The notes under the pieces: generated by a model
What the model saw: the letters and a program-made list of their open reading frames with translations, nothing else
Told to the model about the DNA's origin: nothing
Databases searched by the model: none
Virus genome (UHGV): UHGV-0129770
Source of the DNA: a virus
Strand: one strand, 5' to 3'
DNA: 45,743 nucleotides
Made by a program: the position numbers and the translations under genes
In this document: positions 1-45,743 of the stretch, one piece after another
How the letters are laid out: each line of letters begins with the position of its first letter
Numbering within the stretch: the first letter of the stretch is position 1

Positions 1-93
1 TTCTTCTGCTGGCAGTACAACGTTGCTACCAGGTCCGTATGTTTCGCGCCACTGCTTGATTGTCAGTAGTCGCTCTTTGGTTATAGTGGTCAT
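1..93 (-). CDS. hypothetical protein, N-terminal fragment (gene runs off the window start)
   Basis: ATG at 93..91 overlaps (ATGA) the stop of the 90..299 ORF; reads MTTITKERLLTIKQWRETYGP...; absent from ORF track because truncated by window edge. Confidence 0.3.
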   Translation of the reverse strand, partial: MTTITKERLLTIKQWRETYGPGSNVVLPAEE

Positions 94-299
94 TTGTTAA
101 CCCTCAAAACTTTATGCCCGGGCGCAAAAGCACGCGTTTTGTCTTTGCTTATTCGCCAGCCATCCTTGCGCGCCTCTTTTGCACAGCCAGTCCATGACGT
201 ACCTATATACTCACCGAAGTCTGGCACTGGATATACACCTTCCGTGCACTGACGGCAGTCACAATAGAGATGCATTGTGTAACTTGCGGCAATAGCCAT
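90..299 (-). CDS. small Cys-rich hypothetical phage protein
   Basis: ORF track; member of contiguous minus-strand operon; paired Cys motifs (CDCRQC ... WTGC). Confidence 0.4.
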   Translation of the reverse strand: MAIAASYTMHLYCDCRQCTEGVYPVPDFGEYIGTSWTGCAKEARKDGWRISKDKTRAFAPGHKVLRVNK

Positions 300-300
300 A

Positions 301-765
301 TCACCCTCCTTTACCCTGAAGCATGGCGTCGCTCCGCTCTATACCATCCAGCGCGATTCGCAGTGCCTGAATTGTGGTAGTGCTATCGTTTGGGGCTATT
401 CCATATCGCTCGAATACAGCTAAATGGTTGCGCATAATCTCAGGCGTAAGCTCTTTGTAAGCATAAGCAAGAGGCTCTGATGCATTATCCGGCACAACCG
501 ACGCAGGCGCGGCAGCATAAACAGGAATAACGTCCGCTTGCTCTTTATTGCTTTCATCCGTTAAAGCCCAGAATAATTTCCCGGCCGGATGTTTGAAAAT
601 ATAAGCAACTGGTTCTGCACTATCAGCTTCGCGCCGCTTCTGTAGCTCTGCTGCCATTGCTCTCACGACTTCAACTGGTGCCCTTGCGGCAAACTCTATG
701 TTGGTGATCAGCTCATTAAGATATTGCTCGCTGGGATACTGTTTCTTATTGGTAATAGTGGTCAT
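301..765 (-). CDS. hypothetical phage protein
   Basis: ORF track; 1-nt gap to neighbours, same strand; no recognisable motif. Confidence 0.45.
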   Translation of the reverse strand: MTTITNKKQYPSEQYLNELITNIEFAARAPVEVVRAMAAELQKRREADSAEPVAYIFKHPAGKLFWALTDESNKEQADVIPVYAAAPASVVPDNASEPLAYAYKELTPEIMRNHLAVFERYGIAPNDSTTTIQALRIALDGIERSDAMLQGKGG

Positions 766-1277
766 GCCGCGTTTCCTTCTTTCTTATTAACAATTACACC
801 GTCATATATTTCATTAAGGTGCCCTCTCAACTCCATGCGCCTTAATGCAGATAACATGTAATCGCATTCAACCTGCTTATTTCCAGTAAATGGCTTATCG
901 TCAGGATTACCCCAACAGCAATTACCCTTGGGCCACCCATGTACTTTCCGTACTCTTCCGTTAACAACGTGAAGTAATCCCCAGCCAGGTGGTAAATCCT
1001 CAATTGAAATAATTCCCGGCTCACTAATAAAGAATCGCCAGTCGCCCATTCCAAGAGACGGATTTTTACGAAAACGCTTTTTTCTATCTGCCAACAAGTC
1101 AGCACGAGAACACTTCGCCTCTATCAGGCATGATGCTGAATTTCTGAATCCCATAGCATCTGGCTGTTCTCCGGTACTGGTTACAGCTATAAAGCGGTCA
1201 TGAAAACAAACCTTGAACCCGTTGCGCTTAAGGAACTTGTACGCAATCTGACAGAGTTCGCGGTGTGTTAACGCCAT
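762..1277 (-). CDS. hypothetical protein (possible nuclease-like fold, D...IEAK motif)
   Basis: ORF track frame 762..1349; start moved to in-frame ATG 1277..1275, which has an AAGGAG SD 6 nt upstream and directly abuts the stop of the 1279..1467 ORF. Confidence 0.4.
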   Translation of the reverse strand: MALTHRELCQIAYKFLKRNGFKVCFHDRFIAVTSTGEQPDAMGFRNSASCLIEAKCSRADLLADRKKRFRKNPSLGMGDWRFFISEPGIISIEDLPPGWGLLHVVNGRVRKVHGWPKGNCCWGNPDDKPFTGNKQVECDYMLSALRRMELRGHLNEIYDGVIVNKKEGNAA

Positions 1278-1278
1278 A

Positions 1279-1467
1279 TCACTCTCCTTTAGTGCGCAAG
1301 TGGTTTTTCCAGCGGTTTTGCGCCGCGCTGGGCTTTTTGCAAAAACCACAATCCATCATCCCGTAATATTTCATCAACCCCATCCGTCGGTTGCTGAGTC
1401 TCACCCACTGCCAGACGCCAGGAGCGTTTCTACGAACTAACAGAATCTTTGCTTTACGGTTTTTCAT
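1279..1467 (-). CDS. small basic hypothetical protein
   Basis: ORF track; ATGA start/stop overlap with an unlisted upstream 58-aa ORF (1464..1640), itself TAATG-coupled to the 1640..2434 gene. Confidence 0.3.
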   Translation of the reverse strand: MKNRKAKILLVRRNAPGVWQWVRLSNRRMGLMKYYGMMDCGFCKKPSAAQNRWKNHLRTKGE

Positions 1468-1639
1468 CGCTTTGCTCTCCTGCGTCTCTTTGCTGCTCGT
1501 CGTGCCGCTGCAATACCGGTATGGCGGCGCTTTGGTGCCGGGATGATGTTGTCAGCCATCAGGACATGTGGCTTTGCAATTAGCGCAGAAGCCCAAAAAC
1601 GAGTCGGGTACGGTAACAAGCCGATACATGCCACACGCA

Positions 1640-2434
1640 TTACTCACCTCCTTTGATGCGAATGCCTGCGGCGCGGATTGCAGCGATGACTTCAGAAACT
1701 TTGTATGCCATTACCGTTTGGTAATCATCGTGAAAATCTGTTCGATGAAGCATGCTGCTACGTTCCGGGAGCGATATTTCCCGAGCATCCAGTTCCTTAA
1801 CGCGTTCCTCCAGTTCGTAGACCCTGCATTGTTCTCTATCATCAATCAGATATAACCCAAGACATTCGCTTTCTACCCAACCGCCAAAATCATGATCGTA
1901 ACGCTCACATGAAAACTCACCGTCACCGTCCTTTGTTGGAATGGTGTAACTATCTAATGGGCCACCATATGTCGGCACATTTCCCAATGTTGGATGCTCA
2001 ATCCACATGAAAAATGCACGTCCGGTTATTGGGCAAATATCTGGCCGCCATTGGTTACGAACAGCCTTGGTTTCGGATAATTCTTCAGCGTGTTGTTTTA
2101 CTTCCTCAAGCTCAACTCTCAGCTTCCCTACCGTTAGCGCAATATCCTCGTTCTCCTGATCGCGGCGTTTTATGTATTGCTGGTTTCTTTCCCGTTCATC
2201 CAGTAGTGCCAAAGCAACCTTTGGGTTGAACGCGGCAACATAACGAGCGTTGTTCTCTGCATTTTTCTGTCCATCAAAGCCGGTCCATTTGATAACGTCT
2301 TCACATCGTTCATCACCGGGCGTGTGCACCGCATAAGTACCAGTATCCGTCGAAATAAATGCGACCCATTCGTCTGGTGTTGCCTTTTCTGCCGCCTCAC
2401 GCAGTACCTGATAGTCAATTGTCATTCTCGCCAT
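1640..2434 (-). CDS. Ea22-like modular phage protein, paralog 1
   Basis: ORF track; central coiled coil LTVGKLRVELEEVKQ and C-terminal ...IRAAGIRIKGGE tail shared with ORFs at 6878, 7516 and 8732. Confidence 0.5.
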   Translation of the reverse strand: MARMTIDYQVLREAAEKATPDEWVAFISTDTGTYAVHTPGDERCEDVIKWTGFDGQKNAENNARYVAAFNPKVALALLDERERNQQYIKRRDQENEDIALTVGKLRVELEEVKQHAEELSETKAVRNQWRPDICPITGRAFFMWIEHPTLGNVPTYGGPLDSYTIPTKDGDGEFSCERYDHDFGGWVESECLGLYLIDDREQCRVYELEERVKELDAREISLPERSSMLHRTDFHDDYQTVMAYKVSEVIAAIRAAGIRIKGGE

Positions 2435-3066
2435 CCTTCACAGTTGTAATCACGACAGCCTTCAAAATCATATGGGCTGTACTGCCAGGTGATTTTTCCG
2501 CAATGCGGACAATTCCAACGCACCTTCCCGCTTCGCGACTTCTTTCTTCTGTTCTGCTTTTTCAACCAGTCAGGCATGACCAAACCTGCGCCCTGAACCA
2601 TTGTTCTGCGGTTAAATTTATTGATATTGAACGTCCGGCGCTTTGCTGCATCAGCAATGGAAAATGGCAACCAAACTATTCCTGGTTCGTTTTTGTTGGC
2701 GACGCTAAAGATGGTCGCTTTACTGAAGTCATCTGTTGGCAATCCACCGTGTTGAAGCCAGTAAACATCGTTGCCGTTCCAGCTACCTTTTTTGTAGGCC
2801 ACATACGCAGTGCAATCTGACTCAATCAGGCTTTCTGTAGGGATGTACTGGCAATCAACGTGCCACACTGCCATTGCATCCACGCTATCCGCGCAAACAG
2901 GCTGATCGATATCTCGCCCACAATTCCAGGCTTTTTGGGCTTCTTCCAGCGTGTAAACATGAGCGCGATCGATATCAGAACTGTAACCATTGCCGTTATG
3001 GCAATGGAATGAGGCGTTATTACCCACAGTTTCACGCAAGCACATCAGGTAAAAGCGGTTATTCAC
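2422..3066 (-). CDS. hypothetical protein with C-terminal Cys-rich zinc-ribbon-like motif
   Basis: ORF track; C-terminus WNCPHCGK...CRDYNCEGW. Confidence 0.45.
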   Translation of the reverse strand: MNNRFYLMCLRETVGNNASFHCHNGNGYSSDIDRAHVYTLEEAQKAWNCGRDIDQPVCADSVDAMAVWHVDCQYIPTESLIESDCTAYVAYKKGSWNGNDVYWLQHGGLPTDDFSKATIFSVANKNEPGIVWLPFSIADAAKRRTFNINKFNRRTMVQGAGLVMPDWLKKQNRRKKSRSGKVRWNCPHCGKITWQYSPYDFEGCRDYNCEGWRE

Positions 3067-3343
3067 TGGTTGCCTCCGCTTCCCACGTTTTCAGACTTTC
3101 ACCACAGAACGGGCAAAATGAAACTCGAATAGGCGATTTAGAAAATTCACCAGACCGCAGCATGATCAGGTCTTGTGAATGAATTAATGCATGGTTATAG
3201 ATTTTGTATTTCAGCAGACCTTTTCGCGTCGTGTATTCAGCGTCATGCTCCAGGGATTGCGTCAACGCCGCGCACGGTTCTATCTTGTTGCCATTAATTT
3301 GGCATTTTGACTCACTCACTGGTTGCCCCCTGAATACGCTCAA
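3059..3343 (-). CDS. hypothetical protein
   Basis: ORF track; overlaps neighbours by a few nt in the operon. Confidence 0.35.
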   Translation of the reverse strand: MSVFRGQPVSESKCQINGNKIEPCAALTQSLEHDAEYTTRKGLLKYKIYNHALIHSQDLIMLRSGEFSKSPIRVSFCPFCGESLKTWEAEATSE

Positions 3344-4046
3344 ACTCGATTACCCACACCCAGGGATTAGCGTTCCAGCATTCTTCACCATAGATGGATT
3401 CCCACAGGCGCTGGAACGCAACCTTGGCCATTGCGAAATCTCCCTTGGGAGTTAGGAATGTTCCCGGGTGATCAGGAAGCAAACTTCCAGCAGGCTGAAC
3501 GCCCTCATCCCTTGCATCGCATTCGCTGATATCGTTCAACCGCTCAACGCGCACGTTGGTAATTTCCAACAGGATGCGTGATGCCCATCGCGGCATGTGA
3601 ATTGATGGACGCCACCCGCCATCAAACTTTTCATTCACAGTGTGAGGTTTCCAGTCGGCATCATCGGATATCGACCACAAACCGTAATCACCAGGCTTTT
3701 GCTCACAACTGGCCCGATAAATCCTTGCTGCGTTCTTCTCATCGCCACGACAAAGGTTGTCGTTCCAGTCCACACTGCAACCATCCTCATTGCCTAATAT
3801 CGCCCACGCCTCACGGACCCATATGCGATCACCAACGTTACCGAACGGGCATAAACCATGTTCAGGTGCATCCATAACGTGGGTATAGACACCATTGCGT
3901 TTCTTTGTCGGTTTACGGATAACTAGGCAGTTATCGGCCCTGACATTTTTTACAGGTCGGCGAGTCTGCGTCTTCCTTCCTTCGAGGATGGCCCTGACCA
4001 TCTCATCGTTAAAAATCATCCCACGTTCTTTCATTTTTTGATCCAC
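3312..4046 (-). CDS. hypothetical phage protein, possible ASCH-like domain
   Basis: N-terminal MIFNDEMVRAILEGRKTQTRR resembles the ASCH GxKxxxxR motif region; call from memory only. Confidence 0.35.
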   Translation of the reverse strand: MDQKMKERGMIFNDEMVRAILEGRKTQTRRPVKNVRADNCLVIRKPTKKRNGVYTHVMDAPEHGLCPFGNVGDRIWVREAWAILGNEDGCSVDWNDNLCRGDEKNAARIYRASCEQKPGDYGLWSISDDADWKPHTVNEKFDGGWRPSIHMPRWASRILLEITNVRVERLNDISECDARDEGVQPAGSLLPDHPGTFLTPKGDFAMAKVAFQRLWESIYGEECWNANPWVWVIEFERIQGATSE

Positions 4047-4050
4047 CTCA

Positions 4051-5046
4051 TCAGTTATTGAACGTGATCACTCCGCGCTCGATGGCGAAGTCAAAAAGCT
4101 GGTTAGCGGCTACGTAAAGGCGTATGCCATGTGCTTTTTCCCATGCCCGAACATCGTTTTCTGCGCTTCTGGCGCAGTCATCGCAAAGAGGAACAGCCCA
4201 GCGGTCGTGTTCGTTTAACGAGCGGGCGCGGTACATGAACGGGTGGTTAACTTTGCCACCGCATCCGATGCACGGACGAGAAACCACAAACCGGAGATAA
4301 GCCGGGCTTTTACCGAGGACCGCTTTTGGTCGGCGCATATAAAGCAGGCCGGAATCCTCATCTACAGACAGGTTGACGATCTGCTCTGCGGTTATGTCCA
4401 CCAGCTCGCGGGTACTGTGCTCCCAGGTGATATCTGATTCTTTCAGCGTACCGGTAGGGATTTCAGTTTTTGGCTGACAAAATGCAATGCGACCAGCTTC
4501 ATCAGGCAGTTCGTCTTTAAGATTCCGGCGAATGGCCCAAAAGGTGAGTTCAACCATGCTCAGATCGCGATCTGGCGGAAGTTTTAACTCGCTGGCAGCC
4601 CAGTTCATAATCCAGTTGGCGCGATTCCGTGACAGTTGGTCTTCCAGCTTGCCGTATCCCTTCATCATGTATTCCGCATCATGCTTCCAGCACAGGCGAA
4701 CGGCAGAACCGTTATAGAAATGGGTGGTTAGCTGGTGGCTGCAATCGCGCTTATCATGCGCCTGGCAATCGTGAATGTTGGTGCTAACCCAGTGAACGAG
4801 AGAATCCTCACCACCTAACGCGTTAAATACACGCTCACTTTGAAAAAAGGGTGCCAGTGACTGGTTGGCAACCAGTGAATAATTCAGGTCAACGACACCA
4901 TCAGGGGTGTTTTCAGCCTGTTCACGCGGCAATGGGGATATAAGAAAACGGCGTCCTGCGCCGATGTAATTGCTGGTGGGCTTATCTACAGGAAAGACAG
5001 CCACACCAGTTTCATTTACGACATATGGGGTGATTATTGCACTCAT
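4051..5046 (-). CDS. hypothetical protein with C-terminal Cys cluster (CIGCGG ... CDDC)
   Basis: ORF track; ATG at 5046..5044 checked in sequence; operator-like inverted repeat 45-70 nt upstream. Confidence 0.45.
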   Translation of the reverse strand: MSAIITPYVVNETGVAVFPVDKPTSNYIGAGRRFLISPLPREQAENTPDGVVDLNYSLVANQSLAPFFQSERVFNALGGEDSLVHWVSTNIHDCQAHDKRDCSHQLTTHFYNGSAVRLCWKHDAEYMMKGYGKLEDQLSRNRANWIMNWAASELKLPPDRDLSMVELTFWAIRRNLKDELPDEAGRIAFCQPKTEIPTGTLKESDITWEHSTRELVDITAEQIVNLSVDEDSGLLYMRRPKAVLGKSPAYLRFVVSRPCIGCGGKVNHPFMYRARSLNEHDRWAVPLCDDCARSAENDVRAWEKAHGIRLYVAANQLFDFAIERGVITFNN

Positions 5047-5089
5047 AATGCATACCGACTCTGTTTTGTTCCGATCGGTAAAATAATAT

Positions 5090-5117
5090 GTTAGAAAACT
5101 AAAATCAATGTTCTAAC
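5090..5117. promoter_or_regulatory. operator-like inverted repeat GTTAGA-N16-TCTAAC (site A)
   Basis: GTTAGA at 5090..5095, TCTAAC at 5112..5117, 16-nt spacer; same architecture at 10343 and 22242. Confidence 0.45.
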
Positions 5118-5143
5118 GTGATTTGAGTGCGTAAATGATTTGA

Positions 5144-5836
5144 TCAGACTTTAAGCTGCCCTCCCTTCACCTGCATTAGCGTCAGATTTCCGCAAAAAAC
5201 CGCGCCCGTGTCTATGTAGTGCTGATTCCAGTATGCTTTTGGTCTTCGTACCGGTGTGTGCCCAAAGATAAAGCGATCTGCGCCTGTGATTTCTCCACCA
5301 ATGCCATCTATCGAATCACCGACGCGACTGCGCGACCAGACAACATCAAAAAACGACACATCCTTACCGAACTGGTACTCTCCACCTGGATAGTCGGCAT
5401 GGGCTATAACGATAGTTTCATGCCCGGTGTTCAACTCAATGATATATGGCAGACGCTTTACCAGCTCCACCAGCGCCTTGGCTAATATTTCCTGATCAGT
5501 GCCCAGCATGAAGAACCATTGTCCGCCATTAATTAGCCAGTTATTCACGTTGCCATCAGGACTTAACGCATCAAGCATCAACCGCTCATGGTTCCCCATT
5601 ACTGCCCTGAACCAGGGCATCTGCAATAGTTCCAGACATTCGACATTTTCAGTACCGCGATCGATAAGGTCGCCAACCGATATCAGTAAATCCTGCGCCG
5701 GGTCAAAATCCACACGATGGAGTTCGGACATCAGTCTGGTGTAGCAACCATGCAGATCACCAACAACCCATATGTTTCTGTAGCCAGAACCATCAATACG
5801 GCTATATAAATTCACTTCATGCATAGTCTGGATCAT
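5144..5836 (-). CDS. serine/threonine protein phosphatase, lambda-type metallophosphoesterase
   Basis: Motifs GDLHG, GDLIDRG and GNHE; start set to ATG 5836..5834, which overlaps (ATGA) the stop of the upstream ORF. Confidence 0.85.
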
Positions 5837-6144
5837 GCGGCAACCTTCTCCCGCAGCCAGATACAAACTGGACCATCTTCAGTGTCATGAATAGAGCCAA
5901 CAAACCAGCCTTCACCCTCTGGTCGCTCCGGTTCCCAGGCGGCAATATCGGGACCAGCTGCGTCCAGATCAAAATCATCTTCATCCATACTGCGAATAGT
6001 CCACTGAAGATTATTTTCCTTCATCCAGGCGTCAAATTCCTCAGTGGAAATATATTCACGACCTGCGCAAAACTTCTCATACTCCGGATGTGTCCAGCAG
6101 CCATATTCATCACGTTCTACCGGCATTTCTTTAATGATGCTCAC
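5833..6144 (-). CDS. hypothetical acidic protein
   Basis: ORF track; GTG start at 6144 checked; coupled to the phosphatase gene. Confidence 0.4.
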
Positions 6145-6365
6145 TCTTCATCCTCCAAGTCGGCAACGGCCTCCATCACATCAGAACCGCGAATAACCTC
6201 AAAAGCACGGCAGGCCATTTCAAACACCTGTTGTTCTTGCGGATGCGGTGACTCCCAATACTTAAAACCAGGTCGATGCTCGTAACCCATCATGGAATAA
6301 AAATCGCCAGCAAGTTCAATCGCGGCATCAACAAGTTCGCGATTTGTCATCGTCTGTTCTGTCAT
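6141..6365 (-). CDS. hypothetical protein
   Basis: ORF track; operon context. Confidence 0.35.
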   Translation of the reverse strand: MTEQTMTNRELVDAAIELAGDFYSMMGYEHRPGFKYWESPHPQEQQVFEMACRAFEVIRGSDVMEAVADLEDEE

Positions 6366-6636
6366 TTGGTTTCTCCTGTCTGAACATCACTATCATCAGG
6401 TCGCCTTTTATCGCTATTCTGGCTGTTGTGCCTGGTTCAATGCGGCTAAGTTCAAATGCGTCATAGAACGCTTCTAATGCCTTCTGGCGTAGTTCCTGTT
6501 TGCGCCGTTTTTTCCACTCTTTTAGGAAAATGGAACCCAGCCATCGCCAGGTACGGGACATGATGTAAAGCCAACCGAGAAGTGCCAGACCGGTATTTAG
6601 GGCCGTATCGATCGTTATCGTGGTGTCGATATTCAC
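6328..6636 (-). CDS. hypothetical membrane-associated protein
   Basis: ORF track; hydrophobic stretch LALLGWLYIM; overlaps neighbour start, so its own start is uncertain. Confidence 0.35.
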   Translation of the reverse strand: MNIDTTITIDTALNTGLALLGWLYIMSRTWRWLGSIFLKEWKKRRKQELRQKALEAFYDAFELSRIEPGTTARIAIKGDLMIVMFRQEKPNDRTDDDKSRTC

Positions 6637-6881
6637 TGTGGTGGCTCCTGCTTTTCTGCCTTTAATACCATGCGAGAACCATCATCCAGCTCCCAATTAA
6701 TTTCACCGCCTTCAGCCATGACTAGATGCCAAACGAGTTGTGCGGCCTCGTTGGTTACATCACGACCGCGATCATTGCCGACACGACGTTTTGTTCCATC
6801 CCCTAAGTCACGCATTTTTGCCAACACGATGGTTTTTGATAGCGGTGAAAAACCAAGCTGTAGTCGTGCGGTATTACTCAC
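6633..6881 (-). CDS. hypothetical protein
   Basis: ORF track; operon context. Confidence 0.35.
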   Translation of the reverse strand: MSNTARLQLGFSPLSKTIVLAKMRDLGDGTKRRVGNDRGRDVTNEAAQLVWHLVMAEGGEINWELDDGSRMVLKAEKQEPPQ

Positions 6882-7519
6882 TGTTTGCCTCCTTTTCGAA
6901 GCTGGTCAGCGAACCTATCAGCTGCATCCGCGCAAGCAGAAGCAACGGAATCAAAAAATGGATCATCTCCGGTATCGCGCATCGTCAAAGCGAATGCCTC
7001 CACCCCTTGTGCCTGTATTTCTACAAGGTATGCCTTAGATGTAGTGCTTTTCGCCTCGCCTAATTCGTTATGAGCGATGTTCGCTATACATGCGATGTCT
7101 ATATCTGGATGATTAATTGGGCAATGGCTAAGAATTGCCTCAAGTGCTGCTTTTTTGCTTTGGCATTCCGCCACCATCGCCCCGCAATTGCTTTCATATT
7201 CGGCAATACGCTGTTTAGCAGCCTCCAGCTCAACACGCAGCTTCTCAAGCGTTAGAGCCATCTCCATGTTCTCTTCCAGCAGTTCAATCACATCAGGATC
7301 GCTATCATCAACTACTGTTATGCGCGATTTTTTGTAATGCTCGTCAGCATAAGTTCGTCCAGTTTTGAAGCATCCGTCGTCCTCCATGCCGGAACAGGCA
7401 TAAACAACATGTGATCCAGATATGCGCTGCATTGACATTTCCTCGCCACAAACAGAGCATTTAGGCGCTGGTTTCGGTGAAAAACGTTCACGTAACGTCT
7501 GATAGTAAAGCTCGCTCAC
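6878..7519 (-). CDS. Ea22-like modular phage protein, paralog 2 (N-terminal Cys4 ribbon)
   Basis: CSVCGEE...YACSG ribbon, coiled coil LTLEKLRVELEAAKQRIAE, C-terminal ADQLRKGGKQ. Confidence 0.5.
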   Translation of the reverse strand: MSELYYQTLRERFSPKPAPKCSVCGEEMSMQRISGSHVVYACSGMEDDGCFKTGRTYADEHYKKSRITVVDDSDPDVIELLEENMEMALTLEKLRVELEAAKQRIAEYESNCGAMVAECQSKKAALEAILSHCPINHPDIDIACIANIAHNELGEAKSTTSKAYLVEIQAQGVEAFALTMRDTGDDPFFDSVASACADAADRFADQLRKGGKQ

Positions 7520-8316
7520 TGGCTGCCTCCTTTGCGAAGCTGTTCAGCGATATCTTCGAGAACACCATCAGAGAATGAGCGGTCAAAATCGCCTTCCCGC
7601 GCATTAGCCATAAACTCAGTAGAGGTAAGAATCATCCGGGCAATATCCGCGGCGTTCTTCGCAGTATCATCAATAAAACCAGCTTCCCAGGCAGCCAGCA
7701 TTCTATTCGCCACAAAGTAAGCGCCCTCCTTGCGTGCTTCAGTCTTCACTTCATCCAGGAAAGTGTCGGTCGCAGGAGTGGTTTTTTGTGGTGATAGGGC
7801 GATACGAATTGTTTCAAGAGCTGGATCTATTTCCACTGTTGGCACCTTGATAAAACCAAGCTGCACGCCATTCATAATGAACGTGCGGCGATCCTCACAT
7901 ATCGCCTTCAGTCTCGCATTCTCCGCAGCCAGCGCCGCGCGATTACCCTCCAGCTCTGCAATGCGCTGTTTTGCGGTATCAAGTTCAATCGATAATTTTT
8001 CCAACTGCTCTTGATGCTTCTTGTATTCCTGATATGCGTGCCAGGACTGACCTTTGCGCACACTATCAGTAATATCAGTAATCTGTTCTGGTGTTAGCGT
8101 GGTCAGTGGCTGTGCTGGGAAAATCAGCACTTTCCCGGAATCCCAATCAAAACCAGCGTGAATTGACTGAACCTCAACTGAGGGTGTTGAACCAATGCTG
8201 CCAGGCGAATGAACAACGATCGTTACATCCATATCGCGACGATGGCTGTGGTTGTTGGACAAAATACGATTCAACAAAATACGATTCACCAACTCAGAAA
8301 ATTTGGAGAATTTCAT
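7516..8316 (-). CDS. Ea22-like modular phage protein, paralog 3
   Basis: C-terminal module TPATDTFLDEV...AEQLRKGGSQ is paralogous to the 8732..9220 product; start set to ATG 8316 (GAGG 6 nt upstream) rather than TTG 8328. Confidence 0.5.
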   Translation of the reverse strand: MKFSKFSELVNRILLNRILSNNHSHRRDMDVTIVVHSPGSIGSTPSVEVQSIHAGFDWDSGKVLIFPAQPLTTLTPEQITDITDSVRKGQSWHAYQEYKKHQEQLEKLSIELDTAKQRIAELEGNRAALAAENARLKAICEDRRTFIMNGVQLGFIKVPTVEIDPALETIRIALSPQKTTPATDTFLDEVKTEARKEGAYFVANRMLAAWEAGFIDDTAKNAADIARMILTSTEFMANAREGDFDRSFSDGVLEDIAEQLRKGGSQ

Positions 8317-8324
8317 GCGGAGCC

Positions 8325-8735
8325 TCAATATGCAAAATAGACCGTTGCCACGCCGTTATAGTGATCAAACGATACGGCGTTTACTTCATAACTGGCCGGG
8401 AGCTTCGAGCCAAGAACGTATCCGGGCCACGTTTTCCATGGAATTTCTCTATTCTCACTACCCCCATATACCGTACATCCAAGTGAACCTACAGCTTCAT
8501 TAGAACGCGTGCCGCACGTTATGAATCCCAGATTTTGCTTACTGCTCTTAATGGTGATTGAGTGAACGCTGGCTGATGCATTAGCAGCACGCTGTGCCTG
8601 TTGGTTTGCGATATTCGCAGAGTTCGCAGCAGCTACAGCAGCCGTAGTCGCGGCGGTAGAGGCTACAATAGCTGCTGAAGCATGCACTTGTTGGATATTC
8701 ACCAACAATGCCGCGACAAAAATCATCTTCTTCAC
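8325..8735 (-). CDS. exported hypothetical protein (signal peptide, Ala/Thr-rich)
   Basis: N-terminus MKKMIFVAALLVNIQQVHASAA is signal-peptide-like; nested between Ea22-like paralogs. Confidence 0.5.
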   Translation of the reverse strand: MKKMIFVAALLVNIQQVHASAAIVASTAATTAAVAAANSANIANQQAQRAANASASVHSITIKSSKQNLGFITCGTRSNEAVGSLGCTVYGGSENREIPWKTWPGYVLGSKLPASYEVNAVSFDHYNGVATVYFAY

Positions 8736-9220
8736 TTGTCAGCTCCTTTGCGAATCTGTTCCGCCCATTCTTCAAGGGATTTCTCCGCATATTCACCGGA
8801 CAGGCCATCAATCGGGTGCGGTTCATTAGCCAACTCTTCTTTCGCTGACAGAATCATGCGTGTAACGTCGAAAACTTCACGTAAAGACTTATTGATAAAT
8901 CCGTGGTTGAAAGCAGCAGCAAGACGGCTTGCGGTATAGTTAATCCCCTCGTTGCGAGCCTCCGCACGAATTTCAGCCAGAAAAGCATCGGTGGCTGGAG
9001 TTTCGCTGTGGTGCAGGGCATCGTTGATAATCATTGCAGCAACTCCGGCCTGCCCTGCATCCGTGACCGACACATGCTCAAGAGTTACAGCCATTGCATG
9101 TTTCAGCCCAGCATTCTCCGCCGCCAGCGCCGAGCGTTCTTTCTCAAGTCGGGAAATTTCCGTTACATACTCAGCGTTACGCTCTGCCAGTTGTGCTGGC
9201 GTTAAACCTTCAGACTTCAT
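8732..9220 (-). CDS. Ea22-like modular phage protein, paralog 4
   Basis: TPATDAFLAEIRAEARNEG...WAEQIRKGADK parallels paralog 3. Confidence 0.5.
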   Translation of the reverse strand: MKSEGLTPAQLAERNAEYVTEISRLEKERSALAAENAGLKHAMAVTLEHVSVTDAGQAGVAAMIINDALHHSETPATDAFLAEIRAEARNEGINYTASRLAAAFNHGFINKSLREVFDVTRMILSAKEELANEPHPIDGLSGEYAEKSLEEWAEQIRKGADK

Positions 9221-9527
9221 GTACTCTCCTTTCGAAATAAACGTACTGATTAATCATGCTCAAGGGCATTTCGAGTTTTTCTGCGATCTCACGGCGGGGA
9301 ACACCACACCGATGAAGCTGCCGTGCCAGTTCTATATCGCCCTGCCGGTATTTGGCTGACGGGTGAAAGTCTCCTTTCAGAATCATGCAGATCCGCAGTT
9401 GCCGCGCTTTGGTTCTGACAGCACTACCGGTACGCCCGATCAGCCTCCCAATACTCACGACTGTCATAGTCCCGGCGCACTGGCGGAGTATCATGATTTC
9501 CGCCCTTCCCCATCCCCGCCAGCTCAC
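9210..9527 (-). CDS. hypothetical protein, possible DNA-binding
   Basis: ORF track; basic helix-rich C-terminal half. Confidence 0.35.
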   Translation of the reverse strand: MSWRGWGRAEIMILRQCAGTMTVVSIGRLIGRTGSAVRTKARQLRICMILKGDFHPSAKYRQGDIELARQLHRCGVPRREIAEKLEMPLSMINQYVYFERRVHEV

Positions 9528-10147
9528 GCTGACATCCTCTGAGACATAAACTCCACAAAACGAACTGCATCTTCAGAAACAACGCCGCATGACTTCAGAT
9601 AATTCATTGCGTCATTAGGTAGCGGATTAGTTGGTTCGGCATTTGCCAGGGATTGAGATAAACGCGTGATTAATTTGACCATTCTCCGCTGCCGGAGGTT
9701 GTATCCTTCAACCAAAGACAGGTAACTGGAAAGGGTTTTGCTTAAGCGGGCGCGAAGCTGATCCGTGCCGTGACATTCAATAGCAACATCACGTAACGCA
9801 TTTACCAGTTCACGGTAAATATGCGGAGCAACCTGGCATTCAATGTTGGTTTGTGACTCATAAATTACAGTCAGCCCCAGCTTTTCAGCCAGCGCGTGCT
9901 CTGCGCGAGCACCAACCGATTCTTCCCATTGATTGAGCAGATAGATCGCATCAGCAGAACGCACCATTGCCAGGCAAATATCCATGTATTCACTCTGGCA
10001 AAGGCCACCAGGTAACACAGCTGGATTCAGAACGATATGCCCTTCAGACATCAGCTCGCTCGCTTTCGCATTAAACGCCGCACGGTTGTAGTCTGGATAA
10101 CCAGTCATCGGCCCCGCGATGTAAATTTTCAAAACACGTTTCACCAT
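9524..10147 (-). CDS. phage protein with N-terminal nucleoside 2-deoxyribosyltransferase-like (DUF4406-type) domain
   Basis: KIYIAGPMTG...NRAAF...LNP motif; start moved from TTG 10174 to ATG 10147, which overlaps (TGATG) the stop of an upstream small ORF. Confidence 0.45.
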   Translation of the reverse strand: MVKRVLKIYIAGPMTGYPDYNRAAFNAKASELMSEGHIVLNPAVLPGGLCQSEYMDICLAMVRSADAIYLLNQWEESVGARAEHALAEKLGLTVIYESQTNIECQVAPHIYRELVNALRDVAIECHGTDQLRARLSKTLSSYLSLVEGYNLRQRRMVKLITRLSQSLANAEPTNPLPNDAMNYLKSCGVVSEDAVRFVEFMSQRMSA

Positions 10148-10299
10148 CAAAATTTCCCCAAAATCGTGACGCAAAACATAAGCACTGCGAAAAGCTCAAT
10201 ACCAAGCTCAAGTAGCGCCAACGCCCCGAAAAACAACACATAGAACAGGCCAATCTCATTCACAGATGGCTGGTGGATCGCACTTAAAGCTATAAGCAT
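10147..10299 (-). CDS. small hydrophobic protein (50 aa), unlisted ORF
   Basis: Own translation: MLIALSAIHQPSVNEIGLFYVLFFGALALLELGIELFAVLMFCVTILGKF; GGAGGA SD upstream; stop overlaps the start of the DUF4406-like gene. Confidence 0.4.
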   Translation of the reverse strand: MLIALSAIHQPSVNEIGLFYVLFFGALALLELGIELFAVLMFCVTILGKF

Positions 10300-10342
10300 C
10301 ATGTCCTCCAAACATTTATCAGTGATGATATTAATGTTTTGT

Positions 10343-10370
10343 GTTAGAAAATCAATTTTGAATATCTAAC
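10343..10370. promoter_or_regulatory. operator-like inverted repeat GTTAGA-N16-TCTAAC (site B), upstream of the ref-like gene
   Basis: GTTAGA 10343..10348, TCTAAC 10365..10370; lies 50 nt upstream of ATG 10420. Confidence 0.45.
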
Positions 10371-10419
10371 CATTTTGATCAATCATAGAAAAATCGTTGA
10401 AAAGTAAGAGACTGCCATC

Positions 10420-10998
10420 ATGCAGAAACAGAGTTATTGGGAGAAACAGAGACAAAAAGCCATGCAAAAATTGGCTGACCCGGCCTGGCGAGAGGAACAA
10501 AGGGCAAAGCGCCTTCAACAAGCTCAACGCCAGCAGCAGCGAGCGAGAGAAAAGGCCGCATCGCCTGAATATCGGCAAAAGAAAAATGAAAAAGCAAAGC
10601 AATATGAACAGCGGAGAAAAGATAAAGCTGTATCCGCTCCGTCCAAAAAAACACGCACGTCACGCGGCCTGAAAGGCAGATCACTCACAGCCGATGAACG
10701 CCGGATACAGACCGCTATCGGTGCTCTCCCCTGCATTGCCTGCCATATTCACGGGCAACATAGCCCAGTGGTATCCCTGCACCATATCTTCGGGAGAACG
10801 GCAGAGAACGCGCATAAATATGTCCTCCCTTTGTGTAAATGGCACCACCAGTACGCAGCGCCAGCCGAGGTCCGAGAACAATATCCCTGGCTGGTCCCTG
10901 TTCATGCTGACGGAAAAATAGGCGGAAAAGCAGATTTCATGCGGCACAATGCCGATGAAATGACGTTGTATCAGATGGCGATTGAATTGATAAATTAG
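10420..10998 (+). CDS. Ref-like recombination enhancement protein (HNH-type nuclease)
   Basis: Basic low-complexity N-terminal half, then ALPCIAC...HHIFGRTA...LPLCKWHHQ...YPWLVPVHADG, an HNH/zinc-binding pattern I recall for P1 Ref; from memory. Confidence 0.55.
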   Translation: MQKQSYWEKQRQKAMQKLADPAWREEQRAKRLQQAQRQQQRAREKAASPEYRQKKNEKAKQYEQRRKDKAVSAPSKKTRTSRGLKGRSLTADERRIQTAIGALPCIACHIHGQHSPVVSLHHIFGRTAENAHKYVLPLCKWHHQYAAPAEVREQYPWLVPVHADGKIGGKADFMRHNADEMTLYQMAIELIN

Positions 10999-11508
10999 TT
11001 TTCTAACATTTTAAGTTGAATTGTAAATTTCTCCGATGTACATTCACTACCGATTGGCACACCGGTCAACTTTTTGAGACAAACTGTTTAGTTTTTCGTA
11101 TTATTGCCGCCGTCATACCTATGGCGGTGCAATATAGGTGGCTGAAAAGCCCCCGTTGACTCACGGTGTTCCAGCCTTTATTGCGCCGCCACCAGACCGT
11201 GGAACAGTCGATGGCGGCTCCGAAAGCAAGGAGTCACTACACTATGAACAACTACAGTCTTTTCCCATCACTCGTCGTCCACCACTCACGCGATAATCTG
11301 CATTCTTTACTCGCGTCGGGGGTGTCAAAATGACTGTTCGCTACCTCAACTTTCAAATCCAGAACATCACTGGCGGTTGCTATGACTGGTTTGTCACTCT
11401 CGGAAAAGAAGTGATCACCGGGAAGCTGGATGAAGTGAAAGTTAAAGCAATGGCCTACGCCTGCAAGCAAGCCCGGAAGAAATCCGCCAAAGCATAAAAT
11501 ACTGACTG

Positions 11509-11537
11509 TTGCGCCCTGGCATTATCGTGGGGTATAT
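11509..11537 (+). promoter_or_regulatory. candidate sigma70 promoter for the antisense RNA / immunity transcript
   Basis: -35 TTGCGC 11509..11514, 17-nt spacer, -10 GTATAT 11532..11537. Confidence 0.35.
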
Positions 11538-11543
11538 TTCTAC

Positions 11544-11623
11544 GGCACCTTAGAAAAACGGGTGCCGGGATTGGAACCCCGGATAATGTCAAAGGCGACA
11601 CAGACGCCGAAAGCGTCTTTTTT
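11544..11623 (+). ncRNA. candidate c4-like antisense regulatory RNA (about 80 nt)
   Basis: Three hairpins: CGGCACC/GGTGCCG; CCGGG-loop AUUGGAAC-CCCGG; AGACGC-cgaa-GCGTCT followed by a T-run at 11618..11623. The loop is complementary to GTTCCAA at 11726..11732 in the downstream leader. Confidence 0.4.
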
Positions 11624-11808
11624 GTGTCATGCCATCGCACAGCCATACGTAGCGTTTAGCTCAGAGATCAATGGTAGTGCTGGCTGGGCTGCCGAAAGGC
11701 AGGCCGGTTCCCTTTGACGCCGGTAGTTCCAACCCAGTCAGTGCTACCGCCATTGAGATTGGAACCTCACGCGGTAGCTCCTTAACTTAGTCAAAGGAGG
11801 CTGCCAAT

Positions 11809-12024
11809 ATGGCTACTATCCCTACCCCAACTCATTCTGAATTTATCTGGCGTTTCTATTCCTGCCAAAAACACCTGTATATCTGCGTCATGGCTGCTAC
11901 CGAAGCAGAGGCGCGCTCATACCTTCCCGAAGAACCCTGCATTTTTGCTGCTCGCTTCACTCTTGATGCGATGGAGATCCTCAATTACTGGAATCTGCCG
12001 ATGAACTGCGTGGAGGCGCACTGA
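11809..12024 (+). CDS. Icd-like small protein (cell-division-inhibitor-like)
   Basis: 71 aa; AAGGAGG SD at 11794..11800; stop overlaps (TGATG) the start of the antirepressor gene; matches the c4-icd-ant layout. Confidence 0.45.
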   Translation: MATIPTPTHSEFIWRFYSCQKHLYICVMAATEAEARSYLPEEPCIFAARFTLDAMEILNYWNLPMNCVEAH

Positions 12025-12950
12025 TGAATCTGTCCATCTCTCAAAAAGCGACAATGACCAGCATTGAGATCGCGGAACTGGTAGGTAAGCGCCCTGATAA
12101 CGTTAAACGCACCATTGAACACCTGGCGGAACGGGGCGTAATATCTTTTCCTCAAATTGAGGAAAAGCCCACCGCAGGCCGCCCGGCGAGCTATTACGTC
12201 TTCGAAGGCGAGCAAGGCAAACGAGACAGCATTATTGTCGTTGCGCAGCTCTCTCCCGAATTCACCGCCCGGCTGGTGGACCGCTGGCGCGAACTGGAGA
12301 ATGCCCGGGTACAGTTAAAATCAAAAGCCGAAATTCTGGCTGAAATGGCGCAAATGCATCTTGAGCATGAACGCCGGATCAACGCCGTAAATGCCCAGGT
12401 AGCCGAGGTATCAGCACAAGTATCGATGGTCGCTGAAACACTCGAGCAAATCAAGAAAGGCAATATGCCGGAAGGTTACATTGGCTACCGCCAGCTGGCG
12501 GCGAAATGTGGCCTGACTGAAGCCAAATGTCGCAACCTGGTTAACGCTTTCCGGATTCCCACCGATACGCATGAGTTTTTAACTCCAGAGGGTTTGCTTG
12601 CGCGACGCTCCATTGTGGCCCTGGCCCCCTTCCGGAAAGCCTTTAAGCAGGTGATGTCGGAGGCAGAACCACGCAATAAACGCTGGTATCATCCAAAGAT
12701 GGGGATGTTTCAGGCAATCCACCATCCTGTGCCTGAAAGCCCAAAGGATAATCTGTCACTACATACCGTCAGAGAGAAGATCAGGACTGGATACGCAACA
12801 GTGTGTCGTCGTTCTTCCTGGCCTGAAGGTATATGGGTGTGGCCCGAAGGTGGATCACGAAAGCACTGGCGCACCATCCGTGACGGGAAAATCCATGCTA
12901 TTGATTTAGCTCCAGAGGATGTTATTGCTATGGACTGGATTGTTAGTTAA
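12024..12950 (+). CDS. Rha-family phage regulatory protein / putative antirepressor
   Basis: N-terminus MTSIEIAELVGKRPDNVKRTIEHL matches the Rha N-terminal domain as I recall it; followed by hairpin ATCCCCGGCG-ac-GCCGGGGAT at 12958..12978. Confidence 0.55.
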   Translation: MNLSISQKATMTSIEIAELVGKRPDNVKRTIEHLAERGVISFPQIEEKPTAGRPASYYVFEGEQGKRDSIIVVAQLSPEFTARLVDRWRELENARVQLKSKAEILAEMAQMHLEHERRINAVNAQVAEVSAQVSMVAETLEQIKKGNMPEGYIGYRQLAAKCGLTEAKCRNLVNAFRIPTDTHEFLTPEGLLARRSIVALAPFRKAFKQVMSEAEPRNKRWYHPKMGMFQAIHHPVPESPKDNLSLHTVREKIRTGYATVCRRSSWPEGIWVWPEGGSRKHWRTIRDGKIHAIDLAPEDVIAMDWIVS

Positions 12951-13009
12951 ATGCTGCATCCCCGGCGACGCCGGGGATTTAACTGCCAAATAATCGGATT
13001 ATCCGCACG

Positions 13010-13321
13010 ATGAAAAAAATAGATTTCACTTATTCTGCCGCCACACTTGAGCGGCGCTTCACCCTCATTAGAGAGTTGGAGCTGTCAAAAGTCTGGTATC
13101 AAATCCTACTGGATGAAGAGTTTTCACTGATGGTTATAGCAGAAAAATTGGCTATGCCTAATGACCGGCACAAGGTCATAGCCAGCCTCGATCTGGTGAC
13201 AAACAGATACTGGGAAACAGAGGAACTACATGAGGCGGGAGTAATTCGTGACCTGATGGAGAATTCCGTTCCCCGCCGCTATCGTGCAGGGAACGGCATC
13301 TCCGTGGTTAAAGGTGTTTAA
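13010..13321 (+). CDS. hypothetical protein
   Basis: ORF track; convergent with the 13318..13710 gene. Confidence 0.35.
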   Translation: MKKIDFTYSAATLERRFTLIRELELSKVWYQILLDEEFSLMVIAEKLAMPNDRHKVIASLDLVTNRYWETEELHEAGVIRDLMENSVPRRYRAGNGISVVKGV

Positions 13322-13710
13322 AGCTCACCTGCGCGCTGTTTTTCAAGCACAGATTTAACATTTGGCGCTTTCCCTTTAAAAGAATGGAAAGTGCCACATT
13401 TTTCTGTTTTAACCTCGCGCAGAGCTTCGCCATCGGCGTTCTGCCATTGATGGGATAATGTCATATCACCGCGAGAAGGAACATCCAGCGAGTACAGCGT
13501 GTAAGTTCCCCCCATCTCCGCATACTCCTGGAACACATAGCTCATTACGTCAGATTCAGTTTTTCGGTGTGCGTTATCAACCTTATTCCCATTCAGAAAT
13601 ATGGCATCCGGATAGATTTTTATATCAAACCGACCGCACTTAACTTGTAAATTTCCGGCGCTCGCGATCAAAGGGAAAGACGCCAGTAAAGCAATAGCCA
13701 ATCTTTTCAA
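13318..13710 (-). CDS. secreted hypothetical protein (signal peptide)
   Basis: N-terminus MKRLAIALLASFPLIASAG is a typical Sec signal. Confidence 0.5.
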   Translation of the reverse strand: MKRLAIALLASFPLIASAGNLQVKCGRFDIKIYPDAIFLNGNKVDNAHRKTESDVMSYVFQEYAEMGGTYTLYSLDVPSRGDMTLSHQWQNADGEALREVKTEKCGTFHSFKGKAPNVKSVLEKQRAGEL

Positions 13711-13730
13711 TTCTGCCTCCGCTGCGTAAC

Positions 13731-14354
13731 TTATTGCCCGTATTTTTTACACCATTGCTCTGCCATTTGTTTGGCTAAAGGCCCGGCTACTGCACTGTAT
13801 TCTGCTGTTTTACTTTGCACACATGAAGCAGATGGTTTTTTATTTCGCTGCTCGGTTAGTTTGCGCTCATAAGCCATCATGCTATCGAACCCGGCAATAT
13901 CACTTTGGCGAAGCATTCCCTTTTTAACCAAAAATTGCTGCCCCTCGGGCACCAGCGCAAGCATAAAAAGTGGTTGTAATAACTCACCTAATCCTTGCTG
14001 GCGATACACTTCGAATTGCTGCCATCCCTGACTTAATCTGGAAAGAGTATCTTTGGTTGAATAACCTGTTTTTGTTATAGCTTTGTCCGTCAGATATGCT
14101 GTATATGCAAAAACGCAAAAGTCAGTTTTACCAATAAACTGAGTTCCAACAGGCCGTAATGGAATGCCCTCTCTCTTGCAAAAGTCCATAATTGCCGCTT
14201 GTGAATGATCCCCACCAGCGTTATTCATAACCTGCTGCCCTGCCCTGAATTGTGCAGGTAACGCAGTTGCATTGGCTGTATTAACAGATACGCATCCCAA
14301 CATAGCCGCGAGCGCGGTCCCTAAAACCCTTAACTTCACTACACCGTCCTTCAT
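13731..14354 (-). CDS. secreted hypothetical protein (signal peptide)
   Basis: N-terminal hydrophobic signal LGTALAAMLGCVSVNTANA. Confidence 0.5.
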   Translation of the reverse strand: MKDGVVKLRVLGTALAAMLGCVSVNTANATALPAQFRAGQQVMNNAGGDHSQAAIMDFCKREGIPLRPVGTQFIGKTDFCVFAYTAYLTDKAITKTGYSTKDTLSRLSQGWQQFEVYRQQGLGELLQPLFMLALVPEGQQFLVKKGMLRQSDIAGFDSMMAYERKLTEQRNKKPSASCVQSKTAEYSAVAGPLAKQMAEQWCKKYGQ

Positions 14355-14571
14355 GTAAACAAAATGAAGTTTTATGTTACAAAAACAATCAACTACATCA
14401 ACATGATTTAGGCCAAATTTCGGTCAAAAAATAAAATCCACAAAAAGTGGTTGACACTATTTTGGAAATCACAAACTGCACATAATCCATCGCGCTAACG
14501 GCTCCCGTTGAAGGTTCTTTTGACGATTAACTTTCAGCCGAAGCGCGGTAGGGAGTCATAACGCCAAAGCA

Positions 14572-14595
14572 GGCCGCCATGTGCGGCCTTTTTTT
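14572..14595 (+). terminator. intrinsic terminator-like hairpin in the leader of the 14623 gene
   Basis: GGCCGC-catgt-GCGGCC followed by TTTTTTT, located 28 nt upstream of ATG 14623. Confidence 0.5.
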
Positions 14596-14622
14596 GTATC
14601 CGTCATCCGTGGAGGAAGGACA

Positions 14623-15276
14623 ATGGAAAAGATCGCAATATTCAGCCTGACCACCAGCAAGCCTCAAATGCTCACTGCAATACTGAAAGACGGTGCTCTC
14701 ATTATTAACGAAGTAAAACCCCTTCCCGCGTCAGCATTGGAGCAAAAGCAAAAAATTCCTCCAGCTATAGCAGCCCTGCGGAAAAGCAAATTTAAGGTAC
14801 TGGTAGACGAAATTACGCCAACGATCTCCGCTGGCACCGGAGCAAGCCAGGTGACTCTCAAGACCCGTCATGCCGATGGCAGAGCAGCAATCATCGTCGG
14901 GATGGAAAGATACAGAGAGTTAAAACTCCAGAAGCTATTATCCCTGCCGCAAAATAACAAAGGTGCTTTCGAAATCCCCGACTCTATCGTTGATACCGAA
15001 TACAACGGTAACGGAGAAGAAGTCTACAGGGTGAACTGGCAGGATATCAGGCCGGAGCATATTCTGATGATCCTGTGTTGCTACGCGACCGTATACCACA
15101 ACGTTGCCAGTGCAGATTACGTAGAGCAGATGACCGGCACAGTCGAGAAAGAGCAAAAAACAGGCATACTCGCTTCGTTCCTGTCCATTATTGGGCATGA
15201 AAAAGTTAAAGCAGGCACCTCCCAGCCAAAGTCACTGGCTGGGAAAGAAGTTGATGAAGATACCGTGATACTTTGA
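14623..15276 (+). CDS. hypothetical protein
   Basis: ORF track frame; start moved to ATG 14623 (GGAGGAAGG SD) because the listed GTG 14581 start lies inside the terminator hairpin. Confidence 0.5.
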   Translation: MEKIAIFSLTTSKPQMLTAILKDGALIINEVKPLPASALEQKQKIPPAIAALRKSKFKVLVDEITPTISAGTGASQVTLKTRHADGRAAIIVGMERYRELKLQKLLSLPQNNKGAFEIPDSIVDTEYNGNGEEVYRVNWQDIRPEHILMILCCYATVYHNVASADYVEQMTGTVEKEQKTGILASFLSIIGHEKVKAGTSQPKSLAGKEVDEDTVIL

Positions 15277-15411
15277 TCACATTAGTAGCTTTGTTAACTC
15301 CCTCAATACCAGGTAGAAGAGTAACAAAAATATTGACGCGAGTATTTGAGTGGTCAATGAAGCGTTCATAAACAGATCAATTAGCATTAATAATTCGAAG
15401 ATAACATCCAT
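15277..15411 (-). CDS. small hydrophobic protein (44 aa), unlisted ORF; toxin-like
   Basis: Own translation: MDVIFELLMLIDLFMNASLTTQILASIFLLLFYLVLRELTKLLM; GGAG about 8 nt upstream; convergent with 14623..15276. Confidence 0.3.
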   Translation of the reverse strand: MDVIFELLMLIDLFMNASLTTQILASIFLLLFYLVLRELTKLLM

Positions 15412-15604
15412 GTCATTCACTCCGTTTAATTTTTAATCTAATGCCAGCAAATGAAGCTGGCCCCCGCATAAAGATTAATGAAAGTCACTTGTCACCAGTG
15501 AGGGGATTTATGAACCACATCCCCCTGAACTGGTGGCCTGTCTGTTTCTCGCATTTCACACCCTGCATACAGTTTTCCCCAGGTTATGACTGAGGGGCTT
15601 TGTT

Positions 15605-15934
15605 ATGGGCTATAGCAGACTCGACGATAGGTACATTGAAGACGATATTTTTCGTGCGCTGTTTCACCAGGAAATGATTAAGCGGGTATCGGAGTATCAC
15701 TCTGATAATTTCCAGTACACGATAAAGATTGATGAAGTATATCGTTCAGACCTTGCAGCCTACAGGGCGTATGGCAATGCAGATTTGCGCTGGGTATTCC
15801 GGGTGCTGGTGGGCCATGAGTCAGAAATGGAAGAAATGCCCACAGGGACCACGTTAACTCTTCCTGATGTGGCATGGCTGAGGAACAAGATCCGTGATTA
15901 CGCGAGCGCGGAACCGGAGATAGAAAATGCCTGA
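15605..15934 (+). CDS. hypothetical protein, first gene of a two-gene operon
   Basis: ORF track; 8-nt overlap with the downstream gene. Confidence 0.45.
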   Translation: MGYSRLDDRYIEDDIFRALFHQEMIKRVSEYHSDNFQYTIKIDEVYRSDLAAYRAYGNADLRWVFRVLVGHESEMEEMPTGTTLTLPDVAWLRNKIRDYASAEPEIENA

Positions 15935-17120
15935 TTTCCTGAAAAACCAGGACGGGCGCTATATCACTGACGGCCTGTCCTCTAAGGACTTCACGCGTTT
16001 ATTCGACCTTATCAGGAAAGAACAAACCCGTAAGCGCCGGCAAGCTCACCGGACGCTGACGCCAGGTAGACTGAGGAACAAATCCGCCGAAGATATTCTC
16101 AAGTTAGGGAAGAAAAAAGGCGGCACGTTCTTCACGCGAGACGACCTGAAAGGTTTCGAAAAGCTACGGAGTAAAACGCGCGAAAAATATGACAGCAAGA
16201 CGGCTGGCATCACATACGCCCAGCTGGTGGCATCCAGCCAGGCAATCGATATTAAGCGTGCAAATAACGCCGTGGATGACGGATCTGGTATCAAAAGAGC
16301 TACACCCGTATCTCTTCGCCACAATGTGATTAATATCCGCGTAGAAGCATCGGATATATCCGTCCACCAGCACCATATCGTCCGGATACGCTTTGAAGAA
16401 TGGGATCAGATGGTTGATGATATCGCAGAAGACGATAAATCAGCTCTCAAAATCACTAAATCACTGTGCGCCGGGCGAGTGTCTTTCGATTGTGACTGTG
16501 GTCGTCATCAATACTGGTATCGTTACATCGCCACTGCGGGTAACTTTGCCCTGGCACCGCCAAAAGAATACGCCTATCCAAAAGTTCGCAACCCGAAGCT
16601 GCAAGGCGTCGCCTGTAAACACGTGATCCACTCAATGACGCGGTTACAGTCCGCCAGTTGGCAAATGAGTATTGCTCGTGCGCTACAAAAGGCTGCAACG
16701 CAAATTGCATTTGGTGACGATCGCCGCCGTACAACCAAACACTTCTCAAAAGAAGACGAGAAGGAGTTTAATCGCAATCGTAGCAGTAAAACGAACGTTG
16801 ACGCTGCCAAGCGAGAATGGAGGCTCTATCAGAAGCGCCAGGCCGCTTTAAGCACAAAACTGGCAAAGGACAACGGCAAGATTGACAAGCTACGTGACCA
16901 ACTGACCAAGGCCAGAAAGTTGTCAGACGCACAGAAAAAACGGGCGGCAGCAAAAGAAGCGGCGTTGCAACGTGAGAAACAGAAAAACAAGGAGCTTCAG
17001 CAACGCCTGGCCGATCAGTTCGCACTGAAGAAGCAGGCGTTCATTGATGCGCTTGTCATGGCTGGAACACCACCAGCACAAGCTGAAAAAATGTTCATGG
17101 AGTATGTAAAAAAAGCATAA
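15927..17120 (+). CDS. SWIM-type zinc-finger protein with basic N-terminus and Lys/Ala-rich coiled-coil C-terminus
   Basis: CxCx(n)CxH pattern FDCDCGRH...GVACKHVIH; stop lies inside the convergent terminator stem. Confidence 0.5.
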   Translation: MPDFLKNQDGRYITDGLSSKDFTRLFDLIRKEQTRKRRQAHRTLTPGRLRNKSAEDILKLGKKKGGTFFTRDDLKGFEKLRSKTREKYDSKTAGITYAQLVASSQAIDIKRANNAVDDGSGIKRATPVSLRHNVINIRVEASDISVHQHHIVRIRFEEWDQMVDDIAEDDKSALKITKSLCAGRVSFDCDCGRHQYWYRYIATAGNFALAPPKEYAYPKVRNPKLQGVACKHVIHSMTRLQSASWQMSIARALQKAATQIAFGDDRRRTTKHFSKEDEKEFNRNRSSKTNVDAAKREWRLYQKRQAALSTKLAKDNGKIDKLRDQLTKARKLSDAQKKRAAAKEAALQREKQKNKELQQRLADQFALKKQAFIDALVMAGTPPAQAEKMFMEYVKKA

Positions 17121-17147
17121 ACCACACATAGCCTAGTAGTTTATGCT
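17114..17147. terminator. convergent hairpin between the SWIM operon and the AT-rich gene
   Basis: 9-bp stem AGCATAAAC / GTTTATGCT with a 16-nt loop, followed by a T-run. Confidence 0.4.
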
Positions 17148-17153
17148 GGGCTT

Positions 17154-17882
17154 TCATTTTTTTGAAAGATCAATTCCAGTATTATCAAACAAACTGGAAA
17201 TATCAGACACCAATTTATTAAAATGCTTGTCATCATTATAGAATGATGTGCTTTTTATAGCGACTATAAAATCACATAAATCTTGCGGAGATTCAATGCT
17301 AACCCCCTTATTTTTATATAGTTCAATAATACTGCCAACATCAGTATGCAATAGTTTTATCGCGCCACAAATTTCTCGCTGTTTCGTAACCAAGTCATTA
17401 AGTTTATTTTCATTTTCATCTAAGATTTGTTTTGAATATTTAGCGTCATTGGTTGCTTGATTTAACTTTGTTTTCTTTCTTTGCAATTCTATTCTTTTAT
17501 CATAATCAGCAACTTCATCTAAATATCTTATTTCAGTGTATAATTTACTTGTTAGCTTAGATATCTTCAGTGTGAGAACAGGAGCTAACACAGATGCAAA
17601 TACTCCATAAACAAATGGGATTACAACGTGATAAACCCACGGGGATACAATCCAATTATCAATGAACGGGACATTACCACCAACAGAAACAATAGATAAT
17701 GTATATAGGATGTCGTCCTTTGACTTTAATATAATTAAAATATCCTTCCAGTTAAAAATTAGAAATGAAATGACAACATATGCAAAAACCTTGTTAAATA
17801 TTTTATCTTTTATTATTTCAGAAAATGATTTTAGTTCTGTTTCATTTATAGACGGATTATCTTTAACTTTTTCTGACATCAT
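17154..17882 (-). CDS. AT-rich membrane protein with two TM helices and a coiled-coil tail; candidate abortive-infection or exclusion effector
   Basis: ORF track; markedly AT-rich by eye compared with flanks; TM segments VFAYVVISFLIFNW and VYHVVIPFVYGVFASVLAPVLTL; no recognisable family. Confidence 0.5.
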   Translation of the reverse strand: MMSEKVKDNPSINETELKSFSEIIKDKIFNKVFAYVVISFLIFNWKDILIILKSKDDILYTLSIVSVGGNVPFIDNWIVSPWVYHVVIPFVYGVFASVLAPVLTLKISKLTSKLYTEIRYLDEVADYDKRIELQRKKTKLNQATNDAKYSKQILDENENKLNDLVTKQREICGAIKLLHTDVGSIIELYKNKGVSIESPQDLCDFIVAIKSTSFYNDDKHFNKLVSDISSLFDNTGIDLSKK

Positions 17883-17903
17883 AGCTTATCCTGATTACTT
17901 TTA

Positions 17904-18104
17904 TTATGGATAGTTAAAAGATTCAACAGGTGATGGTGGTTGAATTGGGTAATGTTTCTTCTCGTACTCCTCAATGAGAAGACTCATAACCTCAAAGAAA
18001 TCACCTTCCGGAGTATTCATTTCCGGTTCGTTATCGAACATCGGTTCGACCGCACGCAGTGCGGCCTCATAATCTTGTTCTGTACGGATAGGTTTAATGT
18101 TCAT
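17904..18104 (-). pseudogene. truncated HigA-family antitoxin (N-terminal domain only, no HTH)
   Basis: IRTEQDYEAALRAVEPMF...PEGDFFEVMSLLIEEYEKKHYPI matches the N-terminal domain of HigA-type antitoxins as I recall them; ORF stops where the HTH should begin; no cognate toxin. Confidence 0.45.
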
Positions 18105-18117
18105 TAATTACAAAGGA

Positions 18118-18142
18118 AAGCCCACTTGCTAAGTGGGCTTTT
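18118..18142. terminator. bidirectional intrinsic terminator downstream of higA
   Basis: AAAGCCCACTT-gct-AAGTGGGCTTT flanked by an A-run and a T-run. Confidence 0.5.
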
Positions 18143-18160
18143 TGTATGTGTTTTACTATA

Positions 18161-18499
18161 TCAGGCTGCTTTTTTATTCAGGTTCCGCTGAGAAATAAAT
18201 TTTTCAGCAGTATTGATACGACTTAACTCTTCCTGAACGCGCATATCATTTTCGACTTCCCACAGATCTACTGCGGTCTGAAGATTAATCCAAAAATCTA
18301 CAGAAGTATCGAATGCTTTTGCCAGGCGATATGCCATATCCATCGTTAGCTTACGATTGTTATTAACAAGAGCACTTACGGTGTTACGATGAACATGAAG
18401 TATTTCTGCTAACTCGTTGATCTTCAGCTCTAACGGCTCCAGGTATTCGTACAGCAGGATATCACCTACGGTCGTCGGTTTTCTGGTTGCCTGTTTCAT
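18161..18499 (-). CDS. higA: HigA-type antitoxin (XRE-family HTH)
   Basis: GDILLYEYLEPLELKINELAEILHVHRNTVSALVNNNRKLTMDMAYRLAKAFDTSVDFWINLQ is the classic HigA/VapI HTH pattern; sits downstream of the toxin gene. Confidence 0.75.
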   Translation of the reverse strand: MKQATRKPTTVGDILLYEYLEPLELKINELAEILHVHRNTVSALVNNNRKLTMDMAYRLAKAFDTSVDFWINLQTAVDLWEVENDMRVQEELSRINTAEKFISQRNLNKKAA

Positions 18500-18569
18500 T
18501 TTTTGCCCTTACTAGCGTGCGTATTAAGTGGACTCTGGTCAGAACCCGGTCCGTAACCGGGTATCTGTT

Positions 18570-18872
18570 TTAGTATTTGTGAGGGTCGAGATACAAGTCC
18601 TCGGCCTTTCCGTTAACCCACTTAAAAATTAACCTATATTGCTTATTCACCCTTACTGATGAATAGCCATTTAGCTTCCCTGACAGTTCCTCATACCGAT
18701 TACCTGGTGGTGATCTTAAATCCTTACAGGTAGTTGCGGCATTGATAATGTCCAACTTCCGTGACAATCTCATATGAATATCAGGAGGTATCTTTCTATG
18801 TGGTGTTGAAAATTCAAAAAAATCATCAAGCCACGCATCCCTGAAATCCTTTATGTTAATTTTTTTGGTCAT
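18570..18872 (-). CDS. higB: HigB-type toxin (RelE/ParE superfamily killer protein)
   Basis: C-terminal half ...YRLIFKWVNGKAEDLYLDPHKY fits the HigB family; toxin-first operon order. Confidence 0.7.
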   Translation of the reverse strand: MTKKINIKDFRDAWLDDFFEFSTPHRKIPPDIHMRLSRKLDIINAATTCKDLRSPPGNRYEELSGKLNGYSSVRVNKQYRLIFKWVNGKAEDLYLDPHKY

Positions 18873-19022
18873 TAGTCATTTGATCCTCCGTGATGATTAC
18901 CGAATGCCATAACTATAGCGCACCGTTGCACTGTGCGCAAGTGCATTTTATGAATTCCCCCTCCTTCATCCAAAATCACAATCTCCAGAAAATCTTCCTT
19001 TCGATACCTGACAGATCGACCT

Positions 19023-19826
19023 TTGAGGATGCTTATGGGCCGTTTTGACGAATGGTTTGCTGACGATGCAAACCTGGCAAGTAAGGAGTCAGAACATGAC
19101 AGCACGCAGAGAGAAACGCCAGCGCCGATTGAAGCGAATGCAGGAGGCGCGCCGGAACATGGCAATACCGGTTCGGATTCATTCAGCATTCTGGAAGAGC
19201 AACCCGCCGCCCAAGCTGATAGCCATGATAATTTTGCTGATAGCAACGGTGGCCTTACTCCGGATGCTGGCGAATCAGATATAGCCATACTTCCATCTTC
19301 CCTGGCTGGCAGAGAACCGACTCCACAGTTAAAAGCACGCTATAACGGGCATAAAGCCTTTAACGACCAAATCCGCGCAGACTGGATGCTGATTATTGAA
19401 TCCAGCCCAGACGCGTTTCAGGCTCTCTTATATCGACCAGATGTTGGCACATATGGGGTAGTCAGCGACGAAACAGGAGAAGAGTCATTCACTGAACTGG
19501 ATAACAACCAACGCGAACTGACTTACCAGGAACCTGAAATCGTTTATGTGCTGGATAACCCTGACGGGCGTGACTCTTTCCATGCGATTGACGCAGACGG
19601 TGAGCAGGATGGCTTAACCGATGATGTTCTGATTCTGCGTATTGCAGCAAATAACGTCCCCGTCGGCTCAATTCTTGAATGGAATGAAGAGATGGTAAAC
19701 GGCGTAGCGCGCCGCTGGTGGTACGTGCACCGTATTTTTAGCTACGGCACACAGCATGTTGGTTCGCTTTACTACTGCATACCTGCCAGGAATTTTGATA
19801 CGACTCAAAACGGAGTGATCGAATGA
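19023..19826 (+). CDS. hypothetical acidic protein (start uncertain)
   Basis: ORF track; a 62-aa TM-containing ORF in another frame (ATG 19097, AAGGAGT SD) overlaps the low-complexity N-terminus, so the true start may be downstream. Confidence 0.35.
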   Translation: MRMLMGRFDEWFADDANLASKESEHDSTQRETPAPIEANAGGAPEHGNTGSDSFSILEEQPAAQADSHDNFADSNGGLTPDAGESDIAILPSSLAGREPTPQLKARYNGHKAFNDQIRADWMLIIESSPDAFQALLYRPDVGTYGVVSDETGEESFTELDNNQRELTYQEPEIVYVLDNPDGRDSFHAIDADGEQDGLTDDVLILRIAANNVPVGSILEWNEEMVNGVARRWWYVHRIFSYGTQHVGSLYYCIPARNFDTTQNGVIE

Positions 19827-20590
19827 CTTCAAATAAAACCCTCCTGGCGCGAACAGGTGAATGGCAAACCTCACGCACAGGAAAATTCCAGACCACGGGC
19901 TTTGAAAACGTGGATAACGCGTTTGCGACGCTAATCAGCAACATTTTTTCTGATATCTTACTGGTGGCCCCCGCGCCGGAAGAAAAACGCTTTGCGTCAT
20001 TCCTGAATCGTCCACCAGCAGAGCGTGTCTATGTGGCCCGTTTCGACAATGCGATCGAGTTTCTTAAAGCAGTTCGTCGCGCAAATGCCGGGCAAGGGAG
20101 AAAACCTGAAAACCAGAACATTAACCGGGATGCTCTCCCCCTGGTCAATATCTCACGCACTATGGATATCAATTATATCAACGATGATCAGCAGATTGAC
20201 CGCAAAAAAGTAGCCAGTTTTTGCGAACCGGATACCGGAATGCCTTTAGCAGAACTGGAATACACCCAGGCCATTCTGACGTATGACGTTACGTTAATGG
20301 CAACTGATAAAGCGACCATGAGTCTGATGTGTAATTCGCTGGGCGCACGGCTTCGCCTGATGACAGGTACACAATTTGAAGCAACCACTCACCTTGTTCG
20401 TGTCCCGGTCCCGCTGATTTGCTCGATACAGGATGCCAAAGAAGTCGGATTTACGGATGTTTCGGCACCAATTGGAGAAGAGCGTATTTATGCCACACAA
20501 GCGCCGATAAGTGTGATTGCAGACGTGATCACAGCATGGGAGTTGGACGCAAAACGTATTATTACCGAAACCTCGATATCTATGGGGTGA
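19823..20590 (+). CDS. hypothetical phage protein
   Basis: ORF track; 4-nt overlap coupling with neighbours. Confidence 0.4.
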   Translation: MTSNKTLLARTGEWQTSRTGKFQTTGFENVDNAFATLISNIFSDILLVAPAPEEKRFASFLNRPPAERVYVARFDNAIEFLKAVRRANAGQGRKPENQNINRDALPLVNISRTMDINYINDDQQIDRKKVASFCEPDTGMPLAELEYTQAILTYDVTLMATDKATMSLMCNSLGARLRLMTGTQFEATTHLVRVPVPLICSIQDAKEVGFTDVSAPIGEERIYATQAPISVIADVITAWELDAKRIITETSISMG

Positions 20591-20593
20591 TAA

Positions 20594-21574
20594 GTGGCCC
20601 AGGAGTTACAACAATATTTTCTACAGTCAGTGCTCATTAACGATAACAAAGTGCCACGAGACTGGATTTTTACCGCAGTATATGTAGAAAAAACCAGCCT
20701 CAAAGCCCCCTTGCTAAAACTGGAAATTCATGACGCTACCGGCACCGTAATTGATGACTGGAAAGCCAAATACGGTGCATCGCTGGTGGCTGAAATGGGC
20801 GATCCAAACGGTAATGCAGGCACTTTTAAAACAGATTTCTTTGTTACGTCTGCAATGCTGGCTGGTGATGTTGTTACCGTTATTGCTGTCAGTGAAGACG
20901 TGCGCAGGTTTAAGATCCCCTCCCCGCGCACAAATTTACATACCAACAAAACACCAGACGCTATATTCAAGGCATATTCCGGCAAACTTAAAATTACCAG
21001 CAGCGTGCTAAAACGCGCAGTTACATATCATCTGAATGCCGGTGACAAACCGTCAAAAATGCTTTCGGAGATAGCGCGAGACAAAGGTGCATTGTGTTGG
21101 GTATGTCGGGGGGAATTTAACTTTTACACCCTGGCTGATCTGATGAAGCAAACGCCATCATTTACCTACGAGGGGAATAACCCTAAAGCAGAATACACTT
21201 TGTCAAAAATGCGCCTACTCCAACAGGAACATGCGACAACAGCAAAGAATCAATATCGTTTTGTTGGGTATTCCATGACCGATGGCTACGTCGAATATGG
21301 CGATAGCTCACTCCCAGTGCGTTATATATCCGACTCTGATATGGAAACTCTTCGCAATATGCAGCTGTCTCTCGTCCCCAAAATGGATATAGAAGTCGCA
21401 GGCAATCCTGATATAAAACCGGGGATGGTGATAGAGATTATCGTATACCGCTATGACCAGGAAAACCGCATTGATGAATCAATGCCCCGTAAGCTGATAG
21501 TAAAAAATGTTGCGCACTTTGAAGACCGCGTAGGCTACACAACACGAATGATATTGGGAGTGCCGAACAAATGA
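20594..21574 (+). CDS. hypothetical phage protein, possibly baseplate-associated
   Basis: ORF track; immediately precedes and overlaps the spike-like gene. Confidence 0.35.
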   Translation: MAQELQQYFLQSVLINDNKVPRDWIFTAVYVEKTSLKAPLLKLEIHDATGTVIDDWKAKYGASLVAEMGDPNGNAGTFKTDFFVTSAMLAGDVVTVIAVSEDVRRFKIPSPRTNLHTNKTPDAIFKAYSGKLKITSSVLKRAVTYHLNAGDKPSKMLSEIARDKGALCWVCRGEFNFYTLADLMKQTPSFTYEGNNPKAEYTLSKMRLLQQEHATTAKNQYRFVGYSMTDGYVEYGDSSLPVRYISDSDMETLRNMQLSLVPKMDIEVAGNPDIKPGMVIEIIVYRYDQENRIDESMPRKLIVKNVAHFEDRVGYTTRMILGVPNK

Positions 21575-22224
21575 AGCGTAGAGCGCAAATTGTTGGAACT
21601 GTGCACCCGGCAGGGCTTATGCGTGCTCAAGTCCGTGTTTTACCTGACTGGAATGGCGTTCCTGATGACGATCTACCCTGGGCGGAATACCTGTTACCCA
21701 TCGGAAACGCTTTTGTACCCACAGTCAAAGGTGACCTGGTCTGGGTAGAGTTTCCTTATTTAGATGTTAACGGTCGAATAGACACCAGACGCCCAATGAT
21801 AGTTGGTGCCGCTCAGGATGCACCGGGAGGAATTCCAAACGTTGCACCAGAAGCATCTGGCAAAGGCAACGGCTGGACGCCGCCGGAAGTAGATGGAGCG
21901 CCTCCCCGCCCCCAAATCTCAGCAACGAAAGACTTCGTTATTCACCGCAACAATATTCTTGAAGTACGAACTGCTGGTGGCGGCTATGAAATTGCCAATA
22001 CGGCTGCAGGCTCAAGGATTGGCATGAATGAGTCCGGGCAGATATATATCATTGGTCCGGCTGATGTAATCGTGAATGCAGGAGGGAGTGTTAACGTCAA
22101 ATCAGCCAACAACATCAATGTTAAAGGGGAAAATATTGCTGTCTCCGCTAACGGAGACATAGCTTTCAAGGCAGGAGGAACCTTTCAGGCCACTGCTAGC
22201 AACTTCGATTTCAAGAAAGGATAG
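21571..22224 (+). CDS. baseplate spike-like protein (gpV/gp5-type N-terminal domain, C-terminal beta-helix repeats)
   Basis: N-terminal AQIVGTVHPAGLMRAQVRV...DLVWVEFPY and C-terminal repeats VNVKSANNINVKGENIAVSANGDIAFKAGG. Confidence 0.45.
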   Translation: MKRRAQIVGTVHPAGLMRAQVRVLPDWNGVPDDDLPWAEYLLPIGNAFVPTVKGDLVWVEFPYLDVNGRIDTRRPMIVGAAQDAPGGIPNVAPEASGKGNGWTPPEVDGAPPRPQISATKDFVIHRNNILEVRTAGGGYEIANTAAGSRIGMNESGQIYIIGPADVIVNAGGSVNVKSANNINVKGENIAVSANGDIAFKAGGTFQATASNFDFKKG

Positions 22225-22241
22225 AAAACGCACCCATTTAT

Positions 22242-22269
22242 GTTAGATAATTAATATGTATTTTCTAAC
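22242..22269. promoter_or_regulatory. operator-like inverted repeat GTTAGA-N16-TCTAAC (site C), upstream of rdgC
   Basis: Part of a 13-bp perfect palindrome CATTTATGTTAGA / TCTAACATAAATG; 15 nt upstream of ATG 22284. Confidence 0.5.
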
Positions 22270-22283
22270 ATAAATGGTGAGAC

Positions 22284-23189
22284 ATGAGATCAGTCGCTTT
22301 CAAAAATATCTTCATCTATCGTCTTTCACGCGAAGTTAGCTGGGATACTGCAGAAGTAAATGCAGCCCTTAGCAAGTTTGTGTTTACCCCATGCGGTTCT
22401 CAGGATATGGCTAAAGCTGGTTGGACCCCCGTTCTTGGCGACAACCTCACCCATGAATACCAGGGTTTTCTTCTGATGCAGCATAAACGAGAGGAAAAAA
22501 TCCTACCTTCTCAAGTACTCAAAGAAGAGTTACAGAAAAAAATCCTGAAACTTGAAGAAGAGCAAGACAGAAAGCTGAAGAAGACCGAAAAAGATTCGCT
22601 GAAGGATGAAGTGCTTCACTCTCTTCTTCCTCGCGCTTTCACGAGAAAATCAGTAGCTAAAATCCTGATAGACCGAAGCAATCATCTGGTTTTTGTCGAG
22701 GCCAGCAGTGCTAAAAAAGCAGAGGATCAGCTGGCTTTGTTACGGAAATCGCTTGGCAGCTTGCCCGTTGTCCCCTTCTCTCCGAAAGACCCATTAGAAC
22801 TGACCATCACTGGCTGGATTAAAAATGGCTTCCCGAACGGTTTCCGTGCCGGTGAGGAAGCGACCTTAAAAGCATTGCTTGATGATGGCGGCGCGGTCCG
22901 CTGCAAAAAAGTGGACCTGCTATCCGACGAGATCATGAGTCATATAGAAGCTGGTAAGGTTGCAACCACAGTTGCGGTTAACTGGCAAGACCGTGCATTT
23001 TTCAGACTGAATGACGATATGAGTATCAAGGCTTTGTCGTTCAGCGACGAATTGTACGACCAGAACGACGATATTGATCGAGAGGATGTTGCGCAACGAT
23101 TTGACGCTGACTTTATCCTGTTTACTGCTGAATTATCCGCGATGTTCACTTCGCTAGTGGAGGCCGTTGGTGGTGAAGCAGAACGTTAA
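22284..23189 (+). CDS. rdgC: recombination-associated protein RdgC homolog
   Basis: Long colinear matches to E. coli RdgC as I recall it: [87 protein letters not shown]. Confidence 0.85.
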
Positions 23190-25461
23190 CCTTAGATATG
23201 GTTCAGTTTGCAGTGGAATTGAAGCAGCGAGCATTGCCTGGGAACCGTTGGGTATGCGTCCGGCGTGGTTTGCTGAAATCGAGCCTTTTCCATCTGCCGT
23301 TCTTGCGCACCGCTGGCCCCATGTCGCCAACCTTGGCGATATGACAAAACTTGCCAAAAAAGTCCTGGCTGGGGAAATCGAATCCCCTGATGTGCTCGTC
23401 GGGGGAACACCTTGTCAGGCATTCAGTATCGCTGGATTACGTGGTGGGCTTGATGATGAGCGTGGCGCGCTAACTTTAAAGTATGTGGAGCTTGCAAATG
23501 CAATTGACGACAAACGGGCTGAGTCATTTCTCAAACCAGCCGTTATCGTCTGGGAAAATGTCCCAGGAGTCTTGTCATCGGCAGATAACGCCTTCGGATG
23601 TTTCCTTGCCGGATTGGCTGGAGAAGATGCGCCATTCGAACCAGGTGCTCGACCTGAATCACGAAAAAGTAACGCGTTCTGGCGGTGGGATGTCAAAACC
23701 AGTTGCCATGCTCCAAAGTGGCCGCAGTGTGGTTGTATTTATGGACCGCAGCGAAAAGTGGCCTGGAGAATCCTTGATGCCCAATACTTCGGAGTGGCAC
23801 AACGACGCCGACGCGTGTTTGTTGTCGCAAGTGCTCGAACAGACCTCGATCCCGCAACGATACTTTTTGAGTTCGAAGGCGTGCGCCGGAATATTGCGCC
23901 GAGCCGAAAAAAGAAGGAAATCGCTTCCGCCATTATTGCAAATGGCGCTGCAATCAGTGGCGAAAGCCTAAATCCATGCCTACACGCTGACATGCCCCCC
24001 GGTATGAAATCGACGAAAGCCGTAAACGCTTTCAGGATGGCGGCATTTGGGGAATATATTGACGATGAAACCGCATCGACAGTAAAGGCAAGAGACTTTA
24101 AAGATGCCACTGACCTTGCCGTTTTTAGCAGCACAGGAGCAGGTTTTTGGTCAGAGGGGCATGGTACATTGCGGGCGCGTGAGCAAGAAAGCCATGAGCA
24201 TCTTGTTACATTAGCTTTTCCTGAGCGTATGAGCGGTACACAACATGCTGCAACTAAGAATACTTCACCATCTCTAATGGCTCAAAATCCAACAGCCGTT
24301 TGCTATGAAGTAAGAAACGCAGAAGTAGCTGTCCGCCGTCTTACCCCTGTCGAATGTGAAAGGCTGCAAGGTTTTCCTGATGGGCATACGTTGATCCCTA
24401 CGGAAAAGCGTAAAACAATTTCCTCAGATGAACTGGCATACCTTCGCAATCACTATCCAGATTTAAGCGAAGAAGAAGCCGCGATGCTCGCTGCTGACGG
24501 GCCGCGTTACAAAGCGATTGGCAACAGCATGGCAGTTCCTGTTATGCAATGGATTGGGTGTCGCATTCTTGCGACTGTGGAAGCTAAACAGCCAAAAACA
24601 ATAAATACCATTACCTACACAAGAAAACTCCGGACTCCGGATGAATATGAACGTCCGATCTTCAAATGGGTAGGCGGTAAATTCTCAGAGTTGCCTACAG
24701 TGCTTGAGCATCTACCACACGGCAAGCGGTTAATAGAACCGTTCGTTGGTGGCGGTTCTGTATTTACGAATGCAGGATTTCGCCACAACCTGCTTAATGA
24801 TATTAACGGTGACCTGATTAACTTCTATCAGACATTGCAGCGAGAAGGACATTCGCTCGTCACGCTGTCATATAGTTTTTTCCAAAATTACAACAACGCT
24901 GACGCTTACCTCGAAGTGCGTGAGGCATTTAACAGAGGAAAGTATGACCAGCTACATCATGCTGCCGCCTTTTTGTACCTTAATCGGCACTGTTTTAATG
25001 GCGTAACGCGGTACAACCAAAATGGCGAGTTCAACGTGGGGTATGGCAAATACAAAGCGCCCTACTTCCCACATGCAGAGATGGAGGCATTTTTGGCTGA
25101 TGACGTACTCAAAAACACGTCCTTTGTATCAGGTGACTTTGCTGGCGTCATCGAGGCGGCTGGTGAAGGCGATGTGATTTTTTGCGATCCGCCGTATGAA
25201 CCGCTGCCGGATACAGAAGGGTTTACCAGTTATTCAGGAAATAGCTTCCGTTTCGACGAACAGAAACGGCTGGTATCTCTATTGGTGGAAGCCCACCAGC
25301 GCGGCGCTAAGGTAGTGATTACAAATAGTGGTGCGCCAAACATCCGTGAACTATATGAAGGAAACGGGTTTAAAGTACATCATATGGCAGCCAGACGGTC
25401 GGTTTCCTGCAAGGCGTCAACACGTGTAGTTGCTAACGATATAATTGCAATAATGAAGTAA
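23167..25461 (+). CDS. bifunctional DNA methyltransferase (N-terminal C5-cytosine domain, C-terminal Dam-like N6-adenine domain)
   Basis: C5 motifs [27 protein letters not shown]; Dam-like [21 protein letters not shown]; no adjacent restriction endonuclease. Confidence 0.8.
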
Positions 25462-25464
25462 AAA

Positions 25465-25492
25465 ACGCCGCAGTAGCGGCGTTTACTTTTTT
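25465..25492. terminator. bidirectional intrinsic terminator shared by the methyltransferase and glnS
   Basis: ACGCCGC-agta-GCGGCGT with an A-run upstream and a T-run downstream. Confidence 0.7.
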
Positions 25493-25509
25493 ATGTGGCG
25501 AAATACCTA

Positions 25510-27171
25510 TTAACCTAACTTCGCCCAAGTATCACGCAGCCCAACGGTGCGGTTAAATACCGGTTTTTCCGCCGTGGAATGGCGGCTGTCGAGGCAGAAA
25601 TAACCTTCACGCTCAAACTGGAATGCTTTACCCGCTACCGCTTCTTTCAGCGACGGTTCAGCAAAGCCCTGTTTGATCACCAGCGATTCCGGGTTAATCA
25701 CCGACAGGAAATCATCCGCAGCACCTGGGTTAGGCACGCTGAACAGACGGTCATACAAACGGATTTCAACCGGCAGCGCATGTGCCGCGCTCACCCAGTG
25801 AATAACACCTTTGACTTTACGACCATCTGCCGGATCTTTGCTTAAGGTGTCGGCGTCATAAGTACAGAAGATGGTGGTGATATTGCCTTCGGCATCTTTC
25901 TCCACGCGTTCTGCCTTAATGACGTAAGCATTACGCAGACGCACTTCTTTACCCAGCACCAGACGTTTGTACTGCTTGTTAGCTTCTTCGCGGAAATCGG
26001 CGCGATCGATCCAAATCTCACCGCTAAACGGCACCTGACGGCTGCCCATTTCCGGTTTGTTCGGATGGTTCGGCATGGTAACCATTTCGCCTTCGCCCTG
26101 ATAGTTTTCGATAACCAGTTTCACCGGATCGATAACCGCCATTGCGCGCGGCGCATTTTCGTTGAGATCTTCACGGATGCAGGATTCCAGCGACGCCATC
26201 TCAATGGTGTTGTCCTGCTTGGTCACGCCGATGCGTTTGCAGAACTCACGAATAGAAGCCGCAGTGTAACCACGACGACGCAGACCGGAAATGGTCGGCA
26301 TACGCGGGTCATCCCAGCCTTCAACGTGCTTGTCGGTCACCAGCAGGTTCAGCTTACGCTTGGACATCACAGTGTATTCCAGATTCAGGCGCGAGAATTC
26401 GTACTGGCGCGGGTGAACAGGAATGGTGATGTTGTCCAGCACCCAGTCGTACAGGCGACGGTTGTCCTGGAACTCAAGCGTACACAGAGAGTGCGTAATA
26501 CCTTCCAGCGCATCGCTGATGCAGTGGGTGAAGTCGTACATCGGGTAGATGCACCACTTGTTGCCAGTCTGGTGGTGTTCAGCAAATTTAATGCGGTACA
26601 GCACCGGATCGCGCATCACGATAAACGGCGAAGCCATGTCGATTTTCGCACGCAGGCAGGCTTTACCTTCTTCAAAACCACCGGCACGCATTTTTTCGAA
26701 CAGCGCCAGGTTCTCTTCAACGCTGCGGTCGCGGTACGGGCTGTTTTTACCCGGTTGCGTCAGGGTGCCGCGATATTCGCGGATCTGTTCCGGCGTCAGT
26801 TCATCAACGTACGCCAGGCCTTTATTGATCAGTTCGATCGCATAGGCGTGGAGCTGATCAAAATAATCGGAGGAGTAACGGACGTTACCAGACCAGTGAA
26901 AACCTAACCACTCTACGTCGTTTTTGATCGACTCAACATACTCGATATCTTCTTTTACCGGGTTAGTGTCGTCGAAACGCAGGTTGCACTGGCCTTTATA
27001 GTCCTGGGCGATCCCGAAGTTCAGGCAGATAGATTTCGCATGGCCAATATGCAGATAGCCATTCGGCTCCGGCGGGAAACGGGTGTGTACTGTGGTGTGC
27101 TTACCACTGGCCAGATCTTCATCGATGATCTGACGAATAAAGTTAGTCGGGCGGGCTTCTGCCTCACTCAT
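25510..27171 (-). CDS. glnS: glutaminyl-tRNA synthetase
   Basis: 553 aa; class I HIGH (PNGYLHIGH) and KMSKS-type (VMSKR) motifs; matches enterobacterial GlnS almost residue for residue from memory; C-terminus here ends ...TWAKLG. Confidence 0.9.
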
Positions 27172-27319
27172 TGTGGATTCCTCAAAGCGTAAACAACGTA
27201 TAACGGCGTATGATCTTATAAGCAGAATAGGCTGACAACCACTAGTTGGTTAGAAATTACTTTCTATAGTTGTTTCAATAATGAGCTTTTTCATCAAGCC
27301 CACTTCTGCTCATAAGTAA

Positions 27320-27400
27320 ACCAGTGCTAAATGGTACACAATTGGCACCAAAAAGGATGTAAAGGTGCACCAAATCGGTGCTACATTGGTACACCTTTGG
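27320..27400. repeat. cluster of short GGTACAC/GGTGCACC-type repeats downstream of the ParG-like gene (approximate bounds)
   Basis: aaatGGTACACaattGGCACCaaaaaggatgtaaaGGTGCACCaaatcGGTGCtacatTGGTACACc. Confidence 0.35.
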
Positions 27401-27439
27401 TTCAATAATTTTTAAGTTCTAAAACCAACCTGAAAGACA

Positions 27440-27724
27440 TTATTTTGCTTCCTCAGACTCCGCTAACATGAGGATTGCATGCCGAATCAAGTTCAATTTG
27501 CTGCGGTTCAGTTTTTTGCTTAAATCATCGAGTACGCCGTACTCATATTCATTAAAGCTCACGCGTATGGATTTAAAGTCACGCGGCGCATCTTTATCTG
27601 GAGTTTGAGTTGCAGCCTCAACGCCCGGCACCAAATCGGCTTTAATGGCGAACTCTTCAATGCGGCGCTCTAGTTCAGGGTCTTTTACAGCTTGTGCATT
27701 CACTGGCTCACGGCGCTTAATCAC
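27440..27724 (-). CDS. ParG-like small centromere-binding protein (ribbon-helix-helix type)
   Basis: 94 aa, immediately downstream of and overlapping the ParA gene; C-terminal region SIRVSFNEYEYGVLDDLSKKLNRSKLNLIRHAILMLAE. Confidence 0.5.
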   Translation of the reverse strand: MIKRREPVNAQAVKDPELERRIEEFAIKADLVPGVEAATQTPDKDAPRDFKSIRVSFNEYEYGVLDDLSKKLNRSKLNLIRHAILMLAESEEAK

Positions 27725-28353
27725 GATAACAACTCCTTAATCAACATCTGGATCTCGCCCTTTGCTTTCCCGTTGTCCATTTCAACAACCCCCTTCCCTT
27801 CTGCCATGCAGTCACGATAAATCTTACGGTCACGGACGACGGTTTTCAGGAGTTCAAGTTGCGGGTATTCAGCAAGATATTCCCTTGCCTCATTGGCTTC
27901 GTTAACAACCGGGTTGGATGGTGCCATAGTCAGCATGGCATACGCCTTAAGTTTAGGGTTGAAATCCATCGCCTCAGCTATAACCTCAACAAGGTGCGGT
28001 AGAGTATCCAGATCCGGCTGGGAAGGACGGAACGGCACCAGAAGCACATCTGCCGCTGTCATGCCTGTACGCATCTCACGACTGTCGCGACCAGCAGTAT
28101 CGACGACAACGTACTCGTAACGTTTATCCAGATCGAGCAGCGTCTCACGAATATTATCGAACTTCTGCACGCAGTGAATGACAGGGGCAACCTCACCTGC
28201 ATTACGGTCTGACGCCCATCGAGCTGCCGTTCCCTGCTTATCAGCATCAATCAAGACGACATCTTTGTTTTTTCGGGCCAGCTCGGCACAAATATTGACG
28301 CTGGTGGTTGACTTGCCACAGCCTCCCTTTTGACTTGCTACCAAGATAATCAT
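27721..28353 (-). CDS. parA: ParA-family partition ATPase (small, deviant Walker A)
   Basis: N-terminus MIILVASQKGGCGKST is a deviant Walker A box; 210 aa. Confidence 0.8.
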   Translation of the reverse strand: MIILVASQKGGCGKSTTSVNICAELARKNKDVVLIDADKQGTAARWASDRNAGEVAPVIHCVQKFDNIRETLLDLDKRYEYVVVDTAGRDSREMRTGMTAADVLLVPFRPSQPDLDTLPHLVEVIAEAMDFNPKLKAYAMLTMAPSNPVVNEANEAREYLAEYPQLELLKTVVRDRKIYRDCMAEGKGVVEMDNGKAKGEIQMLIKELLS

Positions 28354-28399
28354 GTCCGCACCTCGGCTTTATTACGGCTCTATTTTCACACTAAAACGG

Positions 28400-28590
28400 T
28401 ACCGATTTAACACATCAACGGTACAGCAATAGCACCATTCTTAATGCCGGGAGTATAACATCAAATCAGATGGATGCTGGTACACGTTTTGCGCCTGAAT
28501 AGCACTAAATTAGTACCAAATATGTACCAGTACATTAACAACACCAATTCGGCGTTGTTTTGGTGGCACTTCAACACCATTTTGACACCA
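28400..28590. repeat. GGTAC/GTACC-rich repeat cluster upstream of parA, candidate centromere/operator (approximate bounds)
   Basis: Repeated acGGTACcga, caacGGTACAgc, gcTGGTACAcg, ttaGTACCaaatatGTACCaGTACatt by eye. Confidence 0.35.
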
Positions 28591-28593
28591 AAT

Positions 28594-28624
28594 TTGAACA
28601 AAAAAGGCTGCAATTTGCAGCCTT
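28594..28624 (-). terminator. intrinsic terminator of the parMR operon
   Basis: 9-bp stem AAGGCTGCA / TGCAGCCTT with loop att; T-run in the minus-strand sense. Confidence 0.55.
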
Positions 28625-28642
28625 AAGATAGAGTATGAACCG

Positions 28643-28987
28643 TCAATCAGGTAGAGAGTCAGCCAGATTGCGCGCCGACGCGCTTTTGGCAACAACTTGC
28701 TCCTTCACTGGCTCAATGGAGGCAGGGCGCTCCTCAACCGCAGCTGGTAGTTCCAGGAAGGATGCCAGCATTTTTCGGATCAGCTCCGGGTTATTGTCTT
28801 CGGTCAGCAGGGAAGCCAGTAATCCTGGAAGCCTGCTATCGACTTCTCCCAGCGCAAGCCCTGCCAACAATGCGGTTCTTGCCATATCGCTATGTTTTTT
28901 TATCTTCTCGCTCGCCGCCTTTTCATTGGCATAAGCCTCTGGGCGAAGATAAATCATCACTTTCTTACGTTCCTGAGACATGGACAT
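28643..28987 (-). CDS. parR: ParR/StbB-like centromere-binding partition protein
   Basis: MARTALLAGLALGEVDSRLPGLLASLL resembles R1 ParR (RLNRAALTAGLALYRQD...) from memory; directly downstream of parM. Confidence 0.65.
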   Translation of the reverse strand: MSMSQERKKVMIYLRPEAYANEKAASEKIKKHSDMARTALLAGLALGEVDSRLPGLLASLLTEDNNPELIRKMLASFLELPAAVEERPASIEPVKEQVVAKSASARNLADSLPD

Positions 28988-28994
28988 TACCTCG

Positions 28995-29951
28995 TTAACC
29001 GATTGCTTTCAGGCCATGAACAAGAGCAAGTTGCGGGTCATCCGCCACGAAGAAACGGTCATCACGAATATTAACTTGCTCGCGAATTGCATCTGCCACC
29101 AGCGGTGCGCCACCACCGATCACCATGACATGCGTATATCCTTTAAAGTCGCCAATCACATCAAGAACGCGGGTACGCAGACGGTCAATGCTTGCGGCAA
29201 TGGCCTTTTTCACATCACCAATCGCTGATGGGTCATTGATATTGTCGTTCAGATAATCTTCATCGTGGCGGTTAATAATGAGCTGATCGACATTGTAATT
29301 TGACGTTTCGGTATTGGCTCTGGCAAGTGCTTGCCTTACTTCCCTGGTAACCAGAGAGACGCCAAGATTCGAATCGCCAAAAACACGGGAAACTGCCGTC
29401 ATTTGCCCGGCGACCATTGAAACATCAAGGGTAGTTCCACCCAAATCGACGATAAGAACAGAATGGGCAGGGTTCAGATTGTCGCACAGGCCAATTCCTG
29501 CCGGAATAGACTCCGGGCGTACCGTAACTTTCTTAATCGTGAACACATTGCCTTTATTCAGCGTGACGGGGCGCATAAGGCTGGCTTTCTTGCGCTCGAT
29601 GTTATCGAGATTGTATTGCGCGTCGTCGTCGTAAAACTCCGCCAGAGGCAGCGTGACCACAATTTCTACTTCCTGCGGCTCAATGCCACTTGTCAGCAGG
29701 GCATGGTGAACAGCCAGGACGTTAAGCGGGCTGTATTGCCATTCCACGTTATTCGTCGGCAGAACATCTGGCGAGATCAAATCATACGAATACTTTTCGT
29801 CGTCAATGACATAGTTAAACGGCTTGCCCGCACCAAATGTTGCTGACCATCCGCGCTTAAAGCTGTTAGGGCTGATGTGAGTGCGAGTTTCCCCGTCGTG
29901 CTCCCACAGCATTTTGATATTGGTTGAACCATCATCGATAAAAATGCGCAT
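28995..29951 (-). CDS. parM: ParM/StbA actin-like partition ATPase
   Basis: MRIFIDDGSTNIK, ISPNSFKR, NVLAVHHALLTSG, IVDLGGTTLDVS, YGDSSLGVSLVT and GYTHVMVIGGGA match R1 ParM as I recall it; start set to ATG 29951 (GGAG SD) rather than GTG 29975. Confidence 0.85.
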   Translation of the reverse strand: MRIFIDDGSTNIKMLWEHDGETRTHISPNSFKRGWSATFGAGKPFNYVIDDEKYSYDLISPDVLPTNNVEWQYSPLNVLAVHHALLTSGIEPQEVEIVVTLPLAEFYDDDAQYNLDNIERKKASLMRPVTLNKGNVFTIKKVTVRPESIPAGIGLCDNLNPAHSVLIVDLGGTTLDVSMVAGQMTAVSRVFGDSNLGVSLVTREVRQALARANTETSNYNVDQLIINRHDEDYLNDNINDPSAIGDVKKAIAASIDRLRTRVLDVIGDFKGYTHVMVIGGGAPLVADAIREQVNIRDDRFFVADDPQLALVHGLKAIG

Positions 29952-29975
29952 CTTCTTGCTCCACTTCTGAGACAC

Positions 29976-30200
29976 ATTTGAGAATCAAAATGCAATTTTA
30001 AAAGAGAGGCCCCCAAAAATCCACACCAAAAGAGATAAAAAAGAGTGATTATTGAGTTCATTTTGAGAATATCTTAATCACCCAATGAATGATGGTCTGA
30101 CAGTGAGATTTATTTGAGAATGAATTGAGAATACAAAAATATTCCGAAATTGAACTCTCAGTTTGAATGACGAAATAACAAAGTGATGACAATAGGAGGA
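29976..30200. repeat. parC-like centromere/promoter region with TTGAGAAT direct repeats
   Basis: TTGAGAAT at 29978, 30063, 30114 and 30125 plus degenerate copies, immediately upstream of parM. Confidence 0.5.
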
Positions 30201-30217
30201 TAACCAGGAGGTGAAGA

Positions 30218-30502
30218 ATGAGCGCAATAGCCACCAGCGACACCCTTTGCTCTGGTCACGGAGGATTTCCGCCGCGACTGGTAGCTGAAACTGTTCCCTG
30301 GTTCACCGTTAACGGTAAGCCAGTTGTTGTAGATGGTGCCATGTTTCCCAGTCACACTGACGGTAACAGTGCACATCCAGGGGCAGCTGTATCGACGCGA
30401 GTATGGTTTTCGATAGGTGGAAAGGGAGTTGTCTGTGTAGGCGATCCGCTTTCTTGTGGTTCTGTTATCGCCAACGGCGAGGATATTTTTCAGGTTGCAT
30501 AA
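30218..30502 (+). CDS. PAAR-domain spike-tip protein
   Basis: CSGHGG...VNGKPVVVDGA...SHTDG...HPGAAVST...GGKGVVCVGDPLSCGSVI fits the PAAR pattern; GGAGGTG SD. Confidence 0.6.
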   Translation: MSAIATSDTLCSGHGGFPPRLVAETVPWFTVNGKPVVVDGAMFPSHTDGNSAHPGAAVSTRVWFSIGGKGVVCVGDPLSCGSVIANGEDIFQVA

Positions 30503-31305
30503 TGCTTGATTCAATAGGTGAAGTTAAAGCCTTCAAAATTCTGTCAGATGCCGGTATCTCTACACCAGAATCTATAACCATAAGCCGGGCAGCGTCTGTA
30601 AAAGCCTCATCACTCGCCAGCGCCATACAGGGAATAGTTCACGCCGATAAAACCTATCCTGATTCTGTTTCGGCCTGGACTACTCAATTGCTTGGCTTTT
30701 CTGAACAGCTAAATGAGGCCAGCAAAGCGTCTTCATTACTGGCTGATTCTCTTTCCCCTTACACCAAGCCATCAGAGCTGTTACAGATGAAGATTGGCTG
30801 GGAATGCTACGTAAAAGGTAACGAGCTGACCCCCATACCTGCTTTCGCCCTTGTTGAGGGGATGGGGAATGTTTCCATTCCGCAATCTCTAACGGACGCA
30901 TTGACGGCGCTAAAACTTGATGCTCTGAAAACCGCCATGAACGCCATTAACGCAAAAATAGAAGCTGCTGGAAGTGCTGGTGGTGATAGCAATGGTGGAC
31001 AGGGTGGTGCTGGGGGCGCTCAGGCTCCAGTCATTACTCAGGATGAAATTGAAGCTTTACGGGAAGCAGTGACAGCCGCCGAAGTTTTACTCTCCGAAAT
31101 TAACTCAGCAAGTGAGAGTGTCGTAGCCCTTACAGGTCGCATTAAAACGTCAACCACTCAGGCAACCAAAGGTTTAGAGAACGCTGTCGCCATCACGTTA
31201 ACTGGTTCTCTACTGGATGATGCAGTAATGAGTCCGGCAATCAGTTTAATCATGCCACAAGGCGTTATCGATGCGCTCCAAAAGAACACCAAAAAGGAAC
31301 CATAG
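30502..31305 (+). CDS. hypothetical virion-associated protein
   Basis: ORF track frame 30403..31305; start moved to ATG 30502, which overlaps (TAATG) the PAAR stop. Confidence 0.45.
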   Translation: MLDSIGEVKAFKILSDAGISTPESITISRAASVKASSLASAIQGIVHADKTYPDSVSAWTTQLLGFSEQLNEASKASSLLADSLSPYTKPSELLQMKIGWECYVKGNELTPIPAFALVEGMGNVSIPQSLTDALTALKLDALKTAMNAINAKIEAAGSAGGDSNGGQGGAGGAQAPVITQDEIEALREAVTAAEVLLSEINSASESVVALTGRIKTSTTQATKGLENAVAITLTGSLLDDAVMSPAISLIMPQGVIDALQKNTKKEP

Positions 31306-31360
31306 CAACACCACTTAGGAACACAAAAGGATGTGAATTGGTACATGTTTAACACCAAAA

Positions 31361-31834
31361 ATGAACCTAAAGAGGATGGTTTTGAAAAAGATAATTTTGA
31401 TTGTAATTGCGCTTTTAGCCATTTCTGGAATTTACCGAACAACGACGGCAGTTATCGAACACATCAGGTATGTCCGAGCGCTTGAAGACTCAAAATCACA
31501 ACTGGAAAGCACGAACAACACGCTTTCTACCGCATTACAGTTAAGTGAGAACGCTCGCTCAGCCATGCTGACCGAAAACGAAAGAATTAAAGCACTGGAA
31601 AAGGAGTACCAGCGCAAAACAGCAGAACTGAATGCCAACCTAATCAAACAACGGGAGGAAAGCCAGAATGAAATCACTCGCCTTGAAAATGCGTTACGCC
31701 GTGCTGGGATTAACGATGTGCGTGTGCCTGATGACGTTATCAGGATGCAGCGGGAACGGGCAAAAGCCATCAACCAGCGTGCCAGTGAAAATTACCGTAG
31801 AAGCCACCAGCAAGCCGCAGGCAAATCTGATTGA
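31361..31834 (+). CDS. Rz-like inner-membrane spanin
   Basis: N-terminal TM helix IILIVIALLAISGIY, then a long coiled coil; a lipoprotein ORF is embedded in the +1 frame. Confidence 0.6.
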   Translation: MNLKRMVLKKIILIVIALLAISGIYRTTTAVIEHIRYVRALEDSKSQLESTNNTLSTALQLSENARSAMLTENERIKALEKEYQRKTAELNANLIKQREESQNEITRLENALRRAGINDVRVPDDVIRMQRERAKAINQRASENYRRSHQQAAGKSD

Positions 31835-32000
31835 TTACTCCCCTTGTTTAGTGCCAGAAGACACGCCAGTGCTGTTAAACAAGTATCCGACATACGCTGA
31901 ACAGTTATTCAGCACGATCGACGAATGCAACCAACGAAACGCACTGAATAACCAAAGAAACAGGGAGATTTGGGAAGGGAAGGGGGATCAAGGCTCCTGA
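31668..32000 (+). CDS. Rz1-like outer-membrane lipoprotein spanin (start uncertain)
   Basis: Lipobox LTLSGC after a signal peptide; begins inside the Rz frame and extends past its stop. Confidence 0.55.
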   Translation: MKSLALKMRYAVLGLTMCVCLMTLSGCSGNGQKPSTSVPVKITVEATSKPQANLIDYSPCLVPEDTPVLLNKYPTYAEQLFSTIDECNQRNALNNQRNREIWEGKGDQGS

Positions 32001-32446
32001 AGCCAGATGTCCTGGCTGTCAGCTTCTTCGAAACCGTGACAGACGTTAAAGTCACTCAAACGATACTGACGCTGACGGCCCCTATTTCGCTCATGCCAAT
32101 GCATATATCCACCAGCAAATGCCAGCGGACAATCGCTATAGTCTATGTAACCAATACCATTCCCCAAACGTGCTTCGCGCGCACCAGCTTTCCAGGACAG
32201 TAGAAAAGAGTCACGATCCGCCAGCATAACAACAAAATCGTCCGGATCTCCGATACAGTGAAGAATACCTGCCTTACATAACTGCTTGAGCGCTTTTGAC
32301 TGGCTCAGGATGTCTTCTCCGTAATACTGAAAACAATCATCAACAACAGCGGGATAGCCTGTCGGGGGATTCAGGCTGGTTGGTATAGCTGACGCGATCG
32401 CCAGCATTAAGCGATATTGTGTTTTTGATGGGTTAACGTGACTCAT
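31988..32446 (-). CDS. hypothetical protein
   Basis: ORF track; convergent with the spanin genes. Confidence 0.35.
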   Translation of the reverse strand: MSHVNPSKTQYRLMLAIASAIPTSLNPPTGYPAVVDDCFQYYGEDILSQSKALKQLCKAGILHCIGDPDDFVVMLADRDSFLLSWKAGAREARLGNGIGYIDYSDCPLAFAGGYMHWHERNRGRQRQYRLSDFNVCHGFEEADSQDIWLQEP

Positions 32447-32462
32447 TTCGTCCCTTGTTTAC

Positions 32463-32897
32463 TCATTGTCGCCATGCATTTTTTAACTCAGGAATATCTG
32501 CCATTTCAATTAACTTGCGAAGTCCAGCACTGACTTTCCCATTGCCAACCATAGCAAGCCAATCTCTTACAGCTTTCGGCATGTAGAGCGTTGCAGTTAC
32601 CGGCTCTTCAACCCTGGCAGGACATCCGCATACAGGCCATTTAATTGATTCCATAACTTCGGATGCCGGGGTGAGGGCGGGGACATTGAGTATATCTCTA
32701 CCAGAAAACTGGATAACGATCCGTTCAGCGAGCGAGAGTATCTCACTTTCGGCAAGAATTGATGCCAACTGCGCCTCAACAAGAAAGCGACTTGTTGTGT
32801 TCAGAGAGTGGCTCTTAGCGCCATTTTTATACGAAACAAAGATTCGATACGCCATAACTCTAATGATTTGTGTTAGAAAACTAAAATTAAACCACAT
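32463..32897 (-). CDS. hypothetical protein (start uncertain: ATG 32897 or 32855)
   Basis: ORF track; a GTTAGA half-site at 32872..32877 lies inside or just upstream of the 5' end depending on the start. Confidence 0.35.
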   Translation of the reverse strand: MWFNFSFLTQIIRVMAYRIFVSYKNGAKSHSLNTTSRFLVEAQLASILAESEILSLAERIVIQFSGRDILNVPALTPASEVMESIKWPVCGCPARVEEPVTATLYMPKAVRDWLAMVGNGKVSAGLRKLIEMADIPELKNAWRQ

Positions 32898-33013
32898 AAC
32901 AACATGTGTGTTAATAGATTTTATTTTACTAAACCTATTGACTAAATCACAAAGTAGGTATTGTTAGCCCGTCAAAAGAACCTTCACGCCGCGCCCGAAT
33001 TTAGGGCTTAACC

Positions 33014-34711
33014 GTGAATAAAAACATTCAGCCAGCTCGTGATCGCGAGCGCGAGATTATGAATCGGGCGGCAAGCGTCATGGCTATGACCGTCGATCCG
33101 ACCACCGATGCAGCAGGCAACATGATTGCTGACCAGGCAGTAATGATGGAAAACCTGGATAAAGCAATCCAGAAAGTGCCTATGTTTGAAGGCGTAAATC
33201 CAGAGGTCGCTCGTCAGATCACTGGTGGGTGGGCTATGTCTCTGCATGAGTATAAACGTCAACATGGTCATTACCCGGCAAGTGACATCCTGGCGAACGC
33301 ACACATGGCTCTTGAACGCCTAATGACTGAATGTGCCAGTGATACCCACGAAGGCACGGGTAAGGCAATGTTTGAGTCTGTCGCGCAATCAATGCGTAGC
33401 TCTGACGGCGTAATGAAAGTTGCTCAATATGCTGCTCTAATTCTGCCTGCCTCTCTGGGCGCTGCTACCAGTGATGCCTGTACTTTTGTTCCTTGTGATC
33501 GTGACGAGTCAAATATTTATGAACTGGTCAACGTAGCAGGCACAAAATTCGGCACCTTCAAACAAGGTGACGAACTGAATATGCAGTCAGCTGGTGTTTA
33601 TTCTCAAATGAAGCGCCTGTATACCCTTTCCACTAAAGGGGATGGCAGCACCAAAACCTTCCAGTTCGACATCCAAAATTTTGAGGGACAATCCTGCCCG
33701 CTTCGCGCTGGTTATAACAAACTGCTGATCAACCGCAAACCGTCCAAAGTTGACGACGGCGATGGCAACCTTTATTTCAATGCTAAAGACAGCAAAGGTA
33801 AAGCTTTCTCAGCGACTGCCAAAGTTGCCTATGACACTGGTGTCATTGACATTACATTTACCCAGGCTCCGCCAGAAGGTACTGAAATTGCTGTTCAGGT
33901 CGAAATTAACATCGAGCGCAATCCAAGCCTGATTCCTGTGATCAACCAGGCTATGCGTAAGTACGAAGTTCGTCCGTCCCAGTACGTAATTGCTTCCGAA
34001 CACACGGTAATGTCCGCATCCGATTTAAGCCGTGAGCACGGCCTTGAATTAGCGGCACTTCAGTTCTCCGCGATGCGTAACTGGATCTCCCATGAAACCG
34101 ACATCATGCGTCTGCGCACCCTGGTATTCCATACCGTTTATGGTCGTGAATTTGATGTGGCTCTGCCGGAAGCTCAAAACTATGAGTCCTGGGTCGGCCT
34201 CCTGCGTCACGTAGTAAACGCTCTGTCTCAAGAAATGGCAAATCGTACCCTGACAACGGGTATTCGTGGCGGCTTTGCTGGTGGTGACGCCGCGAACTTC
34301 CTGCGCTCTCTGCCTCCACAGCACTTCCAGATCGCACCAGGTTACGTTCAGTCGCCGTATGTACAGTACATCGGCACCCTGTTTGGCACGATTCGTATTT
34401 ACGAAGTGCCGCAACCTGTCTGTGAGCAATTCCAGGCACAGGGATATGACTTCGGGCTGGATGACATCTTCTTCTATGGGCGTGGCGAAGGCATCGGTAA
34501 AGCCGGTCTGATTGCTGGTGATGCAGTCCCAGCAATCCCTTACGTGCACGAAACCAATCCGTCTCTCGTTAACCGTACCACTCTCTGGGGCAGTGCCATC
34601 AACGAAGTACATCCTCGCAACGGTGAAAACTACTTCACCCGCCTGCGTCTGACTCGCGCCAAAGAAGGTGCTATCGACATGCTGACAGGCAAGGTTAACG
34701 AAAAAAAGTGA
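33014..34711 (+). CDS. large virion structural protein, possibly major capsid
   Basis: 565 aa, GTG start, heads the structural block; function inferred from position and size only. Confidence 0.4.
   Translation: MNKNIQPARDREREIMNRAASVMAMTVDPTTDAAGNMIADQAVMMENLDKAIQKVPMFEGVNPEVARQITGGWAMSLHEYKRQHGHYPASDILANAHMALERLMTECASDTHEGTGKAMFESVAQSMRSSDGVMKVAQYAALILPASLGAATSDACTFVPCDRDESNIYELVNVAGTKFGTFKQGDELNMQSAGVYSQMKRLYTLSTKGDGSTKTFQFDIQNFEGQSCPLRAGYNKLLINRKPSKVDDGDGNLYFNAKDSKGKAFSATAKVAYDTGVIDITFTQAPPEGTEIAVQVEINIERNPSLIPVINQAMRKYEVRPSQYVIASEHTVMSASDLSREHGLELAALQFSAMRNWISHETDIMRLRTLVFHTVYGREFDVALPEAQNYESWVGLLRHVVNALSQEMANRTLTTGIRGGFAGGDAANFLRSLPPQHFQIAPGYVQSPYVQYIGTLFGTIRIYEVPQPVCEQFQAQGYDFGLDDIFFYGRGEGIGKAGLIAGDAVPAIPYVHETNPSLVNRTTLWGSAINEVHPRNGENYFTRLRLTRAKEGAIDMLTGKVNEKK
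34702..34708 (+). other. A_AAA_AAG -1 slippery heptamer at the stop codon of the 33014..34711 gene
   Basis: Frame checked: GAA AAA AAG TGA; the -1 frame continues 35 codons (VMVANVSVSPTSLDVDEGETIAANTSKAQKKTKQK) to TAA at 34813..34815. Confidence 0.45.
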
Positions 34712-34858
34712 TGGTGGCGAACGTGTCGGTATCACCAACGTCACTTGACGTAGATGAAGGTGAAACTATCGCCGCGAACACTTCAAAGGCACAGAAAAAA
34801 ACAAAGCAGAAGTAAGGCAAAAACACGCCCCTGAATAAGGGGCGTTCAGGAGAAAAGA

Positions 34859-35137
34859 ATGGCAAACATTCAAGTAACTATCACGCCATCTGACGCAACA
34901 GACAAATCTTTCACTGTTGAGTCAGATCACCCTGAAATTGTCCGGGTTGATGGCACTACATGTACCGCTCTTAAGGCCGGGCAGGCGGTGCTGACAATCA
35001 AAACAAATGACGGCAATAAAACCGCACAGTGCACAGTCACTGTTAGGGAGGCACATAAAAGCGTAAGCACCGTCAGTGTTGAACCAACTACGAAAGAAGT
35101 AACCGTAGGCGATAACTTCACGGTAAGCCAATCCTGA
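34859..35137 (+). CDS. Ig-like (Big_2-type) domain protein, candidate capsid decoration protein
   Basis: VTITPSDATDKSFTVESDHPEIVRVDGTTCTALKAGQAVLTIKTNDGNKTAQCTVTV fits the Big_2 pattern; AGGAG SD; bracketed by hairpins at 34825..34845 and 35143..35167. Confidence 0.55.
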   Translation: MANIQVTITPSDATDKSFTVESDHPEIVRVDGTTCTALKAGQAVLTIKTNDGNKTAQCTVTVREAHKSVSTVSVEPTTKEVTVGDNFTVSQS

Positions 35138-35204
35138 TCAGAGGCTGCCCATTAACCGTGGGTAGCCTTGCCTCGTTCTCTCGCTTTAGAGGATAAGAAC
35201 CAGC

Positions 35205-36863
35205 ATGAATAAGATTAGTTTTTCGGTAGGGCAGGCAGCTGGCGTTGCTGTAATGTCAGTAAATGCTGACGCTACCCTCACCAATACCAGCGGTGGCGCA
35301 TCCGTCTTTGCTGGGCTTGTAATATCGCGTCGTGGCGCACCGGGTAAGGTACTGAAAGTTGACGATACGACTTATCAAAGCGTATTAGGTTCACCGATTC
35401 ACCCTCGCCAGGGCGCGGCATTTGAACCATATCGCCACGTGGAGCGTGCAGTAAAAGGCGGCTCTGGATATGTCGTTCGAGTTTGCGCTAAAGACATGAA
35501 GGTGCCGGGTATTTCTGTTTCCGTTGTGGGCAAAGCAAAAGCGGCAAAGGCGAGCAAAGAACTTTCCGTTGAACCTACTGAAACCACAGTAAATCCAGGT
35601 GACACATTAAGCGTTGGTGTTGCTTCAACTGCAACGACTCAATCAGTGACCTTCACACCCAAAGAGACGCCCCAGATTAAAGGTGGAGAGAAGGCATTAT
35701 TCTTCATCAAAGATGGTGATGCATCTCAAAATCGCACGTTATCACTAACTCGCGATGATGAAGAAAGCGAACTCTTTACGCTGACGCTGAAAGAAAAACA
35801 AACCGATGGGTCCATTGAGGTGCTGGAAAGCCACCAAGTGTCTTTCAATCCAGAAGGCACCAACGACATGGGCCAACCAGCATGGATTCCGACACTGCTT
35901 GAAAGCCAGTCCACTCGCATTGGTGCCGTACTGGCAGATAATGCAGAAGCATCCGCTGCTCAACTCATTTTTGAGGATGTAGCTTTTGAAGGTGGTACTG
36001 ATGGAAATCTGTCCGAAATTAACGCTGCAGACTATCTGGAAGCATTAAAGGTTCTCGAAGCTTCAGAGGTTAATTACACCGCATTGCTGTCATTGGGTTG
36101 TTATGACGCATCCGCCTTAGCCGCAATCAAAAAGCTGGCTGAAGATGTTCGCGTAGACATGTTCTATGACCTGAAGGGCAACCAGACACCTGAAAACGCT
36201 ATTTCAGAAGCGAAAAGCCATAGTTTTGGCGGCTCACATCAACCAAGCCGTTACTACTTCCCGCTCTCCTGCCGAGATACTTTCACTGGAATGAATGTCG
36301 TCTATGGCATTAGCTGCGACGCATTCGTAGCGAAGGCAAAAGGAGTGGCGCTGGTACCGGATGTTGGTGGTTGGCATTACGCACCGGCAGGTATATCACG
36401 CGCGATTATTGATCGACAGAACATTGCCCGAATTCCAAATATCGGTGCAGTTGATCGTGAGGCGTTCGTTCTTGCGCGCATTAATCCAGTTTCAGTTGCT
36501 GCTGACGGGTCCGTTTACATTGACGACTCTTTAACAACTTACAGCAAAAACAACTATCTGCGATTCCAGCATGTGTCTTCCTTGATGAACGCCATCGCCA
36601 GAGATTTCTATGAAGTAGCTCAGGCGATTAAGCACGAACCGGATGGCATTACCAAAGAAACGCTAATGAAAGCAATGACTGAATTGCTTGACCGTTACGT
36701 TGCAGCCGGTGCGCTGGTTACTCCACGTGACAAGTCCCAGGGTGAAGATCCATATGTTGTTCAGGTTGTCCAAAAGGACATCGATCTGTGGGAAGTGTCC
36801 TGGTCTGTTTGTCCGACCGGTACAGCTCGCCGAATCGTCGGTAAGCCAATTCTGATGCGCTGA
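35205..36863 (+). CDS. tail sheath-like protein with an inserted Ig-like segment
   Basis: GTDGN...DYLEALKVLE...ALLSLGCYD and C-terminal RINP...YIDD...RFQHV pattern resemble contractile sheath proteins; a tube-like gene lies downstream. Confidence 0.5.
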   Translation: MNKISFSVGQAAGVAVMSVNADATLTNTSGGASVFAGLVISRRGAPGKVLKVDDTTYQSVLGSPIHPRQGAAFEPYRHVERAVKGGSGYVVRVCAKDMKVPGISVSVVGKAKAAKASKELSVEPTETTVNPGDTLSVGVASTATTQSVTFTPKETPQIKGGEKALFFIKDGDASQNRTLSLTRDDEESELFTLTLKEKQTDGSIEVLESHQVSFNPEGTNDMGQPAWIPTLLESQSTRIGAVLADNAEASAAQLIFEDVAFEGGTDGNLSEINAADYLEALKVLEASEVNYTALLSLGCYDASALAAIKKLAEDVRVDMFYDLKGNQTPENAISEAKSHSFGGSHQPSRYYFPLSCRDTFTGMNVVYGISCDAFVAKAKGVALVPDVGGWHYAPAGISRAIIDRQNIARIPNIGAVDREAFVLARINPVSVAADGSVYIDDSLTTYSKNNYLRFQHVSSLMNAIARDFYEVAQAIKHEPDGITKETLMKAMTELLDRYVAAGALVTPRDKSQGEDPYVVQVVQKDIDLWEVSWSVCPTGTARRIVGKPILMR

Positions 36864-36900
36864 TTTATAACCCCCGCTAAATGATGCGGGGGAGAGAGGT

Positions 36901-37641
36901 TTGAATATGAAAAATTATACTGCTGATCCTTTTATGCGTGCGATTTTCGGTTCTGGCTGCTTTGAAAGCGGTGATAAATCCACGCAGGACAATAATGATA
37001 ACGCCATGCTGGAAAGCGCAGGACAGAAAGGAAAGGACACTCAACCAAAGCCCAAAGACGACATTGAAACCGCGATGATGGAAGCGGTTGAATCCCGTGC
37101 ACAAGGTGATATGCGCAGCCTGGCAGCTTCCATGATTGCTGGTTGGGTTGAAGATGGTGATCCGGAGGCTGACTCATTTGATGCATTAGCAATCACTATG
37201 GCTGGCCTGGCTGATATCGATGAAGACACCGATTTCACCGATGAGCAAATCGATGCTTATAACGATGCTCTCGCAGCTCTTGCTGATGCAGCTGTTGCGC
37301 TTGGCGCTGATCAGGACGATGTAACCGAAATGATCGACGATGAAGATGACTCAGCTGCCGAACGTGTTTATGACGCTCTTTCCGAAAGCGACACCGACAT
37401 GATGGAAACAGCTATTGCCATTTACACCGTTGCTGGTGGTGATAGCGCAATGCTGGAAGCGGTACGTAAAAAAGTGGTTCGTGATGGCAAGGTTACCATC
37501 ATCCGTAAACGCCCGCGTCCTCGCCGCATGACGTCATTGCAAAAACAGGCGCTGAAAAAAGCACGCCGCAAAGCACATACATCCGTAGCGAATATCAACC
37601 GCAAAAAATCAATGCGCATTCGCAAAAAACGCGGTTTGTAA
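36901..37641 (+). CDS. acidic virion-associated protein with a basic C-terminal tail
   Basis: Asp/Glu-rich body, then RKRPRPRRMTSLQKQALKKARRKAH...RKKRGL. Confidence 0.4.
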   Translation: MNMKNYTADPFMRAIFGSGCFESGDKSTQDNNDNAMLESAGQKGKDTQPKPKDDIETAMMEAVESRAQGDMRSLAASMIAGWVEDGDPEADSFDALAITMAGLADIDEDTDFTDEQIDAYNDALAALADAAVALGADQDDVTEMIDDEDDSAAERVYDALSESDTDMMETAIAIYTVAGGDSAMLEAVRKKVVRDGKVTIIRKRPRPRRMTSLQKQALKKARRKAHTSVANINRKKSMRIRKKRGL

Positions 37642-37690
37642 GTGACATAGGCCGTCTGCAAAGGTGGCCTCTACCTGGGAGAAATAGCGT

Positions 37691-38281
37691 TTGATTTGCG
37701 GCGCGATAATGCCTGACGGAATAAGTCCGTTAATGAAGGTTTATATCCTCTCTTCAGAGGATATGGTCGTCGGTTATATCGGTGAAGGATCTACCGCAGA
37801 ACTGTCATCAATGTGGCAATCACCATTTGAAAACCAGTCAGTAGGAGGTTTGCTTGGCGGTATTAGCGCTGCGGCTGGCTCTCTTGCAGATACGCTTCAG
37901 ACCGCAACCGGCGTAACAACAAAAACCCTCTTCAACTCAATGCTTGTTTGGGAAGGTCAGCAACCGCCTGAATTTAATCTGGTAATTGATTTCATGGCGA
38001 CAACGAACGCGCAACTTGAAGTGAACGCAGCCATTACAGCATTGCTGAAGATGGAATCGCCGGAACTGAACAATGTAGCGCCATTCGGTCGTCGCCCGGA
38101 GACAGTAACGTTAAACATAGGTAGGAACATAGCCCTTACCGACGTTGTTATCAAAAGCGTGAGTTACCAACTGGACGCCCCGCGCACACCGGAAGGCTAT
38201 TTCACTCATAACACGGTAACCCTGCAATGCAGCGGTAACACATCGATCAACCGTAGCAATATCTCATCTGTTTTTGTGTAG
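37691..38281 (+). CDS. hypothetical tail or baseplate-associated protein (start uncertain)
   Basis: ORF track; lies between the sheath-like and tube-like genes. Confidence 0.4.
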   Translation: MICGAIMPDGISPLMKVYILSSEDMVVGYIGEGSTAELSSMWQSPFENQSVGGLLGGISAAAGSLADTLQTATGVTTKTLFNSMLVWEGQQPPEFNLVIDFMATTNAQLEVNAAITALLKMESPELNNVAPFGRRPETVTLNIGRNIALTDVVIKSVSYQLDAPRTPEGYFTHNTVTLQCSGNTSINRSNISSVFV

Positions 38282-38289
38282 GAGTATTT

Positions 38290-38781
38290 ATGTCCGGTTT
38301 TGCAAATACAAAAGCCGATATGGCCTTTCTAAAATCCCGGTTTAATAAAAACCTGGCTGCAGGCGAAAAACTTATTGGTTCTGAATATTGGATGACCATT
38401 AAGGGTTACGAACATCTGTCTGTACTAGTTCGTACAGCTCAGTTACCAGAAATGACACGTGAAGATGTGGAGGATTACGCCCCTGGTGGCATGAAATTCA
38501 ACCAGCACGGACCATTACGCAACTCTGGTGAATTTCAGGTTACATGCGCGGAAACTATCGAAGGCGCAGTTCTCGCCGCTGTAAAACAGATGGTATACGG
38601 AAAAGAATATCTGGAAATTACCTTACAGGCGGCGGCTGAATCGAATAGCGGTAACCATAAAGGTCTGATCCGCACATATTCTCATTGCAAAGTGTATTCC
38701 GACGCCGTGGACTTCTCATCCGAAGACGTAACAGCGGTCGTTAAGCCTTCCCTGCGTATTGTTTACAACTGGGTAGAGTGA
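38290..38781 (+). CDS. tail tube-like protein
   Basis: 163 aa directly after the sheath block; C-terminus ...LRIVYNWVE resembles the T4 gp19 C-terminus (...LALDYWE) from memory. Confidence 0.45.
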   Translation: MSGFANTKADMAFLKSRFNKNLAAGEKLIGSEYWMTIKGYEHLSVLVRTAQLPEMTREDVEDYAPGGMKFNQHGPLRNSGEFQVTCAETIEGAVLAAVKQMVYGKEYLEITLQAAAESNSGNHKGLIRTYSHCKVYSDAVDFSSEDVTAVVKPSLRIVYNWVE

Positions 38782-38833
38782 TCTCTTTCCCGCCCTTGTG
38801 GCGGGAATTCCTTGTATTTGAGTTGTAGGTACG

Positions 38834-39385
38834 ATGACACCAACCGAATTATTAGAAAGCGTTAAAGCACGATTTAATCCACTGCTTGTGCGTGAAGAAG
38901 AAACGCTGAAAGCCTTCCTGATCAAAGCTCTGACCACGTATCAGGACAGGGCAGGGGTAGTGAAAACGTTAAAACTTGAAAAAGCTGGTGGTACTGCAAT
39001 CCCGTTGCCAGAAGATTATCTCTCTCTGGTTCATGTTACTGACAACAACGGCTTGTTGGTCTATTCGGATGAATTATCCGGATTTATTGAATTAGAGCTA
39101 ACAGGTTCAGAACGCTGGCCTTTTCGAATGCTGTATCTGGTTAATCTACGCGACAGAGAGCTGGATGAATGGCAAGTGCCTCCTGCAATCATTGGAATGT
39201 TGGAGGAATATCTGGAGGCACTTATCAATGTAAGAAATGTCGCCCGGCAGCGTAGAGCGTCCATCGACGGGAAATTTGACTACTCCGATCTGCCCGATGA
39301 AGCCACACTATATGCCCGCGTGCAGGAGATTGAGGAAAAAATGTCCTCAAACCGGGCCATTATTCCGGGGGCTACCATTTTTTAA
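38834..39385 (+). CDS. hypothetical phage structural/assembly protein
   Basis: ORF track; structural-operon context. Confidence 0.4.
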   Translation: MTPTELLESVKARFNPLLVREEETLKAFLIKALTTYQDRAGVVKTLKLEKAGGTAIPLPEDYLSLVHVTDNNGLLVYSDELSGFIELELTGSERWPFRMLYLVNLRDRELDEWQVPPAIIGMLEEYLEALINVRNVARQRRASIDGKFDYSDLPDEATLYARVQEIEEKMSSNRAIIPGATIF

Positions 39386-39400
39386 CGCTGGAGGCGCAGA

Positions 39401-40108
39401 GTGAGTATTTTCAGCATCGTTGGTAGAACGTTGACCACCGCATTGTCATTTAACACGAAATCATTCACCAGCAACCTCATTAGCGACATTCTTGATAAAG
39501 CCATATCAGGCGGCGGGGTAAGCGGGAATTACAGTAGCGATATTGCCTACGGGAAAAATATTGTTGCTGCCGCTATGCGTATCCGTTACGCCCAGGGGTG
39601 GCAGTGGACCGTTGAAGTGGATGGCCTGAACGGCTTCGATATGTTCGTGAAGGATATCACCTACAGCAGTGGAAACATTGAGACAGAAAGCAAGGTGATC
39701 GGCAGCGTAGAGTTCAGCAAGCCAACCTATGTTAGCGCCGGACCGGTCACTATGACCGTGAGGGATACCGAAGATGGCAAGATCATGGACTGGTTCAAAG
39801 AGCGTCGTTCTCGTGTAACAAATCCTGATGGAACAATAAACCTTCCTCCTGAATATCTGATGAAAATCCGTGTCTACCGGGTGACTCAGGACGGCGGAAA
39901 AGAACTGGAAGAAGAAATGCGCGTATTTCCTACTCAACTTGGGGAAATCACTCGCTCACGTGATCAGGTGTCAGAGTTCTTGTCATACCCAATCACTTTC
40001 CAGAAATACACATCCGCAGGCTCAGGTGTTTCTGCTTTGGTCAACGGTGCCGCTGGCATGGCTACAAGTGCGTTAAAGGGGGCTGTGAGTGGAGTGATCA
40101 AATTCTGA
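39401..40108 (+). CDS. hypothetical phage structural protein
   Basis: ORF track; GGAGG SD; last gene before the replicon module. Confidence 0.4.
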   Translation: MSIFSIVGRTLTTALSFNTKSFTSNLISDILDKAISGGGVSGNYSSDIAYGKNIVAAAMRIRYAQGWQWTVEVDGLNGFDMFVKDITYSSGNIETESKVIGSVEFSKPTYVSAGPVTMTVRDTEDGKIMDWFKERRSRVTNPDGTINLPPEYLMKIRVYRVTQDGGKELEEEMRVFPTQLGEITRSRDQVSEFLSYPITFQKYTSAGSGVSALVNGAAGMATSALKGAVSGVIKF

Positions 40109-40195
40109 ATAGCTTTAATTATGTGTGCTGGAGGGTTGCTCATTTCCCGTCAGCACCCACGCCCTCAACGATAGCGGGTAGGGAAGGTAGCGCAA

Positions 40196-40494
40196 TTTTG
40201 AGGGCATTTTTTACATCATTAATCCATCTGTAATGAAGGCATTCTTTACACATTTCAATAATATCAATCAGTTAACACAGTGAATGATAATAAAAAAGCG
40301 CAATAAGAATGCACGATACGCACGATATTGGTTGAGGGTGATTTTTACATAATCCTTACATATCAATATGTTATATAAAAACACAACTTGCCAATAACAA
40401 GATACATGCAATTAAGATGTAAAAATTGCCCTCAATTGCCGATCGTTAAGGGCAAATTCTACACCTTGAGAGGGGTGTAAAAATTGCCCTTAAG
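40196..40494. repeat. iteron-like repeats downstream of the rep gene, in both orientations
   Basis: TGAGGGCA at 40198, TGAGGGTG at 40333, inverted TTGCCCTCA at 40426, TTAAGGGCAA at 40446, inverted TTGCCCTTAA at 40484 overlapping the rep stop. Confidence 0.6.
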
Positions 40495-41245
40495 ACTGCT
40501 GATAGGTAAATTTTATCCTGGTAACTTTGCCGCCTTCCGTCACCTCTGAGAAGACTATTTTCATTTTTGTATTTTTTTCAATCTCTGCTACAGCCTTCGT
40601 TAAAAAACTTCTCTTAAATTCGGCATACCGCTGATAGCTTTTTGGTAACCCATAACGCTCCCGCATCCATTCGACGCCAAGTATGGCAAAGCCGCTTCCA
40701 TCATCCTTCCTGTACTGGCATAAGGACTCATAAAGCCGCATAGAATAAGGATTTGTAAGGCGAGATACTTCGGTAAAATTCAGCCTTGTGAATCTCTTAT
40801 CAAGCAGAGTAAAAAACGGCATGAGATATGGATTAAGATGAATAATGTAAGTCCCGCGCCGTGGTGAATAGGCATCCTTAATCATCCAAGGATAAGACTC
40901 ATAACTGTCTTCTGATTCGGTCGATTCATCAGGGTTATATATCGTAACTTTCTTCTCGCTAAGACCTGAAATGGCCTTACGAATATCCTTGCTGGCTTCA
41001 GCAGAGGGCAAATTATACATCTCTGCATATTCGTTGACCGTCAACTCACAGGCACCTGAACCAAGAACGCCATCCTTAGAAGCATAGCGAAGTCTTCCCA
41101 CCACAATAAACAACAGTCGCTTTTGGTCGCGAGTCAGGTGATAAGCAGCCTCCGTGATCTCATTGGCTTGTGCCAAACTACGACTAATAGGTGTCGCTGA
41201 CTCAATCAGGCTGACGGCTTTTGCTGTTAATTCCGCTCTGTTCAT
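40490..41245 (-). CDS. RepE/RepA-type (Rep_3 family) plasmid replication initiator
   Basis: ITEAAYHLTRDQKRLLFIVV, AEASKDIRKA, YESYPWMIKDAYSPRRGTYIIHLNPYLMPFF, NPYSMRLYESLCQYRKDDGSG are colinear with F-plasmid RepE as I recall it; start set to ATG 41245 (251 aa) rather than TTG 41278. Confidence 0.8.
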   Translation of the reverse strand: MNRAELTAKAVSLIESATPISRSLAQANEITEAAYHLTRDQKRLLFIVVGRLRYASKDGVLGSGACELTVNEYAEMYNLPSAEASKDIRKAISGLSEKKVTIYNPDESTESEDSYESYPWMIKDAYSPRRGTYIIHLNPYLMPFFTLLDKRFTRLNFTEVSRLTNPYSMRLYESLCQYRKDDGSGFAILGVEWMRERYGLPKSYQRYAEFKRSFLTKAVAEIEKNTKMKIVFSEVTEGGKVTRIKFTYQQS

Positions 41246-41268
41246 AACCCTGTGTGATCCTTCAAATG

Positions 41269-41388
41269 GTGAGGGCAATTTTTACATCACTTTGAGGGCA
41301 ATTACTACACCTTTTGAGGGCAAATCTTACACCTTCTGAGGGCAAATCTTACACCGATCGTATCTAATTGAGGGCAAATCTTACACCA
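41269..41388. repeat. array of five direct iterons upstream of rep
   Basis: TGAGGGCAA(A/T)TCTTACACC-like units at 41270, 41293, 41315, 41337 and 41369, about 22-bp period. Confidence 0.75.
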
Positions 41389-41530
41389 GACTCCTCTACA
41401 GCCCGCGCCACTACTGGCTCCAGCGACGCCTAAAAAGGATCTAAAAAGGATTAAAAATGGAAAAAGGTTTATAAAAATACTCTGTGTATATGTGAGTAGC
41501 GTCACTTAAGGTGTAAAAATCACCCTCAAT
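41389..41530. promoter_or_regulatory. putative origin region: AT-rich stretch bounded by an inverted iteron
   Basis: AT-rich run taaaaaggatctaaaaaggattaaaaatggaaaaaggtttataaaaatac at 41431..41480; inverted iteron GGTGTAAAAATCACCCTCAAT at 41510..41530. Confidence 0.45.
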
Positions 41531-41633
41531 AATCGCTTCTCGACCGGCAAAGATCTTCATTCAATCCCCATCGCAAATCACACACTCCCTATCCTCTGGA
41601 AAATGAACAGATACCTGCTTTTCGGAGGAATAA

Positions 41634-42455
41634 TTGAACATTCCAAAATTTCCATTGCCTTCCCGTCCTGAGACAGAAATTCAGTTCCACGCCCCTACCG
41701 TGAAGGATGCGCTGAAATATTCTGACCTGAACCCGGCAGAAGATGAGGCAACTACTACAGAGTACCTTAACTCTATGCAGGATGGTGAAATTAACGACAG
41801 TGCTAACTGGACAGTTCAGGATCGCAGAACTGCTCTTTGGTGGATATTTGTTAATTCGCGCCCCGATGCAGTAATGACCTACTCCTATGAGTGCAGTCAC
41901 TGCGGTAATACGCATCATGCAGATATTAACCTGAGCGACCTGGCCCAAACAGTAGAAATACTCACTGTACCTCCTTACGTGAAAACCAACGTACCAGTAA
42001 ATGGAGTACCAACTGACTGGATACTTAAACCATTAACCGGGAAAGGCGCGGAACTCCTTGAACGAATGCGAGCTTCACTTCCTGATATGAAAAGCCCCGA
42101 ATACAGTGCTGGCGTGGCACGGATGCGAATTGCTGAACTCGCTTTATGCACGGCGCTTGAAGACGATCCGGAGGACTTCACTCAGGCCGCTAACCGACGC
42201 TTTGACATCATTGAAAGCATGGCGCTTGAAACTGAATTTACTCCGCTTGTGGCTCGCATACAGCTTATGCAAAAAGACCTACGCCACGGCCTGAAAATGT
42301 CTATTGAGAGAGGCACAAGCCGACTGATCCTGCCTCCGCAACATTGCAAAAACGCTAAGGAGGGTGCAGATGTGACAACCACACTGTACGTCCCCTTTCT
42401 CAATAGAGAGTTTATCCCATCAATTAGATCTGAATGGATGGCTAACCATTATTAA
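41634..42455 (+). CDS. hypothetical protein (TTG start)
   Basis: ORF track; GGAGGA SD 4 nt before TTG; contains CSHCGNTHH. Confidence 0.45.
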   Translation: MNIPKFPLPSRPETEIQFHAPTVKDALKYSDLNPAEDEATTTEYLNSMQDGEINDSANWTVQDRRTALWWIFVNSRPDAVMTYSYECSHCGNTHHADINLSDLAQTVEILTVPPYVKTNVPVNGVPTDWILKPLTGKGAELLERMRASLPDMKSPEYSAGVARMRIAELALCTALEDDPEDFTQAANRRFDIIESMALETEFTPLVARIQLMQKDLRHGLKMSIERGTSRLILPPQHCKNAKEGADVTTTLYVPFLNREFIPSIRSEWMANHY

Positions 42456-42469
42456 CAACCTGACTCTAT

Positions 42470-45400
42470 ATGGATATCAGCCCGTTAGCGACGTTGAAAA
42501 ATTACCGCAATGGCGAGCACTCCATATGTCAAAAGCCCTGGAAGAAAAATACAAAGCTCAAGCTGGGAAACGTTGATCGCGCTGGTAAAAGAGAGGTTAT
42601 TTTGAAAGAGAATAAAGACCGTATCGCAATAATTGACGCTATTCAGGAGGCGAGCACAAACGAACTTAAAGCTCTTGCTGAGGTTAAAGACGCCATTCTT
42701 TCTGGGGCAAGCACCATAACTCAACAGGACGAAAGGCAAGGCAGAGTTAGCAACAGACTATCACGCAGGCGTAAAGACTACGAGCAAAGTACATCTGATA
42801 GCGTTAGAGATGTCCAAACTAACCCATATAAAAAACGTCTCCCTGCTAAAAAGGAAAGGGCACCGATAAACCAAACCGTGGACCGCTCTATCGTTGCAAC
42901 GAACACACCAGAAAGTGTTCGCTCCGTGCAATCACGTCAGACCATCCGAAAACCGGACGGTTTTATACCGGTAGCTGCTAATTCAGCCCCTCTTGAACCA
43001 CAATCCCCCCAAAGTCTAAAAGGCCCGCTGCGGGATAGTAGTGGACGTTTTGTATCCCAAAAAAGCAATGAGGATGTAGCCAAAAAAAAAGAATTGCAGA
43101 ACGCACGTAAAGCCGACGCAAAATTACAAGCTGGCTTTCTCAGAAAGCTAGGTTCCATTATGGGGGTAGATGGCAATCAGTCTTCCAGTGAAGAGTCTTT
43201 AACAAATGCAGCTGGTGTCGGTGCTGGTGGGCCGTTATGGATGGCGGCTCGTGGCATGTACGACATAACTAAAGAGATCACAGGTAAAGCAGAATCTCTT
43301 AAAGAATGGGTAGAAAAGGGAAAAAAAGAAACATCAACCTCGAAAGCGATATCACCAGTAATTACTTATCCGGCGGCGGTGAATTCTCAAAAAGCAACAT
43401 CTGCAAAAGCGTTCAATAACGCTGTTGAGACAAAATCCGCACAAGCAGTAGAAGAGCAAACCAAAATTCTTCAGACCAATGACAACAAAATAATTGATGG
43501 TCTGGAAAATGTCTCCGACGAAGTAGTTAAGCTACGCAAATCAGTATCTTCTGGGAATAAGTTCGGCTTAAGTGATCTCTGGAGAAATCGAGCAAGCAGA
43601 AGAAATAAAATCAATATTGGCGATCAGGCTGGTAAAAATAAACGGAACAAACCGAAAAGGAAAGGTCGCAATCTGGGGAAAAAAGCCCTTTCTGTTGGTG
43701 AAAAAGCCGCTGCCGGAACCGCTGCTGCTGGAGCTGGTGCCGGAGCTGCAAAGACTGTTAAAACAAAGGTTAGTAAAGCCAAAGACATCAGCACCACAAG
43801 CGACGCATCTAAGGGTATTGCTAAAGAAACAAAAAACACAGCAAAGGCAGTTAAGCCAGCAGGTGTTGTTGCCGAAGAGGCCACAATTAAAACAGGTGAA
43901 ACTGTTGCAAAGAAAAAAACCGAATCCGTAGCCCTCAAAAGTGCTGCAAAAATAGGTGTTAAATCAGCTGCTTCTACAGCTGCAAGAGCTATCCCGATCA
44001 TCGGATCGCTAGCTATGGCGGGATATGACGCTATAGATGGTTACACTGATACAGATGCGCAAAAGGCAGCCTTTGGATTAAGTGACGATGATGCTGTATC
44101 CGAACAGCAAAAAACGGCTTACGCAACAGCTAATGTGCTCGATATGGGGGGCTTGGTGTCGGGCGCAACGAACTTGATAGGGAAAGGAATTTCTGCGCTA
44201 GGATTTGAAAGAGCAGGTGAAAAACTTCAGAATTTTGATACCGGAGATATTGCTCGTGGTGTTAACGGCGCGGTAGATATCACCAAATCTGTTTTTGGTA
44301 GCCTTAAGGATACATTTTTATCCACTGACGAAAACACGAAACAAGTAAAAAAAGCTGTTGAAGACGGCACCAAAAAAACTGTCGATGCGATTCATTCTCT
44401 AGGTGAACAATTACAAGGTGGGCGTAATGGCGAGGATGGAGTTGGTGAGCACGGGTATACTTCTCCAACTGAATTTAGTGCACCTGCCAACAACACCATT
44501 GCAGCGGATCTGAATATTGGCGGCAGCAACGCTAAAAACCGCAATTACCGAAATAATAATCTCGGCAATCTTGTTTTTGCCAACCAGGAAGGGGCGACGC
44601 TGGAATCGCCAAATGCAAAAGGTGAACAACGTTTTGCGCGATTTAACACACCTGAAGAAGGGATCAGGGCACTGGCAAACCAGGTTTCCAGCTATTACAA
44701 CGGCACCAGTGCCGCAGCGGGATATCAGAAGTTACAGACGGTATCCAGCATCATTTCAAAATGGGCACCGCCAAATGAGAACAATACTAACCAATATATT
44801 GATAACGTCAGTAAATATCTTGGTGTATCGCCTAATGAAAAAATAGATGTCAGCAAACCAGAGGTTATGACGCAATTAGTTCGTGCAATTGCGACGAAAG
44901 AAGGCGGAAATCCGGCAGTTAATAATGAGTTCATTAAGAACGCACTTGGAGCATTTAACACAAACACTGGTCGATGGGAGGGGCAATTCTCTGATGAAAC
45001 ATTGGCGCGGATTAATAAAATTCAGAAAGAAAATGGTGGTCAGCTAATTGCCCGCGATTCGCAATATAGTGTTGGTCGCAAGGTAAAATATGCTAATGGA
45101 AAATCTCCAGCTCAACCAGTTTTGAATGCCGTTCCGACAGCAACACAACAGCCAATTGAGGTTGCACAACATGCCCAGGCAGTCAAAAAGCCACAAAAAA
45201 CAGGTAACCAACCACAACCGATTAATCCAGAGAACGCTGATGTTAATACCGGCTCTCCATCGAGTTTGCTTGAGCGGTTAATCGCAATAAATGAAAGCGG
45301 AATCAGTGGTGCAAGTAATTTATTTGGCGGCGCGGCTACCAGCCTTGCTGGAACAAGTCTGGACCTGGTAAAGGATTTTGCGTTGGCTACTTCGTTTGGT

Positions 45401-45743
45401 TCTATATCTTCGCTTTCCGAAAAAGCGAAAGGAATGGATCAGGCTCTTACTGAAAAGATATCCGGCTTAACCGGTAAATCTTTTGGATTTAAAAAAGCTT
45501 CTCAAGTGGCTGATATCGCAACAGCCATACAACAAAAACGCACTGTTAATCACGATACAGAAATCATTGATCTACTTCCGGGAGATCAAGTATCCCCTTC
45601 TACTCCGAAAACTCCACAGCAGGAGCAGGCTCTGGCAATCAGCCAGGCTATGGCGGGCTTTTCGTCTGCAGCGCCAGCACCGAAAACCCCACAGCAGGAG
45701 CAGGCTCTGGCAATCAGCCAGGCTATGGCGGGCTTTTCGTCTG
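42470..45743 (+). CDS. very large virion protein, partial (tape-measure- or injection-protein-like); continues past window end
   Basis: Own translation finds no stop in this frame from ATG 42470 to the window end (over 1090 codons); Lys/Ala-rich low-complexity stretches; tandem repeats at the 3' end; not in ORF track because it has no stop. Confidence 0.55.
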   Translation, partial: MDISPLATLKNYRNGEHSICQKPWKKNTKLKLGNVDRAGKREVILKENKDRIAIIDAIQEASTNELKALAEVKDAILSGASTITQQDERQGRVSNRLSRRRKDYEQSTSDSVRDVQTNPYKKRLPAKKERAPINQTVDRSIVATNTPESVRSVQSRQTIRKPDGFIPVAANSAPLEPQSPQSLKGPLRDSSGRFVSQKSNEDVAKKKELQNARKADAKLQAGFLRKLGSIMGVDGNQSSSEESLTNAAGVGAGGPLWMAARGMYDITKEITGKAESLKEWVEKGKKETSTSKAISPVITYPAAVNSQKATSAKAFNNAVETKSAQAVEEQTKILQTNDNKIIDGLENVSDEVVKLRKSVSSGNKFGLSDLWRNRASRRNKINIGDQAGKNKRNKPKRKGRNLGKKALSVGEKAAAGTAAAGAGAGAAKTVKTKVSKAKDISTTSDASKGIAKETKNTAKAVKPAGVVAEEATIKTGETVAKKKTESVALKSAAKIGVKSAASTAARAIPIIGSLAMAGYDAIDGYTDTDAQKAAFGLSDDDAVSEQQKTAYATANVLDMGGLVSGATNLIGKGISALGFERAGEKLQNFDTGDIARGVNGAVDITKSVFGSLKDTFLSTDENTKQVKKAVEDGTKKTVDAIHSLGEQLQGGRNGEDGVGEHGYTSPTEFSAPANNTIAADLNIGGSNAKNRNYRNNNLGNLVFANQEGATLESPNAKGEQRFARFNTPEEGIRALANQVSSYYNGTSAAAGYQKLQTVSSIISKWAPPNENNTNQYIDNVSKYLGVSPNEKIDVSKPEVMTQLVRAIATKEGGNPAVNNEFIKNALGAFNTNTGRWEGQFSDETLARINKIQKENGGQLIARDSQYSVGRKVKYANGKSPAQPVLNAVPTATQQPIEVAQHAQAVKKPQKTGNQPQPINPENADVNTGSPSSLLERLIAINESGISGASNLFGGAATSLAGTSLDLVKDFALATSFGSISSLSEKAKGMDQALTEKISGLTGKSFGFKKASQVADIATAIQQKRTVNHDTEIIDLLPGDQVSPSTPKTPQQEQALAISQAMAGFSSAAPAPKTPQQEQALAISQAMAGFSS
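45606..45743 (+). repeat. in-frame 75-bp tandem repeat inside the large virion gene
   Basis: Unit 45606..45680 repeats from 45681 with one mismatch (t45613 vs c45688); encodes PKTPQQEQALAISQAMAGFSSAAPA. Confidence 0.8.

Follow-up and report, generated by a model that had tools for sequence, protein, structure and literature searches.

Positions 17904..18104 (minus strand) of a 45,743-nucleotide stretch of viral DNA (UHGV virus genome UHGV-0129770, hereafter the window) hold an open reading frame of 66 codons with an ATG start and a TAA stop at 17904-17906, which raises the question of whether this is a small gene in its own right or what is left of a larger one and, in the latter case, of how the remainder was lost. 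A sequence-only reading had taken the ORF to be what remains of a HigA-family antitoxin gene of two domains, its 3' part probably lost through the arrival of an AT-rich neighbour. The truncation is borne out by homology to D6 orf72 and by the PDB, PADLOC and PHROGs comparisons given below, and the remnant is an ordinary pseudogene, already annotated as such by NCBI: in the window-type plasmid p1_035148 (NZ_CP029365.1) the identical ORF is marked by PGAP/RefSeq as a pseudogene ('helix-turn-helix domain-containing protein; incomplete; missing C-terminus'). The reading that we favour, with a probability of roughly 0.88, is that this pseudogene results from two successive cassette replacements in a hypervariable accessory slot of a D6/P1-like phage-plasmid. 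In the following, higA2 designates the full-length gene behind the remnant and higB2 its partner toxin gene.

The higA2 remnant, its truncation point and its family

The region under study matches Escherichia phage D6, a P1-like plasmid prophage, and judged from this homology the window is a D6-like phage-plasmid. Four minus-strand genes are flanked by homologues of the P1 tail genes 25 and 7, and at the position of the remnant D6 carries orf72, a protein of 119 aa annotated as a HigA family antitoxin, followed by the AT-rich orf73. When compared with the window by tblastn, full-length D6 orf72 matches with 91% identity over residues 1-65 (E = 1e-37), so that the remnant is a true homologue and a chance ORF is excluded. 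Indeed, over higA1, the adjoining hairpin and the remnant up to codon 54, window and D6 do not differ (the DNA of codons 1-54 being 100% identical to that of D6 orf72), codons 55-60 carry three substitutions, and similarity is then gone. By blastn the homology breaks off at window position 17923, which corresponds to codon 60/61, and the two blocks aligned with D6 (window 17923-21600 at 99.4%, and window 14501-17813 at 92.9%) are separated by 109 bp in the window and by 309 bp in D6. The part of the remnant that is homologous to D6 orf72 comprises codons 1-60 (18104 down to about 17924, minus strand) and the junction-derived part codons 61-66 with the stop (17904-17922, minus strand), the final 5-6 residues (SFNYP) and the stop codon being unrelated to the orf72 sequence. 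In full-length D6 orf72 the Pfam HTH_3 domain covers residues 63-115; as homology ends at codon 60/61, the remnant ends at the domain boundary, just where the HTH domain had been expected to begin, and the alignment with full-length antitoxins that had been proposed as a check sets the truncation point at residue 60/61 of 119. The G+C content of the remnant is 0.415 and that of the flanking tail genes about 0.5.

Scans of the 66-aa product against Pfam and NCBIfam gave no match, and its likeness to the N-terminal part of HigA proteins is shown through D6 orf72, PDB, PADLOC and PHROGs. A PDB search relates residues 6-112 of D6 orf72 to the E. coli/Shigella HigA chains 5IFG_B and 5YCL_A (E = 8e-8), and the toxin encoded upstream of full-length copies belongs to PF09907 (E = 3e-34) and matches the HigB chains 5IFG_A and 5YCL_B (E = 1e-7). 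On the PADLOC profile PD-Lambda-2_B the remnant falls on positions 1-65 of 402 (E = 2.5e-16) and D6 orf72 on positions 1-119 (E = 4e-43), while the remnant gives no NCBIfam match to TIGR02607 (antidote_HigA), which describes HigA of the Rts1/Proteus vulgaris type. The AlphaFold model of the 66-aa product has a mean pLDDT of 86, with values of 88-95 over residues 1-50, and predicts two helices (9-24 and 32-51) that form a hairpin. In a fold comparison with the PDB, the three best matches of this model are all HigA chains from HigBA complexes of E. coli (probabilities 0.97, 0.90 and 0.63), and their E-values are weak, as expected given 45 aligned residues; the model superposes on the HigA chains of these complexes with an rmsd of 2.0 Å over 45 columns.

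Taken by these relationships, the remnant is the 5' half of a higA gene of the E. coli K-12 type. It retains the N-terminal helical homology of such antitoxins, the C-terminal Xre-type HTH domain (PF01381) being absent from the 66-aa product and the matching DNA missing from the window, and in the place of a cognate PF09907 HigB it has HigA1 and HigB1 upstream. The absence of a matching toxin gene ahead of the ORF had been remarked from the sequence alone and it holds: the upstream pair is of another family, and tblastn with HigB2 found no PF09907-type toxin anywhere in the 45.7-kb window (best E = 0.35), a statement that refers to this half of the roughly 90-kb element.

Recombination boundaries on both sides of the remnant

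On the downstream side, the AT-rich gene (17154..17882, minus strand; 242 aa; G+C 0.25-0.35) is a divergent allele of D6 orf73, with 71% nucleotide and 59% amino acid identity, and falls in PHROG 8191, of unknown function. It adjoins the remnant, as had been observed, the distance being 21 nt and not 20 nt. Window and D6 are essentially identical to about 17100, where gene 25 ends, and again from 17923 on; in between, the AT-rich gene is 56-84% identical along its length, and 17814-17922 is unalignable. This last segment (17814..17922, minus strand), 109 bp without D6 homology, stands in for 309 bp of D6, in which the HTH half of higA2 is followed by a spacer of 63 bp and by the start of orf73 (its first ~23 codons). 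From this segment come the last codons and stop of the remnant, the spacer of 21 nt, in which an AGGA ribosome-binding site lies, and 23 codons at the start of the AT-rich gene. As read from these alignments, the AT-rich gene was exchanged for a divergent allele, with the right junction inside higA2 and the left one at the end of gene 25. The truncation had been attributed to an insertion or replacement by the AT-rich gene: a recombination junction does lie beside that gene, and the event reads as an allele swap rather than an insertion. In D6 and in p95_MLI121 the AT-rich gene coexists with full-length higA2, and therefore its presence as such is not the cause of the truncation. Elements that lack the AT-rich gene had also been suggested for comparison, and in these (pTB423, our locus L005, and loci L022 and L024) a 119-aa gene indeed stands behind a PF09907 HigB.

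An exact 30-mer of the 109-bp segment matches only nine contigs in IMG/VR, all of which carry the truncated type, and no GTDB species-representative genome. A protein-guided scan of genome contigs with the AT-rich protein gave no match, and a search with the same protein matched only 'hypothetical proteins' of E. coli P1/D6-like elements. These searches having turned up no donor for the AT-rich allele or the 109-bp segment, the mechanism of the junction is one that we infer.

Several features of the AT-rich gene and its surroundings deserve mention. Read by eye, the 242-aa sequence shows two hydrophobic stretches, near residues 32-52 and 83-105, and after them a coiled-coil-like region. It gives no match in Pfam or PADLOC, the family being met only in P1/D6-like elements, and the slot that it occupies is hypervariable, with alleles ranging from 36% to 100% amino acid identity among such elements (L016-L026, L049-L051). 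A gene for exclusion or defence is suggested by the low G+C content, the membrane character and the turnover of alleles beside toxin-antitoxin modules. The left boundary of the swapped cassette coincides with a terminator-like hairpin (17130-17152, plus strand) that follows immediately on tail gene 25, and identity to D6 falls from 100% to about 85% at about 17100-17125.

Besides this downstream scar, a second one, taken to be the older, sits upstream of the remnant. In D6-type and window-type elements a cassette (18112..18972, minus strand) made up of a promoter region, higB1, higA1 and a hairpin replaces higB2 and its promoter. HigB1 (18570..18872, minus strand) is an intact toxin of PF05015 (HigB-like_toxin; E = 5e-35), not the partner family of the remnant, and HigA1 (18161..18499, minus strand; 112 aa) is an intact antitoxin of the Rts1/Proteus type, with an HTH_3 domain and a TIGR02607 score of 102.5 bits against a cut-off of 47.7. 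The cassette ends in a G+C-rich hairpin (18117..18141, minus strand), terminator-like on both strands and situated 12 nt upstream of the remnant ATG, which has a folding energy of -17.9 kcal/mol (z = -3.9; 0 of 200 shuffles fold as well). An Rfam scan of 16800-19300 gave only sub-threshold matches, to the terminator hairpin, and no RNA gene therefore accounts for the region. Homology to higB2-type loci (L004/L005) restarts 7 nt ahead of the remnant ATG: the ancestral 'GGAGTAAATCATG', which contains the ribosome-binding site and the higB2 stop codon, has become 'CCTTTGTAATTAATG' in the window and in D6, with the hairpin directly before it, and the ancestral GGAG ribosome-binding site is gone from both. 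The replacement of K-12-type higB2 by the Rts1-type higB1-higA1 module extends exactly up to the higB2 stop codon. The substitution of higB1-higA1 for higB2 is a toxin-antitoxin cassette exchange in one slot, from which a full-length orphan antitoxin remains in phage D6. We also considered HigA2 as a second antitoxin for HigB1 and rejected it, as the intact copies outside the D6-type arrangement (IMG/VR loci) all stand directly behind a PF09907-type HigB2.

The same slot between tail genes 25 and 7 was surveyed in E. coli plasmids and IMG/VR contigs, and its alleles form a series. The simplest state consists of higB2-higA2 only, with higA2 of 119 aa (pTB423; L022 and L024), and the next adds an AT-rich gene of 243 aa (p95_MLI121). 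The HigB2 of p95_MLI121 has the accession WP_000692028.1, and a full-length HigA2 is found under WP_001022419.1. In D6 and AR_0119 we find higB1-higA1, full-length higA2 and the AT-rich gene; in the window type higA2 is truncated; and in TUM12355 (plasmid pMTY12355_3, NZ_CP134379.1; L006, 3906-5235) the truncated copy is in turn split by an IS3-family element at window positions 17999-18004. A derived AGT codon (Ser41) is common to the window and D6, the higB2-linked copies all having TGT or TGC (Cys) at this place, which indicates that the truncation arose on a D6-type background, after the toxin had been replaced; it is from this codon that we infer the order of the two events.

The proposed course of events would then be as follows. 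The ancestral operon would have been higB2-higA2, a PF09907 toxin gene followed by a translationally coupled antitoxin gene, in which the toxin and its promoter would have been swapped for the unrelated higB1-higA1 module with its terminal hairpin terminator, leaving a full-length orphan higA2 without a ribosome-binding site, that is, the state seen in phage D6. In a second step, the downstream gene for a putative membrane/coiled-coil protein, the AT-rich one, would have been traded for a divergent allele, with the left crossover at the end of gene 25 and an illegitimate right junction at codon 60/61 of higA2. The HTH half, responsible for DNA binding and dimerisation, would thereby have been lost, and the N-terminal helical hairpin fused to 5-6 foreign codons and a stop. 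Read in this way, the locus is a clean and datable case of toxin-antitoxin cassettes replacing one another in a single accessory slot of P1/D6-like phage-plasmids.

Decay and prevalence of orphan copies

The fate of the antitoxin gene with and without its toxin was surveyed in 73 IMG/VR higA2 loci. In 47 of these higB2 lies directly upstream, and all higA2 copies but one are intact (46/47, 118-140 aa), the single broken copy having lost 1 bp in an A-run. Without higB2 (26/73 loci) only five copies are intact and 21 truncated. The lesions of the orphan copies are independent of each other. Nine loci share the window junction, L049 has a nonsense change (CAG>TAG) at position 69, L050 has a +1 frameshift at codon 52, and a group of phages of ~56 kb has ORFs that measure 86, 59 and 37 aa. 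Four truncated homologues on long contigs were looked up, and all are either orphan or beside a truncated toxin gene; a truncated copy in Photorhabdus adjoins a 5'-deleted toxin gene, and one in a conjugative element lies beside a toxin remnant. As far as such comparisons go, the pattern is that expected for an antitoxin which has turned neutral after the loss of its toxin, and the locus illustrates how an antitoxin gene decays once that has happened. The homology, both junctions, the allelic series and this pattern of decay are established at the level of sequence.

Related debris is met in other places. The chromosome of E. albertii GCA_005404405.1 carries, between dinQ/gor and slp (L094, 1002-2099), a 1.1-kb piece of a D6-like phage-plasmid that is 92% identical to window 19100-18006 and runs from the 5' end of gene 7 through higB1, higA1 and the hairpin to codon 33 of higA2. 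It ends at window position 18006, 2 bp from the IS3 target site of pMTY12355_3 (17999-18004), a closeness for which the action of an IS element, or a local hot spot close to the small hairpin at 18008-18026, may be responsible. A higA2 remnant of 56 aa, with no toxin nearby, lies in the ybaB-recR spacer of an enterobacterial chromosome (JGI metagenome contigs L092/L093, 2001-2171). In a group of IMG/VR phages (L064, L067-L073, L078 and L079, most of 44-57 kb), orphan remnants of 86, 59 and 37 aa stand beside an oppositely oriented HigA1-like gene and, by eye, near tail-fibre-like ORFs, and in L064 a pair of HigB1/HigA1-like ORFs (also by eye) follows the remnant; this group appears to represent a parallel turnover of toxin-antitoxin cassettes that left antitoxin debris behind.

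Of 5426 complete E. coli genomes, 95 have the locus, each in a single copy and each on a plasmid. Within these 95, higB2-higA2 accounts for 19, the orphan full-length gene for about 25 and the IS-split copy for one, the truncated type being the commonest allele with 50. No genome among the 5426 E. coli RefSeq genomes combines higB2 with the truncated copy. The arrangement of the window, over 100% of a 1461-bp query, recurs in 50 complete E. coli genomes and in 70 PLSDB plasmids (E. coli, Salmonella, Shigella), and the truncation junction can serve as a lineage marker for these widespread D6-like plasmids. The predominance of the truncated type may be due to selection, or to its having hitch-hiked with the AT-rich allele to which it is linked. 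In the window-type copies examined (n=11) the ORF is open throughout, with three variable sites in 201 bp, two of them synonymous and the third E20K, to be compared with six variable sites in 339 bp of higA1, the 11 copies being too alike for a selection test to have power either way. In this comparison the seeming differences of L009 in higB1 and the flanks, artefacts of a 1-bp indel that shifted its upstream alignment, were disregarded. On the D6-type background, three independent lesions (codons 52, 60 and 69) all spare the N-terminal hairpin, which is not significant (roughly p = 0.2), lesioned copies having been searched for with the N-terminal part as query.

Expression, possible function and known relatives

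That the remnant may still be expressed as a domain fragment had been suggested from the sequence alone; efficient expression seems unlikely, in view of the lost GGAG and of the terminator-like hairpin 12 nt ahead of its start. It has no Shine-Dalgarno sequence, and no promoter-like site was found on the minus strand between higA1 and the remnant, the total of the scan not exceeding that of shuffled sequence. The apparent motif TTGAAT...TAATAA, which was created by the junction, was rejected by eye as a promoter for its poor -10 hexamer and 14-nt spacer. The AT-rich gene has a good AGGA ribosome-binding site and no predicted promoter of its own, and the most plausible role of the remnant DNA is a passive one, in that transcription of the AT-rich gene would pass through it as a portion of the leader. 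The remnant itself is most likely selectively neutral, its DNA being probably carried as leader or spacer ahead of that gene. A function of its product is unlikely given the lost ribosome-binding site, the hairpin, the want of a promoter-like site, the foreign tail and the copy split by an IS element; the ORF would be at best weakly translated and would have no function of its own.

Among the other explanations, the one that fares best, improbable though we hold it to be, makes the remnant a mini-antitoxin or anti-addiction factor: expressed by read-through, the hairpin would bind HigB2-type toxins, block post-segregational killing and so help to displace rival P1/D6-like elements that carry higB2-higA2. 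Such competitors are real, since elements of the same plasmid family with the target toxin occur in 19 of the 95 E. coli genomes; the fragment is predicted to fold alone, and its model superposes on the N-terminal region of HigA from the E. coli HigBA complexes, and in the unrelated VcHigA2 the N-terminal peptide alone neutralises the toxin (PMC5416850). Moreover, no allele is more frequent than the truncated one, and every window-type copy seen has the ORF open; were the explanation true, displacement of incompatible rivals would account for this frequency. It is opposed by the missing ribosome-binding site together with the terminator-like hairpin 12 nt upstream, and by structural data on E. 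coli HigA, in which helices alpha1-alpha4 reportedly serve dimerisation and alpha3-alpha6 contact the toxin (PMC7340258): these contacts reach beyond the retained part, so that the hairpin would hold at most part of the toxin interface. Furthermore, the tail of the protein derives from the junction, in one plasmid that is otherwise intact the ORF is interrupted by an IS3 element, orphan copies elsewhere have decayed to 37-59 aa, and the 11 near-identical window-type copies give no detectable signal of purifying selection. The fragment would be of biological interest only if it neutralised the HigB2 of rival plasmids.

More improbable still is a complete and independently conserved family of small proteins, which the sequence-only reading had named as the outcome that would overturn it. 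The 66-aa product does match PHROG 10398 from end to end (E = 1.6e-42), a profile of exactly 66 positions, and forms a 66-aa cluster of 10 members (P0001) in our protein collection. However, the first 66 residues of D6 orf72 match the same PHROG (E = 4e-40), and as the start of a 119-aa protein matches it equally well, the family is a collection of the truncated allele; PHROG 10398, a public phage protein family of 'unknown function', appears to consist of the truncated pseudogene product. The 66-aa copies are at least 97% identical, come from one locus of one plasmid family and share one junction 30-mer, and their tail residues and stop codon are non-homologous to every relative. Those relatives that have higB2 upstream, at 43-94% identity, are all of 118-140 aa, and the ones below about 90% identity with the toxin upstream align over the HTH region of D6 orf72. 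A 66-aa protein of Photorhabdus has another tail and a 5'-deleted toxin gene adjoining it. With a single junction, at least 97% identity and full-length toxin-linked relatives, this challenge to the truncation fails, and for annotation the 66-aa ORF and PHROG 10398 are to be taken as a pseudogene fragment, not as a small-protein family or a second antitoxin. Least probable of all is an error of sequencing or assembly that hides a full-length gene, for although truncated ORFs of small size in the protein search are often due to short contigs or to errors in homopolymers (e.g. L052), nothing specific points to this here, the identical arrangement in the 50 complete E. coli genomes and 70 PLSDB plasmids comes from many laboratories and platforms, and the gene is missing its 3' half rather than carrying a frameshift.

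As an antitoxin pseudogene, the remnant can be set beside several known systems. The closest is D6 orf72 itself (ASR76362.1; in RefSeq e.g. WP_044868318.1, a 119-aa 'HigA family addiction module antitoxin / HTH domain-containing protein'), which has the same locus, upstream cassette and hairpin, and differs in having kept residues 61-119 with HTH_3 and in carrying another AT-rich allele downstream. HigA (YgjM) of the E. coli K-12/Shigella HigBA system (YgjN-YgjM; 5IFG, 5YCL, 6JQ4, 6KML) resembles the full-length relative in its N-terminal helical part and C-terminal HTH, although sequence identity is only about 24% and the K-12 protein has about 18 extra N-terminal residues; compared with it, the window ORF lacks both the HTH half and the toxin gene.

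Orphan antitoxins with an 'anti-addiction' role are another point of reference, the chromosomal ccd of Erwinia chrysanthemi reportedly acting in this way against the ccd of F (work of Saavedra De Bast et al. in 2008). The likeness lies in a toxin-less, antitoxin-derived ORF on a mobile element that competes with relatives bearing the intact module. To our knowledge, the anti-addiction modules described so far are complete antitoxins for which neutralisation was demonstrated, whereas the window ORF is without half of the protein and without translation signals.

In PD-lambda-2 (Vassallo et al. 2022, PMC9519451), component B joins a HigA-like HTH to a peptidase of the ImmA/IrrE type, and its N-terminal hairpin and HTH are, by the PADLOC profile, the same module as in D6 orf72 and the remnant. 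It differs in its length of about 400 aa, in the peptidase domain and in being accompanied by a HigB-like protein and a third component, none of which occurs in the window; with 1-65 of 402 profile positions and no peptidase, HigB2-like or third component, the remnant does not belong to this group. Vibrio cholerae HigA2, to which the remnant has no detectable sequence relationship, is built on a similar plan, with an N-terminal toxin-neutralising part followed by a C-terminal HTH domain for dimerisation and DNA binding, and its isolated N-terminal peptide inhibits the toxin in vitro (PMC5416850). The N-terminus of the V. cholerae protein is intrinsically disordered, whereas the window fragment is predicted to be a folded helical hairpin.

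Follow-up and report, generated by a model that had tools for sequence, protein, structure and literature searches.

The dmt gene and its neighborhood

The DNA analyzed here (the window) comprises 45,743 nucleotides of the virus genome UHGV-0129770. The gene under study, dmt, is located on the plus strand, and its maximal open reading frame (23167..25461) begins with a TTG codon and encodes 764 amino acids. The likely start is the GTG codon at position 23173, which results in a protein of 762 aa and is favored by a GGAGG sequence at 23159-23163 as well as by the RefSeq annotation of a 99.9% identical plasmid. Residue positions of all motifs are given in the 764-aa numbering.

Directly 5' of dmt lies a homolog of rdgC/hrdC (22284..23189, plus strand), which is assigned to PF04381 (E=6e-102) and is supported by the annotations of the phages P1 and D6. 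It overlaps the start of dmt by 17-23 nt, so that the gene order is that of hrdC-dmt in P1. The intergenic region upstream of this pair (22222..22275, plus strand) contains a weak sigma-70-like site, TAGAAA-18-GATAAT, between the two arms of a perfect 12-bp inverted repeat (ATTTATGTTAGA / TCTAACATAAAT). The rdgC-dmt unit may have its promoter/operator here. The repeat was also considered as a recurrent operator-like motif and rejected as such, as seven loose matches were counted in the window against four expected. The C1 operator of P1, ATTGCTCTAATAAATTT, is absent from the window in a search allowing up to three mismatches, and the P1-style control by Op68/Pdmt is therefore not transferable to this gene. 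Downstream, a bidirectional intrinsic terminator (25463..25484) is common to dmt and the convergent glnS gene which lies beyond it. rdgC and dmt are probably cotranscribed, and their transcript would end at this terminator.

Neither of the two neighboring genes, rdgC and glnS, encodes a restriction endonuclease, in agreement with the initial annotation, which had noted that no nuclease is adjacent. The dmt product could nevertheless serve a restriction-modification system as its modification subunit, with the nuclease gene at another site of the element. The RefSeq protein indeed carries the GO term 'DNA restriction-modification system', and phage P1 encodes the Type III EcoP1I system at a distance from its own dmt gene. 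However, besides the nature of the two neighbors, no restriction-modification endonuclease is annotated on the complete, near-identical 94-kb plasmid, the PLSDB gene table of which is incomplete, and the Dmt protein of P1 counts as an orphan methyltransferase (PMC12707154, PMC7253447). On the basis of the gene context a role of dmt in such a system was rejected, and we regard it as extremely improbable.

Domain architecture of the dmt product

The dmt open reading frame encodes one polypeptide in which a complete C5-cytosine methyltransferase motif set is followed by a full Dam-family N6-adenine methyltransferase. The initial annotation had recognized this fusion within a single 764-aa protein, and the motifs PCQ, ENV, GNS, FKWVGGK and DPPY as well as the Pfam assignments bear it out. 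PF00145 (C5 DNA methylase) is matched with E=7e-37, the match being interrupted by a long insert, and PF02086 (D12/Dam N6-adenine methyltransferase) with E=2e-55 at residues 501-745. Among the NCBIfam models, TIGR00675 (dcm) scores 120 bits, which is above its cut-off, and TIGR00571 (dam) scores 245.9 bits against a cut-off of 114.85. The cut-off of NF008152, the equivalog model of E. coli Dam, is not reached (237 versus 441 bits). Going by such profiles, the Dam half is a member of the Dam family and not an ortholog of the E. coli enzyme. The profile of PHROG 116 covers both halves, and the fusion of a C5 with a Dam domain is an established phage protein family.

All features of the protein are encoded on the plus strand. 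The N-terminal part of the C5 catalytic core (23173..23934) comprises motif I in the subfamily variant CSGIE (23197-23232, aa 11-22), motif IV with the PCQ signature and the catalytic Cys83 (23401-23436, aa 79-90), motif VI with the ENV signature (VWENVPG; 23548-23568, aa 128-134) and motif VIII (QxRxR; 23800-23826, aa 212-220). Motifs IX (24334-24390, from aa 390) and X (GNS; 24508-24558, from aa 448) follow behind the variable region and together occupy 24334..24558, where dN/dS against P1 is 0.11. Thus motifs I, IV, VI, VIII, IX and X are all present in canonical order. An inter-domain linker, which also contains a recombination junction located by 60-nt sliding identity, extends over 24559..24660 and leads to the D12-type, alpha-class Dam domain (24661..25458). 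This domain includes the motif FKWVGGK (24661-24681, aa 499-505), an AdoMet motif of the FxGxG type (24736-24765, aa 524-533), the DNA-recognition hairpin (24979-25056) and the motif DPPY (25186-25197, aa 674-677). The initial annotation had allowed for inactivating substitutions, but none was found in any catalytic motif of either domain.

Relationship to P1 and D6

The window is 99.9% identical on the DNA level to the E. coli plasmid p13ZX28-90 and is a D6-like phage-plasmid of the P1 family, so that the phage-plasmid location given in the initial annotation is correct. The implied view of dmt as an uncharacterized oddity did not hold. Its product is the ortholog of P1 Dmt and an ordinary member of a described family, PHROG 116, and the exact 762-aa protein is already public on 73 contigs. 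Relatives of Dmt are encoded in 569 of 5426 complete E. coli genomes (about 10%), eleven of which contain the exact mosaic form described below. As found, dmt is an already catalogued phage-plasmid methyltransferase and matters little.

P1 Dmt (gene dmt, formerly P1 dam; YP_006537, 754 aa) shows the same order of C5 methyltransferase, linker and Dam domain, and is collinear with the protein described here over the full length. Its gene has the same hrdC/rdgC partner upstream with an overlapping start, and its variable region has the identical make-up J-B-C-I. In contrast, the linkers of the two proteins are unrelated, the Dam half found here is the D6 allele, and the uhr gene as well as the C1 operator/Pdmt that precede dmt in P1 are missing. 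The position behind baseplate genes is that found in D6, and the 3' side is occupied by the convergent glnS, whereas the ban/tRNA region is found there in P1. The D6 locus has flanks identical to those of the window (hrdC upstream, glnS downstream), and its gene order of baseplate genes, hrdC, methylase(s) and convergent glnS is collinear. The difference lies in the methylases themselves. D6 encodes with orf64 a separate 226-aa methylase, which belongs to PHROG 757 and has no Pfam or NCBIfam match, and with orf63 a stand-alone Dam of 301 aa, whereas here a P1-type C5 module of 465 aa is found with the Dam domain fused behind it.

The sequence identities reflect this mosaic structure. With the C5 half of P1 Dmt, residues 1-465 share about 96% identity. 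Residues ~490-764 agree completely (100%) with Orf63, the stand-alone D6 Dam, and the Dam half as a whole reaches only about 70% identity with that of P1. In the 60-nt sliding comparison the gene resembles P1 up to ~24540 and D6 from ~24680 onward, with breakpoints mapped to ~23185 and ~24550-24650. This shows that a P1-type C5 module (23190-24540) has taken the place of D6 orf64 and continues in the same reading frame into the D6-type Dam (24680-25458). It is likely that the dmt gene of this D6-like, P1-family phage-plasmid encodes two independent methyltransferases in one polypeptide, which arose by module exchange.

The Dam half

The structures of E. coli Dam match the Dam half with E=1.5e-58 and that of DpnM with E=2e-46. 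Homology to E. coli Dam extends over the full length, with 39% identity over 270 columns. In comparison to the GATC-specific D12-class enzymes E. coli Dam, T4 Dam and DpnM, the protein described here differs by its fusion to a C5 methyltransferase. The DPPY motif, the AdoMet motif of the FxGxG type and the equivalents of the DNA-contact positions K9, N120, R124 and Y138 of E. coli Dam are conserved, the roles of such residues reportedly being those given by Horton et al. 2006. Four positions deviate from the GATC-specific enzymes (L122V, P134G, Y119F and R137K). Three of them, P134G, Y119F and R137K, are common to the P1 enzyme, which is itself GATC-specific, and L122V is the sole difference from P1 among the DNA-contact positions compared. 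A few Dam-family enzymes recognize sites other than GATC.

According to its GenBank record P1 dmt methylates the adenines of GATC and 'perhaps' also cytosine at C5. In Dam- hosts, P1 depends on GATC methylation by Dmt for the cleavage of pac and for packaging (PMC12707154, PMC7253447). Because of this known activity of the P1 enzyme the adenine specificity is predictable, and the statement of the initial annotation that the specificities of both domains are unknown stands for the C5 domain only. By homology the Dam half is expected to methylate the adenine of GATC. Extrapolated from P1, this would allow pacase to cleave the replicating phage DNA, and packaging to proceed, independently of the Dam capacity of the host. 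The D6-like pacA gene, which lies outside the window, contains five GATC sites within 132 nt, the location of which roughly corresponds to that of pac in P1. A GATC cluster inside glnS is by chance as dense, and the pacA cluster is therefore weak support for a P1-like pac site.

The roles in self-protection and epigenetic control which the initial annotation had named are reasonable; what is documented for the Dam half of the P1 enzyme is a role in packaging control. Phage-plasmids of the P1/D6 type spread resistance genes, and their Dmt proteins probably set both the packaging competence and the resistance to host restriction.

Activity of the C5 half

Motif I of the C5 half reads CSGIE, unlike the classical FxGxG, but this variant is conserved in at least 90% of 122 diverse representatives of the family. 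AF2 modeling with these 122 representatives gives pLDDT values above 90 in the C5 catalytic core. In a Foldseek comparison with the PDB the core matches M.HhaI best (E=5e-11, TM(target) 0.62) and also M.HaeIII (E=8e-10), and the predicted fold of the core is M.HhaI-like. The dN/dS value against P1 is 0.15 in the N-terminal core and lies between 0.11 and 0.15 across core, variable region and motifs IX-X. The C5 half is thus presumed to be an active m5C methyltransferase.

Alternatively, only the Dam half could be functional, and the C5 half could be a dead relic or a mere DNA-binding or targeting domain. The atypical motif I, the hedged annotation of P1 ('perhaps') and the RefSeq name, which covers a Dam-family enzyme only and so hides the cytosine module, would fit to such a view. 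No relevant report on Dmt-dependent m5C, on the C5 specificity or on multispecificity was found in the literature searched. On the other hand, PCQ, ENV, QxRxR, motif IX and GNS are intact, the unusual motif I is nearly invariant in the diverse relatives, and the dN/dS values are low across the whole C5 half. Moreover, many relatives carry an intein exactly at the catalytic Cys, the excision of which would restore the PCQ motif; nothing relevant on inteins in P1-like methylases was found in the literature searched. Taken together, we consider an inactive C5 half improbable and favor an active m5C methyltransferase.

Cassettes of the variable region

Between motifs VIII and IX the C5 half contains four cassettes of about 30 aa in the order J-B-C-I, each with one TL-like core, in a region of 151-170 aa. 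Cassette J (23935..24033, plus strand as for the following ones; aa 257-289, core NPCLHAD) is confined to P1-type Dmt among the sequences examined. It is followed by cassettes B (24034..24126, aa 290-320), C (24127..24213, aa 321-349, core HGTLRAR) and I (24214..24300, aa 350-378, core SPSLMAQ). The TL-core pattern is degenerate. Cassette B is also found as an isolated block of about 32 aa with 60-85% identity in otherwise unrelated C5 methyltransferases of other phages, namely those of Vibrio, Aeromonas, Providencia, Morganella, Pseudomonas, Serratia and Pectobacterium.

The make-up of this region varies strongly within the family. Among the Dmt relatives examined the arrangements D, A-B, D-H, A-D-H, A-D-F-G, A-B-C-E-F-G, J-B-C-I and others were found, and the VIII-IX regions of IMG/VR loci and close database relatives fall into 17 sequence clusters of differing cassette make-up. 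The 131 representatives obtained by clustering at 50% identity comprise 91 cassette architectures. Blocks shared between relatives have a modal length of 30-39 aa, and for 61% of them the positions in the proteins compared differ by more than 25 aa. Relative to the remainder of these proteins, the density of TL-like cores is 5.6-fold higher in the VIII-IX region, whose length is 239 aa in the median and 439 aa at most. In the AF2 modeling with the 122 diverse representatives the cassettes (residues 250-380) are of low confidence with pLDDT values of 34-53; a model from a shallow alignment of 13 close relatives has a mean pLDDT of 30.5.

One cytosine target or several

The four short and swappable units resemble target-recognition modules, which suggests more than one cytosine target. 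The DNA-recognition region of the C5 half would accordingly consist of four portable cassettes, and the enzyme would place its marks on the DNA of the phage-plasmid at short cytosine motifs, more probably several than one. Such m5C marks would protect the DNA in advance against Type II restriction in new hosts.

The four cassettes could instead jointly form one large composite TRD that reads just one site, which may be long or degenerate, and cassette variation among relatives would then alter this one specificity without adding targets. A precedent is M.HhaI, in which two recognition loops cooperate within one TRD. AF2 shows no separate folded units in the cassette region, B and C adjoin in several architectures (A-B-C..., J-B-C-I), and several targets are so far a hypothesis drawn from sequence. 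However, 18 natural Dmt variants make do with D as the sole cassette between motifs VIII and IX, B and C each occur in the absence of the other, and I can stand by itself. Furthermore, order and position of the cassettes vary, each of them has exactly one TL-like core, and a monospecific TRD, with ~100 aa in M.HhaI and 121 aa in Dcm, is much shorter than the VIII-IX region of the family. We therefore regard a single target as rather unlikely.

With some reservation, and at somewhat less than even chances for the proposal in its full form, we suggest that P1-type Dmt is multispecific, with J, B, C and I each acting as an independent TRD, and that it generates four m5C motifs in addition to m6A in GATC. 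It would then represent a large class of combinatorial multi-TRD C5 methyltransferases which is encoded by phages of Gram-negative bacteria and has so far escaped description. By analogy, this class would be the counterpart of the SPR/phi3T enzymes of Bacillus phages and diversify by cassette shuffling, and it would repeatedly have been fused to different adenine methylases, namely PF02086 here and PF05869 in L078. If this reading of the cassettes is true, the enzymes would together offer a compact collection of naturally occurring, portable C5 recognition modules, and the passage of phage-plasmids across restriction barriers would be explained.

The multispecific C5 methyltransferases of Bacillus phages contain tandem TRDs (PMC8936443, PMC12707154). 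M.SPRI, M.Phi3TI, M.Rho11sI, M.H2I, M.SPBetaI and M.phiBssHII share with the protein described here a single catalytic core and an enlarged VIII-IX region of tandem short modules. As here, the modules vary between related phages and the enzymes are orphans of temperate phages. The P1-type proteins differ by their Gram-negative hosts and by the fusion to Dam, and their multispecificity is a proposal based on sequence. In a tblastn comparison no Bacillus phage was among the matches of the cassette region.

Cassette B weakly resembles the TRD core of E. coli Dcm (TLSARYYKDG). When the cassettes were aligned to the TRDs of M.HhaI and of E. coli Dcm, only the pair of B and Dcm stood out (z=3.1, p~0.014). 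This likeness is a lead and not a target assignment; cassette B may recognize a Dcm/EcoRII-like target of the CCWGG type.

Domain composition of the dmt gene

The ORF for the double DNA methyltransferase (Dmt) is located at 23167..25461 on the + strand and comprises 764 aa if counted from the first TTG; residue numbers given here refer to this length. The likely start is the GTG at 23173 (762 aa), because a GGAGG sequence is found at 23159-23163 and RefSeq annotates this start on a plasmid that is 99.9% identical. An identical 762-aa protein is known from 73 contigs in public databases. Pfam assigns the protein to the C5 DNA methylases (PF00145, E=7e-37) and, for aa 501-745, to the D12-class N6A methyltransferases (PF02086, E=2e-55). 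Among the NCBIfam models, TIGR00675 (dcm) scores 120 bits and TIGR00571 (dam) 246 bits, each above its own cut-off. The initial annotation as a fused C5-cytosine and N6-adenine methyltransferase was borne out, as every motif named there was found together with the remaining canonical set, so that the C5 motifs I, IV (PCQ), VI (ENV), VIII (QRRRR), IX and X (GNS) are complete. The Dam motifs, among them FKWVGGK and DPPY, are present as well. The fusion architecture represents an established phage family, since the 779-position profile of PHROG 116 matches the C5 half and the Dam half alike. The gene agrees with the P1-family Dmt in every feature of membership that can be tested and is a mosaic allele of this known family. 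The homologue of phage P1 is dmt, whose record describes a 'bifunctional DNA methyltransferase' acting on GATC N6 adenine 'and perhaps at C5 cytosine'.

Mosaic origin

The window is 99.9% identical to the E. coli plasmid p13ZX28-90, and its genes follow one another as in phage D6, with tail/baseplate genes, hrdC, methylase(s), convergent glnS, parA-like and parM. Along the DNA, the lineage changes several times. The sequence is D6-like up to 22640, P1-like (92-100%) from ~23190 to ~24540, and D6-like again (97-100%) from ~24680 onward. In a three-way protein alignment, residues 1-465 are ~96% identical to the C5 half of P1 Dmt, whereas residues ~490-764 are 100% identical to D6 Orf63, a stand-alone Dam of 301 aa, and only ~70% identical to the Dam half of P1 Dmt. 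At the place of the C5 module D6 carries instead a separate 226-aa methylase gene, orf64 (PHROG 757). The gene is therefore a mosaic Dmt, in which a P1-type C5 module replaced orf64 and was joined in frame to a D6-type Dam by recombination. The 5' half of the neighbouring rdgC is 97-100% D6-like. Since its 3' half (22640-23180) is close to neither phage (D6 identity 60-85%, P1 37-77%), it was contributed by a third parental lineage, so that the recombination breakpoints cluster around the methylase locus.

The gene is matched by 602 plasmid records, which are nearly all from Escherichia/Salmonella, non-mobilizable and about 90-100 kb in size, as well as by P1-family phages. A match was found in 569 of the 5426 complete E. 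coli genomes, the full mosaic form in only 11.

The 226-aa product of D6 orf64 (L003:4253-4933 in the D6 reference) has the motifs PPC and ENP and hits PHROG 757 'DNA methyltransferase' with E=4e-78; Pfam and NCBIfam both gave no match for it. The protein resembles a minimal C5-like methylase in which no TRD can be recognised. Rfam matches to isrK (11545-11623, 62.7 bits) and C4 antisense RNA (11667-11754, 77.1 bits), both on the + strand, indicate a P1/P7-type immI (c4-icd-ant) immunity region within the window.

The Dam half and DNA packaging

The Dam half aligns over its full length with structures of E. coli Dam (E=1.5e-58) and DpnM (E=2e-46) and is 39% identical to E. coli Dam across 270 columns. 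With 237 bits against a cut-off of 441 for the E. coli Dam equivalog model, the protein belongs to the Dam family and not to that equivalog. The residues of E. coli Dam in contact with GATC were reportedly described by Horton et al. in 2006. According to the alignment, K9, N120, R124 and Y138 are kept, Y119F, P134G and R137K are altered identically in the window and P1 enzymes, and L122V is the sole difference between the two at these positions. Because the contact residues, L122V apart, are either conserved or changed as in the GATC-specific P1 enzyme, GATC is very probably the target of the Dam half as well, by homology to an enzyme for which this specificity is experimental.

According to reviews, packaging of P1 requires GATC methylation at pac, P1 cannot do without dmt in Dam- hosts (PMC12707154), and Dmt governs concatemer cleavage (PMC7253447). 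By homology to P1, the Dam half would methylate GATC, which would keep the replicating DNA cleavable by pacase independent of the host Dam. In the near-identical plasmid, pacA (outside the window) contains a sole GATC cluster of 5 sites in 132 nt (L004:9860-10010), which lies in the 5' third of the gene and roughly matches the position of the GATC-rich P1 pac site. Conservation does not extend to the P1 hexamer TGATCA/G. Because GATC clusters of the same density also arise by chance, the link to pac may be suggested for the D6-like element only by extrapolation from P1.

Integrity of the C5 half

A phmmer search against PDB retrieved M.HhaI (E=2e-10) and M.HaeIII; the alignments cover motifs I-VI, VIII, IX and X. 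The AF2 model, based on 122 diverse representatives, is confident in residues 1-240 and 385-470 (pLDDT above 90). At residues 250-380, in the region between motifs VIII and IX, the pLDDT drops to 34-53 and the model is uninformative. In Foldseek the model is best matched by M.HhaI (E=5e-11) together with M.HaeIII, followed by DNMT3 and DNMT1. Motif I reads CSGIE and not FxGxG. Residues S11, C13, S14, G15, I16 and E17 as well as PCQ, ENV, QxRxR and GNS are at least 90% conserved among the 122 sequences. Inactivating substitutions in the catalytic motifs, named initially as evidence that would speak against a functional enzyme, were not found. There is no sign of decay: the motifs are intact at the sequence level, and dN/dS values between window and P1 (core 0.15, variable region 0.12, IX-X 0.11) point to purifying selection.

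Cassettes between motifs VIII and IX

In the window protein the region between motifs VIII and IX spans ~150 aa. Among 80 IMG/VR loci and the database relatives, length variation is essentially confined to this region, while the flanks are 95-100% identical; the distance from FEFEG to RRLTP ranges from 69 to 284 aa in sequences with both landmarks. The variable region is composed of reusable blocks of ~28-40 aa each, labelled A to Q. Window and P1 share the order J-B-C-I, and cassette D occurs alone in 18 sequences. Further orders are A-B, D-H, A-D-H, A-D-F-G, A-B-C-E-F-G, A-B-C-E-F-H, A-D-I-F-H-O and A-B-C-I-K-M. Every block has a single core that follows the pattern [P/H/G/S][T/C/S][L/V/I]x[A/S/T] and in the window protein reads NPCLHAD (J), ASTVKAR (B), HGTLRAR (C) and SPSLMAQ (I). 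These cores recall the conserved TL dipeptide of target-recognition domains in C5 methyltransferases.

An exhaustive HMMER search yielded 5699 representatives (50% identity clusters) at E<=1e-30, and architectures were taken from those 131 of the 150 best representatives with recognisable motifs VIII and IX. In these 131 the VIII-IX region measures 88-439 aa (median 239), in contrast to only 121 aa in E. coli Dcm, and the density of TL-like cores is 5.6 times that of the remaining parts of these proteins. A library of 17 cassettes gives rise to 91 architectures; B, C and I are found separately and in differing orders, and J is limited to the P1 type. An unsupervised all-against-all BLAST revealed a modal shared block of 30-39 aa, and 61% of the blocks are shifted by more than 25 aa between proteins. 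Cassette B (~32 aa) recurs by itself with 60-85% identity in other C5 methyltransferases from phages of Vibrio, Aeromonas, Providencia, Morganella, Pseudomonas, Serratia and Pectobacterium. These family-wide cassette combinatorics are the sole part of the analysis that might be new.

The architecture and the exchange of cassettes resemble the multispecific C5 methyltransferases of Bacillus phages, in which tandem TRDs recognise one target each (PMC8936443, PMC12707154). For Dmt, a target of its own for each cassette is putative. No methylome or paper on cassette targets was found in the literature. The C5 half would methylate one short motif or, more likely, several, and these marks may pre-protect progeny DNA against Type II restriction. 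The core of cassette B resembles that of the Dcm TRD, TLSARYYKDGAEILI, with z=3.1 relative to shuffled sequences, which is a lead towards a possible CCWGG-type target.

Neighbourhood and expression

Upstream of dmt, and overlapping its start, lies an RdgC-family gene (22284-23189, PF04381). A bidirectional terminator (25463-25484) separates dmt from the convergent glnS on the - strand (25510-27171), which encodes a full-length glutaminyl-tRNA synthetase. Membership in an R-M system was rejected, as the neighbours are rdgC and glnS and the incomplete gene table of the near-identical plasmid shows no restriction endonuclease; the orphan context noted initially thus holds.

The arrangement of rdgC and dmt is operon-like and ended by the terminator. 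No match to the P1 C1 operator was found in the window; the gene pair comes after baseplate genes, and the control of dmt expression is unlike that of P1. A weak promoter-like site upstream of rdgC-dmt (22222-22275) has a perfect 12-bp inverted repeat on both sides, of which no further copy was found within the window. Its arms, ATTTATGTTAGA at 22236-22247 and TCTAACATAAAT at 22264-22275, are separated by a 16-nt spacer, enclose a -10-like GATAAT and are situated directly 5' of the rdgC Shine-Dalgarno sequence. The repeat may act on rdgC-dmt as an operator or as a hairpin in the mRNA.

The glnS gene, a conserved cargo gene in D6-like phage-plasmids (PMC6799933), shows 98-99% DNA identity to the chromosomal E. 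coli glnS, and 81 plasmid-borne copies are present among complete E. coli genomes.

Inteins and other fusions

Many P1-type Dmt homologues contain an intein (Pfam Hint_2 and LAGLIDADG_3), which begins with C, ends with HN and is inserted between GGTP and CQAFS, immediately before the catalytic cysteine of motif IV, which becomes the +1 extein residue. It is absent from the window copy and present in 15 of the 80 IMG/VR loci (L062, L064-L069, L071-L073, L076, L077, L079, L081 and L085). It also occurs in the proteins P0095 and P0096, and the cluster of P0096 comprises 3523 sequences. P0095 seems to carry a mini-intein from which the endonuclease has been lost. No paper on an intein in P1-type Dmt was found in the literature.

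Two further IMG/VR relatives have C5 cores that are 66-70% identical. In L078 the shared multi-cassette C5 core is joined to PF05869 (T1-type Dam) and not to PF02086, and in L059 a TRD-like cassette follows motif X of the C5 domain and precedes the Dam domain. Because these proteins differ in partner or layout, C5 and N6A fusions appear to have arisen on more than one occasion.

Follow-up and report, generated by a model that had tools for sequence, protein, structure and literature searches.

The stretch of DNA analysed here (referred to below as the window: 45,743 nucleotides of the virus genome UHGV-0129770) contains, amid the genes of a mobile element, an open reading frame whose product is almost indistinguishable from the glutaminyl-tRNA synthetase of Escherichia coli, and it raises the question of how long ago an essential host gene of translation entered such an element, and what has kept it there in so host-like a form. 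The window belongs to a phage-plasmid of the D6-like (P1-family) kind, on which the host gene glnS is present as an extra, intact copy. That glnS is a cargo gene of such elements is already known: its annotation dates back to 2017-2018, and its published discussion to 2019. In the annotation of phage D6 (MF356679) the gene is described as 'orf62, glutaminyl-tRNA synthetase, similar to E. coli GlnS'. A report from 2019 (PMC6799933) stated that all D6-like genomes carry glnS, termed the gene a moron, and proposed that it serves either a gain in host fitness or the maintenance of the plasmid, by analogy with the cysS gene of pBT1; it credits Gilcrease & Casjens (Virology 2018) with the first observation. 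Our literature searches found no later functional work on the glnS gene of D6-like elements. The contribution of the present analysis is the evidence that the capture is old, and that the gene has been kept E. coli-like by repeated recombination with its chromosomal counterpart.

The nature of the element is evident from comparisons both of the glnS region and of its surroundings. Escherichia phage D6 (MF356679) matches a 2.2-kb region containing the gene at 96.5% identity, and about 100 non-mobilizable PLSDB plasmids of ~90 kb from E. coli, Shigella and Salmonella match it at 96-98%; matching plasmids were found in 70 of 5,426 closed E. coli genomes. Positions 1-25000 of the window match D6-like plasmids at 96-98% identity over 77-86% of the length, and the window and D6 have a common gene order (StbA/StbB, ParA, orf61, glnS, dmt, rdgC, baseplate). 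Its relatives are ~90-kb plasmids, closed and circular, that belong to type rep_cluster_1704; the window itself is a 45.7-kb fragment. An initial sequence-only reading of the locus had held its context to be non-chromosomal, and the match to D6 and to about 100 D6-like plasmids bears this out; the native chromosomal flanks of glnS, which would speak against it, were not found.

The immediate neighbours of glnS are likewise those that had been described from the letters alone (Table 1). A fused, P1 Dmt-like DNA methyltransferase gene converges on glnS, with one bidirectional stem-loop between the two, and ParA-type and ParM/StbB genes lie upstream. The ParA ATPase scored 165.2 bits against NF041546, the cut-off of that profile being 180, and the 94-aa ORF, which had been labelled ParG, gave no Pfam or NCBIfam match. 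The ParM protein varies at 1-3 residues among elements. A simple consensus scan of the minus strand, from the ParA and 94-aa ORFs to glnS, found no terminator-like site, and read-through from the ParA operon into glnS is therefore possible. One further record, pSa1423-160k (89.4% identity, glnS unannotated), was considered as a divergent or decayed copy, and was set aside as error-rich and uninformative on account of its 130 gap openings in 3.8 kb.

Table 1. Features of the glnS locus, in positions of the window
Feature	Position	Strand	Remarks
P1 Dmt-like DNA methyltransferase, fused C5-cytosine + D12 N6-adenine, 764 aa	23167..25461	+	PF00145, PF02086
Captured chromosomal unit (promoter, CDS, terminator)	25460..27258	-	BLAST boundaries and alignments
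Native glnS intrinsic terminator, AAACGCCGC-TACT-GCGGCGTTTTTT	25460..25484	-	Bidirectional; conserved in Enterobacteriaceae
glnS CDS	25510..27171	-	553-aa glutaminyl-tRNA synthetase; TIGR00440, 1067.6 bits
Chromosome-type (putative gene-conversion) tract of the window copy, minimum extent	26044..27085	-	CDS nt 87-1128
5' edge of the unit, 87-nt leader + promoter	27172..27258	-	15% diverged from E. coli in 21/21 plasmids
Native glnS sigma-70 promoter, TTGTCA, 17 nt, GATCAT	27210..27238	-	Promoter scan
Dam site GATC	27212..27215		Within the -10 hexamer of the glnS promoter
94-aa ORF	27440..27724	-	Same strand as glnS, upstream
ParA-type partition ATPase	27721..28353	-	Pfam AAA_31, CbiA, MipZ
StbB	28643..28987	glnS strand	Upstream of glnS
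ParM/StbA	28995..29975	glnS strand	Upstream of glnS

The product of the gene is, by its sequence, a canonical GlnRS, a class Ib aminoacyl-tRNA synthetase, and the plasmid protein is predicted to charge tRNA-Gln. Its reading frame of 553 codons begins with ATG and ends in ...RDTWAKLG. The protein matches the NCBIfam glnS equivalog profile TIGR00440 far above the cut-off (425.8 bits), with residues 28-551 aligned to positions 1-524 of the 524 in the profile, and its Pfam domains (PF00749 at residues 28-337, PF03950 at 340-439 and PF20974 at 456-528) correspond to the class I E/Q catalytic domain and to both anticodon-binding domains. The class I motifs are intact (HIGH at residues 41-44, VMSKR at 268-272), and the best matches in the PDB are the E. 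coli GlnRS structures 1o0b, 1gts and 1qtq, aligned across residues 1-553. The protein differs from K-12 GlnS in three respects only (D510E, V552L and the absence of E554), and at the DNA level BLAST gives 97.9% identity to K-12 over 25514..27258. The assignment to the class I GlnRS family and the near-identity to enterobacterial GlnS, both asserted in the sequence-only reading, are thus confirmed, and the gene is no divergent paralogue. Within the assembly collection, 131 blocks encode exactly this 553-aa protein, and contigs of ~90 kb account for most of them. No tRNA genes were found within the window.

The captured segment includes the transcription signals of the host gene as well as its coding sequence. 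Similarity to K-12 spans from 27258 (87 nt before the ATG) to 25514, 4 nt short of the CDS end, and the hexamers of the plasmid promoter, with the Dam site that lies in the -10 element, are identical to those of chromosomal E. coli glnS. As stated in PMC12369378, which cites Plumbridge & Soll 1987, the glnS promoter is repressed by Dam, and expression is raised about 2-fold in a dam deletion. At the other end of the unit, the terminator motif occurs once in the window (0 expected from shuffles), and a pattern search found it once in each fetched locus, always downstream of glnS. It is located 15-35 nt past the glnS stop in the chromosomes of Salmonella, Citrobacter, Enterobacter, Kluyvera, Atlantibacter, Cedecea, Buttiauxella and Pseudescherichia, and the same terminator is found 70-200 nt further downstream in those of E. 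coli and E. ruysiae, where one or two REP-like palindromes separate it from the stop codon; the corresponding spacer of the plasmid unit is without a REP. A donor outside Escherichia, which the match of the plasmid terminator to Salmonella and Citrobacter chromosomes and its apparent absence from E. coli had suggested, was rejected once the same terminator was recognized behind the REPs of E. coli and E. ruysiae.

These observations also define the 3' boundary of the insertion. The final two bases of the terminator T-run are the complement of the TAA stop codon of the methyltransferase gene, and the true 3' junction is the end of that T-run, which overlaps the methyltransferase stop codon. A recombination junction had previously been placed in the last codons of glnS, on the strength of a C-terminal difference from the chromosomal protein, and this placement is not supported; the difference is real, but it amounts to three point substitutions (AAG-TTA-GGT-TAA-TAG, encoding KLG and two stops, in the plasmid versus AAG-GTA-GGT-GAG-TAA, encoding KVGE and one stop, in the chromosome), and the native terminator is retained 3' of the coding sequence. 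The glnS product of a divergent D6-like plasmid from E. fergusonii ends in KVEG, and the terminator and downstream junction there are the same.

The description of the gene as a near-identical captured copy implies a recent capture, and codon-level divergence had been suggested as a means of dating it. The distribution of differences among copies indicates otherwise. In a distance matrix, plasmid glnS copies interleave with chromosomal alleles and form no separate clade: over 1650 sites, the window copy shows 20-25 differences from four E. coli chromosomal alleles but 33-54 from most sister plasmids, and as few as 12 sites separate the copy of pAPEC201603 from an STEC allele. A map of the informative sites resolves these distances into blocks. 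One leader haplotype is common to all plasmids, and many of them carry a 'plasmid haplotype' over roughly nt 100-400, while the copies of the window and of pAPEC201603 are of chromosome type over most of the CDS. In pAPEC201603 the patch corresponds to an STEC-type allele, with plasmid-type sequence on both sides; nt ~1020-1572 are K-12-like in D6 and in pYU07-18_89, a Salmonella plasmid; and an IMG/VR contig (L004) carries another chromosomal allele over nt ~213-972. Within the window, all 24 of the 24 plasmid-signature sites at CDS nt 87-1128 have the chromosomal allele, and this tract is flanked by plasmid-type sites at -100..-1 and at nt 1530. A best-segment chi-square with permutation of sites gave 0/1000 for each of the window, pAPEC201603, D6 and L004.

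The edges of the unit behave differently from its interior. Across the leader (-87..-1), the divergence of 15% seen in 21 of 21 plasmids compares with 1.8% among chromosomes, and no plasmid of the 21 shows visible conversion of this 5' edge; in bins across the CDS, the mean distance to the nearest chromosomal allele is 0.3-4.4%. Diverged edges combined with an interior that has been homogenised patch by patch are the trace expected of conversion between dispersed repeats, and recurrent gene conversion from chromosomal glnS into the plasmid copies is well supported by these patterns. The identity of the window copy to E. coli derives largely from its conversion tract, and near-identity is therefore no sign of recent capture.

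A better indication of age is provided by the sequence that conversion appears to have spared. Only 35 records among the closed E. coli genomes match the unconverted 5' tract (431 nt) at 99% or more; by about the 93rd of 5,500 ranked records the matches are chromosomes, at 95.1% identity, and a divergence of ~5% separates the unconverted haplotype from each of the sampled E. coli chromosomes. The synonymous divergence (dS) of this tract from K-12 is 0.22, as compared with 0.25 between K-12 and E. ruysiae. Among the Escherichia chromosomes compared (those of E. coli and E. ruysiae), this divergence points to an old capture, at a depth about that of the split between Escherichia species. The recent acquisition that had been implied is a misleading reading, in view both of this codon-level measure and of the divergence of 5-15% at the edges and in unconverted sister copies.

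In principle, a mosaic in the window, or in draft or IMG/VR contigs, might be a consensus artefact of two copies that are 97-99% identical, and the argument for conversion rests mainly on closed plasmids, on the D6 virion genome and on plasmids hosted by Salmonella. The last of these are particularly informative, since Salmonella chromosomal glnS is only 84.7% identical to plasmid glnS by BLAST: a K-12-like 3' half is common to D6 and to a Salmonella-resident plasmid whose host gene is that distant, and the mosaic is therefore no assembly artefact there. The Salmonella-resident plasmids carry E. coli-type alleles and E. coli-derived tracts, and no Salmonella-type tract was found in them.

The number of captures can be judged from the flanks. 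All D6-type copies have the same flanks and one plasmid-type leader in common. The E. fergusonii lineage has the proximal flanks in common with them (the terminator and methyltransferase end on the 3' side, and on the 5' side from about -95); its leader is mostly plasmid-type, and the sequence further upstream differs. The common flanks and leader haplotype argue for a single capture.

The reading that we favour, with a probability of roughly 0.8, is that the element carries a functional second copy of host glnS, as a cargo gene ('moron') within its maintenance region, which derives from an old and single capture and whose interior has repeatedly been converted. An ancestral D6-like element would have acquired, in one insertion, a complete chromosomal unit comprising the promoter, coding sequence and native terminator, with the small ParA partition operon on one side of it and the dmt-type methyltransferase stop codon on the other. 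The encoded GlnRS, judged by its sequence, would charge tRNA-Gln; more copies of the element would mean a higher dose of glnS; and glnS expression would increase when the GATC in its promoter is under-methylated, as on replicating DNA. Patches of the resident chromosomal glnS would meanwhile overwrite the interior of the gene via homologous recombination, leaving the copies mosaic. We infer that the gene is expressed, that its product is enzymatically active and that it confers a selective benefit, most likely an added capacity to charge Gln-tRNA while the element replicates, lytically or as a plasmid, or else a mild dependence of the host.

A more far-reaching proposal, which we regard as unlikely, is that the 1.7-kb glnS unit might act as a permanent homology bridge between D6-like phage-plasmids and the Escherichia chromosome. 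The elements would then both receive and transport alleles of an essential gene, sequence tracts would be carried among E. coli lineages and into Salmonella, and occasional cointegrates would be formed at glnS, of which the hybrid contigs described below are a hint; a dependence of the kind described for pBT1 might take the place of such a role or be added to it.

That dependence can also be proposed as the principal reason for the presence of the gene, by analogy with pBT1 cysS: plasmid GlnRS would become the main source of the enzyme, chromosomal glnS would be down-regulated, and loss of the plasmid would be penalised. The same takeover was proposed for D6-like glnS in PMC6799933, the gene is located within the partition and maintenance region, and on a conjugative Citrobacter plasmid cysS and glnS adjoin each other near a HigB toxin gene. 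We regard it as quite unlikely, although the condition of the host gene bears on a transcriptional takeover only indirectly. Hosts retain their own glnS, the point on which the sequence-only reading had called for a check: 5,428 chromosomal places were found with a glnS query in 5,426 closed E. coli genomes, in addition to 81 on plasmids, and essentially all of these genomes keep the chromosomal gene. The closed strain 2015C-3108 has one intact gene on the chromosome (554 aa) and another on the plasmid (553 aa), with 50 differences between them in 1650 nt, and the promoter and CDS of the chromosomal gene are identical to a common STEC allele found in the absence of the plasmid. Furthermore, D6-like elements already carry toxin-antitoxin systems, and no regulatory mechanism for the silencing of host glnS is apparent in the sequence.

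The opposite extreme, that glnS is a neutral hitch-hiker with no selected function of its own, which is held intact by continual conversion from a selected chromosomal copy, is very unlikely. Conversion tracts are indeed frequent, and take up most of the CDS in some copies. The ratio dN/dS is 0.01-0.03 for pairs of plasmid copies and for plasmid-chromosome pairs, and the plasmid values (0.02-0.03) are about three times those among chromosomes (0.007-0.009). Although these low ratios suggest that plasmid glnS is under purifying selection, part of the signal could have been imported with chromosome-derived tracts, and would not then reflect selection on the plasmid copy. Against neutrality, even in the plasmid-specific tract that was never converted, 18 synonymous changes stand beside 3 nonsynonymous ones, with a dN/dS of 0.04, and the promoter hexamers and terminator are conserved amid a leader that has diverged by 15%. 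The open reading frame is intact in 22 of 22 fetched plasmid copies, and of 119 PLSDB records, 60 were listed, nearly all with an intact glnS CDS in their annotation; the intact copies include those of Salmonella-resident plasmids, whose host gene is so distant and in which Salmonella-type tracts are lacking. The retention of glnS across all D6-like genomes, as reported in PMC6799933, also speaks against a gene without function.

Hybrid contigs that join chromosome and plasmid were observed in three draft assemblies (L117, L122 and L123; accessions GCA_025946005.1, GCA_025796155.1 and GCA_053137195.1). In each, nagB-nagE is followed by the 553-aa glnS and then by dmt-rdgC-baseplate, with switch points within glnS that differ among the three, and one of the contigs continues into plasmid sequence for 111 kb, more than the length of the element. 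On the basis of these crossovers inside the gene, and of that length, it could be argued that glnS serves as portable homology, for a RecA-dependent single crossover at the chromosomal locus that would provide an alternative form of lysogeny or an Hfr-like mobilisation. We consider this extremely unlikely: a query for the hybrid junction reached a coverage of at least 80% in 0 of the 5,426 closed E. coli genomes, and a 1.7-kb repeat of 97-99% identity on a roughly single-copy plasmid is of a kind that can be mis-threaded by assemblers. The hybrid contigs are probably assembler paths threaded through the repeat that chromosome and plasmid have in common. Finally, the notion that the window is itself chromosomal or an assembly chimera, with glnS as the host's own gene, can be dismissed, for while its CDS interior is chromosome-type and hybrid contigs do occur in drafts, D6 backbone is present on both flanks, the leader at -100..-1 and the 3' end (nt 1530, the KLG terminus and the REP-less spacer) are plasmid-type, and the D6 virion genome and about 100 closed plasmids are arranged alike.

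An old, single capture with a repeatedly converted interior has consequences beyond this locus. An essential gene of translation that is carried on a mobile element bears on plasmid retention, on gene dosage and on the interplay of phage with host translation. Since concerted evolution erases divergence everywhere except at the edges of such a unit, identity to a host gene is unfit for dating its capture. The 1.7-kb repeat probably gives rise to chimeric chromosome-plasmid contigs in draft assemblies, for which users of such assemblies should exercise caution. In addition, a Dam-repressed promoter that lies beside the element's own Dam-type methyltransferase gene offers a testable route to expression coupled to replication.

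Several known systems can be compared with the one described here. The closest are glnS of D6 (orf62; MF356679 / NC_050154) and of the plasmids pYU39_89 and pYU07-18_89, in which both the gene and its insertion site are as in the window. The D6 gene has the KLG ending and the terminator in common with the window copy across their 2.2 kb of 96.5% identity; the two differ in that, at CDS nt 87-1128, the window is chromosome-type whereas D6 has the plasmid haplotype, followed by a K-12-like 3' half, and in that the methyltransferase is a single 764-aa ORF in the window but is annotated as two ORFs in the D6 record. Chromosomal E. coli glnS (b0680, in the order nagE-glnS-chiP) has the same promoter hexamers with GATC in the -10 element, the same terminator stem and the same enzyme (with three amino acid differences), but it ends in KVGE, its leader differs by 15%, one or two REP elements precede its terminator, and its flanking genes are unlike those of the plasmid. 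GlnRS homologues of megaphages and uncultured phages, some of the records being unverified metagenomic contigs, are only 50-58% identical and do not resemble host alleles.

Plasmid-borne synthetase genes of two other kinds are also known. The Citrobacter cronae plasmid p.S175-1.4 (NZ_CP060445) has likewise captured a complete glnS unit, from the leader to a terminator-like stem-loop; this unit was captured independently, has about 90% identity to the chromosomal glnS of Citrobacter, and is located on a conjugative MOBP/MPF_I backbone rather than a phage-plasmid, where it adjoins cysS and HigB. The cysS gene of pBT1, from Salmonella Typhimurium D23580, is similarly an essential class I aminoacyl-tRNA synthetase gene that is carried on a plasmid beside a chromosomal copy. 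It is 79% identical to the host gene at the nucleotide level, and its functional takeover has been shown experimentally (Canals et al. 2019, PMC6333337). Unlike pBT1 cysS, the glnS gene of D6-like elements is 97-99% identical to that of its host, with which, to judge from its mosaic copies, it recombines.

The stop-to-terminator spacer of chromosomal glnS is strain-variable in Escherichia, ranging from approximately 67 nucleotides (with one REP-like palindrome) to approximately 200 nucleotides (with two), while in other enterobacterial genera it spans 15 to 35 nucleotides and is free of REP elements. A divergent D6-like lineage is represented by an E. fergusonii plasmid (NZ_CP099330.1, 1351-3285). 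Its glnS gene encodes 554 amino acids, ends in KVEG followed by the stop codon, and is separated by a 10-nucleotide spacer (GCAATACATT) from the same terminator found in the window; its upstream flank is unlike that of the window, and 9 nucleotides of the spacer (GCAATACAT) are common to the chromosomal spacer of C. murliniae.

An E. coli D6-like plasmid, pTB423 (NZ_CP034790.1), was also found to carry glnS. That gene differs at 69 to 95 of 1650 sites from each of the other copies and from each of the chromosomes with which it was compared, and is the most divergent of the E. coli-hosted glnS genes examined. It may represent an ancestral allele that has remained largely unconverted; alternatively, the same divergence may reflect tracts acquired from an unsampled Escherichia lineage.

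In three hybrid contigs (L117, L122 and L123), chromosomal nagB-nagE is followed by a glnS whose 3' end is plasmid-type, and the D6 backbone comes next (dmt, the methyltransferase gene convergent on glnS, followed by rdgC and baseplate genes); the position of the switch within glnS varies from contig to contig. Real cointegrates are very improbable; because the nagE-glnS-dmt junction was found in none of 5,426 closed E. coli genomes at a coverage of at least 80% of the query, these contigs are probably assembly chimeras formed through the 1.7-kb repeat. In a separate Salmonella 'plasmid' record of 169 kb that contains a D6-like region (pSa1423-160k, NZ_MK356558.1), a decayed glnS was considered and disfavoured, as the record looks error-rich, with fragmented ORFs and 130 gap openings in a 3.8-kb alignment.

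Coordinates of the features and records compared
Feature	Record	Coordinates	Strand
Methyltransferase, one 764-aa ORF, TTG start	window	23167-25461	+
Repeat region between the 94-aa ORF and glnS	window	27318-27400	
glnS	pTB423 (L109)	1501-3162	
cysS	p.S175-1.4 (L107)	3331-4722	
glnS	p.S175-1.4 (L107)	5488-7155	
Chromosomal Escherichia glnS spacer	L002	5759-5981	
Chromosomal Escherichia glnS spacer	L114	3166-3257	
Chromosomal Escherichia glnS spacer	L115	3166-3389	
Chromosomal Escherichia glnS spacer	L027	3166-3388	
Hybrid contig	L117 (GCA_025946005.1)	1-7662	
Hybrid contig	L122 (GCA_025796155.1)	1-7662	
Hybrid contig	L123 (GCA_053137195.1)	1-7662	
GlnRS homologues	IMG/VR L010, L014-L018		
GlnRS homologues	phage records LR745206, LR756502, CAKLQF020000030		

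Within the window, the intergenic region upstream of glnS, which is plasmid-specific rather than chromosomal DNA, contains two direct repeat units of approximately 28 nucleotides (AAACCAGTGCTAAATGGTACACAATTGG and AAATCGGTGCTACATTGGTACACCTTTGG) at a spacing of 54-55 base pairs, as well as a 13-nucleotide inverted repeat (27361-27373 and 27386-27398). These repeats may constitute a candidate centromere-like or operator site for the small ParA system. Elsewhere in the backbone, the composition profile falls sharply to a GC fraction of 0.325 at positions 17001-18000 (versus approximately 0.47 window-wide), indicating a putative low-GC insert or foreign segment.

The methyltransferase combines an N-terminal C5 domain with a C-terminal D12 Dam-like domain, and its gene is flagged as partial or as a pseudogene on some RefSeq plasmids; the phage D6 record displays two ORFs in place of this single one (orf64, 226 amino acids, and orf63, 301 amino acids). 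GlnRS homologues with 48-85% identity to that of the window, which may be genuine phage genes or contaminating host sequence, are found on further viral or metagenomic contigs, including a 159-kb viral contig and megaphage records of approximately 635 kb. A 98-kb conjugative plasmid of Citrobacter cronae (p.S175-1.4, NZ_CP060445.1; MOBP, MPF_I) carries both cysS and glnS, separated by approximately 770 base pairs, with a HigB toxin gene close by. Its glnS shares approximately 90% identity with Citrobacter chromosomal glnS from position -69 to a terminator-like stem-loop inclusive and is a whole glnS unit that was captured independently. This capture recalls the pBT1 cysS of Salmonella Typhimurium D23580, itself a plasmid copy of an essential aminoacyl-tRNA synthetase gene (PMC6333337).

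Follow-up and report, generated by a model that had tools for sequence, protein, structure and literature searches.

The DNA analysed here (the window, a stretch of 45,743 nucleotides) was assigned to a D6-like, P1-related phage-plasmid of E. coli; it is 89% identical to phage D6 and at least 99% identical to seven plasmids. A sequence-only reading had placed two different partition systems side by side in it, ParM/ParR genes next to a ParA gene with a small adaptor gene, and all four genes were found where it had put them (Table 1). Its coordinates held for the genes and left the array downstream of the adaptor gene just outside their start at 27440. Both cassettes are already annotated in the GenBank record of phage D6.

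Table 1. Features of the partition locus and the replicon in the window
Feature	Position	Strand	Evidence or remark
Downstream array, ~9 TGGTRY-type heptamer units; parC2-like putative second adaptor site	27317-27427		~11-bp phased
Putative centromere-binding adaptor, 94 aa	27440-27724	-	Ribbon-helix-helix (RHH) by model, fold search, and family profiles
Type Ib ParA ATPase, 210 aa	27721-28353	-	Pfam AAA_31, MipZ, CbiA; PHROG 'ParA-like partition protein'
Upstream array, ~13 TGGTRY units; parC1-like putative centromere and operator of parA operon	28387-28590		GGTAC-rich allele
Intrinsic terminator closing parMR operon	28600-28624	-	9-bp stem followed by T6
ParR (StbB-type) adaptor, 112 aa	28643-28981	-	Pfam Plasmid_stab_B, E = 3.5e-11
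ParM actin-like ATPase, 318 aa	28995-29951	-	Pfam StbA_N, 1.8e-69; ParM C-terminal domain, 3.5e-55
parC-like putative centromere/operator of parMR	29964-30157	-	Nine 11-bp iterons, core (A/T)TCTCA
Third array, 6 TGGTRY units; possible extra adaptor site	31285-31383		First three units exactly 11 bp apart
Second iteron set, five, downstream of rep	40199-40492		Placed like P1 incA
Rep_3-family (RepE/RepA/pi class) initiator, 251 aa from ATG	40490-41245	-	Rep3_N, 3.4e-29; Rep3_C, 9.8e-16
Origin-side iterons TGTAARATTTGCCCTCA	41270-41385 (five direct); 41512-41528 (one inverted)		

Over its entire length ParM shares 54% identity with R1-type ParM; it matches R1 ParM structures with an E-value of about 1e-111, and retains intact nucleotide-binding motifs (DDGS, DLGGTTLD, and GGGA). 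The program-made open reading frame begins at a GTG (29975); the ATG at 29951 agrees with both R1 ParM and the D6 annotation. The parR gene starts 14 nt past the parM stop (114 aa if translation began at the alternative ATG, 28987), and its product is 31% identical to R1-type ParR and matches the crystal structure of pB171 ParR (PDB 2jd3) with an E-value of 1.1e-6. The repeats claimed upstream of parM proved to be nine iterons phased at 11 bp, well above chance: 9 of the 11 CTCW cores in this region sit in three runs (30132-30100, 30070-30027, and 29985-29964) with a spacing of exactly 11 bp, and the 266 bp upstream of parM contain 4 copies of ATTCTCAA (plus strand, TTGAGAAT) where 0.02 are expected. 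An inverted iteron copy lies at 30136-30157, and a promoter-like TTAAGA-18-AATAAT (30077-30048), identified by consensus match only, overlaps the middle run. The TCTCA core and its phasing are retained in loci L005, L013, and L014 despite differing spacer sequence. At the other end of the operon, the terminator RNA folds with a calculated energy of -13.5 kcal/mol (z = -4.4); its hairpin is identical in D6, L005, and L007 even though the flanks diverge, and differs by one loop substitution in L013. Judged by the features that can be tested from sequence, namely ParM, a downstream ParR, and an upstream repeat array that includes a promoter-like site, this cassette is a type II system.

ParA has no N-terminal HTH/DNA-binding domain, carries a deviant Walker A motif (KGGCGKS, residues 9-15) together with LIDAD and YVVVD motifs, and aligns along its whole length with ParF (206 aa; PDB 4dzz, E = 6.6e-19) and with pB171-type ParA. 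Against the NCBIfam model NF041546 (ParA_partition) it scored 165 bits, under the cut-off of 180. The GTG start of the adaptor gene overlaps the parA stop (GTGA). The 94-aa adaptor itself matched nothing in Pfam or NCBIfam, and a word-indexed protein search reached only its close relatives; an exhaustive representative search reached further and yielded a family of 130 clusters, members of which match RHH Pfam families such as NikA-like, RHH_1, and RHH_7. A first structure model built from 8 close sequences was poor (pLDDT 60.8) and called for a deeper alignment, with which the AF2 model attained a pLDDT of 85.5 overall and 91-98 across residues 41-90. The predicted layout starts with a basic N-terminal tail (MIKRR); a helix spans residues 16-30, and the C-terminus, approximately residues 50-93, forms an RHH. 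Within the tail, I2, K3, and R5 are invariant among the aligned close D6-like relatives, and the family consensus starts with MxKxR. The best PDB fold matches were RHH proteins such as CopA, CopG, TacA, and Arc, with ParG at rank 25 (TM 0.7-0.83 on the target, rmsd 1.1-1.6 Å); the Foldseek E-values (at least 0.35) were non-significant because the domain is short.

The adaptor had been described as ParG-like in the sequence-only reading, a label that stands for the predicted RHH fold and for the ParG/ParB-like role and fails for the sequence family, since similarity to neither ParG nor pB171 ParB was detectable. Sequence and profile searches against the PDB gave sub-threshold matches only, none of them to ParG; comparison with pB171-type ParB gave a BLAST E-value of 0.08 and a family hhalign probability of 0.4%, hhalign of the family against the IncI1-type small protein was negative, and no centromere-binding protein that has been characterised was matched significantly by sequence. 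As to whether the ParA/adaptor pair might turn out to be a non-partition regulator, the adaptor family is consistently coupled to ParA genes: all five of the distant relatives directly follow a ParA gene of 209-217 aa, and in plasmid Kacie_13 the adaptor again accompanies a small ParA, beside RepB. Judged likewise by sequence, with its small ParA, downstream RHH adaptor, and adjoining repeat arrays, the module is a type Ib system.

The GGTAC-type repeats reported to flank this module are present, and their more general motif is TGGTRY. GGTAC itself occurs 6 times in the 289-bp parR-parA spacer, where 0.30 occurrences are expected. Only three 100-bp clusters with at least four TGGTRY were found in the 45.7-kb window (at 28513, 27332, and 31286), whereas first-order Markov simulations gave an expectation of 0.04 such clusters per sequence. 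Units of the upstream array flank both sides of an extended -10 element, TGTTATACT (28452-28460, minus strand), that is kept between alleles whose spacers are otherwise ~50% identical; this parA promoter was assigned by eye, and a consensus promoter scan called none for parA. The downstream array, located between the adaptor stop and the glnS promoter, has its units in both orientations (9 versus about 2 expected), and an equivalent array stands 3' of the adaptor gene in each of three settings that differ in what lies downstream (D6 together with the window, L010, and L013), such that the array travels with the ParA/adaptor module. The third array, 3 kb from the parA promoter, runs from the last part of upfB across the intergenic spacer into the beginning of the i-spanin gene; its units are retained in D6, L013, and L014 and absent at the equivalent P1 junction. 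The parM promoter region contained no TGGTRY cluster, and the parA spacer no TCTCA iterons. Neither strand of 26900-31600 had an Rfam match.

The replicon lies elsewhere. A RepE-like initiator with iterons had been placed 10 kb away, past the lysis and virion genes, and the measured gap of 10.3 kb contains PAAR/upfC, upfB, the spanin pair, and the major capsid, sheath, tube, and baseplate genes. The initiator matches the PHROG replication initiation protein family (4e-108), and its D6 orthologue is annotated likewise; the iteron TGTAARATTTGCCCTCA has 12 matches in the window compared with 0.28 expected, with 5-6 upstream and 5 downstream of rep. P1 is a related phage-plasmid with the same job, a largely syntenic virion gene order, and, like the D6-likes, a Rep_3-type initiator with iterons on both sides. 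In P1, however, oriR-repA-incA-parA-parB-parS form one block between upfA and gene 23, in which the one partition system, of type Ia with a large HTH ParB and a parS bent by IHF, is contiguous with oriR-repA-incA. The D6-like window has no type Ia system and two other systems instead, and the modules occupy separate junctions, with par between dmt/glnS and upfC and rep between tub and pmgB. This comparison supports the dispersed, modular backbone that the sequence-only reading had proposed. P1 ppfA was considered as a ParA counterpart and dropped: its record expands the name to 'possible periplasmic function', and the gene is paired with mlp, which is Rz-like.

The par locus travels with essentially every D6-like capsid gene in PLSDB. 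That capsid gene is carried by 121 PLSDB plasmids; parMR occurs in 123 records, 121 of them with a host breakdown matching that of the capsid gene, and the whole locus is present at a coverage of at least 80% in 110-115 of the D6-like plasmids. The four-gene order is retained in divergent E. marmotae and S. dysenteriae plasmids. Among complete E. coli genomes, 83 of 5,426 (~1.5%) carry a D6-like phage-plasmid, and none of these 83 carries a co-resident pair, which would have been a natural test of compatibility. D6-like phage-plasmids also occur in Salmonella and Shigella and are frequently taken for ordinary plasmids. The searchable literature contained no experimental data on either cassette in D6 or its relatives.

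Inactivating lesions in one of the two systems had been named as a possible objection to the double locus. Six diverged relatives retain the four genes intact, and purifying selection acts on all of them (dN/dS = 0.00-0.26), with values of 0.00-0.03 for ParM, 0.00-0.06 for ParA, and 0.06-0.21 for the adaptor versus other alleles. In pCUVET20-PYO4.3, one of the relatives, parM lacks 1 nt, which means either that ParMR may be dispensable or that the sequence contains an error. Whereas ParM is almost invariant, the ParA/adaptor module and its arrays are deeply allelic and mosaic, and the two par modules assort independently, as the same ParA protein (WP_016262372.1) accompanies parMR alleles that share only 62% identity in ParR. 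An effect on incompatibility, which the sequence-only reading had raised as a possibility, would fit the deep divergence among alleles of the type Ib module and its arrays. The window itself has a mosaic allele that combines the RHH domain and arrays of the L005 type with a ParA body and an adaptor N-terminal tail of foreign origin. On a tentative reading, which we think unlikely, the mosaic suggests that partition specificity changes by recombination in D6-like phage-plasmids, and that recombination may keep two interacting pairs together, the RHH with its sites and the tail with its ATPase.

We consider it likely that the locus consists of two complete, head-to-tail, independently transcribed segregation cassettes, redundant or complementary on one low-copy prophage; the strong terminator between the operons and their distinct, separate DNA sites favour this description. 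Beyond the gene identities, intactness, repeats, conservation, and homology observed at the locus, we infer DNA binding, autoregulation, and plasmid stabilisation. ParR dimers would bind the nine TCTCA iterons upstream of parM, both forming the partition complex and repressing the embedded promoter. In R1, sister plasmids are pushed apart by ParM-ATP filaments capped by ParR/parC, and by analogy the same may occur here. The adaptor RHH would bind cooperatively to the TGGTRY arrays that flank the parA-adaptor operon at both ends and, because the upstream array brackets the extended -10 promoter, would also autoregulate that operon. Equipositioning over the nucleoid has been shown for pB171 par2 and TP228 ParFGH; on that analogy, the basic N-terminal tail of the adaptor may stimulate nucleoid-bound ParA-ATP to the same effect. 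The Rep_3 replicon, 10 kb off at another junction of a P1-like virion order, would reflect independent acquisition or replacement of maintenance modules.

The third array invites a bolder proposal, which we hold only tentatively and think unlikely: the adaptor would bind all three arrays, the one at upfB/spanin included, making them either a multi-site centromere that brackets parMR or, at the third site, a target for repression of phage late/lysis genes. If the adaptor did repress late/lysis genes, maintenance of the plasmid state would be coupled to silencing of lytic functions.

The same array also speaks for a reading in which a single cassette partitions and the other has a different job, for instance with ParA/RHH acting mainly as a transcriptional regulator of neighbouring phage genes via its three arrays or with ParMR positioning phage DNA in lytic growth, as the array is kept in D6-likes and absent from P1. 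We judge this improbable. Type Ib RHH adaptors can indeed be global regulators, as in the case of pSM19035 omega (PMC3074150), parM is frameshifted in one relative, and redundancy of dual systems has been observed in pINV (PMC6519299); yet ParA, for which pure transcriptional repression has no use, is constrained as strongly as ParM and is always co-inherited with the adaptor, their module adjoins Rep genes on ordinary non-phage plasmids, and ParM and ParR are retained in essentially all D6-likes.

Less probable still is that both cassettes form one cross-regulated unit as in pB171, with the adaptor and ParR influencing each other's promoter. Such a unit would fit the homology of ParM, ParR, and ParA to the pB171-type locus, the constant adjacency of the cassettes in D6-likes, and the TGGTRY arrays at 28387-28590 and 31285-31383 that flank the parMR operon, but the operons are tandem rather than divergent and a strong conserved terminator separates them, neither promoter region contains the repeats of the other cassette, and the modules assort independently. 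Finally, that the repeats are chance or compositional and the small ORF spurious is refuted by these results: single units are short and degenerate and the ORF has no Pfam match, but the three TGGTRY clusters far exceed expectation with exact 11-bp phasing, the units persist across diverged alleles, and the ORF belongs to a 130-cluster family with a constrained dN/dS and a confident RHH model.

Two complete cassettes thus remain our preferred reading, and the double par locus is real but fairly ordinary. The combination is known from other enterobacterial plasmids, and its novelty is low because type I RHH and type II systems occur together in 971 PLSDB plasmids (PMC13245405); the understanding of partition systems in general is unchanged. 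What goes beyond existing annotation is the allelic, mosaic ParA/adaptor module as opposed to the near-invariant ParM, and the third TGGTRY array at upfB/spanin; comparison adds that the double locus is fixed in the D6-like family and that maintenance modules occupy different slots in D6 and P1. Part of the explanation for the persistence of a single-copy prophage without integration lies in the segregation machinery, which also bears on plasmid coexistence, curing, and the engineering of D6-like phage-plasmids.

Among known systems, R1 ParMRC resembles the type II cassette in having parC upstream of parM, 11-bp iterons around the promoter, and an N-terminal RHH adaptor, ParR, of about 115 aa. 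The iterons are unrelated in sequence (a TCTCA core here versus the AACCCAAAAC-type in R1-like plasmids), and R1 has two runs of five iterons as opposed to nine in three runs; given these differences and the 31% identity of ParR, a different specificity is expected. TP228 ParF/ParG/parH and pSM19035 delta/omega resemble the type Ib module in their small, ParF-similar ParA, in an adaptor with a flexible basic N-terminus followed by an RHH, and in putative sites that are arrays of short units in both orientations overlapping the operon promoter. Their adaptors nevertheless have no sequence-level relationship to the 94-aa protein, and the repeat unit of the window, TGGTRY at ~11-bp phasing, is neither a 4-bp ACTC box nor a contiguous heptad. 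The multiple arrays in the window recall the several omega sites of pSM19035 (PMC3074150).

R27 likewise combines a Walker-type and an actin-type partition system on a low-copy replicon, as does Shigella pINV with ParAB and StbAB (PMC6519299). In pINV the Walker-type system is type Ia and the loci are 90 kb apart, whereas here the cassettes are adjacent and on a phage-plasmid. Its two functional par systems have little effect on the stability of the native plasmid (PMC6519299), so the presence of par systems does not prove their importance.

In pB171, par1 (ParM/ParR, type II) and par2 (type Ib) are adjacent, as in the window, and the documented par2 layout of parC1-parA-parB-parC2 (PMC4270457) corresponds to an operon with adaptor-site arrays, here putative, both upstream and downstream. 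With NZ_CP124494 (locus L003), of identical architecture, representing the pB171-type double par locus, which has been studied experimentally, sequence identities of 43% for ParM, 32% for ParR, and 43% for ParA indicate homology. According to the part of PMC6519299 that cites Ebersbach and Gerdes 2001, the pB171 operons are divergent and share one common regulatory region; those of the window are in tandem on the minus strand with a terminator between them and separate sites, their repeat sequences differ from those of pB171, and they are accompanied by a third array on a phage-plasmid replicon.

Domain, motif and structure matches identified two different partition systems side by side in the window, a ParM/ParR pair and a ParA/adaptor pair, as the sequence-only reading had proposed. 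Window ParM matched the R1 ParM crystal structures at an E-value of about 1e-111, was 54% identical to an R1-type ParM, and carried all three of the motifs DDGS, DLGGTTLD and GGGA. GTG 29975, the parM start in a mechanical ORF call, was rejected as too long in favor of ATG 29951. Repeats had also been noted upstream of ParM/ParR, and in the 266 bp preceding parM ATTCTCAA indeed occurred four times (0.02 expected), while 9 of 11 CTCW cores fell into three runs with a spacing of exactly 11 bp. An inverted iteron copy lies further upstream, and the middle run is overlapped by a promoter-like TTAAGA-18-AATAAT, a candidate parM promoter. The design is that of R1 parC but the iteron sequence differs, the iterons of R1-type plasmids being AACCCAAAAC-like. 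The PAAR gene and parM diverge, and the promoter region of the former therefore lies in the same 266-bp spacer as the ParR iterons. In plasmid pCUVET20-PYO4.3 (NZ_CP115379.1; comparison locus L010), loss of one nucleotide at about 2960 (TCATTGAC to TCA-TGAC; about 29806 in window coordinates) shifts the parM reading frame at codon 49, and the gene table of that plasmid lacks parM; either the gene is a pseudogene there or the deletion is a sequencing error.

Positions of the partition, replication and neighboring features in the window
Feature	Position	Strand	Basis or remark
glnS, full-length glutaminyl-tRNA synthetase	25510-27171	minus	TIGR00440, 1068 bits
Four ORFs (parM, parR, parA, adaptor)	27440-29951	minus	ORF calls
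Adaptor ORF, 94 aa	27440-27724	minus	overlaps parA stop
ParA, 210 aa	27721-28353	minus	deviant Walker A KGGCGKS, A' and B motifs
ParR	28643-28981	minus	Plasmid_stab_B match; pB171 ParR structure 2jd3 match
ParM	28995-29951	minus	ATG start; both ParM Pfam domains
CTCW runs upstream of parM	30129/118/107; 30067/56/45/34; 29982/71		exact 11-bp spacing
PAAR-motif protein (P1 upfC counterpart)	30218-30502	plus	divergent from parM
Third TGGTRY array, 6 units	31285-31383		spans upfB stop, 55-bp spacer and i-spanin start
Rz-like spanin pair, overlapping	31361-31834 and 31668-32000	plus	spanin PHROG matches
Rep	40490-41245	minus	Rep3_N and Rep3_C domains

ParA resembled ParF (E = 6.6e-19) and scored 165 bits against NCBIfam ParA_partition, just under the 180-bit cut-off. 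Pfam and NCBIfam scans of the 94-aa adaptor gave no match, and a word-indexed protein search returned close relatives only; an exhaustive profile search recovered 130 clusters, 54-100 aa in length apart from about ten longer matches. Among 84 aligned family members, Pfam matches were NikA-like (27), RHH_1 (21), DUF6290 (13) and RHH_7 (6), of which NikA-like, RHH_1 and RHH_7 are ribbon-helix-helix (RHH) families. The best matches of the family profile to PDB sequences, though sub-significant, were mostly RHH proteins (HP0222, CopG) and extended across the strand and helices. An AlphaFold model from a deep alignment (pLDDT 85.5; 91-98 over residues 41-90) placed an IRVSF segment before two C-terminal helices, and nearly all of its top Foldseek matches in the PDB were RHH proteins (CopA, CopG, TacA, ParD, Arc; ParG at rank 25), with TM on target of 0.7-0.83, rmsd of 1.1-1.6 A, and E-values that were non-significant because the domain is only about 43 residues long. 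All five distant relatives looked up overlap or abut an upstream gene for a 209-217-aa ParA, and one of them adjoins an IncFII RepA gene. We conclude that the 94-aa protein is the putative centromere-binding adaptor of a type Ib system. No sequence relationship to pB171 ParB was detectable, and therefore the earlier term "ParG-like" holds for fold and role (RHH model, ParA coupling) but not for sequence. An ordinary 93-kb plasmid from Enterobacteriaceae bacterium Kacie_13 (CP045667.1, 730-6890) encodes a 70%-identical ParA followed by a 46%-identical adaptor beside a RepB initiator, and also has a separate type Ia ParA/ParB pair; it is another predicted dual-partition plasmid, with a different combination.

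The parR-parA spacer contains a strong terminator (-13.5 kcal/mol, z = -4.4, then T6) followed by about 13 TGGTRY units, in both orientations and at roughly 11-bp intervals, which bracket an extended -10 element, TGTTATACT. This spacer is GGTAC-rich in the window allele (6 GGTAC versus 0.3 expected), and about 9 more TGGTRY units lie downstream of the adaptor gene at 27317-27427; the GGTAC-type repeats reported around the pair correspond to arrays on both sides. Only three 100-bp clusters with at least four TGGTRY units exist in the whole window (at 28513, 27332 and 31286), against 0.04 expected per sequence in Markov simulations, and the top three clusters of phage D6 lie at the same three places. 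The sequence 3' of the adaptor gene differs between three unrelated contexts, one of them that of L010, yet each time it has an array of TGGTRY-type units; such retention argues that the downstream array belongs to the ParA/adaptor module. The first three units of the third array are exactly 11 bp apart, and its units are kept in D6 and in comparison loci L013 and L014 despite different surrounding sequence; nothing similar was found at the equivalent P1 junction. This array, whose presence was unexpected, could serve as an additional centromere site or as an operator controlling the lysis genes that follow it.

Inactivating lesions in either system would have undermined the two-system reading; parM, parR, parA and the adaptor gene were all intact in six loci, with low dN/dS (ParM, 0.00-0.03; ParA, 0.00-0.06; ParR, 0.00-0.26; adaptor, 0.06-0.39, or 0.06-0.21 once a single near-identical pair is set aside). 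Divergence was uneven: ParM is 94-100% identical family-wide, window ParA only 85-88% and the window adaptor 73-82% identical to other alleles, and the parR-parA spacers of the window and D6 type about 50% identical. The window locus is a mosaic. The L005 type matches it at 98-100% in the arrays, in ParA codons 1-37 and in the RHH half of the adaptor. A 700-bp patch (27552-28243) covers what remains of ParA and the adaptor N-terminal tail; it shows 60-85% identity to each of the sampled alleles, while its flanks match the L005/L006 type at 98-100%. The breakpoints part the ParA body and adaptor tail from the RHH domain and both arrays. One ParA protein, WP_016262372.1, is paired with different parMR alleles, their ParR proteins sharing only 62% identity, and therefore the two cassettes recombine independently.

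Escherichia phage D6 matched the 3.1-kb par region at 89%, and gene order around the match in the D6 record is P1-like: baseplate and tail genes, hrdC, dmt, glnS, par locus, upfC/PAAR, upfB, major capsid, sheath and tube, replication initiator, pmgB, sit. On this match and gene order the window is assigned to the D6-like phage-plasmids. The par region matched 123 PLSDB plasmids (7 at >=99%), nearly all from E. coli, Salmonella and Shigella, 121 of them non-mobilizable, and mostly 75-97 kb among the matches listed. A D6-like capsid gene is carried by 121 PLSDB plasmids. Records with parMR number 123; for 121 of these the host breakdown equals that of the capsid set, and the whole locus reaches >=80% query coverage in 110-115 of them. 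The four genes keep their order even in divergent E. marmotae and S. dysenteriae plasmids. Among 5,426 complete E. coli genomes, 83 carried parMR, always plasmid-borne and always as a single copy; two D6-like plasmids were thus not seen together in any genome of that set. Directly downstream of the par locus, D6 and most relatives carry glnS; L013 and L010 lack it and L014 has no annotated copy, so the gene looks like accessory cargo of this junction.

The RepE-like initiator and iterons placed some 10 kb away by the sequence-only reading proved to be a Rep3-domain protein flanked on both sides by iterons (12 matches versus 0.28 expected). An iteron-like sequence with 2 mismatches also lies within the rep coding region (41003-41019), beyond the flanking sets. 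The 10.3-kb par-to-rep gap holds PAAR/upfC, upfB, the overlapping i-/o-spanin pair, two unknown genes, capsid, sheath, baseplate and tube. The spanins, the second with a lipobox-like LSGC, correspond to ppfA and mlp in P1 and are the "lysis" genes of the sequence-only reading.

Homology, conservation and site architecture together most likely indicate two independent, autoregulated partition cassettes on one low-copy prophage, in which ParM of the type II cassette would push by filament growth, the type Ib cassette would equiposition by a ParA gradient, and both would act redundantly. The finding is largely anticipated by existing annotation, and the systems are of well-known kinds: D6 GenBank records already name StbA/StbB-type and ParA-like proteins, a published listing assigns D6 a ParA-Ib ATPase plus an RHH protein (PMC8026635), and parA, stbB and parM have been reported for a D6-like plasmid of Salmonella (PMC6799933). 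No functional study of D6-type par cassettes was found in the searchable literature. The allelic mosaic and third array are modest additions to this annotation.

P1 has oriR-repA-incA-parA-parB-parS as a single block flanked by upfA and gene 23, whereas in D6-likes par is flanked by dmt/glnS and upfC, and rep by tub and pmgB; these differing slots support modular placement of maintenance functions in a shared virion backbone, in line with the modular assembly suggested earlier. Type I RHH and type II systems are combined in 971 PLSDB plasmids (PMC13245405). In a plasmid of pB171 architecture, parM-parR diverge from parA and a 91-aa gene, and the window proteins are 43% (ParM), 32% (ParR) and 43% (ParA) identical to its products. 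The pB171 par2 layout is parC1-parA-parB-parC2 (PMC4270457), and the two pB171 par loci adjoin each other and have one regulatory region in common (PMC6519299), whereas the window cassettes stand in tandem with separate sites.

Follow-up and report, generated by a model that had tools for sequence, protein, structure and literature searches.

A mini-F-type iteron replicon between tub and pmgB of a D6-like phage-plasmid, with a probable remnant of an IncY-type cassette at its edge

The DNA analysed here, referred to as the window, is the whole 45,743-nt stretch of the virus genome UHGV-0129770. The window is a D6-like phage-plasmid of the P1 family. Over positions 39400-42500 its identity to phage D6 is 99.1% and the flanking genes are the same; the E. 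coli plasmid NZ_CP115379 is 99.9% identical to the window. A rep gene and its iterons are found between homologues of the P1 genes tub and pmgB (Table 1), and the module thus lies between virion genes, where the initial annotation had placed it. The G+C content of the cassette is 0.31-0.43 and that of the flanks 0.46-0.52. In P1 itself, tub and pmgB are only 14 bp apart and the replicon is located elsewhere, between parA and upfA. Sensitive blastn revealed no DNA homology between the window and P1, and the comparison with P1 was made via annotation and at the protein level only. A P1-type late promoter (CAAGTGACT ... TAnnnT) was absent upstream of pmgB and was not enriched in the window.

The replicon itself is already known as the annotated plasmid-replication module of phage D6 (orf42; NC_050154). 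The module of the window shows no substantive difference from that of D6 or from those of D6-like plasmids such as pYU39_89, for which iterons have already been noted (PMC6799933). The D6 record carries the remark 'similar to P1 gene repA?' for orf42, which is unsupported by sequence (E 0.057). The RepE-type cassette was present in plasmids of 88 of the 5,426 complete E. coli genomes and on the chromosome in none of them.

Table 1. Features of the tub-pmgB interval of the window and the basis on which each was assigned.
Feature	Position	Strand	Basis
Homologue of the P1 tail tube gene tub (left flank)	39401..40108	+	D6 annotation 'similar to P1 gene tub'
Arm 1 of orphan P1-RepA-type iteron pair, TATGTGTGCTGGAGGGTTG	40120..40138	+	Score 25.0, P1 matrix
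RepE-type replicon cassette, 1442 bp	40136..41577	-	blastn breakpoints vs L024 and L027
Arm 2 of orphan P1-RepA-type iteron pair, CGTGGGTGCTGACGGGAAA, convergent with arm 1	40143..40161	-	Score 16.3
Downstream array of six RepE-type iterons, putatively copy-control/incC-like	40199..40492	mixed	Weight matrix
rep, Rep_3 initiator, RepE homologue, 251 aa	40490..41245	-	Pfam, F RepE identity, PDB matches
Iteron-like sequence inside rep ORF	41003..41021	+	Score 18.7, below null maximum
Five direct origin iterons, GGTGTAAGATTTGCCCTCA in rep sense (starts 41270, 41293, 41315, 41337, 41369)	41270..41387	-	Weight matrix
G+C-rich spacer between iterons and AT-rich region	41388..41429	.	Sequence read; aligns with F ori2 segment
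AT-rich putative unwinding region, repeated (A/T)CCTTTTTAG motifs, one GATC (41438-41441)	41430..41479	-	Sequence read
Degenerate tandem DnaA-box pair, CTACTCAC ATATACAC	41484..41499	-	Alignment to F's TTATCCACTTATCCAC position
Inverted iteron, TCACCC variant, outer origin edge	41510..41528	-	Score 26.1
pmgB backbone leader with 19-bp block TCACACACTCCCTATCCTC	41578..41633	+	18/19 positions invariant in all cassette types
pmgB homologue (right flank)	41634..42455	+	D6 annotation

The rep product carries the Pfam domains Rep3_N (3.4e-29) and Rep3_C (9.8e-16). It is RepE-like, as had been claimed: an alignment of 228 aa with F RepE shows 50% identity (E 2e-86), and its best solved-structure matches are RepE entries (PDB 1REP at E 1.4e-73). 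The initiator of mini-F (RepE/ori2; IncFIA) likewise has 251 aa and is a Rep_3 protein with WH1 and WH2 domains. In RefSeq the protein is named 'RepB family plasmid replication initiator'. The gene starts at the ATG at 41245, in agreement with RefSeq, and this start is conserved in relatives and in F; on both grounds the TTG at 41278, given as the start in the list of open reading frames, was ruled out. The stop codon occupies 40490-40492. This is the sole Rep found in the window, and comparison with P1 RepA, F RepFIB RepA and p0111 Rep detected no similarity. An identity of the module with the 'p0111' replicon of PlasmidFinder was considered and rejected, as the Rep of pO111_2 (WP_000888906) is only 28% identical to that of the window over 64 aa (E 0.2), and tblastn with the p0111 Rep gave no match in the window.

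Iterons were mapped with a RepE-type weight matrix built from 11 copies, and 200 Markov-shuffled windows served as the null. RepE-type sites were found only in 40199-41528, where 11 strong 19-bp sites (scores 22-31.5) and two weaker ones are located; the null maximum was 20.7, and the rest of the 45.7-kb window gave no score above 11.5. The consensus is TGAGGGCAAATCTTACACC, which agrees with that of the initial annotation. Five direct copies lie upstream of rep, in line with the initial annotation, at start-to-start spacings of 23, 22, 22 and 32 bp, and they are nearly invariant across lineages. The mixed orientation reported for the copies downstream of rep was also found, in six iterons that start at 40199(+), 40234(+), 40333(+), 40416(-), 40447(+) and 40474(-); the one at 40234-40252 is weak (score 16.2). 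These positions are kept in lineages of about 84% identity and the spacers between them diverge. The copies at 40447-40465 and 40474-92 form an inverted repeat of 20 nt and 90% identity. This repeat had been described as spanning the rep stop codon; the repeat is real, but its second arm overlaps the stop codon and the repeat does not lie across it. At the other end, an inverted copy was correctly said to close the AT-rich putative origin, and it is 100% complementary to 40332-40349. Relatives with a Rep of 57-78% identity retain the iteron-like sequence within the rep ORF, a retention that coding constraint could account for.

The whole origin aligns with F ori2, including the position of the tandem DnaA boxes, the TATTTTTATAA motif, the AT-rich/GATC stretch, the G+C-rich spacer and the iterons. 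The AT-rich region is invariant in related lineages and its alignment with the corresponding F region includes TATTTTTATAA. Comparison of the F ori2 iteron (TGTGACAAATTGCCCTCAG) with that of the window showed a common AAATTGCCCTCA half and agreement at 16 of 18 positions with a 1-nt gap, and the resemblance to the F core that had been proposed is borne out. The TCACCC variant is common to both replicons, and the direction of the iterons relative to rep is the same. Two differences set the window iterons apart from those of F: an additional base lies between the GTG and TTGCCC halves, and the window has GGTGTAA at the place of TGTGACA in F. Because of these two differences, the ungapped D6-type matrix gave no matches with the F iterons. 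There are five origin iterons in the window and four in F, and the window adds the inverted copy beyond the AT-rich region. The second iteron cluster of F (incC), which follows the rep stop, has a uniform orientation whereas that of the window is mixed.

Further differences from F concern the elements around the iterons. F has TTATCCACTTATCCAC at the position of the tandem DnaA boxes whereas those of the window are degenerate, matching at 6/8 and 5/8 positions; relatives read ATATCCAC or TTATCCAC there, and no match to the strict box TTWTNCACA was found in the origin region. The operator/promoter segment of F, about 70 bp long and with the 8-bp iteron half repeated in inverted orientation, has no counterpart in the window, and a sigma-70 consensus scan found no rep promoter in or near the iterons. 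F has a sopABC-type partition locus; none is adjacent to the replicon in the window, and the D6 partition genes are about 10 kb off. Finally, mini-F belongs to plasmid F whereas the replicon described here sits in a phage genome. These comparisons support the assignment of the module as a mini-F-type (RepE/ori2) iteron replicon, and the different iteron spacing suggests that its specificity may be separate from that of F (IncFIA compatibility).

By homology with F, Rep monomers would bind the five direct 19-bp iterons and act with host DnaA, placed at the degenerate tandem boxes, to open the adjacent AT-rich region for the start of replication. The six iterons downstream of rep are predicted to titrate Rep and to handcuff the origin iterons, which would keep the copy number low. 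Since there is no F-type operator and the last iteron is only 24 bp from the rep ATG, the rep promoter probably lies inside the iterons, and iteron binding would thereby autoregulate rep, as in P1. The logic of the P1 replicon is the same, with origin iterons, rep, mixed-orientation control iterons and no separate operator.

The sequence at 40121-40135, at the left edge of the cassette, had been noted as similar to the core of the P1 RepA iteron, and alignment gave an exact match. Of the 14 annotated RepA iterons of P1 (NC_005856), 5 have exactly this 15-mer, ATGTGTGCTGGAGGG, as their core. The 15-mer occurs once in the window, and about 8.5e-5 exact occurrences are expected in 2 x 45.7 kb. 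Scoring with a P1 matrix, made from the 14 P1 iterons, identified it as one arm of a convergent pair at 40120-40161 that fits the 19-bp P1 RepA iteron consensus GATGTGTGCTGGAGGGAAA. True P1 iterons score 18.9-33.0 with this matrix, and the null maximum was 20.7. Each base of 40120-40138 is found at that position in at least one authentic P1 iteron, and the score of arm 2 is above the 95th percentile of the per-window shuffled maxima. The incA region of P1 likewise has a convergent pair (iterons 7 and 6), but P1 has fourteen iterons and the window only two P1-type sites. tblastn located no P1-RepA-type gene in the window, and the phage records in which a RepA homologue was detected do not include D6. 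Two sites without a RepA gene indicate that the P1-type element would be a remnant and not a replicon.

We surveyed the interval between tub and pmgB in 33 IMG/VR loci with a Tub homologue. In 3 of the 33 (L024, L025 and L027) Tub and PmgB are 99% identical to those of the window, and the slot holds a complete replicon of P1 type (IncY-like). This replicon encodes a RepA with 84% identity to that of P1, at the location and on the strand that rep has in the window, and it comprises 7 incA-type and 5 incC-type iterons. RepA proteins 72-73% identical to P1 RepA go with P1-like iterons and IncY incompatibility (PMC10999674). This IncY-type cassette is matched at 99% identity or more by nine complete PLSDB plasmids, and a matrix scan found no RepE-type iterons in it. 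In blastn alignments of the window with L024, homology breaks off at 40135, within the first iteron, and begins again at 41578. In all three siblings the first incA-type iteron has the same position as arm 1 of the window, and its left flank CTTTAATTATGTGTGCTGG and 15-nt core are common to both. The IncY cassette has the 7-bp spacer TTGCTCA too, following its iteron 2.

A p0111-like replicon, whose Rep is 85% identical to that of pO111_2, was found in the slot of L032, L034, NZ_CP085065 and CP042620. These cassettes adjoin 4-5 leftover RepE-type iterons together with the last ~25 nt of a RepE-like ORF. CP042620 contains all three replicon layers, in order. The right junction, 41577/41578, is common to the three cassette types, which have the same orientation. 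From these arrangements the slot appears to be a replicon-swap site that keeps iteron fossils, with RepE-type, IncY/P1-RepA-type and p0111-type cassettes as its occupants. An IncY-type cassette would have held the slot first, and the RepE-type cassette would have replaced it and left 40120-40161 behind as the tub-proximal (incA-like) end of the earlier cassette. The predecessor would be a D6-lineage IncY-type cassette and not the replicon of P1 itself, since the latter lies elsewhere in the P1 genome. We infer an ordered replacement, from IncY-type to RepE-type to p0111-type.

The P1-type pair varies among related elements. E. fergusonii CP099330 keeps both arms (17/19 and 15/15 core matches) with a different spacer, and this variant also keeps a homologue of the central convergent pair of the IncY cassette (iteron 4/5), spacer included. 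In CP042620 the pair is degenerate; arm 1 lacks the invariant G14 (GGCAGG) and arm 2 is degenerate as well. In NZ_CP116989 an IS200/IS605 element has displaced the pair. A RepE-type lineage of about 85% identity (L007, L008, L010, L031, L033) has no P1-type pair, and the fossil is therefore not universal. A stronger conservation of the orphan P1-type sites was considered and set aside, since there are too few data and one matrix served both to find the sites and to score them.

Among RepE-like relatives outside the D6 type, P1-type sites were found only in L047 and L053. These loci represent another P1-like element, with a Rep 78% identical to that of the window and a different genomic context. 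In their 179-bp tandem units, 6-7 P1-type sites are interspersed with RepE-type iterons, and 2 more lie upstream of the origin, an arrangement that a simple one-off fossil does not predict. There is no P1-type RepA within 10 kb either side of their rep, and no complete PLSDB plasmid carries an L047-type cassette. The units of L053 are 89% identical, and the divergence of their P1-type sites is similar to that of the remaining unit sequence. No P1-type sites were found beside the Reps that are 71%, 63%, 57% and 52% identical (L056, L058, L059 and L061, respectively).

Taken together, 40136-41577 is very probably a theta-type, iteron-controlled prophage-plasmid replicon homologous to mini-F (RepE/ori2), and the P1-type pair a remnant of an IncY cassette. 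The initial annotation had proposed, with low confidence, that a P1-type iteron was left as a relic of replicon replacement. This is the best-supported reading of the element, to which the IncY-type siblings with the same slot and iteron position point, although the relic would be a convergent pair and not the single site described. Chance resemblance is a negligible explanation for 40121-40135. A 15-mer search allowing 3 mismatches was not enriched (1 match against 1.05 expected), in line with chance, but the exact 15-mer is too rare for this, and a second, inverted P1-type site 4 bp away together with positional homology to full P1-type arrays in sibling elements refutes it. It is decidedly unlikely that the pair came with the RepE-type cassette from an L047-like donor, with homology to the first incA iteron of the resident providing the left crossover, so that the pair would be a recombination scar or portable homology. 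The left breakpoint does fall exactly inside the iteron core (40135/40136), the P1-type pairs of L047/L053 lie directly upstream of a TTTTGAGGGC iteron in the same order as in the window, and arm 2 and one L047 site have the unusual CAGCACCCA variant in common. However, the E. fergusonii relic has the iteron 4/5 spacer of the D6-lineage IncY cassette whereas the L047 spacers are unrelated, the TTGCTCA spacer fits the IncY cassette as well, and P1-type sites are missing from other RepE-like relatives (Rep 57-71% identical).

We also considered that the pair might be kept for a function. It could be a putative decoy for the RepA of IncY (P1/P7-like) elements, acting by titration or handcuffing to cause incA-type incompatibility to which the carrier, replicated by RepE, would be immune. 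This is unlikely. The composition of arm 1 from bases seen in authentic P1 iterons and its score within their range would be consistent with a decoy, as would the retention of both arms in the E. fergusonii lineage despite the different spacer, the 8-9 such sites round the RepE-like replicon of L047/L053 in the absence of a nearby RepA, and the same pattern in the left-over RepE-type arrays beside p0111-type replicons. IncY and D6-like elements have hosts in common (bioRxiv 10.1101/2025.09.12.675607), which is also in its favour. Two sites at about unit copy would nevertheless add little to the 14 iterons of P1 itself, and the loss of G14 and degenerate arm 2 of CP042620, the RepE-type lineage without the pair, the displacement in NZ_CP116989 and the variation of the L053 sites, as great as that of their 89%-identical unit, all argue against it. 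It is very improbable that the pair is kept as a hairpin, in DNA or RNA, that works as 3'-end stabiliser or insulator where the tub and rep units converge, with the P1 likeness purely historical. The predicted folding energies were -16.9 kcal/mol in the window (z -1.9), -21.1 in CP042620 (z -3.8) and -32.7 in E. fergusonii (z -5.3), and two CP042620 substitutions that harm the iteron consensus improve stem pairing. On the other hand, any inverted repeat folds; the window fold is ordinary, with 10 of 200 shuffles folding at least as well, there is no U-tract, a terminator scan of 40120-40161 was empty, and the element is missing from a whole RepE-type lineage. The remnant of an IncY-type cassette remains our preferred reading of the pair.

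Alternative replicons at one locus have also been described in P1-like phage-plasmids, where about 17 switches between IncY and p0111 were inferred in Salmonella (PMC11165635; PMC9603915), and a p0111-like cassette occurs in the D6 slot as well. The case described here differs in its locus, tub-pmgB, in the involvement of a third, RepE-type replicon and in the retention of displaced iterons as ordered fossils. In the literature that could be searched, to which the D6 genome paper (PMC5800970; Gilcrease and Casjens 2018) does not belong, we found neither a report of fossil layering in the slot nor experiments on a D6-type replicon. Likewise, the P1-type pair and the alternative slot occupants are not mentioned in those D6 and pYU39_89 texts that could be searched.

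As a member of the well-understood mini-F family the replicon offers little that is new, and the main interest of the locus is evolutionary. The slot would record successive replicon replacements as ordered iteron fossils and so give replicon switching in phage-plasmids a direction. This raises the question of whether orphan iterons bind the displaced initiator and shape which phage-plasmids coexist. A doubtful extension is that, in a slot with a fixed junction, each swap keeps the prior control iterons as working decoys, with one-way incompatibility as the result and possibly with homology that seeds the next swap. If this were true, orphan iterons would sequester the initiator of relatives still on the old replicon, and the 8-9 interleaved P1-type sites of L047/L053 would represent a more elaborate version of this mechanism.

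The D6-type replicon is neither IncY nor p0111, and the replication gene of the D6 group is absent from common plasmid-typing tools (bioRxiv 10.1101/2025.09.12.675607). As D6-like backbones can hold any of three replicons, typing by rep gene will misassign them. The MOB-suite type of the D6-type module is rep_cluster_1704. The same module is found in roughly 100 sequenced plasmids of E. coli, Salmonella and Shigella.

The region of the window around the replicon (39400-42500) was 99.1% identical to phage D6 (NC_050154) and 99.9% identical to E. coli plasmid NZ_CP115379. It also matched 124 plasmid records in PLSDB, almost all of them non-mobilizable, ~90 kb and hosted by Escherichia, Salmonella and Shigella. 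Three window segments (1-3063, 13233-14303 and 23189-24631) gave no megablast match to D6 and the remainder was 92-98% identical to it in blocks, which makes the window a mosaic relative of D6 rather than D6 itself. Between the tub and pmgB homologues the D6 annotation places a putative plasmid replication initiator (pfam01051). In P1, by contrast, only 14 bp lead from tub to pmgB, and the repA/incC/incA replicon sits elsewhere, beside parA.

Features of the tub-pmgB interval in the window, and the replicons that alternate there
Feature	Position or loci	Detail
P1 tub homologue	39401-40108	left of replicon; D6 annotation
Iterons downstream of rep (n=6)	40199+, 40234+ (weak), 40333+, 40416-, 40447+, 40474-
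Initiator gene rep	40490-41245 (-)
Direct 19-bp origin iterons (n=5)	41270, 41293, 41315, 41337, 41369	repeat finding and matrix
Inverted iteron past AT-rich stretch	41510-41528
P1 pmgB homologue	41634-42455	right of replicon; D6 annotation
Occupant 1, RepE-type
Occupant 2, P1-type	L024, L025, L027	RepA 84% identical to P1 RepA
Occupant 3, p0111-like	L032, L034	Rep 85% identical to pO111_2 Rep

The rep gene begins with the ATG at 41245 (251 aa) rather than with an upstream TTG. Its product carries Rep3_N and Rep3_C domains, is 50% identical to F RepE across 228 residues (E 2e-86) and has RepE entries as its closest solved structures; F RepFIB RepA, P1 RepA and the pO111_2 (p0111) Rep all lack meaningful similarity to it. 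The D6 record note 'similar to P1 gene repA?' (NC_050154 H7U15_gp085) is misleading, since the match to P1 RepA is not significant (E 0.057); the H7U15_gp085 product is a RepE homologue. Within the rep ORF, an iteron-like AGAGGGCAAATTATACATC at 41003-41021 (+) encodes E-M-Y-N-L-P-S and is kept where Rep is 57-78% identical (L056 4228-4246, L058 4216-4234, L059 4225-4243); F RepE has IFGLTS at the matching position. This may be an internal Rep-binding site or may reflect protein-coding constraint alone.

Iterons were mapped by repeat finding and with a weight matrix derived from 11 copies, using 200 shuffled windows as the null. Eleven strong sites scored 22-31.5 against a null maximum of 20.7, and the matrix found no site near iteron scores in the rest of the 45.7-kb window. 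The 40474- iteron overlaps the rep stop codon. In lineages ~84% identical, iteron positions and origin are kept and the spacers have diverged. For comparison of iterons and origin we fetched the F sequence from its record. The ori2 iteron is TGTGACAAATTGCCCTCAG in F and GGTGTAA(A/G)A(A/T)TTGCCCTCA in the window; the AAATTGCCCTCA half is common to both, as is the TCACCC variant, whereas the other half is shifted 1 base, giving 16/18 matches with a 1-nt gap. The window origin can be aligned in full with F ori2: where F has TTATCCACTTATCCAC, the window has a degenerate CTACTCACATATACAC, past which both share the order TATTTTTATAA, AT-rich stretch with GATC, G+C-rich spacer and iterons. The ~70-bp operator/promoter segment of F is absent from the window. 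The initial annotation had mapped direct iterons upstream of rep, mixed orientations downstream and an inverted copy past the AT-rich stretch, with which both methods agree, and had called the replicon F-like, which the RepE identity, the structures and the alignable origin bear out. D6-type iterons are used by relatives with Rep 57-78% identical and not by one with 77% identity to F RepE, which places the module in a distinct sub-clade within the mini-F family.

By homology with mini-F, Rep would bind the five iterons of the origin and open the AT-rich region jointly with DnaA, and the downstream iterons would titrate Rep and handcuff the origin. Rep autoregulation probably acts via the origin iterons, in an operator-less layout as in P1; consensus scanning detected no rep promoter.

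Left of the RepE-type iterons lies ATGTGTGCTGGAGGG, which matches exactly the core of 5 of the 14 annotated P1 RepA iterons. A matrix of all 14 gave the site at 40120-40138 (+) a score of 25.0 (authentic iterons 18.9-33.0, null maximum 20.7) and a second, inverted site at 40143-40161 a score of 16.3. The pair folds as a hairpin, which in the window is unremarkable and lacks a U-tract. Neither the window nor D6 encodes a P1-type RepA gene.

Searching IMG/VR with the Tub protein yielded 33 loci. Distant lineages, with Tub 53-65% identical, resemble P1 in having a short tub-pmgB gap that lacks a rep gene. D6-like lineages have a replicon in this gap, of one of three types and invariably on the same strand. 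The cassette in the window is lower in G+C content than its flanks. The loci with the P1-type cassette encode Tub and PmgB 97-99% identical to those of the window. This cassette has the full P1 layout (7 incA-type and 5 incC-type iterons, GATC repeats and a DnaA box) and matches 9 complete PLSDB plasmids at no less than 99% identity; in 2 PLSDB plasmids a D6 backbone carries the p0111-like cassette. All three cassette types share the right junction, 41577/41578. The 19-bp backbone block after it (41581-41599, TCACACACT(C/A)CCTATCCTC) is kept in all three and in all aligned lineages, with 18/19 positions invariant. The block is no P1-type late promoter; it may serve as a regulatory leader of pmgB or as a site where crossovers are favoured. 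Another form of the slot (L035 7132-8530, IMGVR_UViG_3300009011_000012; Tub 80% identical) has a P1-type replicon ~2.4 kb downstream of tub, with RepA 85% identical to P1 RepA and 11 incA-type plus 5 incC-type iterons; no pmgB homologue was detected within the fetched stretch.

The first incA-type iteron of the P1-type cassette coincides exactly in position with the first P1-type site in the window and shares its left flank, and homology between the window and L024 stops at 40135 and restarts at 41578. The window's 7-bp spacer TTGCTCA is found again after iteron 2 of that cassette, and an E. fergusonii variant (CP099330) retains a homologue of its central convergent pair, spacer included. These alignments support the view that the P1-type pair is a fossil of an earlier P1-type occupant. 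The initial annotation had likened ATGTGTGCTGGAGGG to the P1 core, here matched exactly, and suspected a relic of replicon replacement; its observation is real and its interpretation is supported for both the F-like replicon and the relic. The P1-type cassette contains no RepE-type iterons. A second fossil layer is seen in p0111-like elements, in which 4-5 RepE-type iterons and the final ~25 nt of the RepE-like ORF persist beside tub. CP042620 has three layers in order: a degenerate P1-type pair, four RepE-type iterons and the resident p0111-like replicon. In L012 1-1457 (NZ_CP116989) and NZ_LT906557, an IS200/IS605 element with tnpA and RNA-guided TnpB lies between tub and the RepE-type iterons, its insertion having removed the P1-type pair and the first iteron; NZ_CP116989 is still a complete 92-kb circle.

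Of 5,426 complete E. coli genomes, 88 carried the RepE-type module, in every case on plasmids; no chromosome had it. According to a 2025 preprint (bioRxiv 10.1101/2025.09.12.675607), the replication gene of the D6 group is missing from common typing tools. The replicon is already known, since repB of the D6-like pYU39_89 was described as 'associated with iteron sequences' (PMC6799933); it is an annotated member of a textbook family, of low intrinsic novelty, and the literature searched contained no experimental dissection of it. The searchable literature mentions neither a replicon-swap slot with ordered iteron fossils nor the question of whether orphan iterons still act, and it is the slot, the fossils and this possible lasting action that are of moderate interest.

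Some observations sit less easily with the fossil reading. One RepE-type lineage lacks the P1-type pair. A different P1-like element in another genomic context, with Rep 78% identical to the window's (L047 3161-4790 and L053 9661-11277; ENA ERZ15184914 NODE_74, Logan SRR19487725), has 6 or 7 P1-type sites as convergent pairs, with three such pairs interleaved with RepE-type iterons in a tandem repeat whose unit is 179 bp (2.2 copies, 89% identical). A further two P1-type sites are found upstream of the origin, ahead of good tandem DnaA boxes (TTATTCACTTATCCAC), and no P1-type RepA occurs within 10 kb either side of rep. Similar replacement followed by tandem duplication could account for these arrays, or orphan iterons could have been retained for a purpose, e.g. 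as incompatibility decoys; the sites differ about as much as the units, which is compatible with neutrality. The other RepE-like relatives examined had no P1-type sites. In one relative (L058 4745-5869, JGI 3300073836 Ga0596924_0000134; Rep 63% identical) the region downstream of rep contains at least 24 D6-type iterons, an unusually long control array of ~1.1 kb. On the Nissabacter sp. SGAir0207 plasmid CP028040 (L059 4001-6472) these two families occur as a pair of replicons, in which a RepE-like gene (57% identity to the Rep of the window) is convergent with a P1/RepFIB-type RepA (47% identical to P1 RepA) ~0.8 kb away.

Follow-up and report, generated by a model that had tools for sequence, protein, structure and literature searches.

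Tape-measure proteins are the textbook molecular ruler. In-frame deletions and duplications in lambda gpH, T4 gp29, the TP901-1 TMP, and the TM4 TMP shift tail length proportionally, and the length changes made in the TM4 TMP reportedly included the removal of a non-helical lytic motif. To our knowledge, tail length has responded to an in-frame length change in each tape measure for which the experiment was made (lambda, T4, TP901-1, and TM4), and nearly all of the ruler evidence is drawn from laboratory mutants of a small number of phages, mainly ones with non-contractile tails. Tandem repeats and polyX tracts contribute to tape-measure length and thereby, in the cases tested, to the length of the tail (PMC13585406, PMC8616913). 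The repeats of the siphovirus TMPs are degenerate and have an 11-residue period with Trp/Phe markers.

The tail of phage P1 measures 2450 Å overall, and its trunk consists of 53 rings with a rise of ~40 Å and has a 40 Å lumen (PMC10304247). Proteomic and bioinformatic data led to the assignment of the P1 protein Sit as the tape measure, and Sit was detected in virions by LC-MS/MS (PMC9024508). The cryo-EM study of P1 likewise takes Sit for the tape measure; there, the density in the lumen and the baseplate, which is lost on contraction, was assigned to Sit though unresolved (PMC12810830). Proteins of the Sit type leave the virion before the DNA and provide the sole tail-associated muralytic activity (PMC9024508, PMC12810830). 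The gene product of phage D6 is annotated as "tail injection transglycosylase, similar to P1 gene sit" (D6 gp087), and the annotation of the P1 sit record itself reads "putative tail ruler". Two Salmonella D6-like plasmids were described as differing "in the sit sequence" (PMC6799933).

The DNA analyzed here (the window) is a stretch of 45,743 nucleotides of the virus genome UHGV-0129770 and represents a D6-like phage-plasmid, that is, a plasmid prophage of E. coli. The gene at its end resembles P1 sit and D6 gp087 in position, in coding for a large virion protein, and in having an internal muralytic domain, and is 93% identical to the D6 gene at the nucleotide level over the first 3 kb. Unlike both of them, it contains a tandem repeat, and its predicted lytic domain is not of the P1 SLT type. 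We put the probability that this repeat is a real in-frame variable-number tandem repeat (VNTR) of the sit-like gene at about 95%. We see in it a hypervariable minisatellite of recent origin, with a unit of 75 bp (25 codons), that is confined to one D6-like sub-lineage.

The array is similar to the siphovirus TMP repeats in being an internal repetition in a protein of the tail-length-determining kind. In contrast to them, its unit has 25 residues, is nearly identical at the DNA level, polymorphic, and Pro-rich, lies C-terminally to a lytic domain, and belongs to a contractile tail; instead of the ~11-residue period with conserved aromatics that characterizes the classical TMP repeats, it has a period of 25 and a dispensable Phe. 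The VNTRs of bacterial surface proteins also consist of near-perfect repeats of tens of base pairs and share the signs of unequal exchange, the conserved edges, the interspersed unit variants, and the in-frame steps, but here the gene encodes a virion-internal protein of a plasmid prophage, with no on/off switching and no logic of immune evasion. While the lambda gpH, T4 gp29, TP901-1, and TM4 mutants are laboratory constructs, the present variants form a natural allelic series that results from the instability of the locus and is known from sequence alone. In-frame variation of repeat length in a tape-measure gene is thus of a known kind, and the unusual feature is the hypervariability at the population level, possibly also on a laboratory timescale. 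No description of the sit repeat polymorphism was found in the literature searched, which included a large phage-plasmid survey and had the D6 genome paper outside its scope.

The Repeat Lies in a sit-like Gene

The sit-like gene (tape measure/structural injection transglycosylase) occupies the last part of the window, where its 5' 3274 nt are present on the plus strand (42470..45743). Residues 47-1060 of the encoded protein match positions 1-1023 of the profile phrog_7182, "tail injection transglycosylase", with E=0, and the last 3.3 kb of the window are 93% (93.4%) identical at the nucleotide level to the gene of Escherichia phage D6. In the BLASTP analysis, P1 Sit aligned collinearly in two places, namely the N-terminal half, with 28% identity over 455 aa (E=7e-35), and, weakly, the extreme C-terminus (E=0.003). 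No Pfam family was found at E <= 0.1 for the part of the protein encoded in the window, and D6 was the sole match when the C-terminal 554 aa were compared with phages by tblastn.

A peptidoglycan-hydrolase domain (endolysin-like, "NNxGN" type) is predicted at residues ~688-829 (44531..44956, plus strand). Its sequence matches in the PDB are the endolysin 7q47_A (E=1.4e-15) and Gp29, 9vvp_L (E=3.5e-13), and residues 689-828 match the endolysin family phrog_873. The repeat array begins ~220 residues C-terminally to this predicted lytic domain. By similarity, position in the operon, and the internal predicted hydrolase domain, the protein belongs to the P1 Sit/D6 gp087 family, and the earlier assignment of the repeat to a large virion protein gene is thus borne out by the P1 sit homology, the phrog_7182 match, and the annotation of D6.

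The same gene also contains an Ala/Gly low-complexity tract (AAAGTAAAGAGAGAA) at 43721-43749, which is coded by a 6/12-bp repeat, GCTGCTGCCGGA. This tract was considered as a second variable site and rejected, since its length was constant in the loci examined.

The neighborhood of the gene is that of a tail operon. Directly upstream, a pmgB-like gene is found on the plus strand (41634..42455; phrog_1854, E=4e-135); in P1, PmgB is a proposed tape-measure chaperone (PMC9024508). A P1-type contractile-tail module on the same strand (35205..40108), whose size the tape measure would set, comprises the sheath, gp21-like, PmgG-like, tube (BplB-like), PmgC-like, and Tub-like genes, as judged from PHROG matches and the D6 annotation. 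The PHROG scan of the window showed that the sit-like gene, with pmgB adjoining it upstream, is the sole structural ORF of the tail module to exceed 1000 codons, and revealed no other structural gene of tape-measure size in the window. According to the annotations, the gene order pmgB - sit - pmgA - bplA, followed by gene 16, R, and S, is common to D6, the plasmids, and P1.

The 75-bp Array at the End of the Window

Tandem Repeats Finder (TRF) reported a 75-bp period at 45605-45743 of the window with 1.9 copies, 98% matches, 0 indels, and a score of 271. Base-by-base comparison of the two copies showed a difference at one of the 64 comparable bases, namely a T/C change at unit position 9, which is synonymous (ACT/ACC). 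As an identity of 63/64 at a fixed offset cannot be accounted for by chance, the repeat itself is not in doubt. The similarity of the copies begins abruptly at 45605, which is the start of a codon (CCG = Pro), and the first 1.85 units of the array (45605..45743, plus strand) are present before it is cut by the window end. The unit is translated as PKTPQQEQALAISQAMAGFSSAAPA in the same frame as an ORF of at least 1093 codons; the ORF holding the repeat follows a stop near 42461, has an ATG at 42470, and is open through the last base of the window.

The first-pass annotation of the window had described a near-perfect in-frame 75-bp tandem repeat, and both TRF and the direct comparison agree with this, down to the one mismatch. 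The start it gave, 45606, was off by one base: the array is real and begins at 45605.

The continuation of the array was found in the plasmid pCUVET20-PYO4.3 (NZ_CP115379.1), which matches the last 3000 bases of the window exactly. The suggestion that the array may run past the window therefore proved right: in this plasmid it consists of 6 units, or 450 bp (4862-5311 of the locus L002), five of them full and the last one degenerate, ending in ...AMAGAAPVVTS. The entire sit-like gene of pCUVET20-PYO4.3 has 4245 nt and encodes 1414 aa, with 234 codons after the array. The region of ~220 residues behind the array is C-terminal and conserved with D6. At the site of the array, D6 sit has no repeat and carries an unrelated stretch of ~30 residues; no tandem repeat was seen in P1 sit.

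Copy Number in Related Plasmids

The length of the array was determined in 58 complete plasmids as the span between two unique flanks joined as one query. It amounted to 1-12 or 17 units in 55 repeat-bearing records and to 14 units in one further record, while 3 of the 58 plasmids had the D6-type allele without the array (-12 nt). Exact multiples of 75 were found in 51 of the 55 repeat-bearing arrays; the exceptions were arrays of 305 nt and 149 nt and two arrays deviating by +/-9 nt. The gene length minus the array was 3795 nt in three repeat-bearing full-length genes and 3783 nt in D6, and the protein length in the four full-length genes examined equals 1264 + 25n aa, where n is the number of units. 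Thus, head-to-tail near-identical units, near-identical genomes that differ in copy number, and steps of whole units, which together characterize a VNTR, were all observed. The range of 1 to 17 units across the complete plasmids and the formula for protein length also bear out two expectations of the first-pass annotation, namely that the repeat number varies between isolates and that the repeats alter the length of the protein.

A two-unit query matched 58 plasmids, of which 56 are listed under Escherichia (one of them E. albertii), 2 under Shigella, and 0 under Salmonella. The unit is also present in five D6-like IMG/VR contigs; it was absent from 185,579 species-representative genomes. The abundant Salmonella protein examined (P0026) is of the D6 type and has no repeat. 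From this distribution, the repeat is private to one sub-lineage of D6-like elements.

Since repeats are prone to collapse or expansion during assembly, the array or its copy number might in principle be an assembly artefact. Many database proteins are "partial" at contig ends, so that short-read assemblies do break here, and the few off-frame arrays (305, 149, and 76-nt spacings) resemble sequencing errors. However, the repeat occurs in 58 complete plasmids and 5 viral contigs, 51 of the 55 arrays are in-frame multiples of the unit, and replicate assemblies agree with each other (4/4, 17/17, 9/9, 3/3/3, and 8/8/8 units). The order of the unit variants is also structured, with conserved edges, and the first seven units of one allele (EFGGIHGLM, see below) are found again in an independently obtained isolate that has the same plasmid size but differs in country and host. 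We therefore find an artefactual origin of the array scarcely credible, although the copy numbers in individual records can be wrong.

The database copies of the sit-like protein are mostly "partial" E. coli or Salmonella sequences that end at contig edges, in clusters of at most 107 members; evidently, short-read assemblies of D6-like plasmids are routinely interrupted at the array. In addition, the array explains why isolates that are otherwise identical have plasmids whose sizes differ by multiples of 75 bp. Its size could be misread as instability or could serve as a fine typing marker.

The off-frame arrays belong to L023 (CP058777.1), NZ_OR257475.1, and CP043746.1, where the deviations are a 76-nt unit spacing, +5 nt, and -1 nt. 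The sit-like gene is unannotated in CP058777.1 and NZ_OR257475.1 and is only a "hypothetical protein" in CP043746.1. These arrays are probably homopolymer-type sequencing errors, or possibly true pseudogenes.

A different irregularity was seen in NZ_CP195333.1 (L004), a 120-kb "linear" plasmid record in which the match to sit starts at nt 2569. In its positions 1-2568, portal and head-processing genes replace the first ~840 nt of sit and pmgB/repA, leaving a 5'-truncated CDS of 1346 aa. This 5' replacement is either a rearrangement or a misassembly.

Gain and Loss of Units

The internal structure of the arrays was compared using unit maps, in which each distinct 75-nt variant is given one letter. 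The source plasmid of the window has the map ABBBBC (6 units) and p13ZX28-90 the map ABBD (4 units). Longer arrays were found in strain 11 from cattle in China (EFGHGIHGJIKGLM, 14 units), in p92_MLI108-1 from Mali (NHHGHGIHHGIHIHHGO, 17 units), in an isolate from Ghana (NHGHGIHHGO, 10 units), and in JS316 from Germany (NGfGfGfGgM, 10 units). The first and last units at the edges are conserved and the interiors are reshuffled, often with a two-unit periodicity. Conserved edges together with reshuffled interiors are the pattern of unequal exchange or slippage; through such events between near-identical units, the array gains and loses units in frame, and the protein changes in steps of 25 residues.

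Among the records with an equal flank-match score (3556 bits), arrays of 5, 9, 10, 11, 14, and 17 units were present; the identity of the flanks was verified on the sequences for a subset of them (the Ec-050 series and L004). The Ec-050 isolates come from the serial subculture of a single clone, which acquired only 0-9 SNVs in 20 passages (PMC11039899). Their arrays read EFGIHGKHGLM (11 units) at T0, EFGGIHGLM (9 units) in T5-MAC, and EFGLM (5 units) in both T5-ESBL and T20-MAC. Maps cover these four plasmids, and the array of T20-ESBL, 375 bp long, corresponds to 5 units by its length. The 1.5-kb flanks are identical in T0, T5-MAC, and T5-ESBL, and the plasmid sizes within the series differ by exactly 150, 300, and 450 bp.

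In an independent ST167 isolate, obtained from a cat in Italy, the array can be read as EFGGIHG before the record breaks off at unit 8, and the plasmid of 90,296 bp has the size of that of T5-MAC. As the first seven of the nine units of EFGGIHGLM thus recur in an independent ST167 isolate with the same plasmid size, the nine-unit allele is genuine rather than a product of the assembler.

Two explanations of the Ec-050 series are open: a stock that already contained several array lengths, or changes of the array in the course of a few passages. On either account, the array is much less stable than all other parts of the genome. Judging by these sequences, the copy number shifts much faster than point mutations accumulate, and it probably changes even during the laboratory subculture of a lysogen.

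Composition and Predicted Structure of the Unit

In its composition, the array is foreign to its surroundings: its GC content is 61.8%, compared with 44-47% in the flanks, and its GC3 is 0.60 versus 0.36 in the rest of the gene. Of the six reading frames, five run through the unit without a stop. A donor of the unit was not detected in the window or the D6 locus by tblastn and blastn-short, or among the species-representative genomes mentioned above (185,579).

The unit is rich in Pro, Ala, Ser, and Gln. Its amino acid variation comprises Q/L, L/I, S/N, A/E, G/S, A/V, and F/S replacements plus a few synonymous changes; the single Phe is replaced by Ser in some alleles (e.g., P0001). From its sequence, the unit seems to consist of a short, amphipathic core with a tendency to form a helix (QQEQALAISQAMAGF), joined by an Ala/Pro-rich extended linker (SSAAPAPKTP). 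The AF2 single-sequence model, which is of low confidence (mean pLDDT 41), shows long helices flanking the repeat block and no regular structure inside it.

Three other identities of the 75-bp repeat were considered and rejected. It is not an iteron array, because the iterons of the plasmid are the 22-bp repeats at 41270-41355; it is not a CRISPR-like array, as there are no spacers; and the in-frame nature of all steps argues against an on/off phase-variation tract.

Implications for Tail Length

A Sit-type protein would lie in the 40-Å lumen of the tail tube and set the length to which the tube and sheath polymerize. The repeat block separates the predicted lytic domain from the C-terminal ~220 aa, a conserved domain that presumably docks in the baseplate hub. 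In P1, ~2120 Å spanned by a Sit of 1140 aa corresponds to at least 1.86 Å per residue, as we computed. At such a value, the whole P1 Sit chain is needed, with a part of it more extended than an alpha-helix. By contrast, Gonzales et al. (2022) assumed a P1 tail of 120 nm and argued that the N-terminal ~750 helical residues of Sit suffice as the ruler (PMC9024508). The 53 rings and 2450 Å seen by cryo-EM (PMC10304247) are in conflict with the 120-nm tail behind this argument.

By arithmetic only, one 25-aa unit equals 37.5 Å at 1.5 Å per residue or 46.5 Å at the P1 scaling, i.e., 0.94-1.16 ring. Because the engineered length changes in the tape measures of lambda, T4, TP901-1, and TM4 alter tail length, each added unit would be expected to lengthen the tail by about one 40-Å ring. 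We regard a step of approximately one extra ring per unit as an even bet. If so, the lineage would carry contractile tails whose lengths span about 15-19 rings (60-75 nm).

Several observations speak against this ruler reading. A disordered spacer rich in Pro, Ala, Ser, and Gln could compact without altering the measured length. The array is C-terminal to the lytic domain, and the ruler was placed in the N-terminal ~750 residues of Sit (PMC9024508). Even the aromatic residue of the unit can be replaced (F to S). Moreover, the range of 1-17 units in near-identical phages and the contraction in the plasmid state fit neutrality at least as well.

The main alternative is that the array is a neutral flexible spacer, a tolerated, disordered Ala/Pro/Gln-rich linker whose copy number drifts by recombination for want of any constraint, while the remainder of the protein determines an unchanging tail length. 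We consider this plausible, though we lean against it. It agrees with the composition of the unit, with the lack of predicted regular structure (in the low-confidence model), with the broad distribution of copy numbers without a sharp mode, and with the free substitution of unit residues (F/S, A/E, S/N, and L/I). The changes also occurred during subculture in the prophage state, when the virion function is not under selection, and no unit is needed for the function of D6 or of the Salmonella protein examined. Set against this, P1 Sit has no spare length (1140 aa for 53 rings of 40 Å), and extra residues in a 40-Å lumen need axial space. The in-frame changes in the tested tape measures did alter tail length, and frameshifted arrays are rare among complete plasmids and were left unannotated, which indicates that the reading frame is kept.

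The location of the block between the lytic domain and the C-terminal domain suggests yet another role, in which the array acts after ejection. As an extensible tether, it would tune the periplasmic reach of the lytic part or of a C-terminal membrane-active part and adapt the phage to different host envelopes, and it could do so in combination with either a ruler or a spacer. Ala/Pro-rich segments are semi-rigid spacers in other proteins, which counts in favor of this role, as do the ejection of Sit-type proteins ahead of the DNA and their muralytic activity (PMC9024508, PMC12810830). However, copy number shows no correlation with host or source: one flank haplotype occurs with varied copy numbers in E. 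coli from humans, cattle, and cats and in Shigella, and the number changes inside one host clone. We hold a tuning of post-ejection reach to be very unlikely.

The step of about one ring per unit may also be extended to an adjustable ruler, in which unequal exchange in the prophage would continuously yield phages whose already ultra-long tails differ by whole rings, over a span of up to ~16-19 rings (60-75 nm), and are selected, e.g., for the depth of the host envelope or capsule. The array would then be a contingency locus for virion geometry, which we consider unlikely. If true, it would provide a natural series for studying how a partly non-helical tape measure converts residues to rings in a myovirus.

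Whichever reading holds, the alleles form a natural series with 1 to 17 units of 25 residues on one backbone, and culture collections hold several of the strains. Should tail length follow the number of units, the series would represent natural and rapid evolution of tail length and would give a residues-per-ring calibration for the "ultra-long" tails of P1 and D6. If tail length is constant, a tape measure can hold hundreds of non-measuring residues.

Other Features of the Phage-Plasmid

An ORF of the RepB/RepA initiator family is encoded on the minus strand at 40490-41278. Its start is abutted by 22-bp direct repeats (TGAGGGCAAATCTTACACCTT, 3.9 copies, 41270-41355), and an 11-bp repeat (2.6 copies) lies near them at 41430-41457. 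Together, the 22-bp and 11-bp repeats look like the iterons and origin of the plasmid prophage, placed between tub and pmgB as in D6.

The window further encodes, near its middle, a fused DNA methyltransferase of 764 aa (23167-25461, plus strand; phrog_116/phrog_56) and two large conserved phage proteins with no assigned function, one on the minus strand at 25510-27171 (phrog_12136) and the other on the plus strand at 33014-34711 (phrog_1014).
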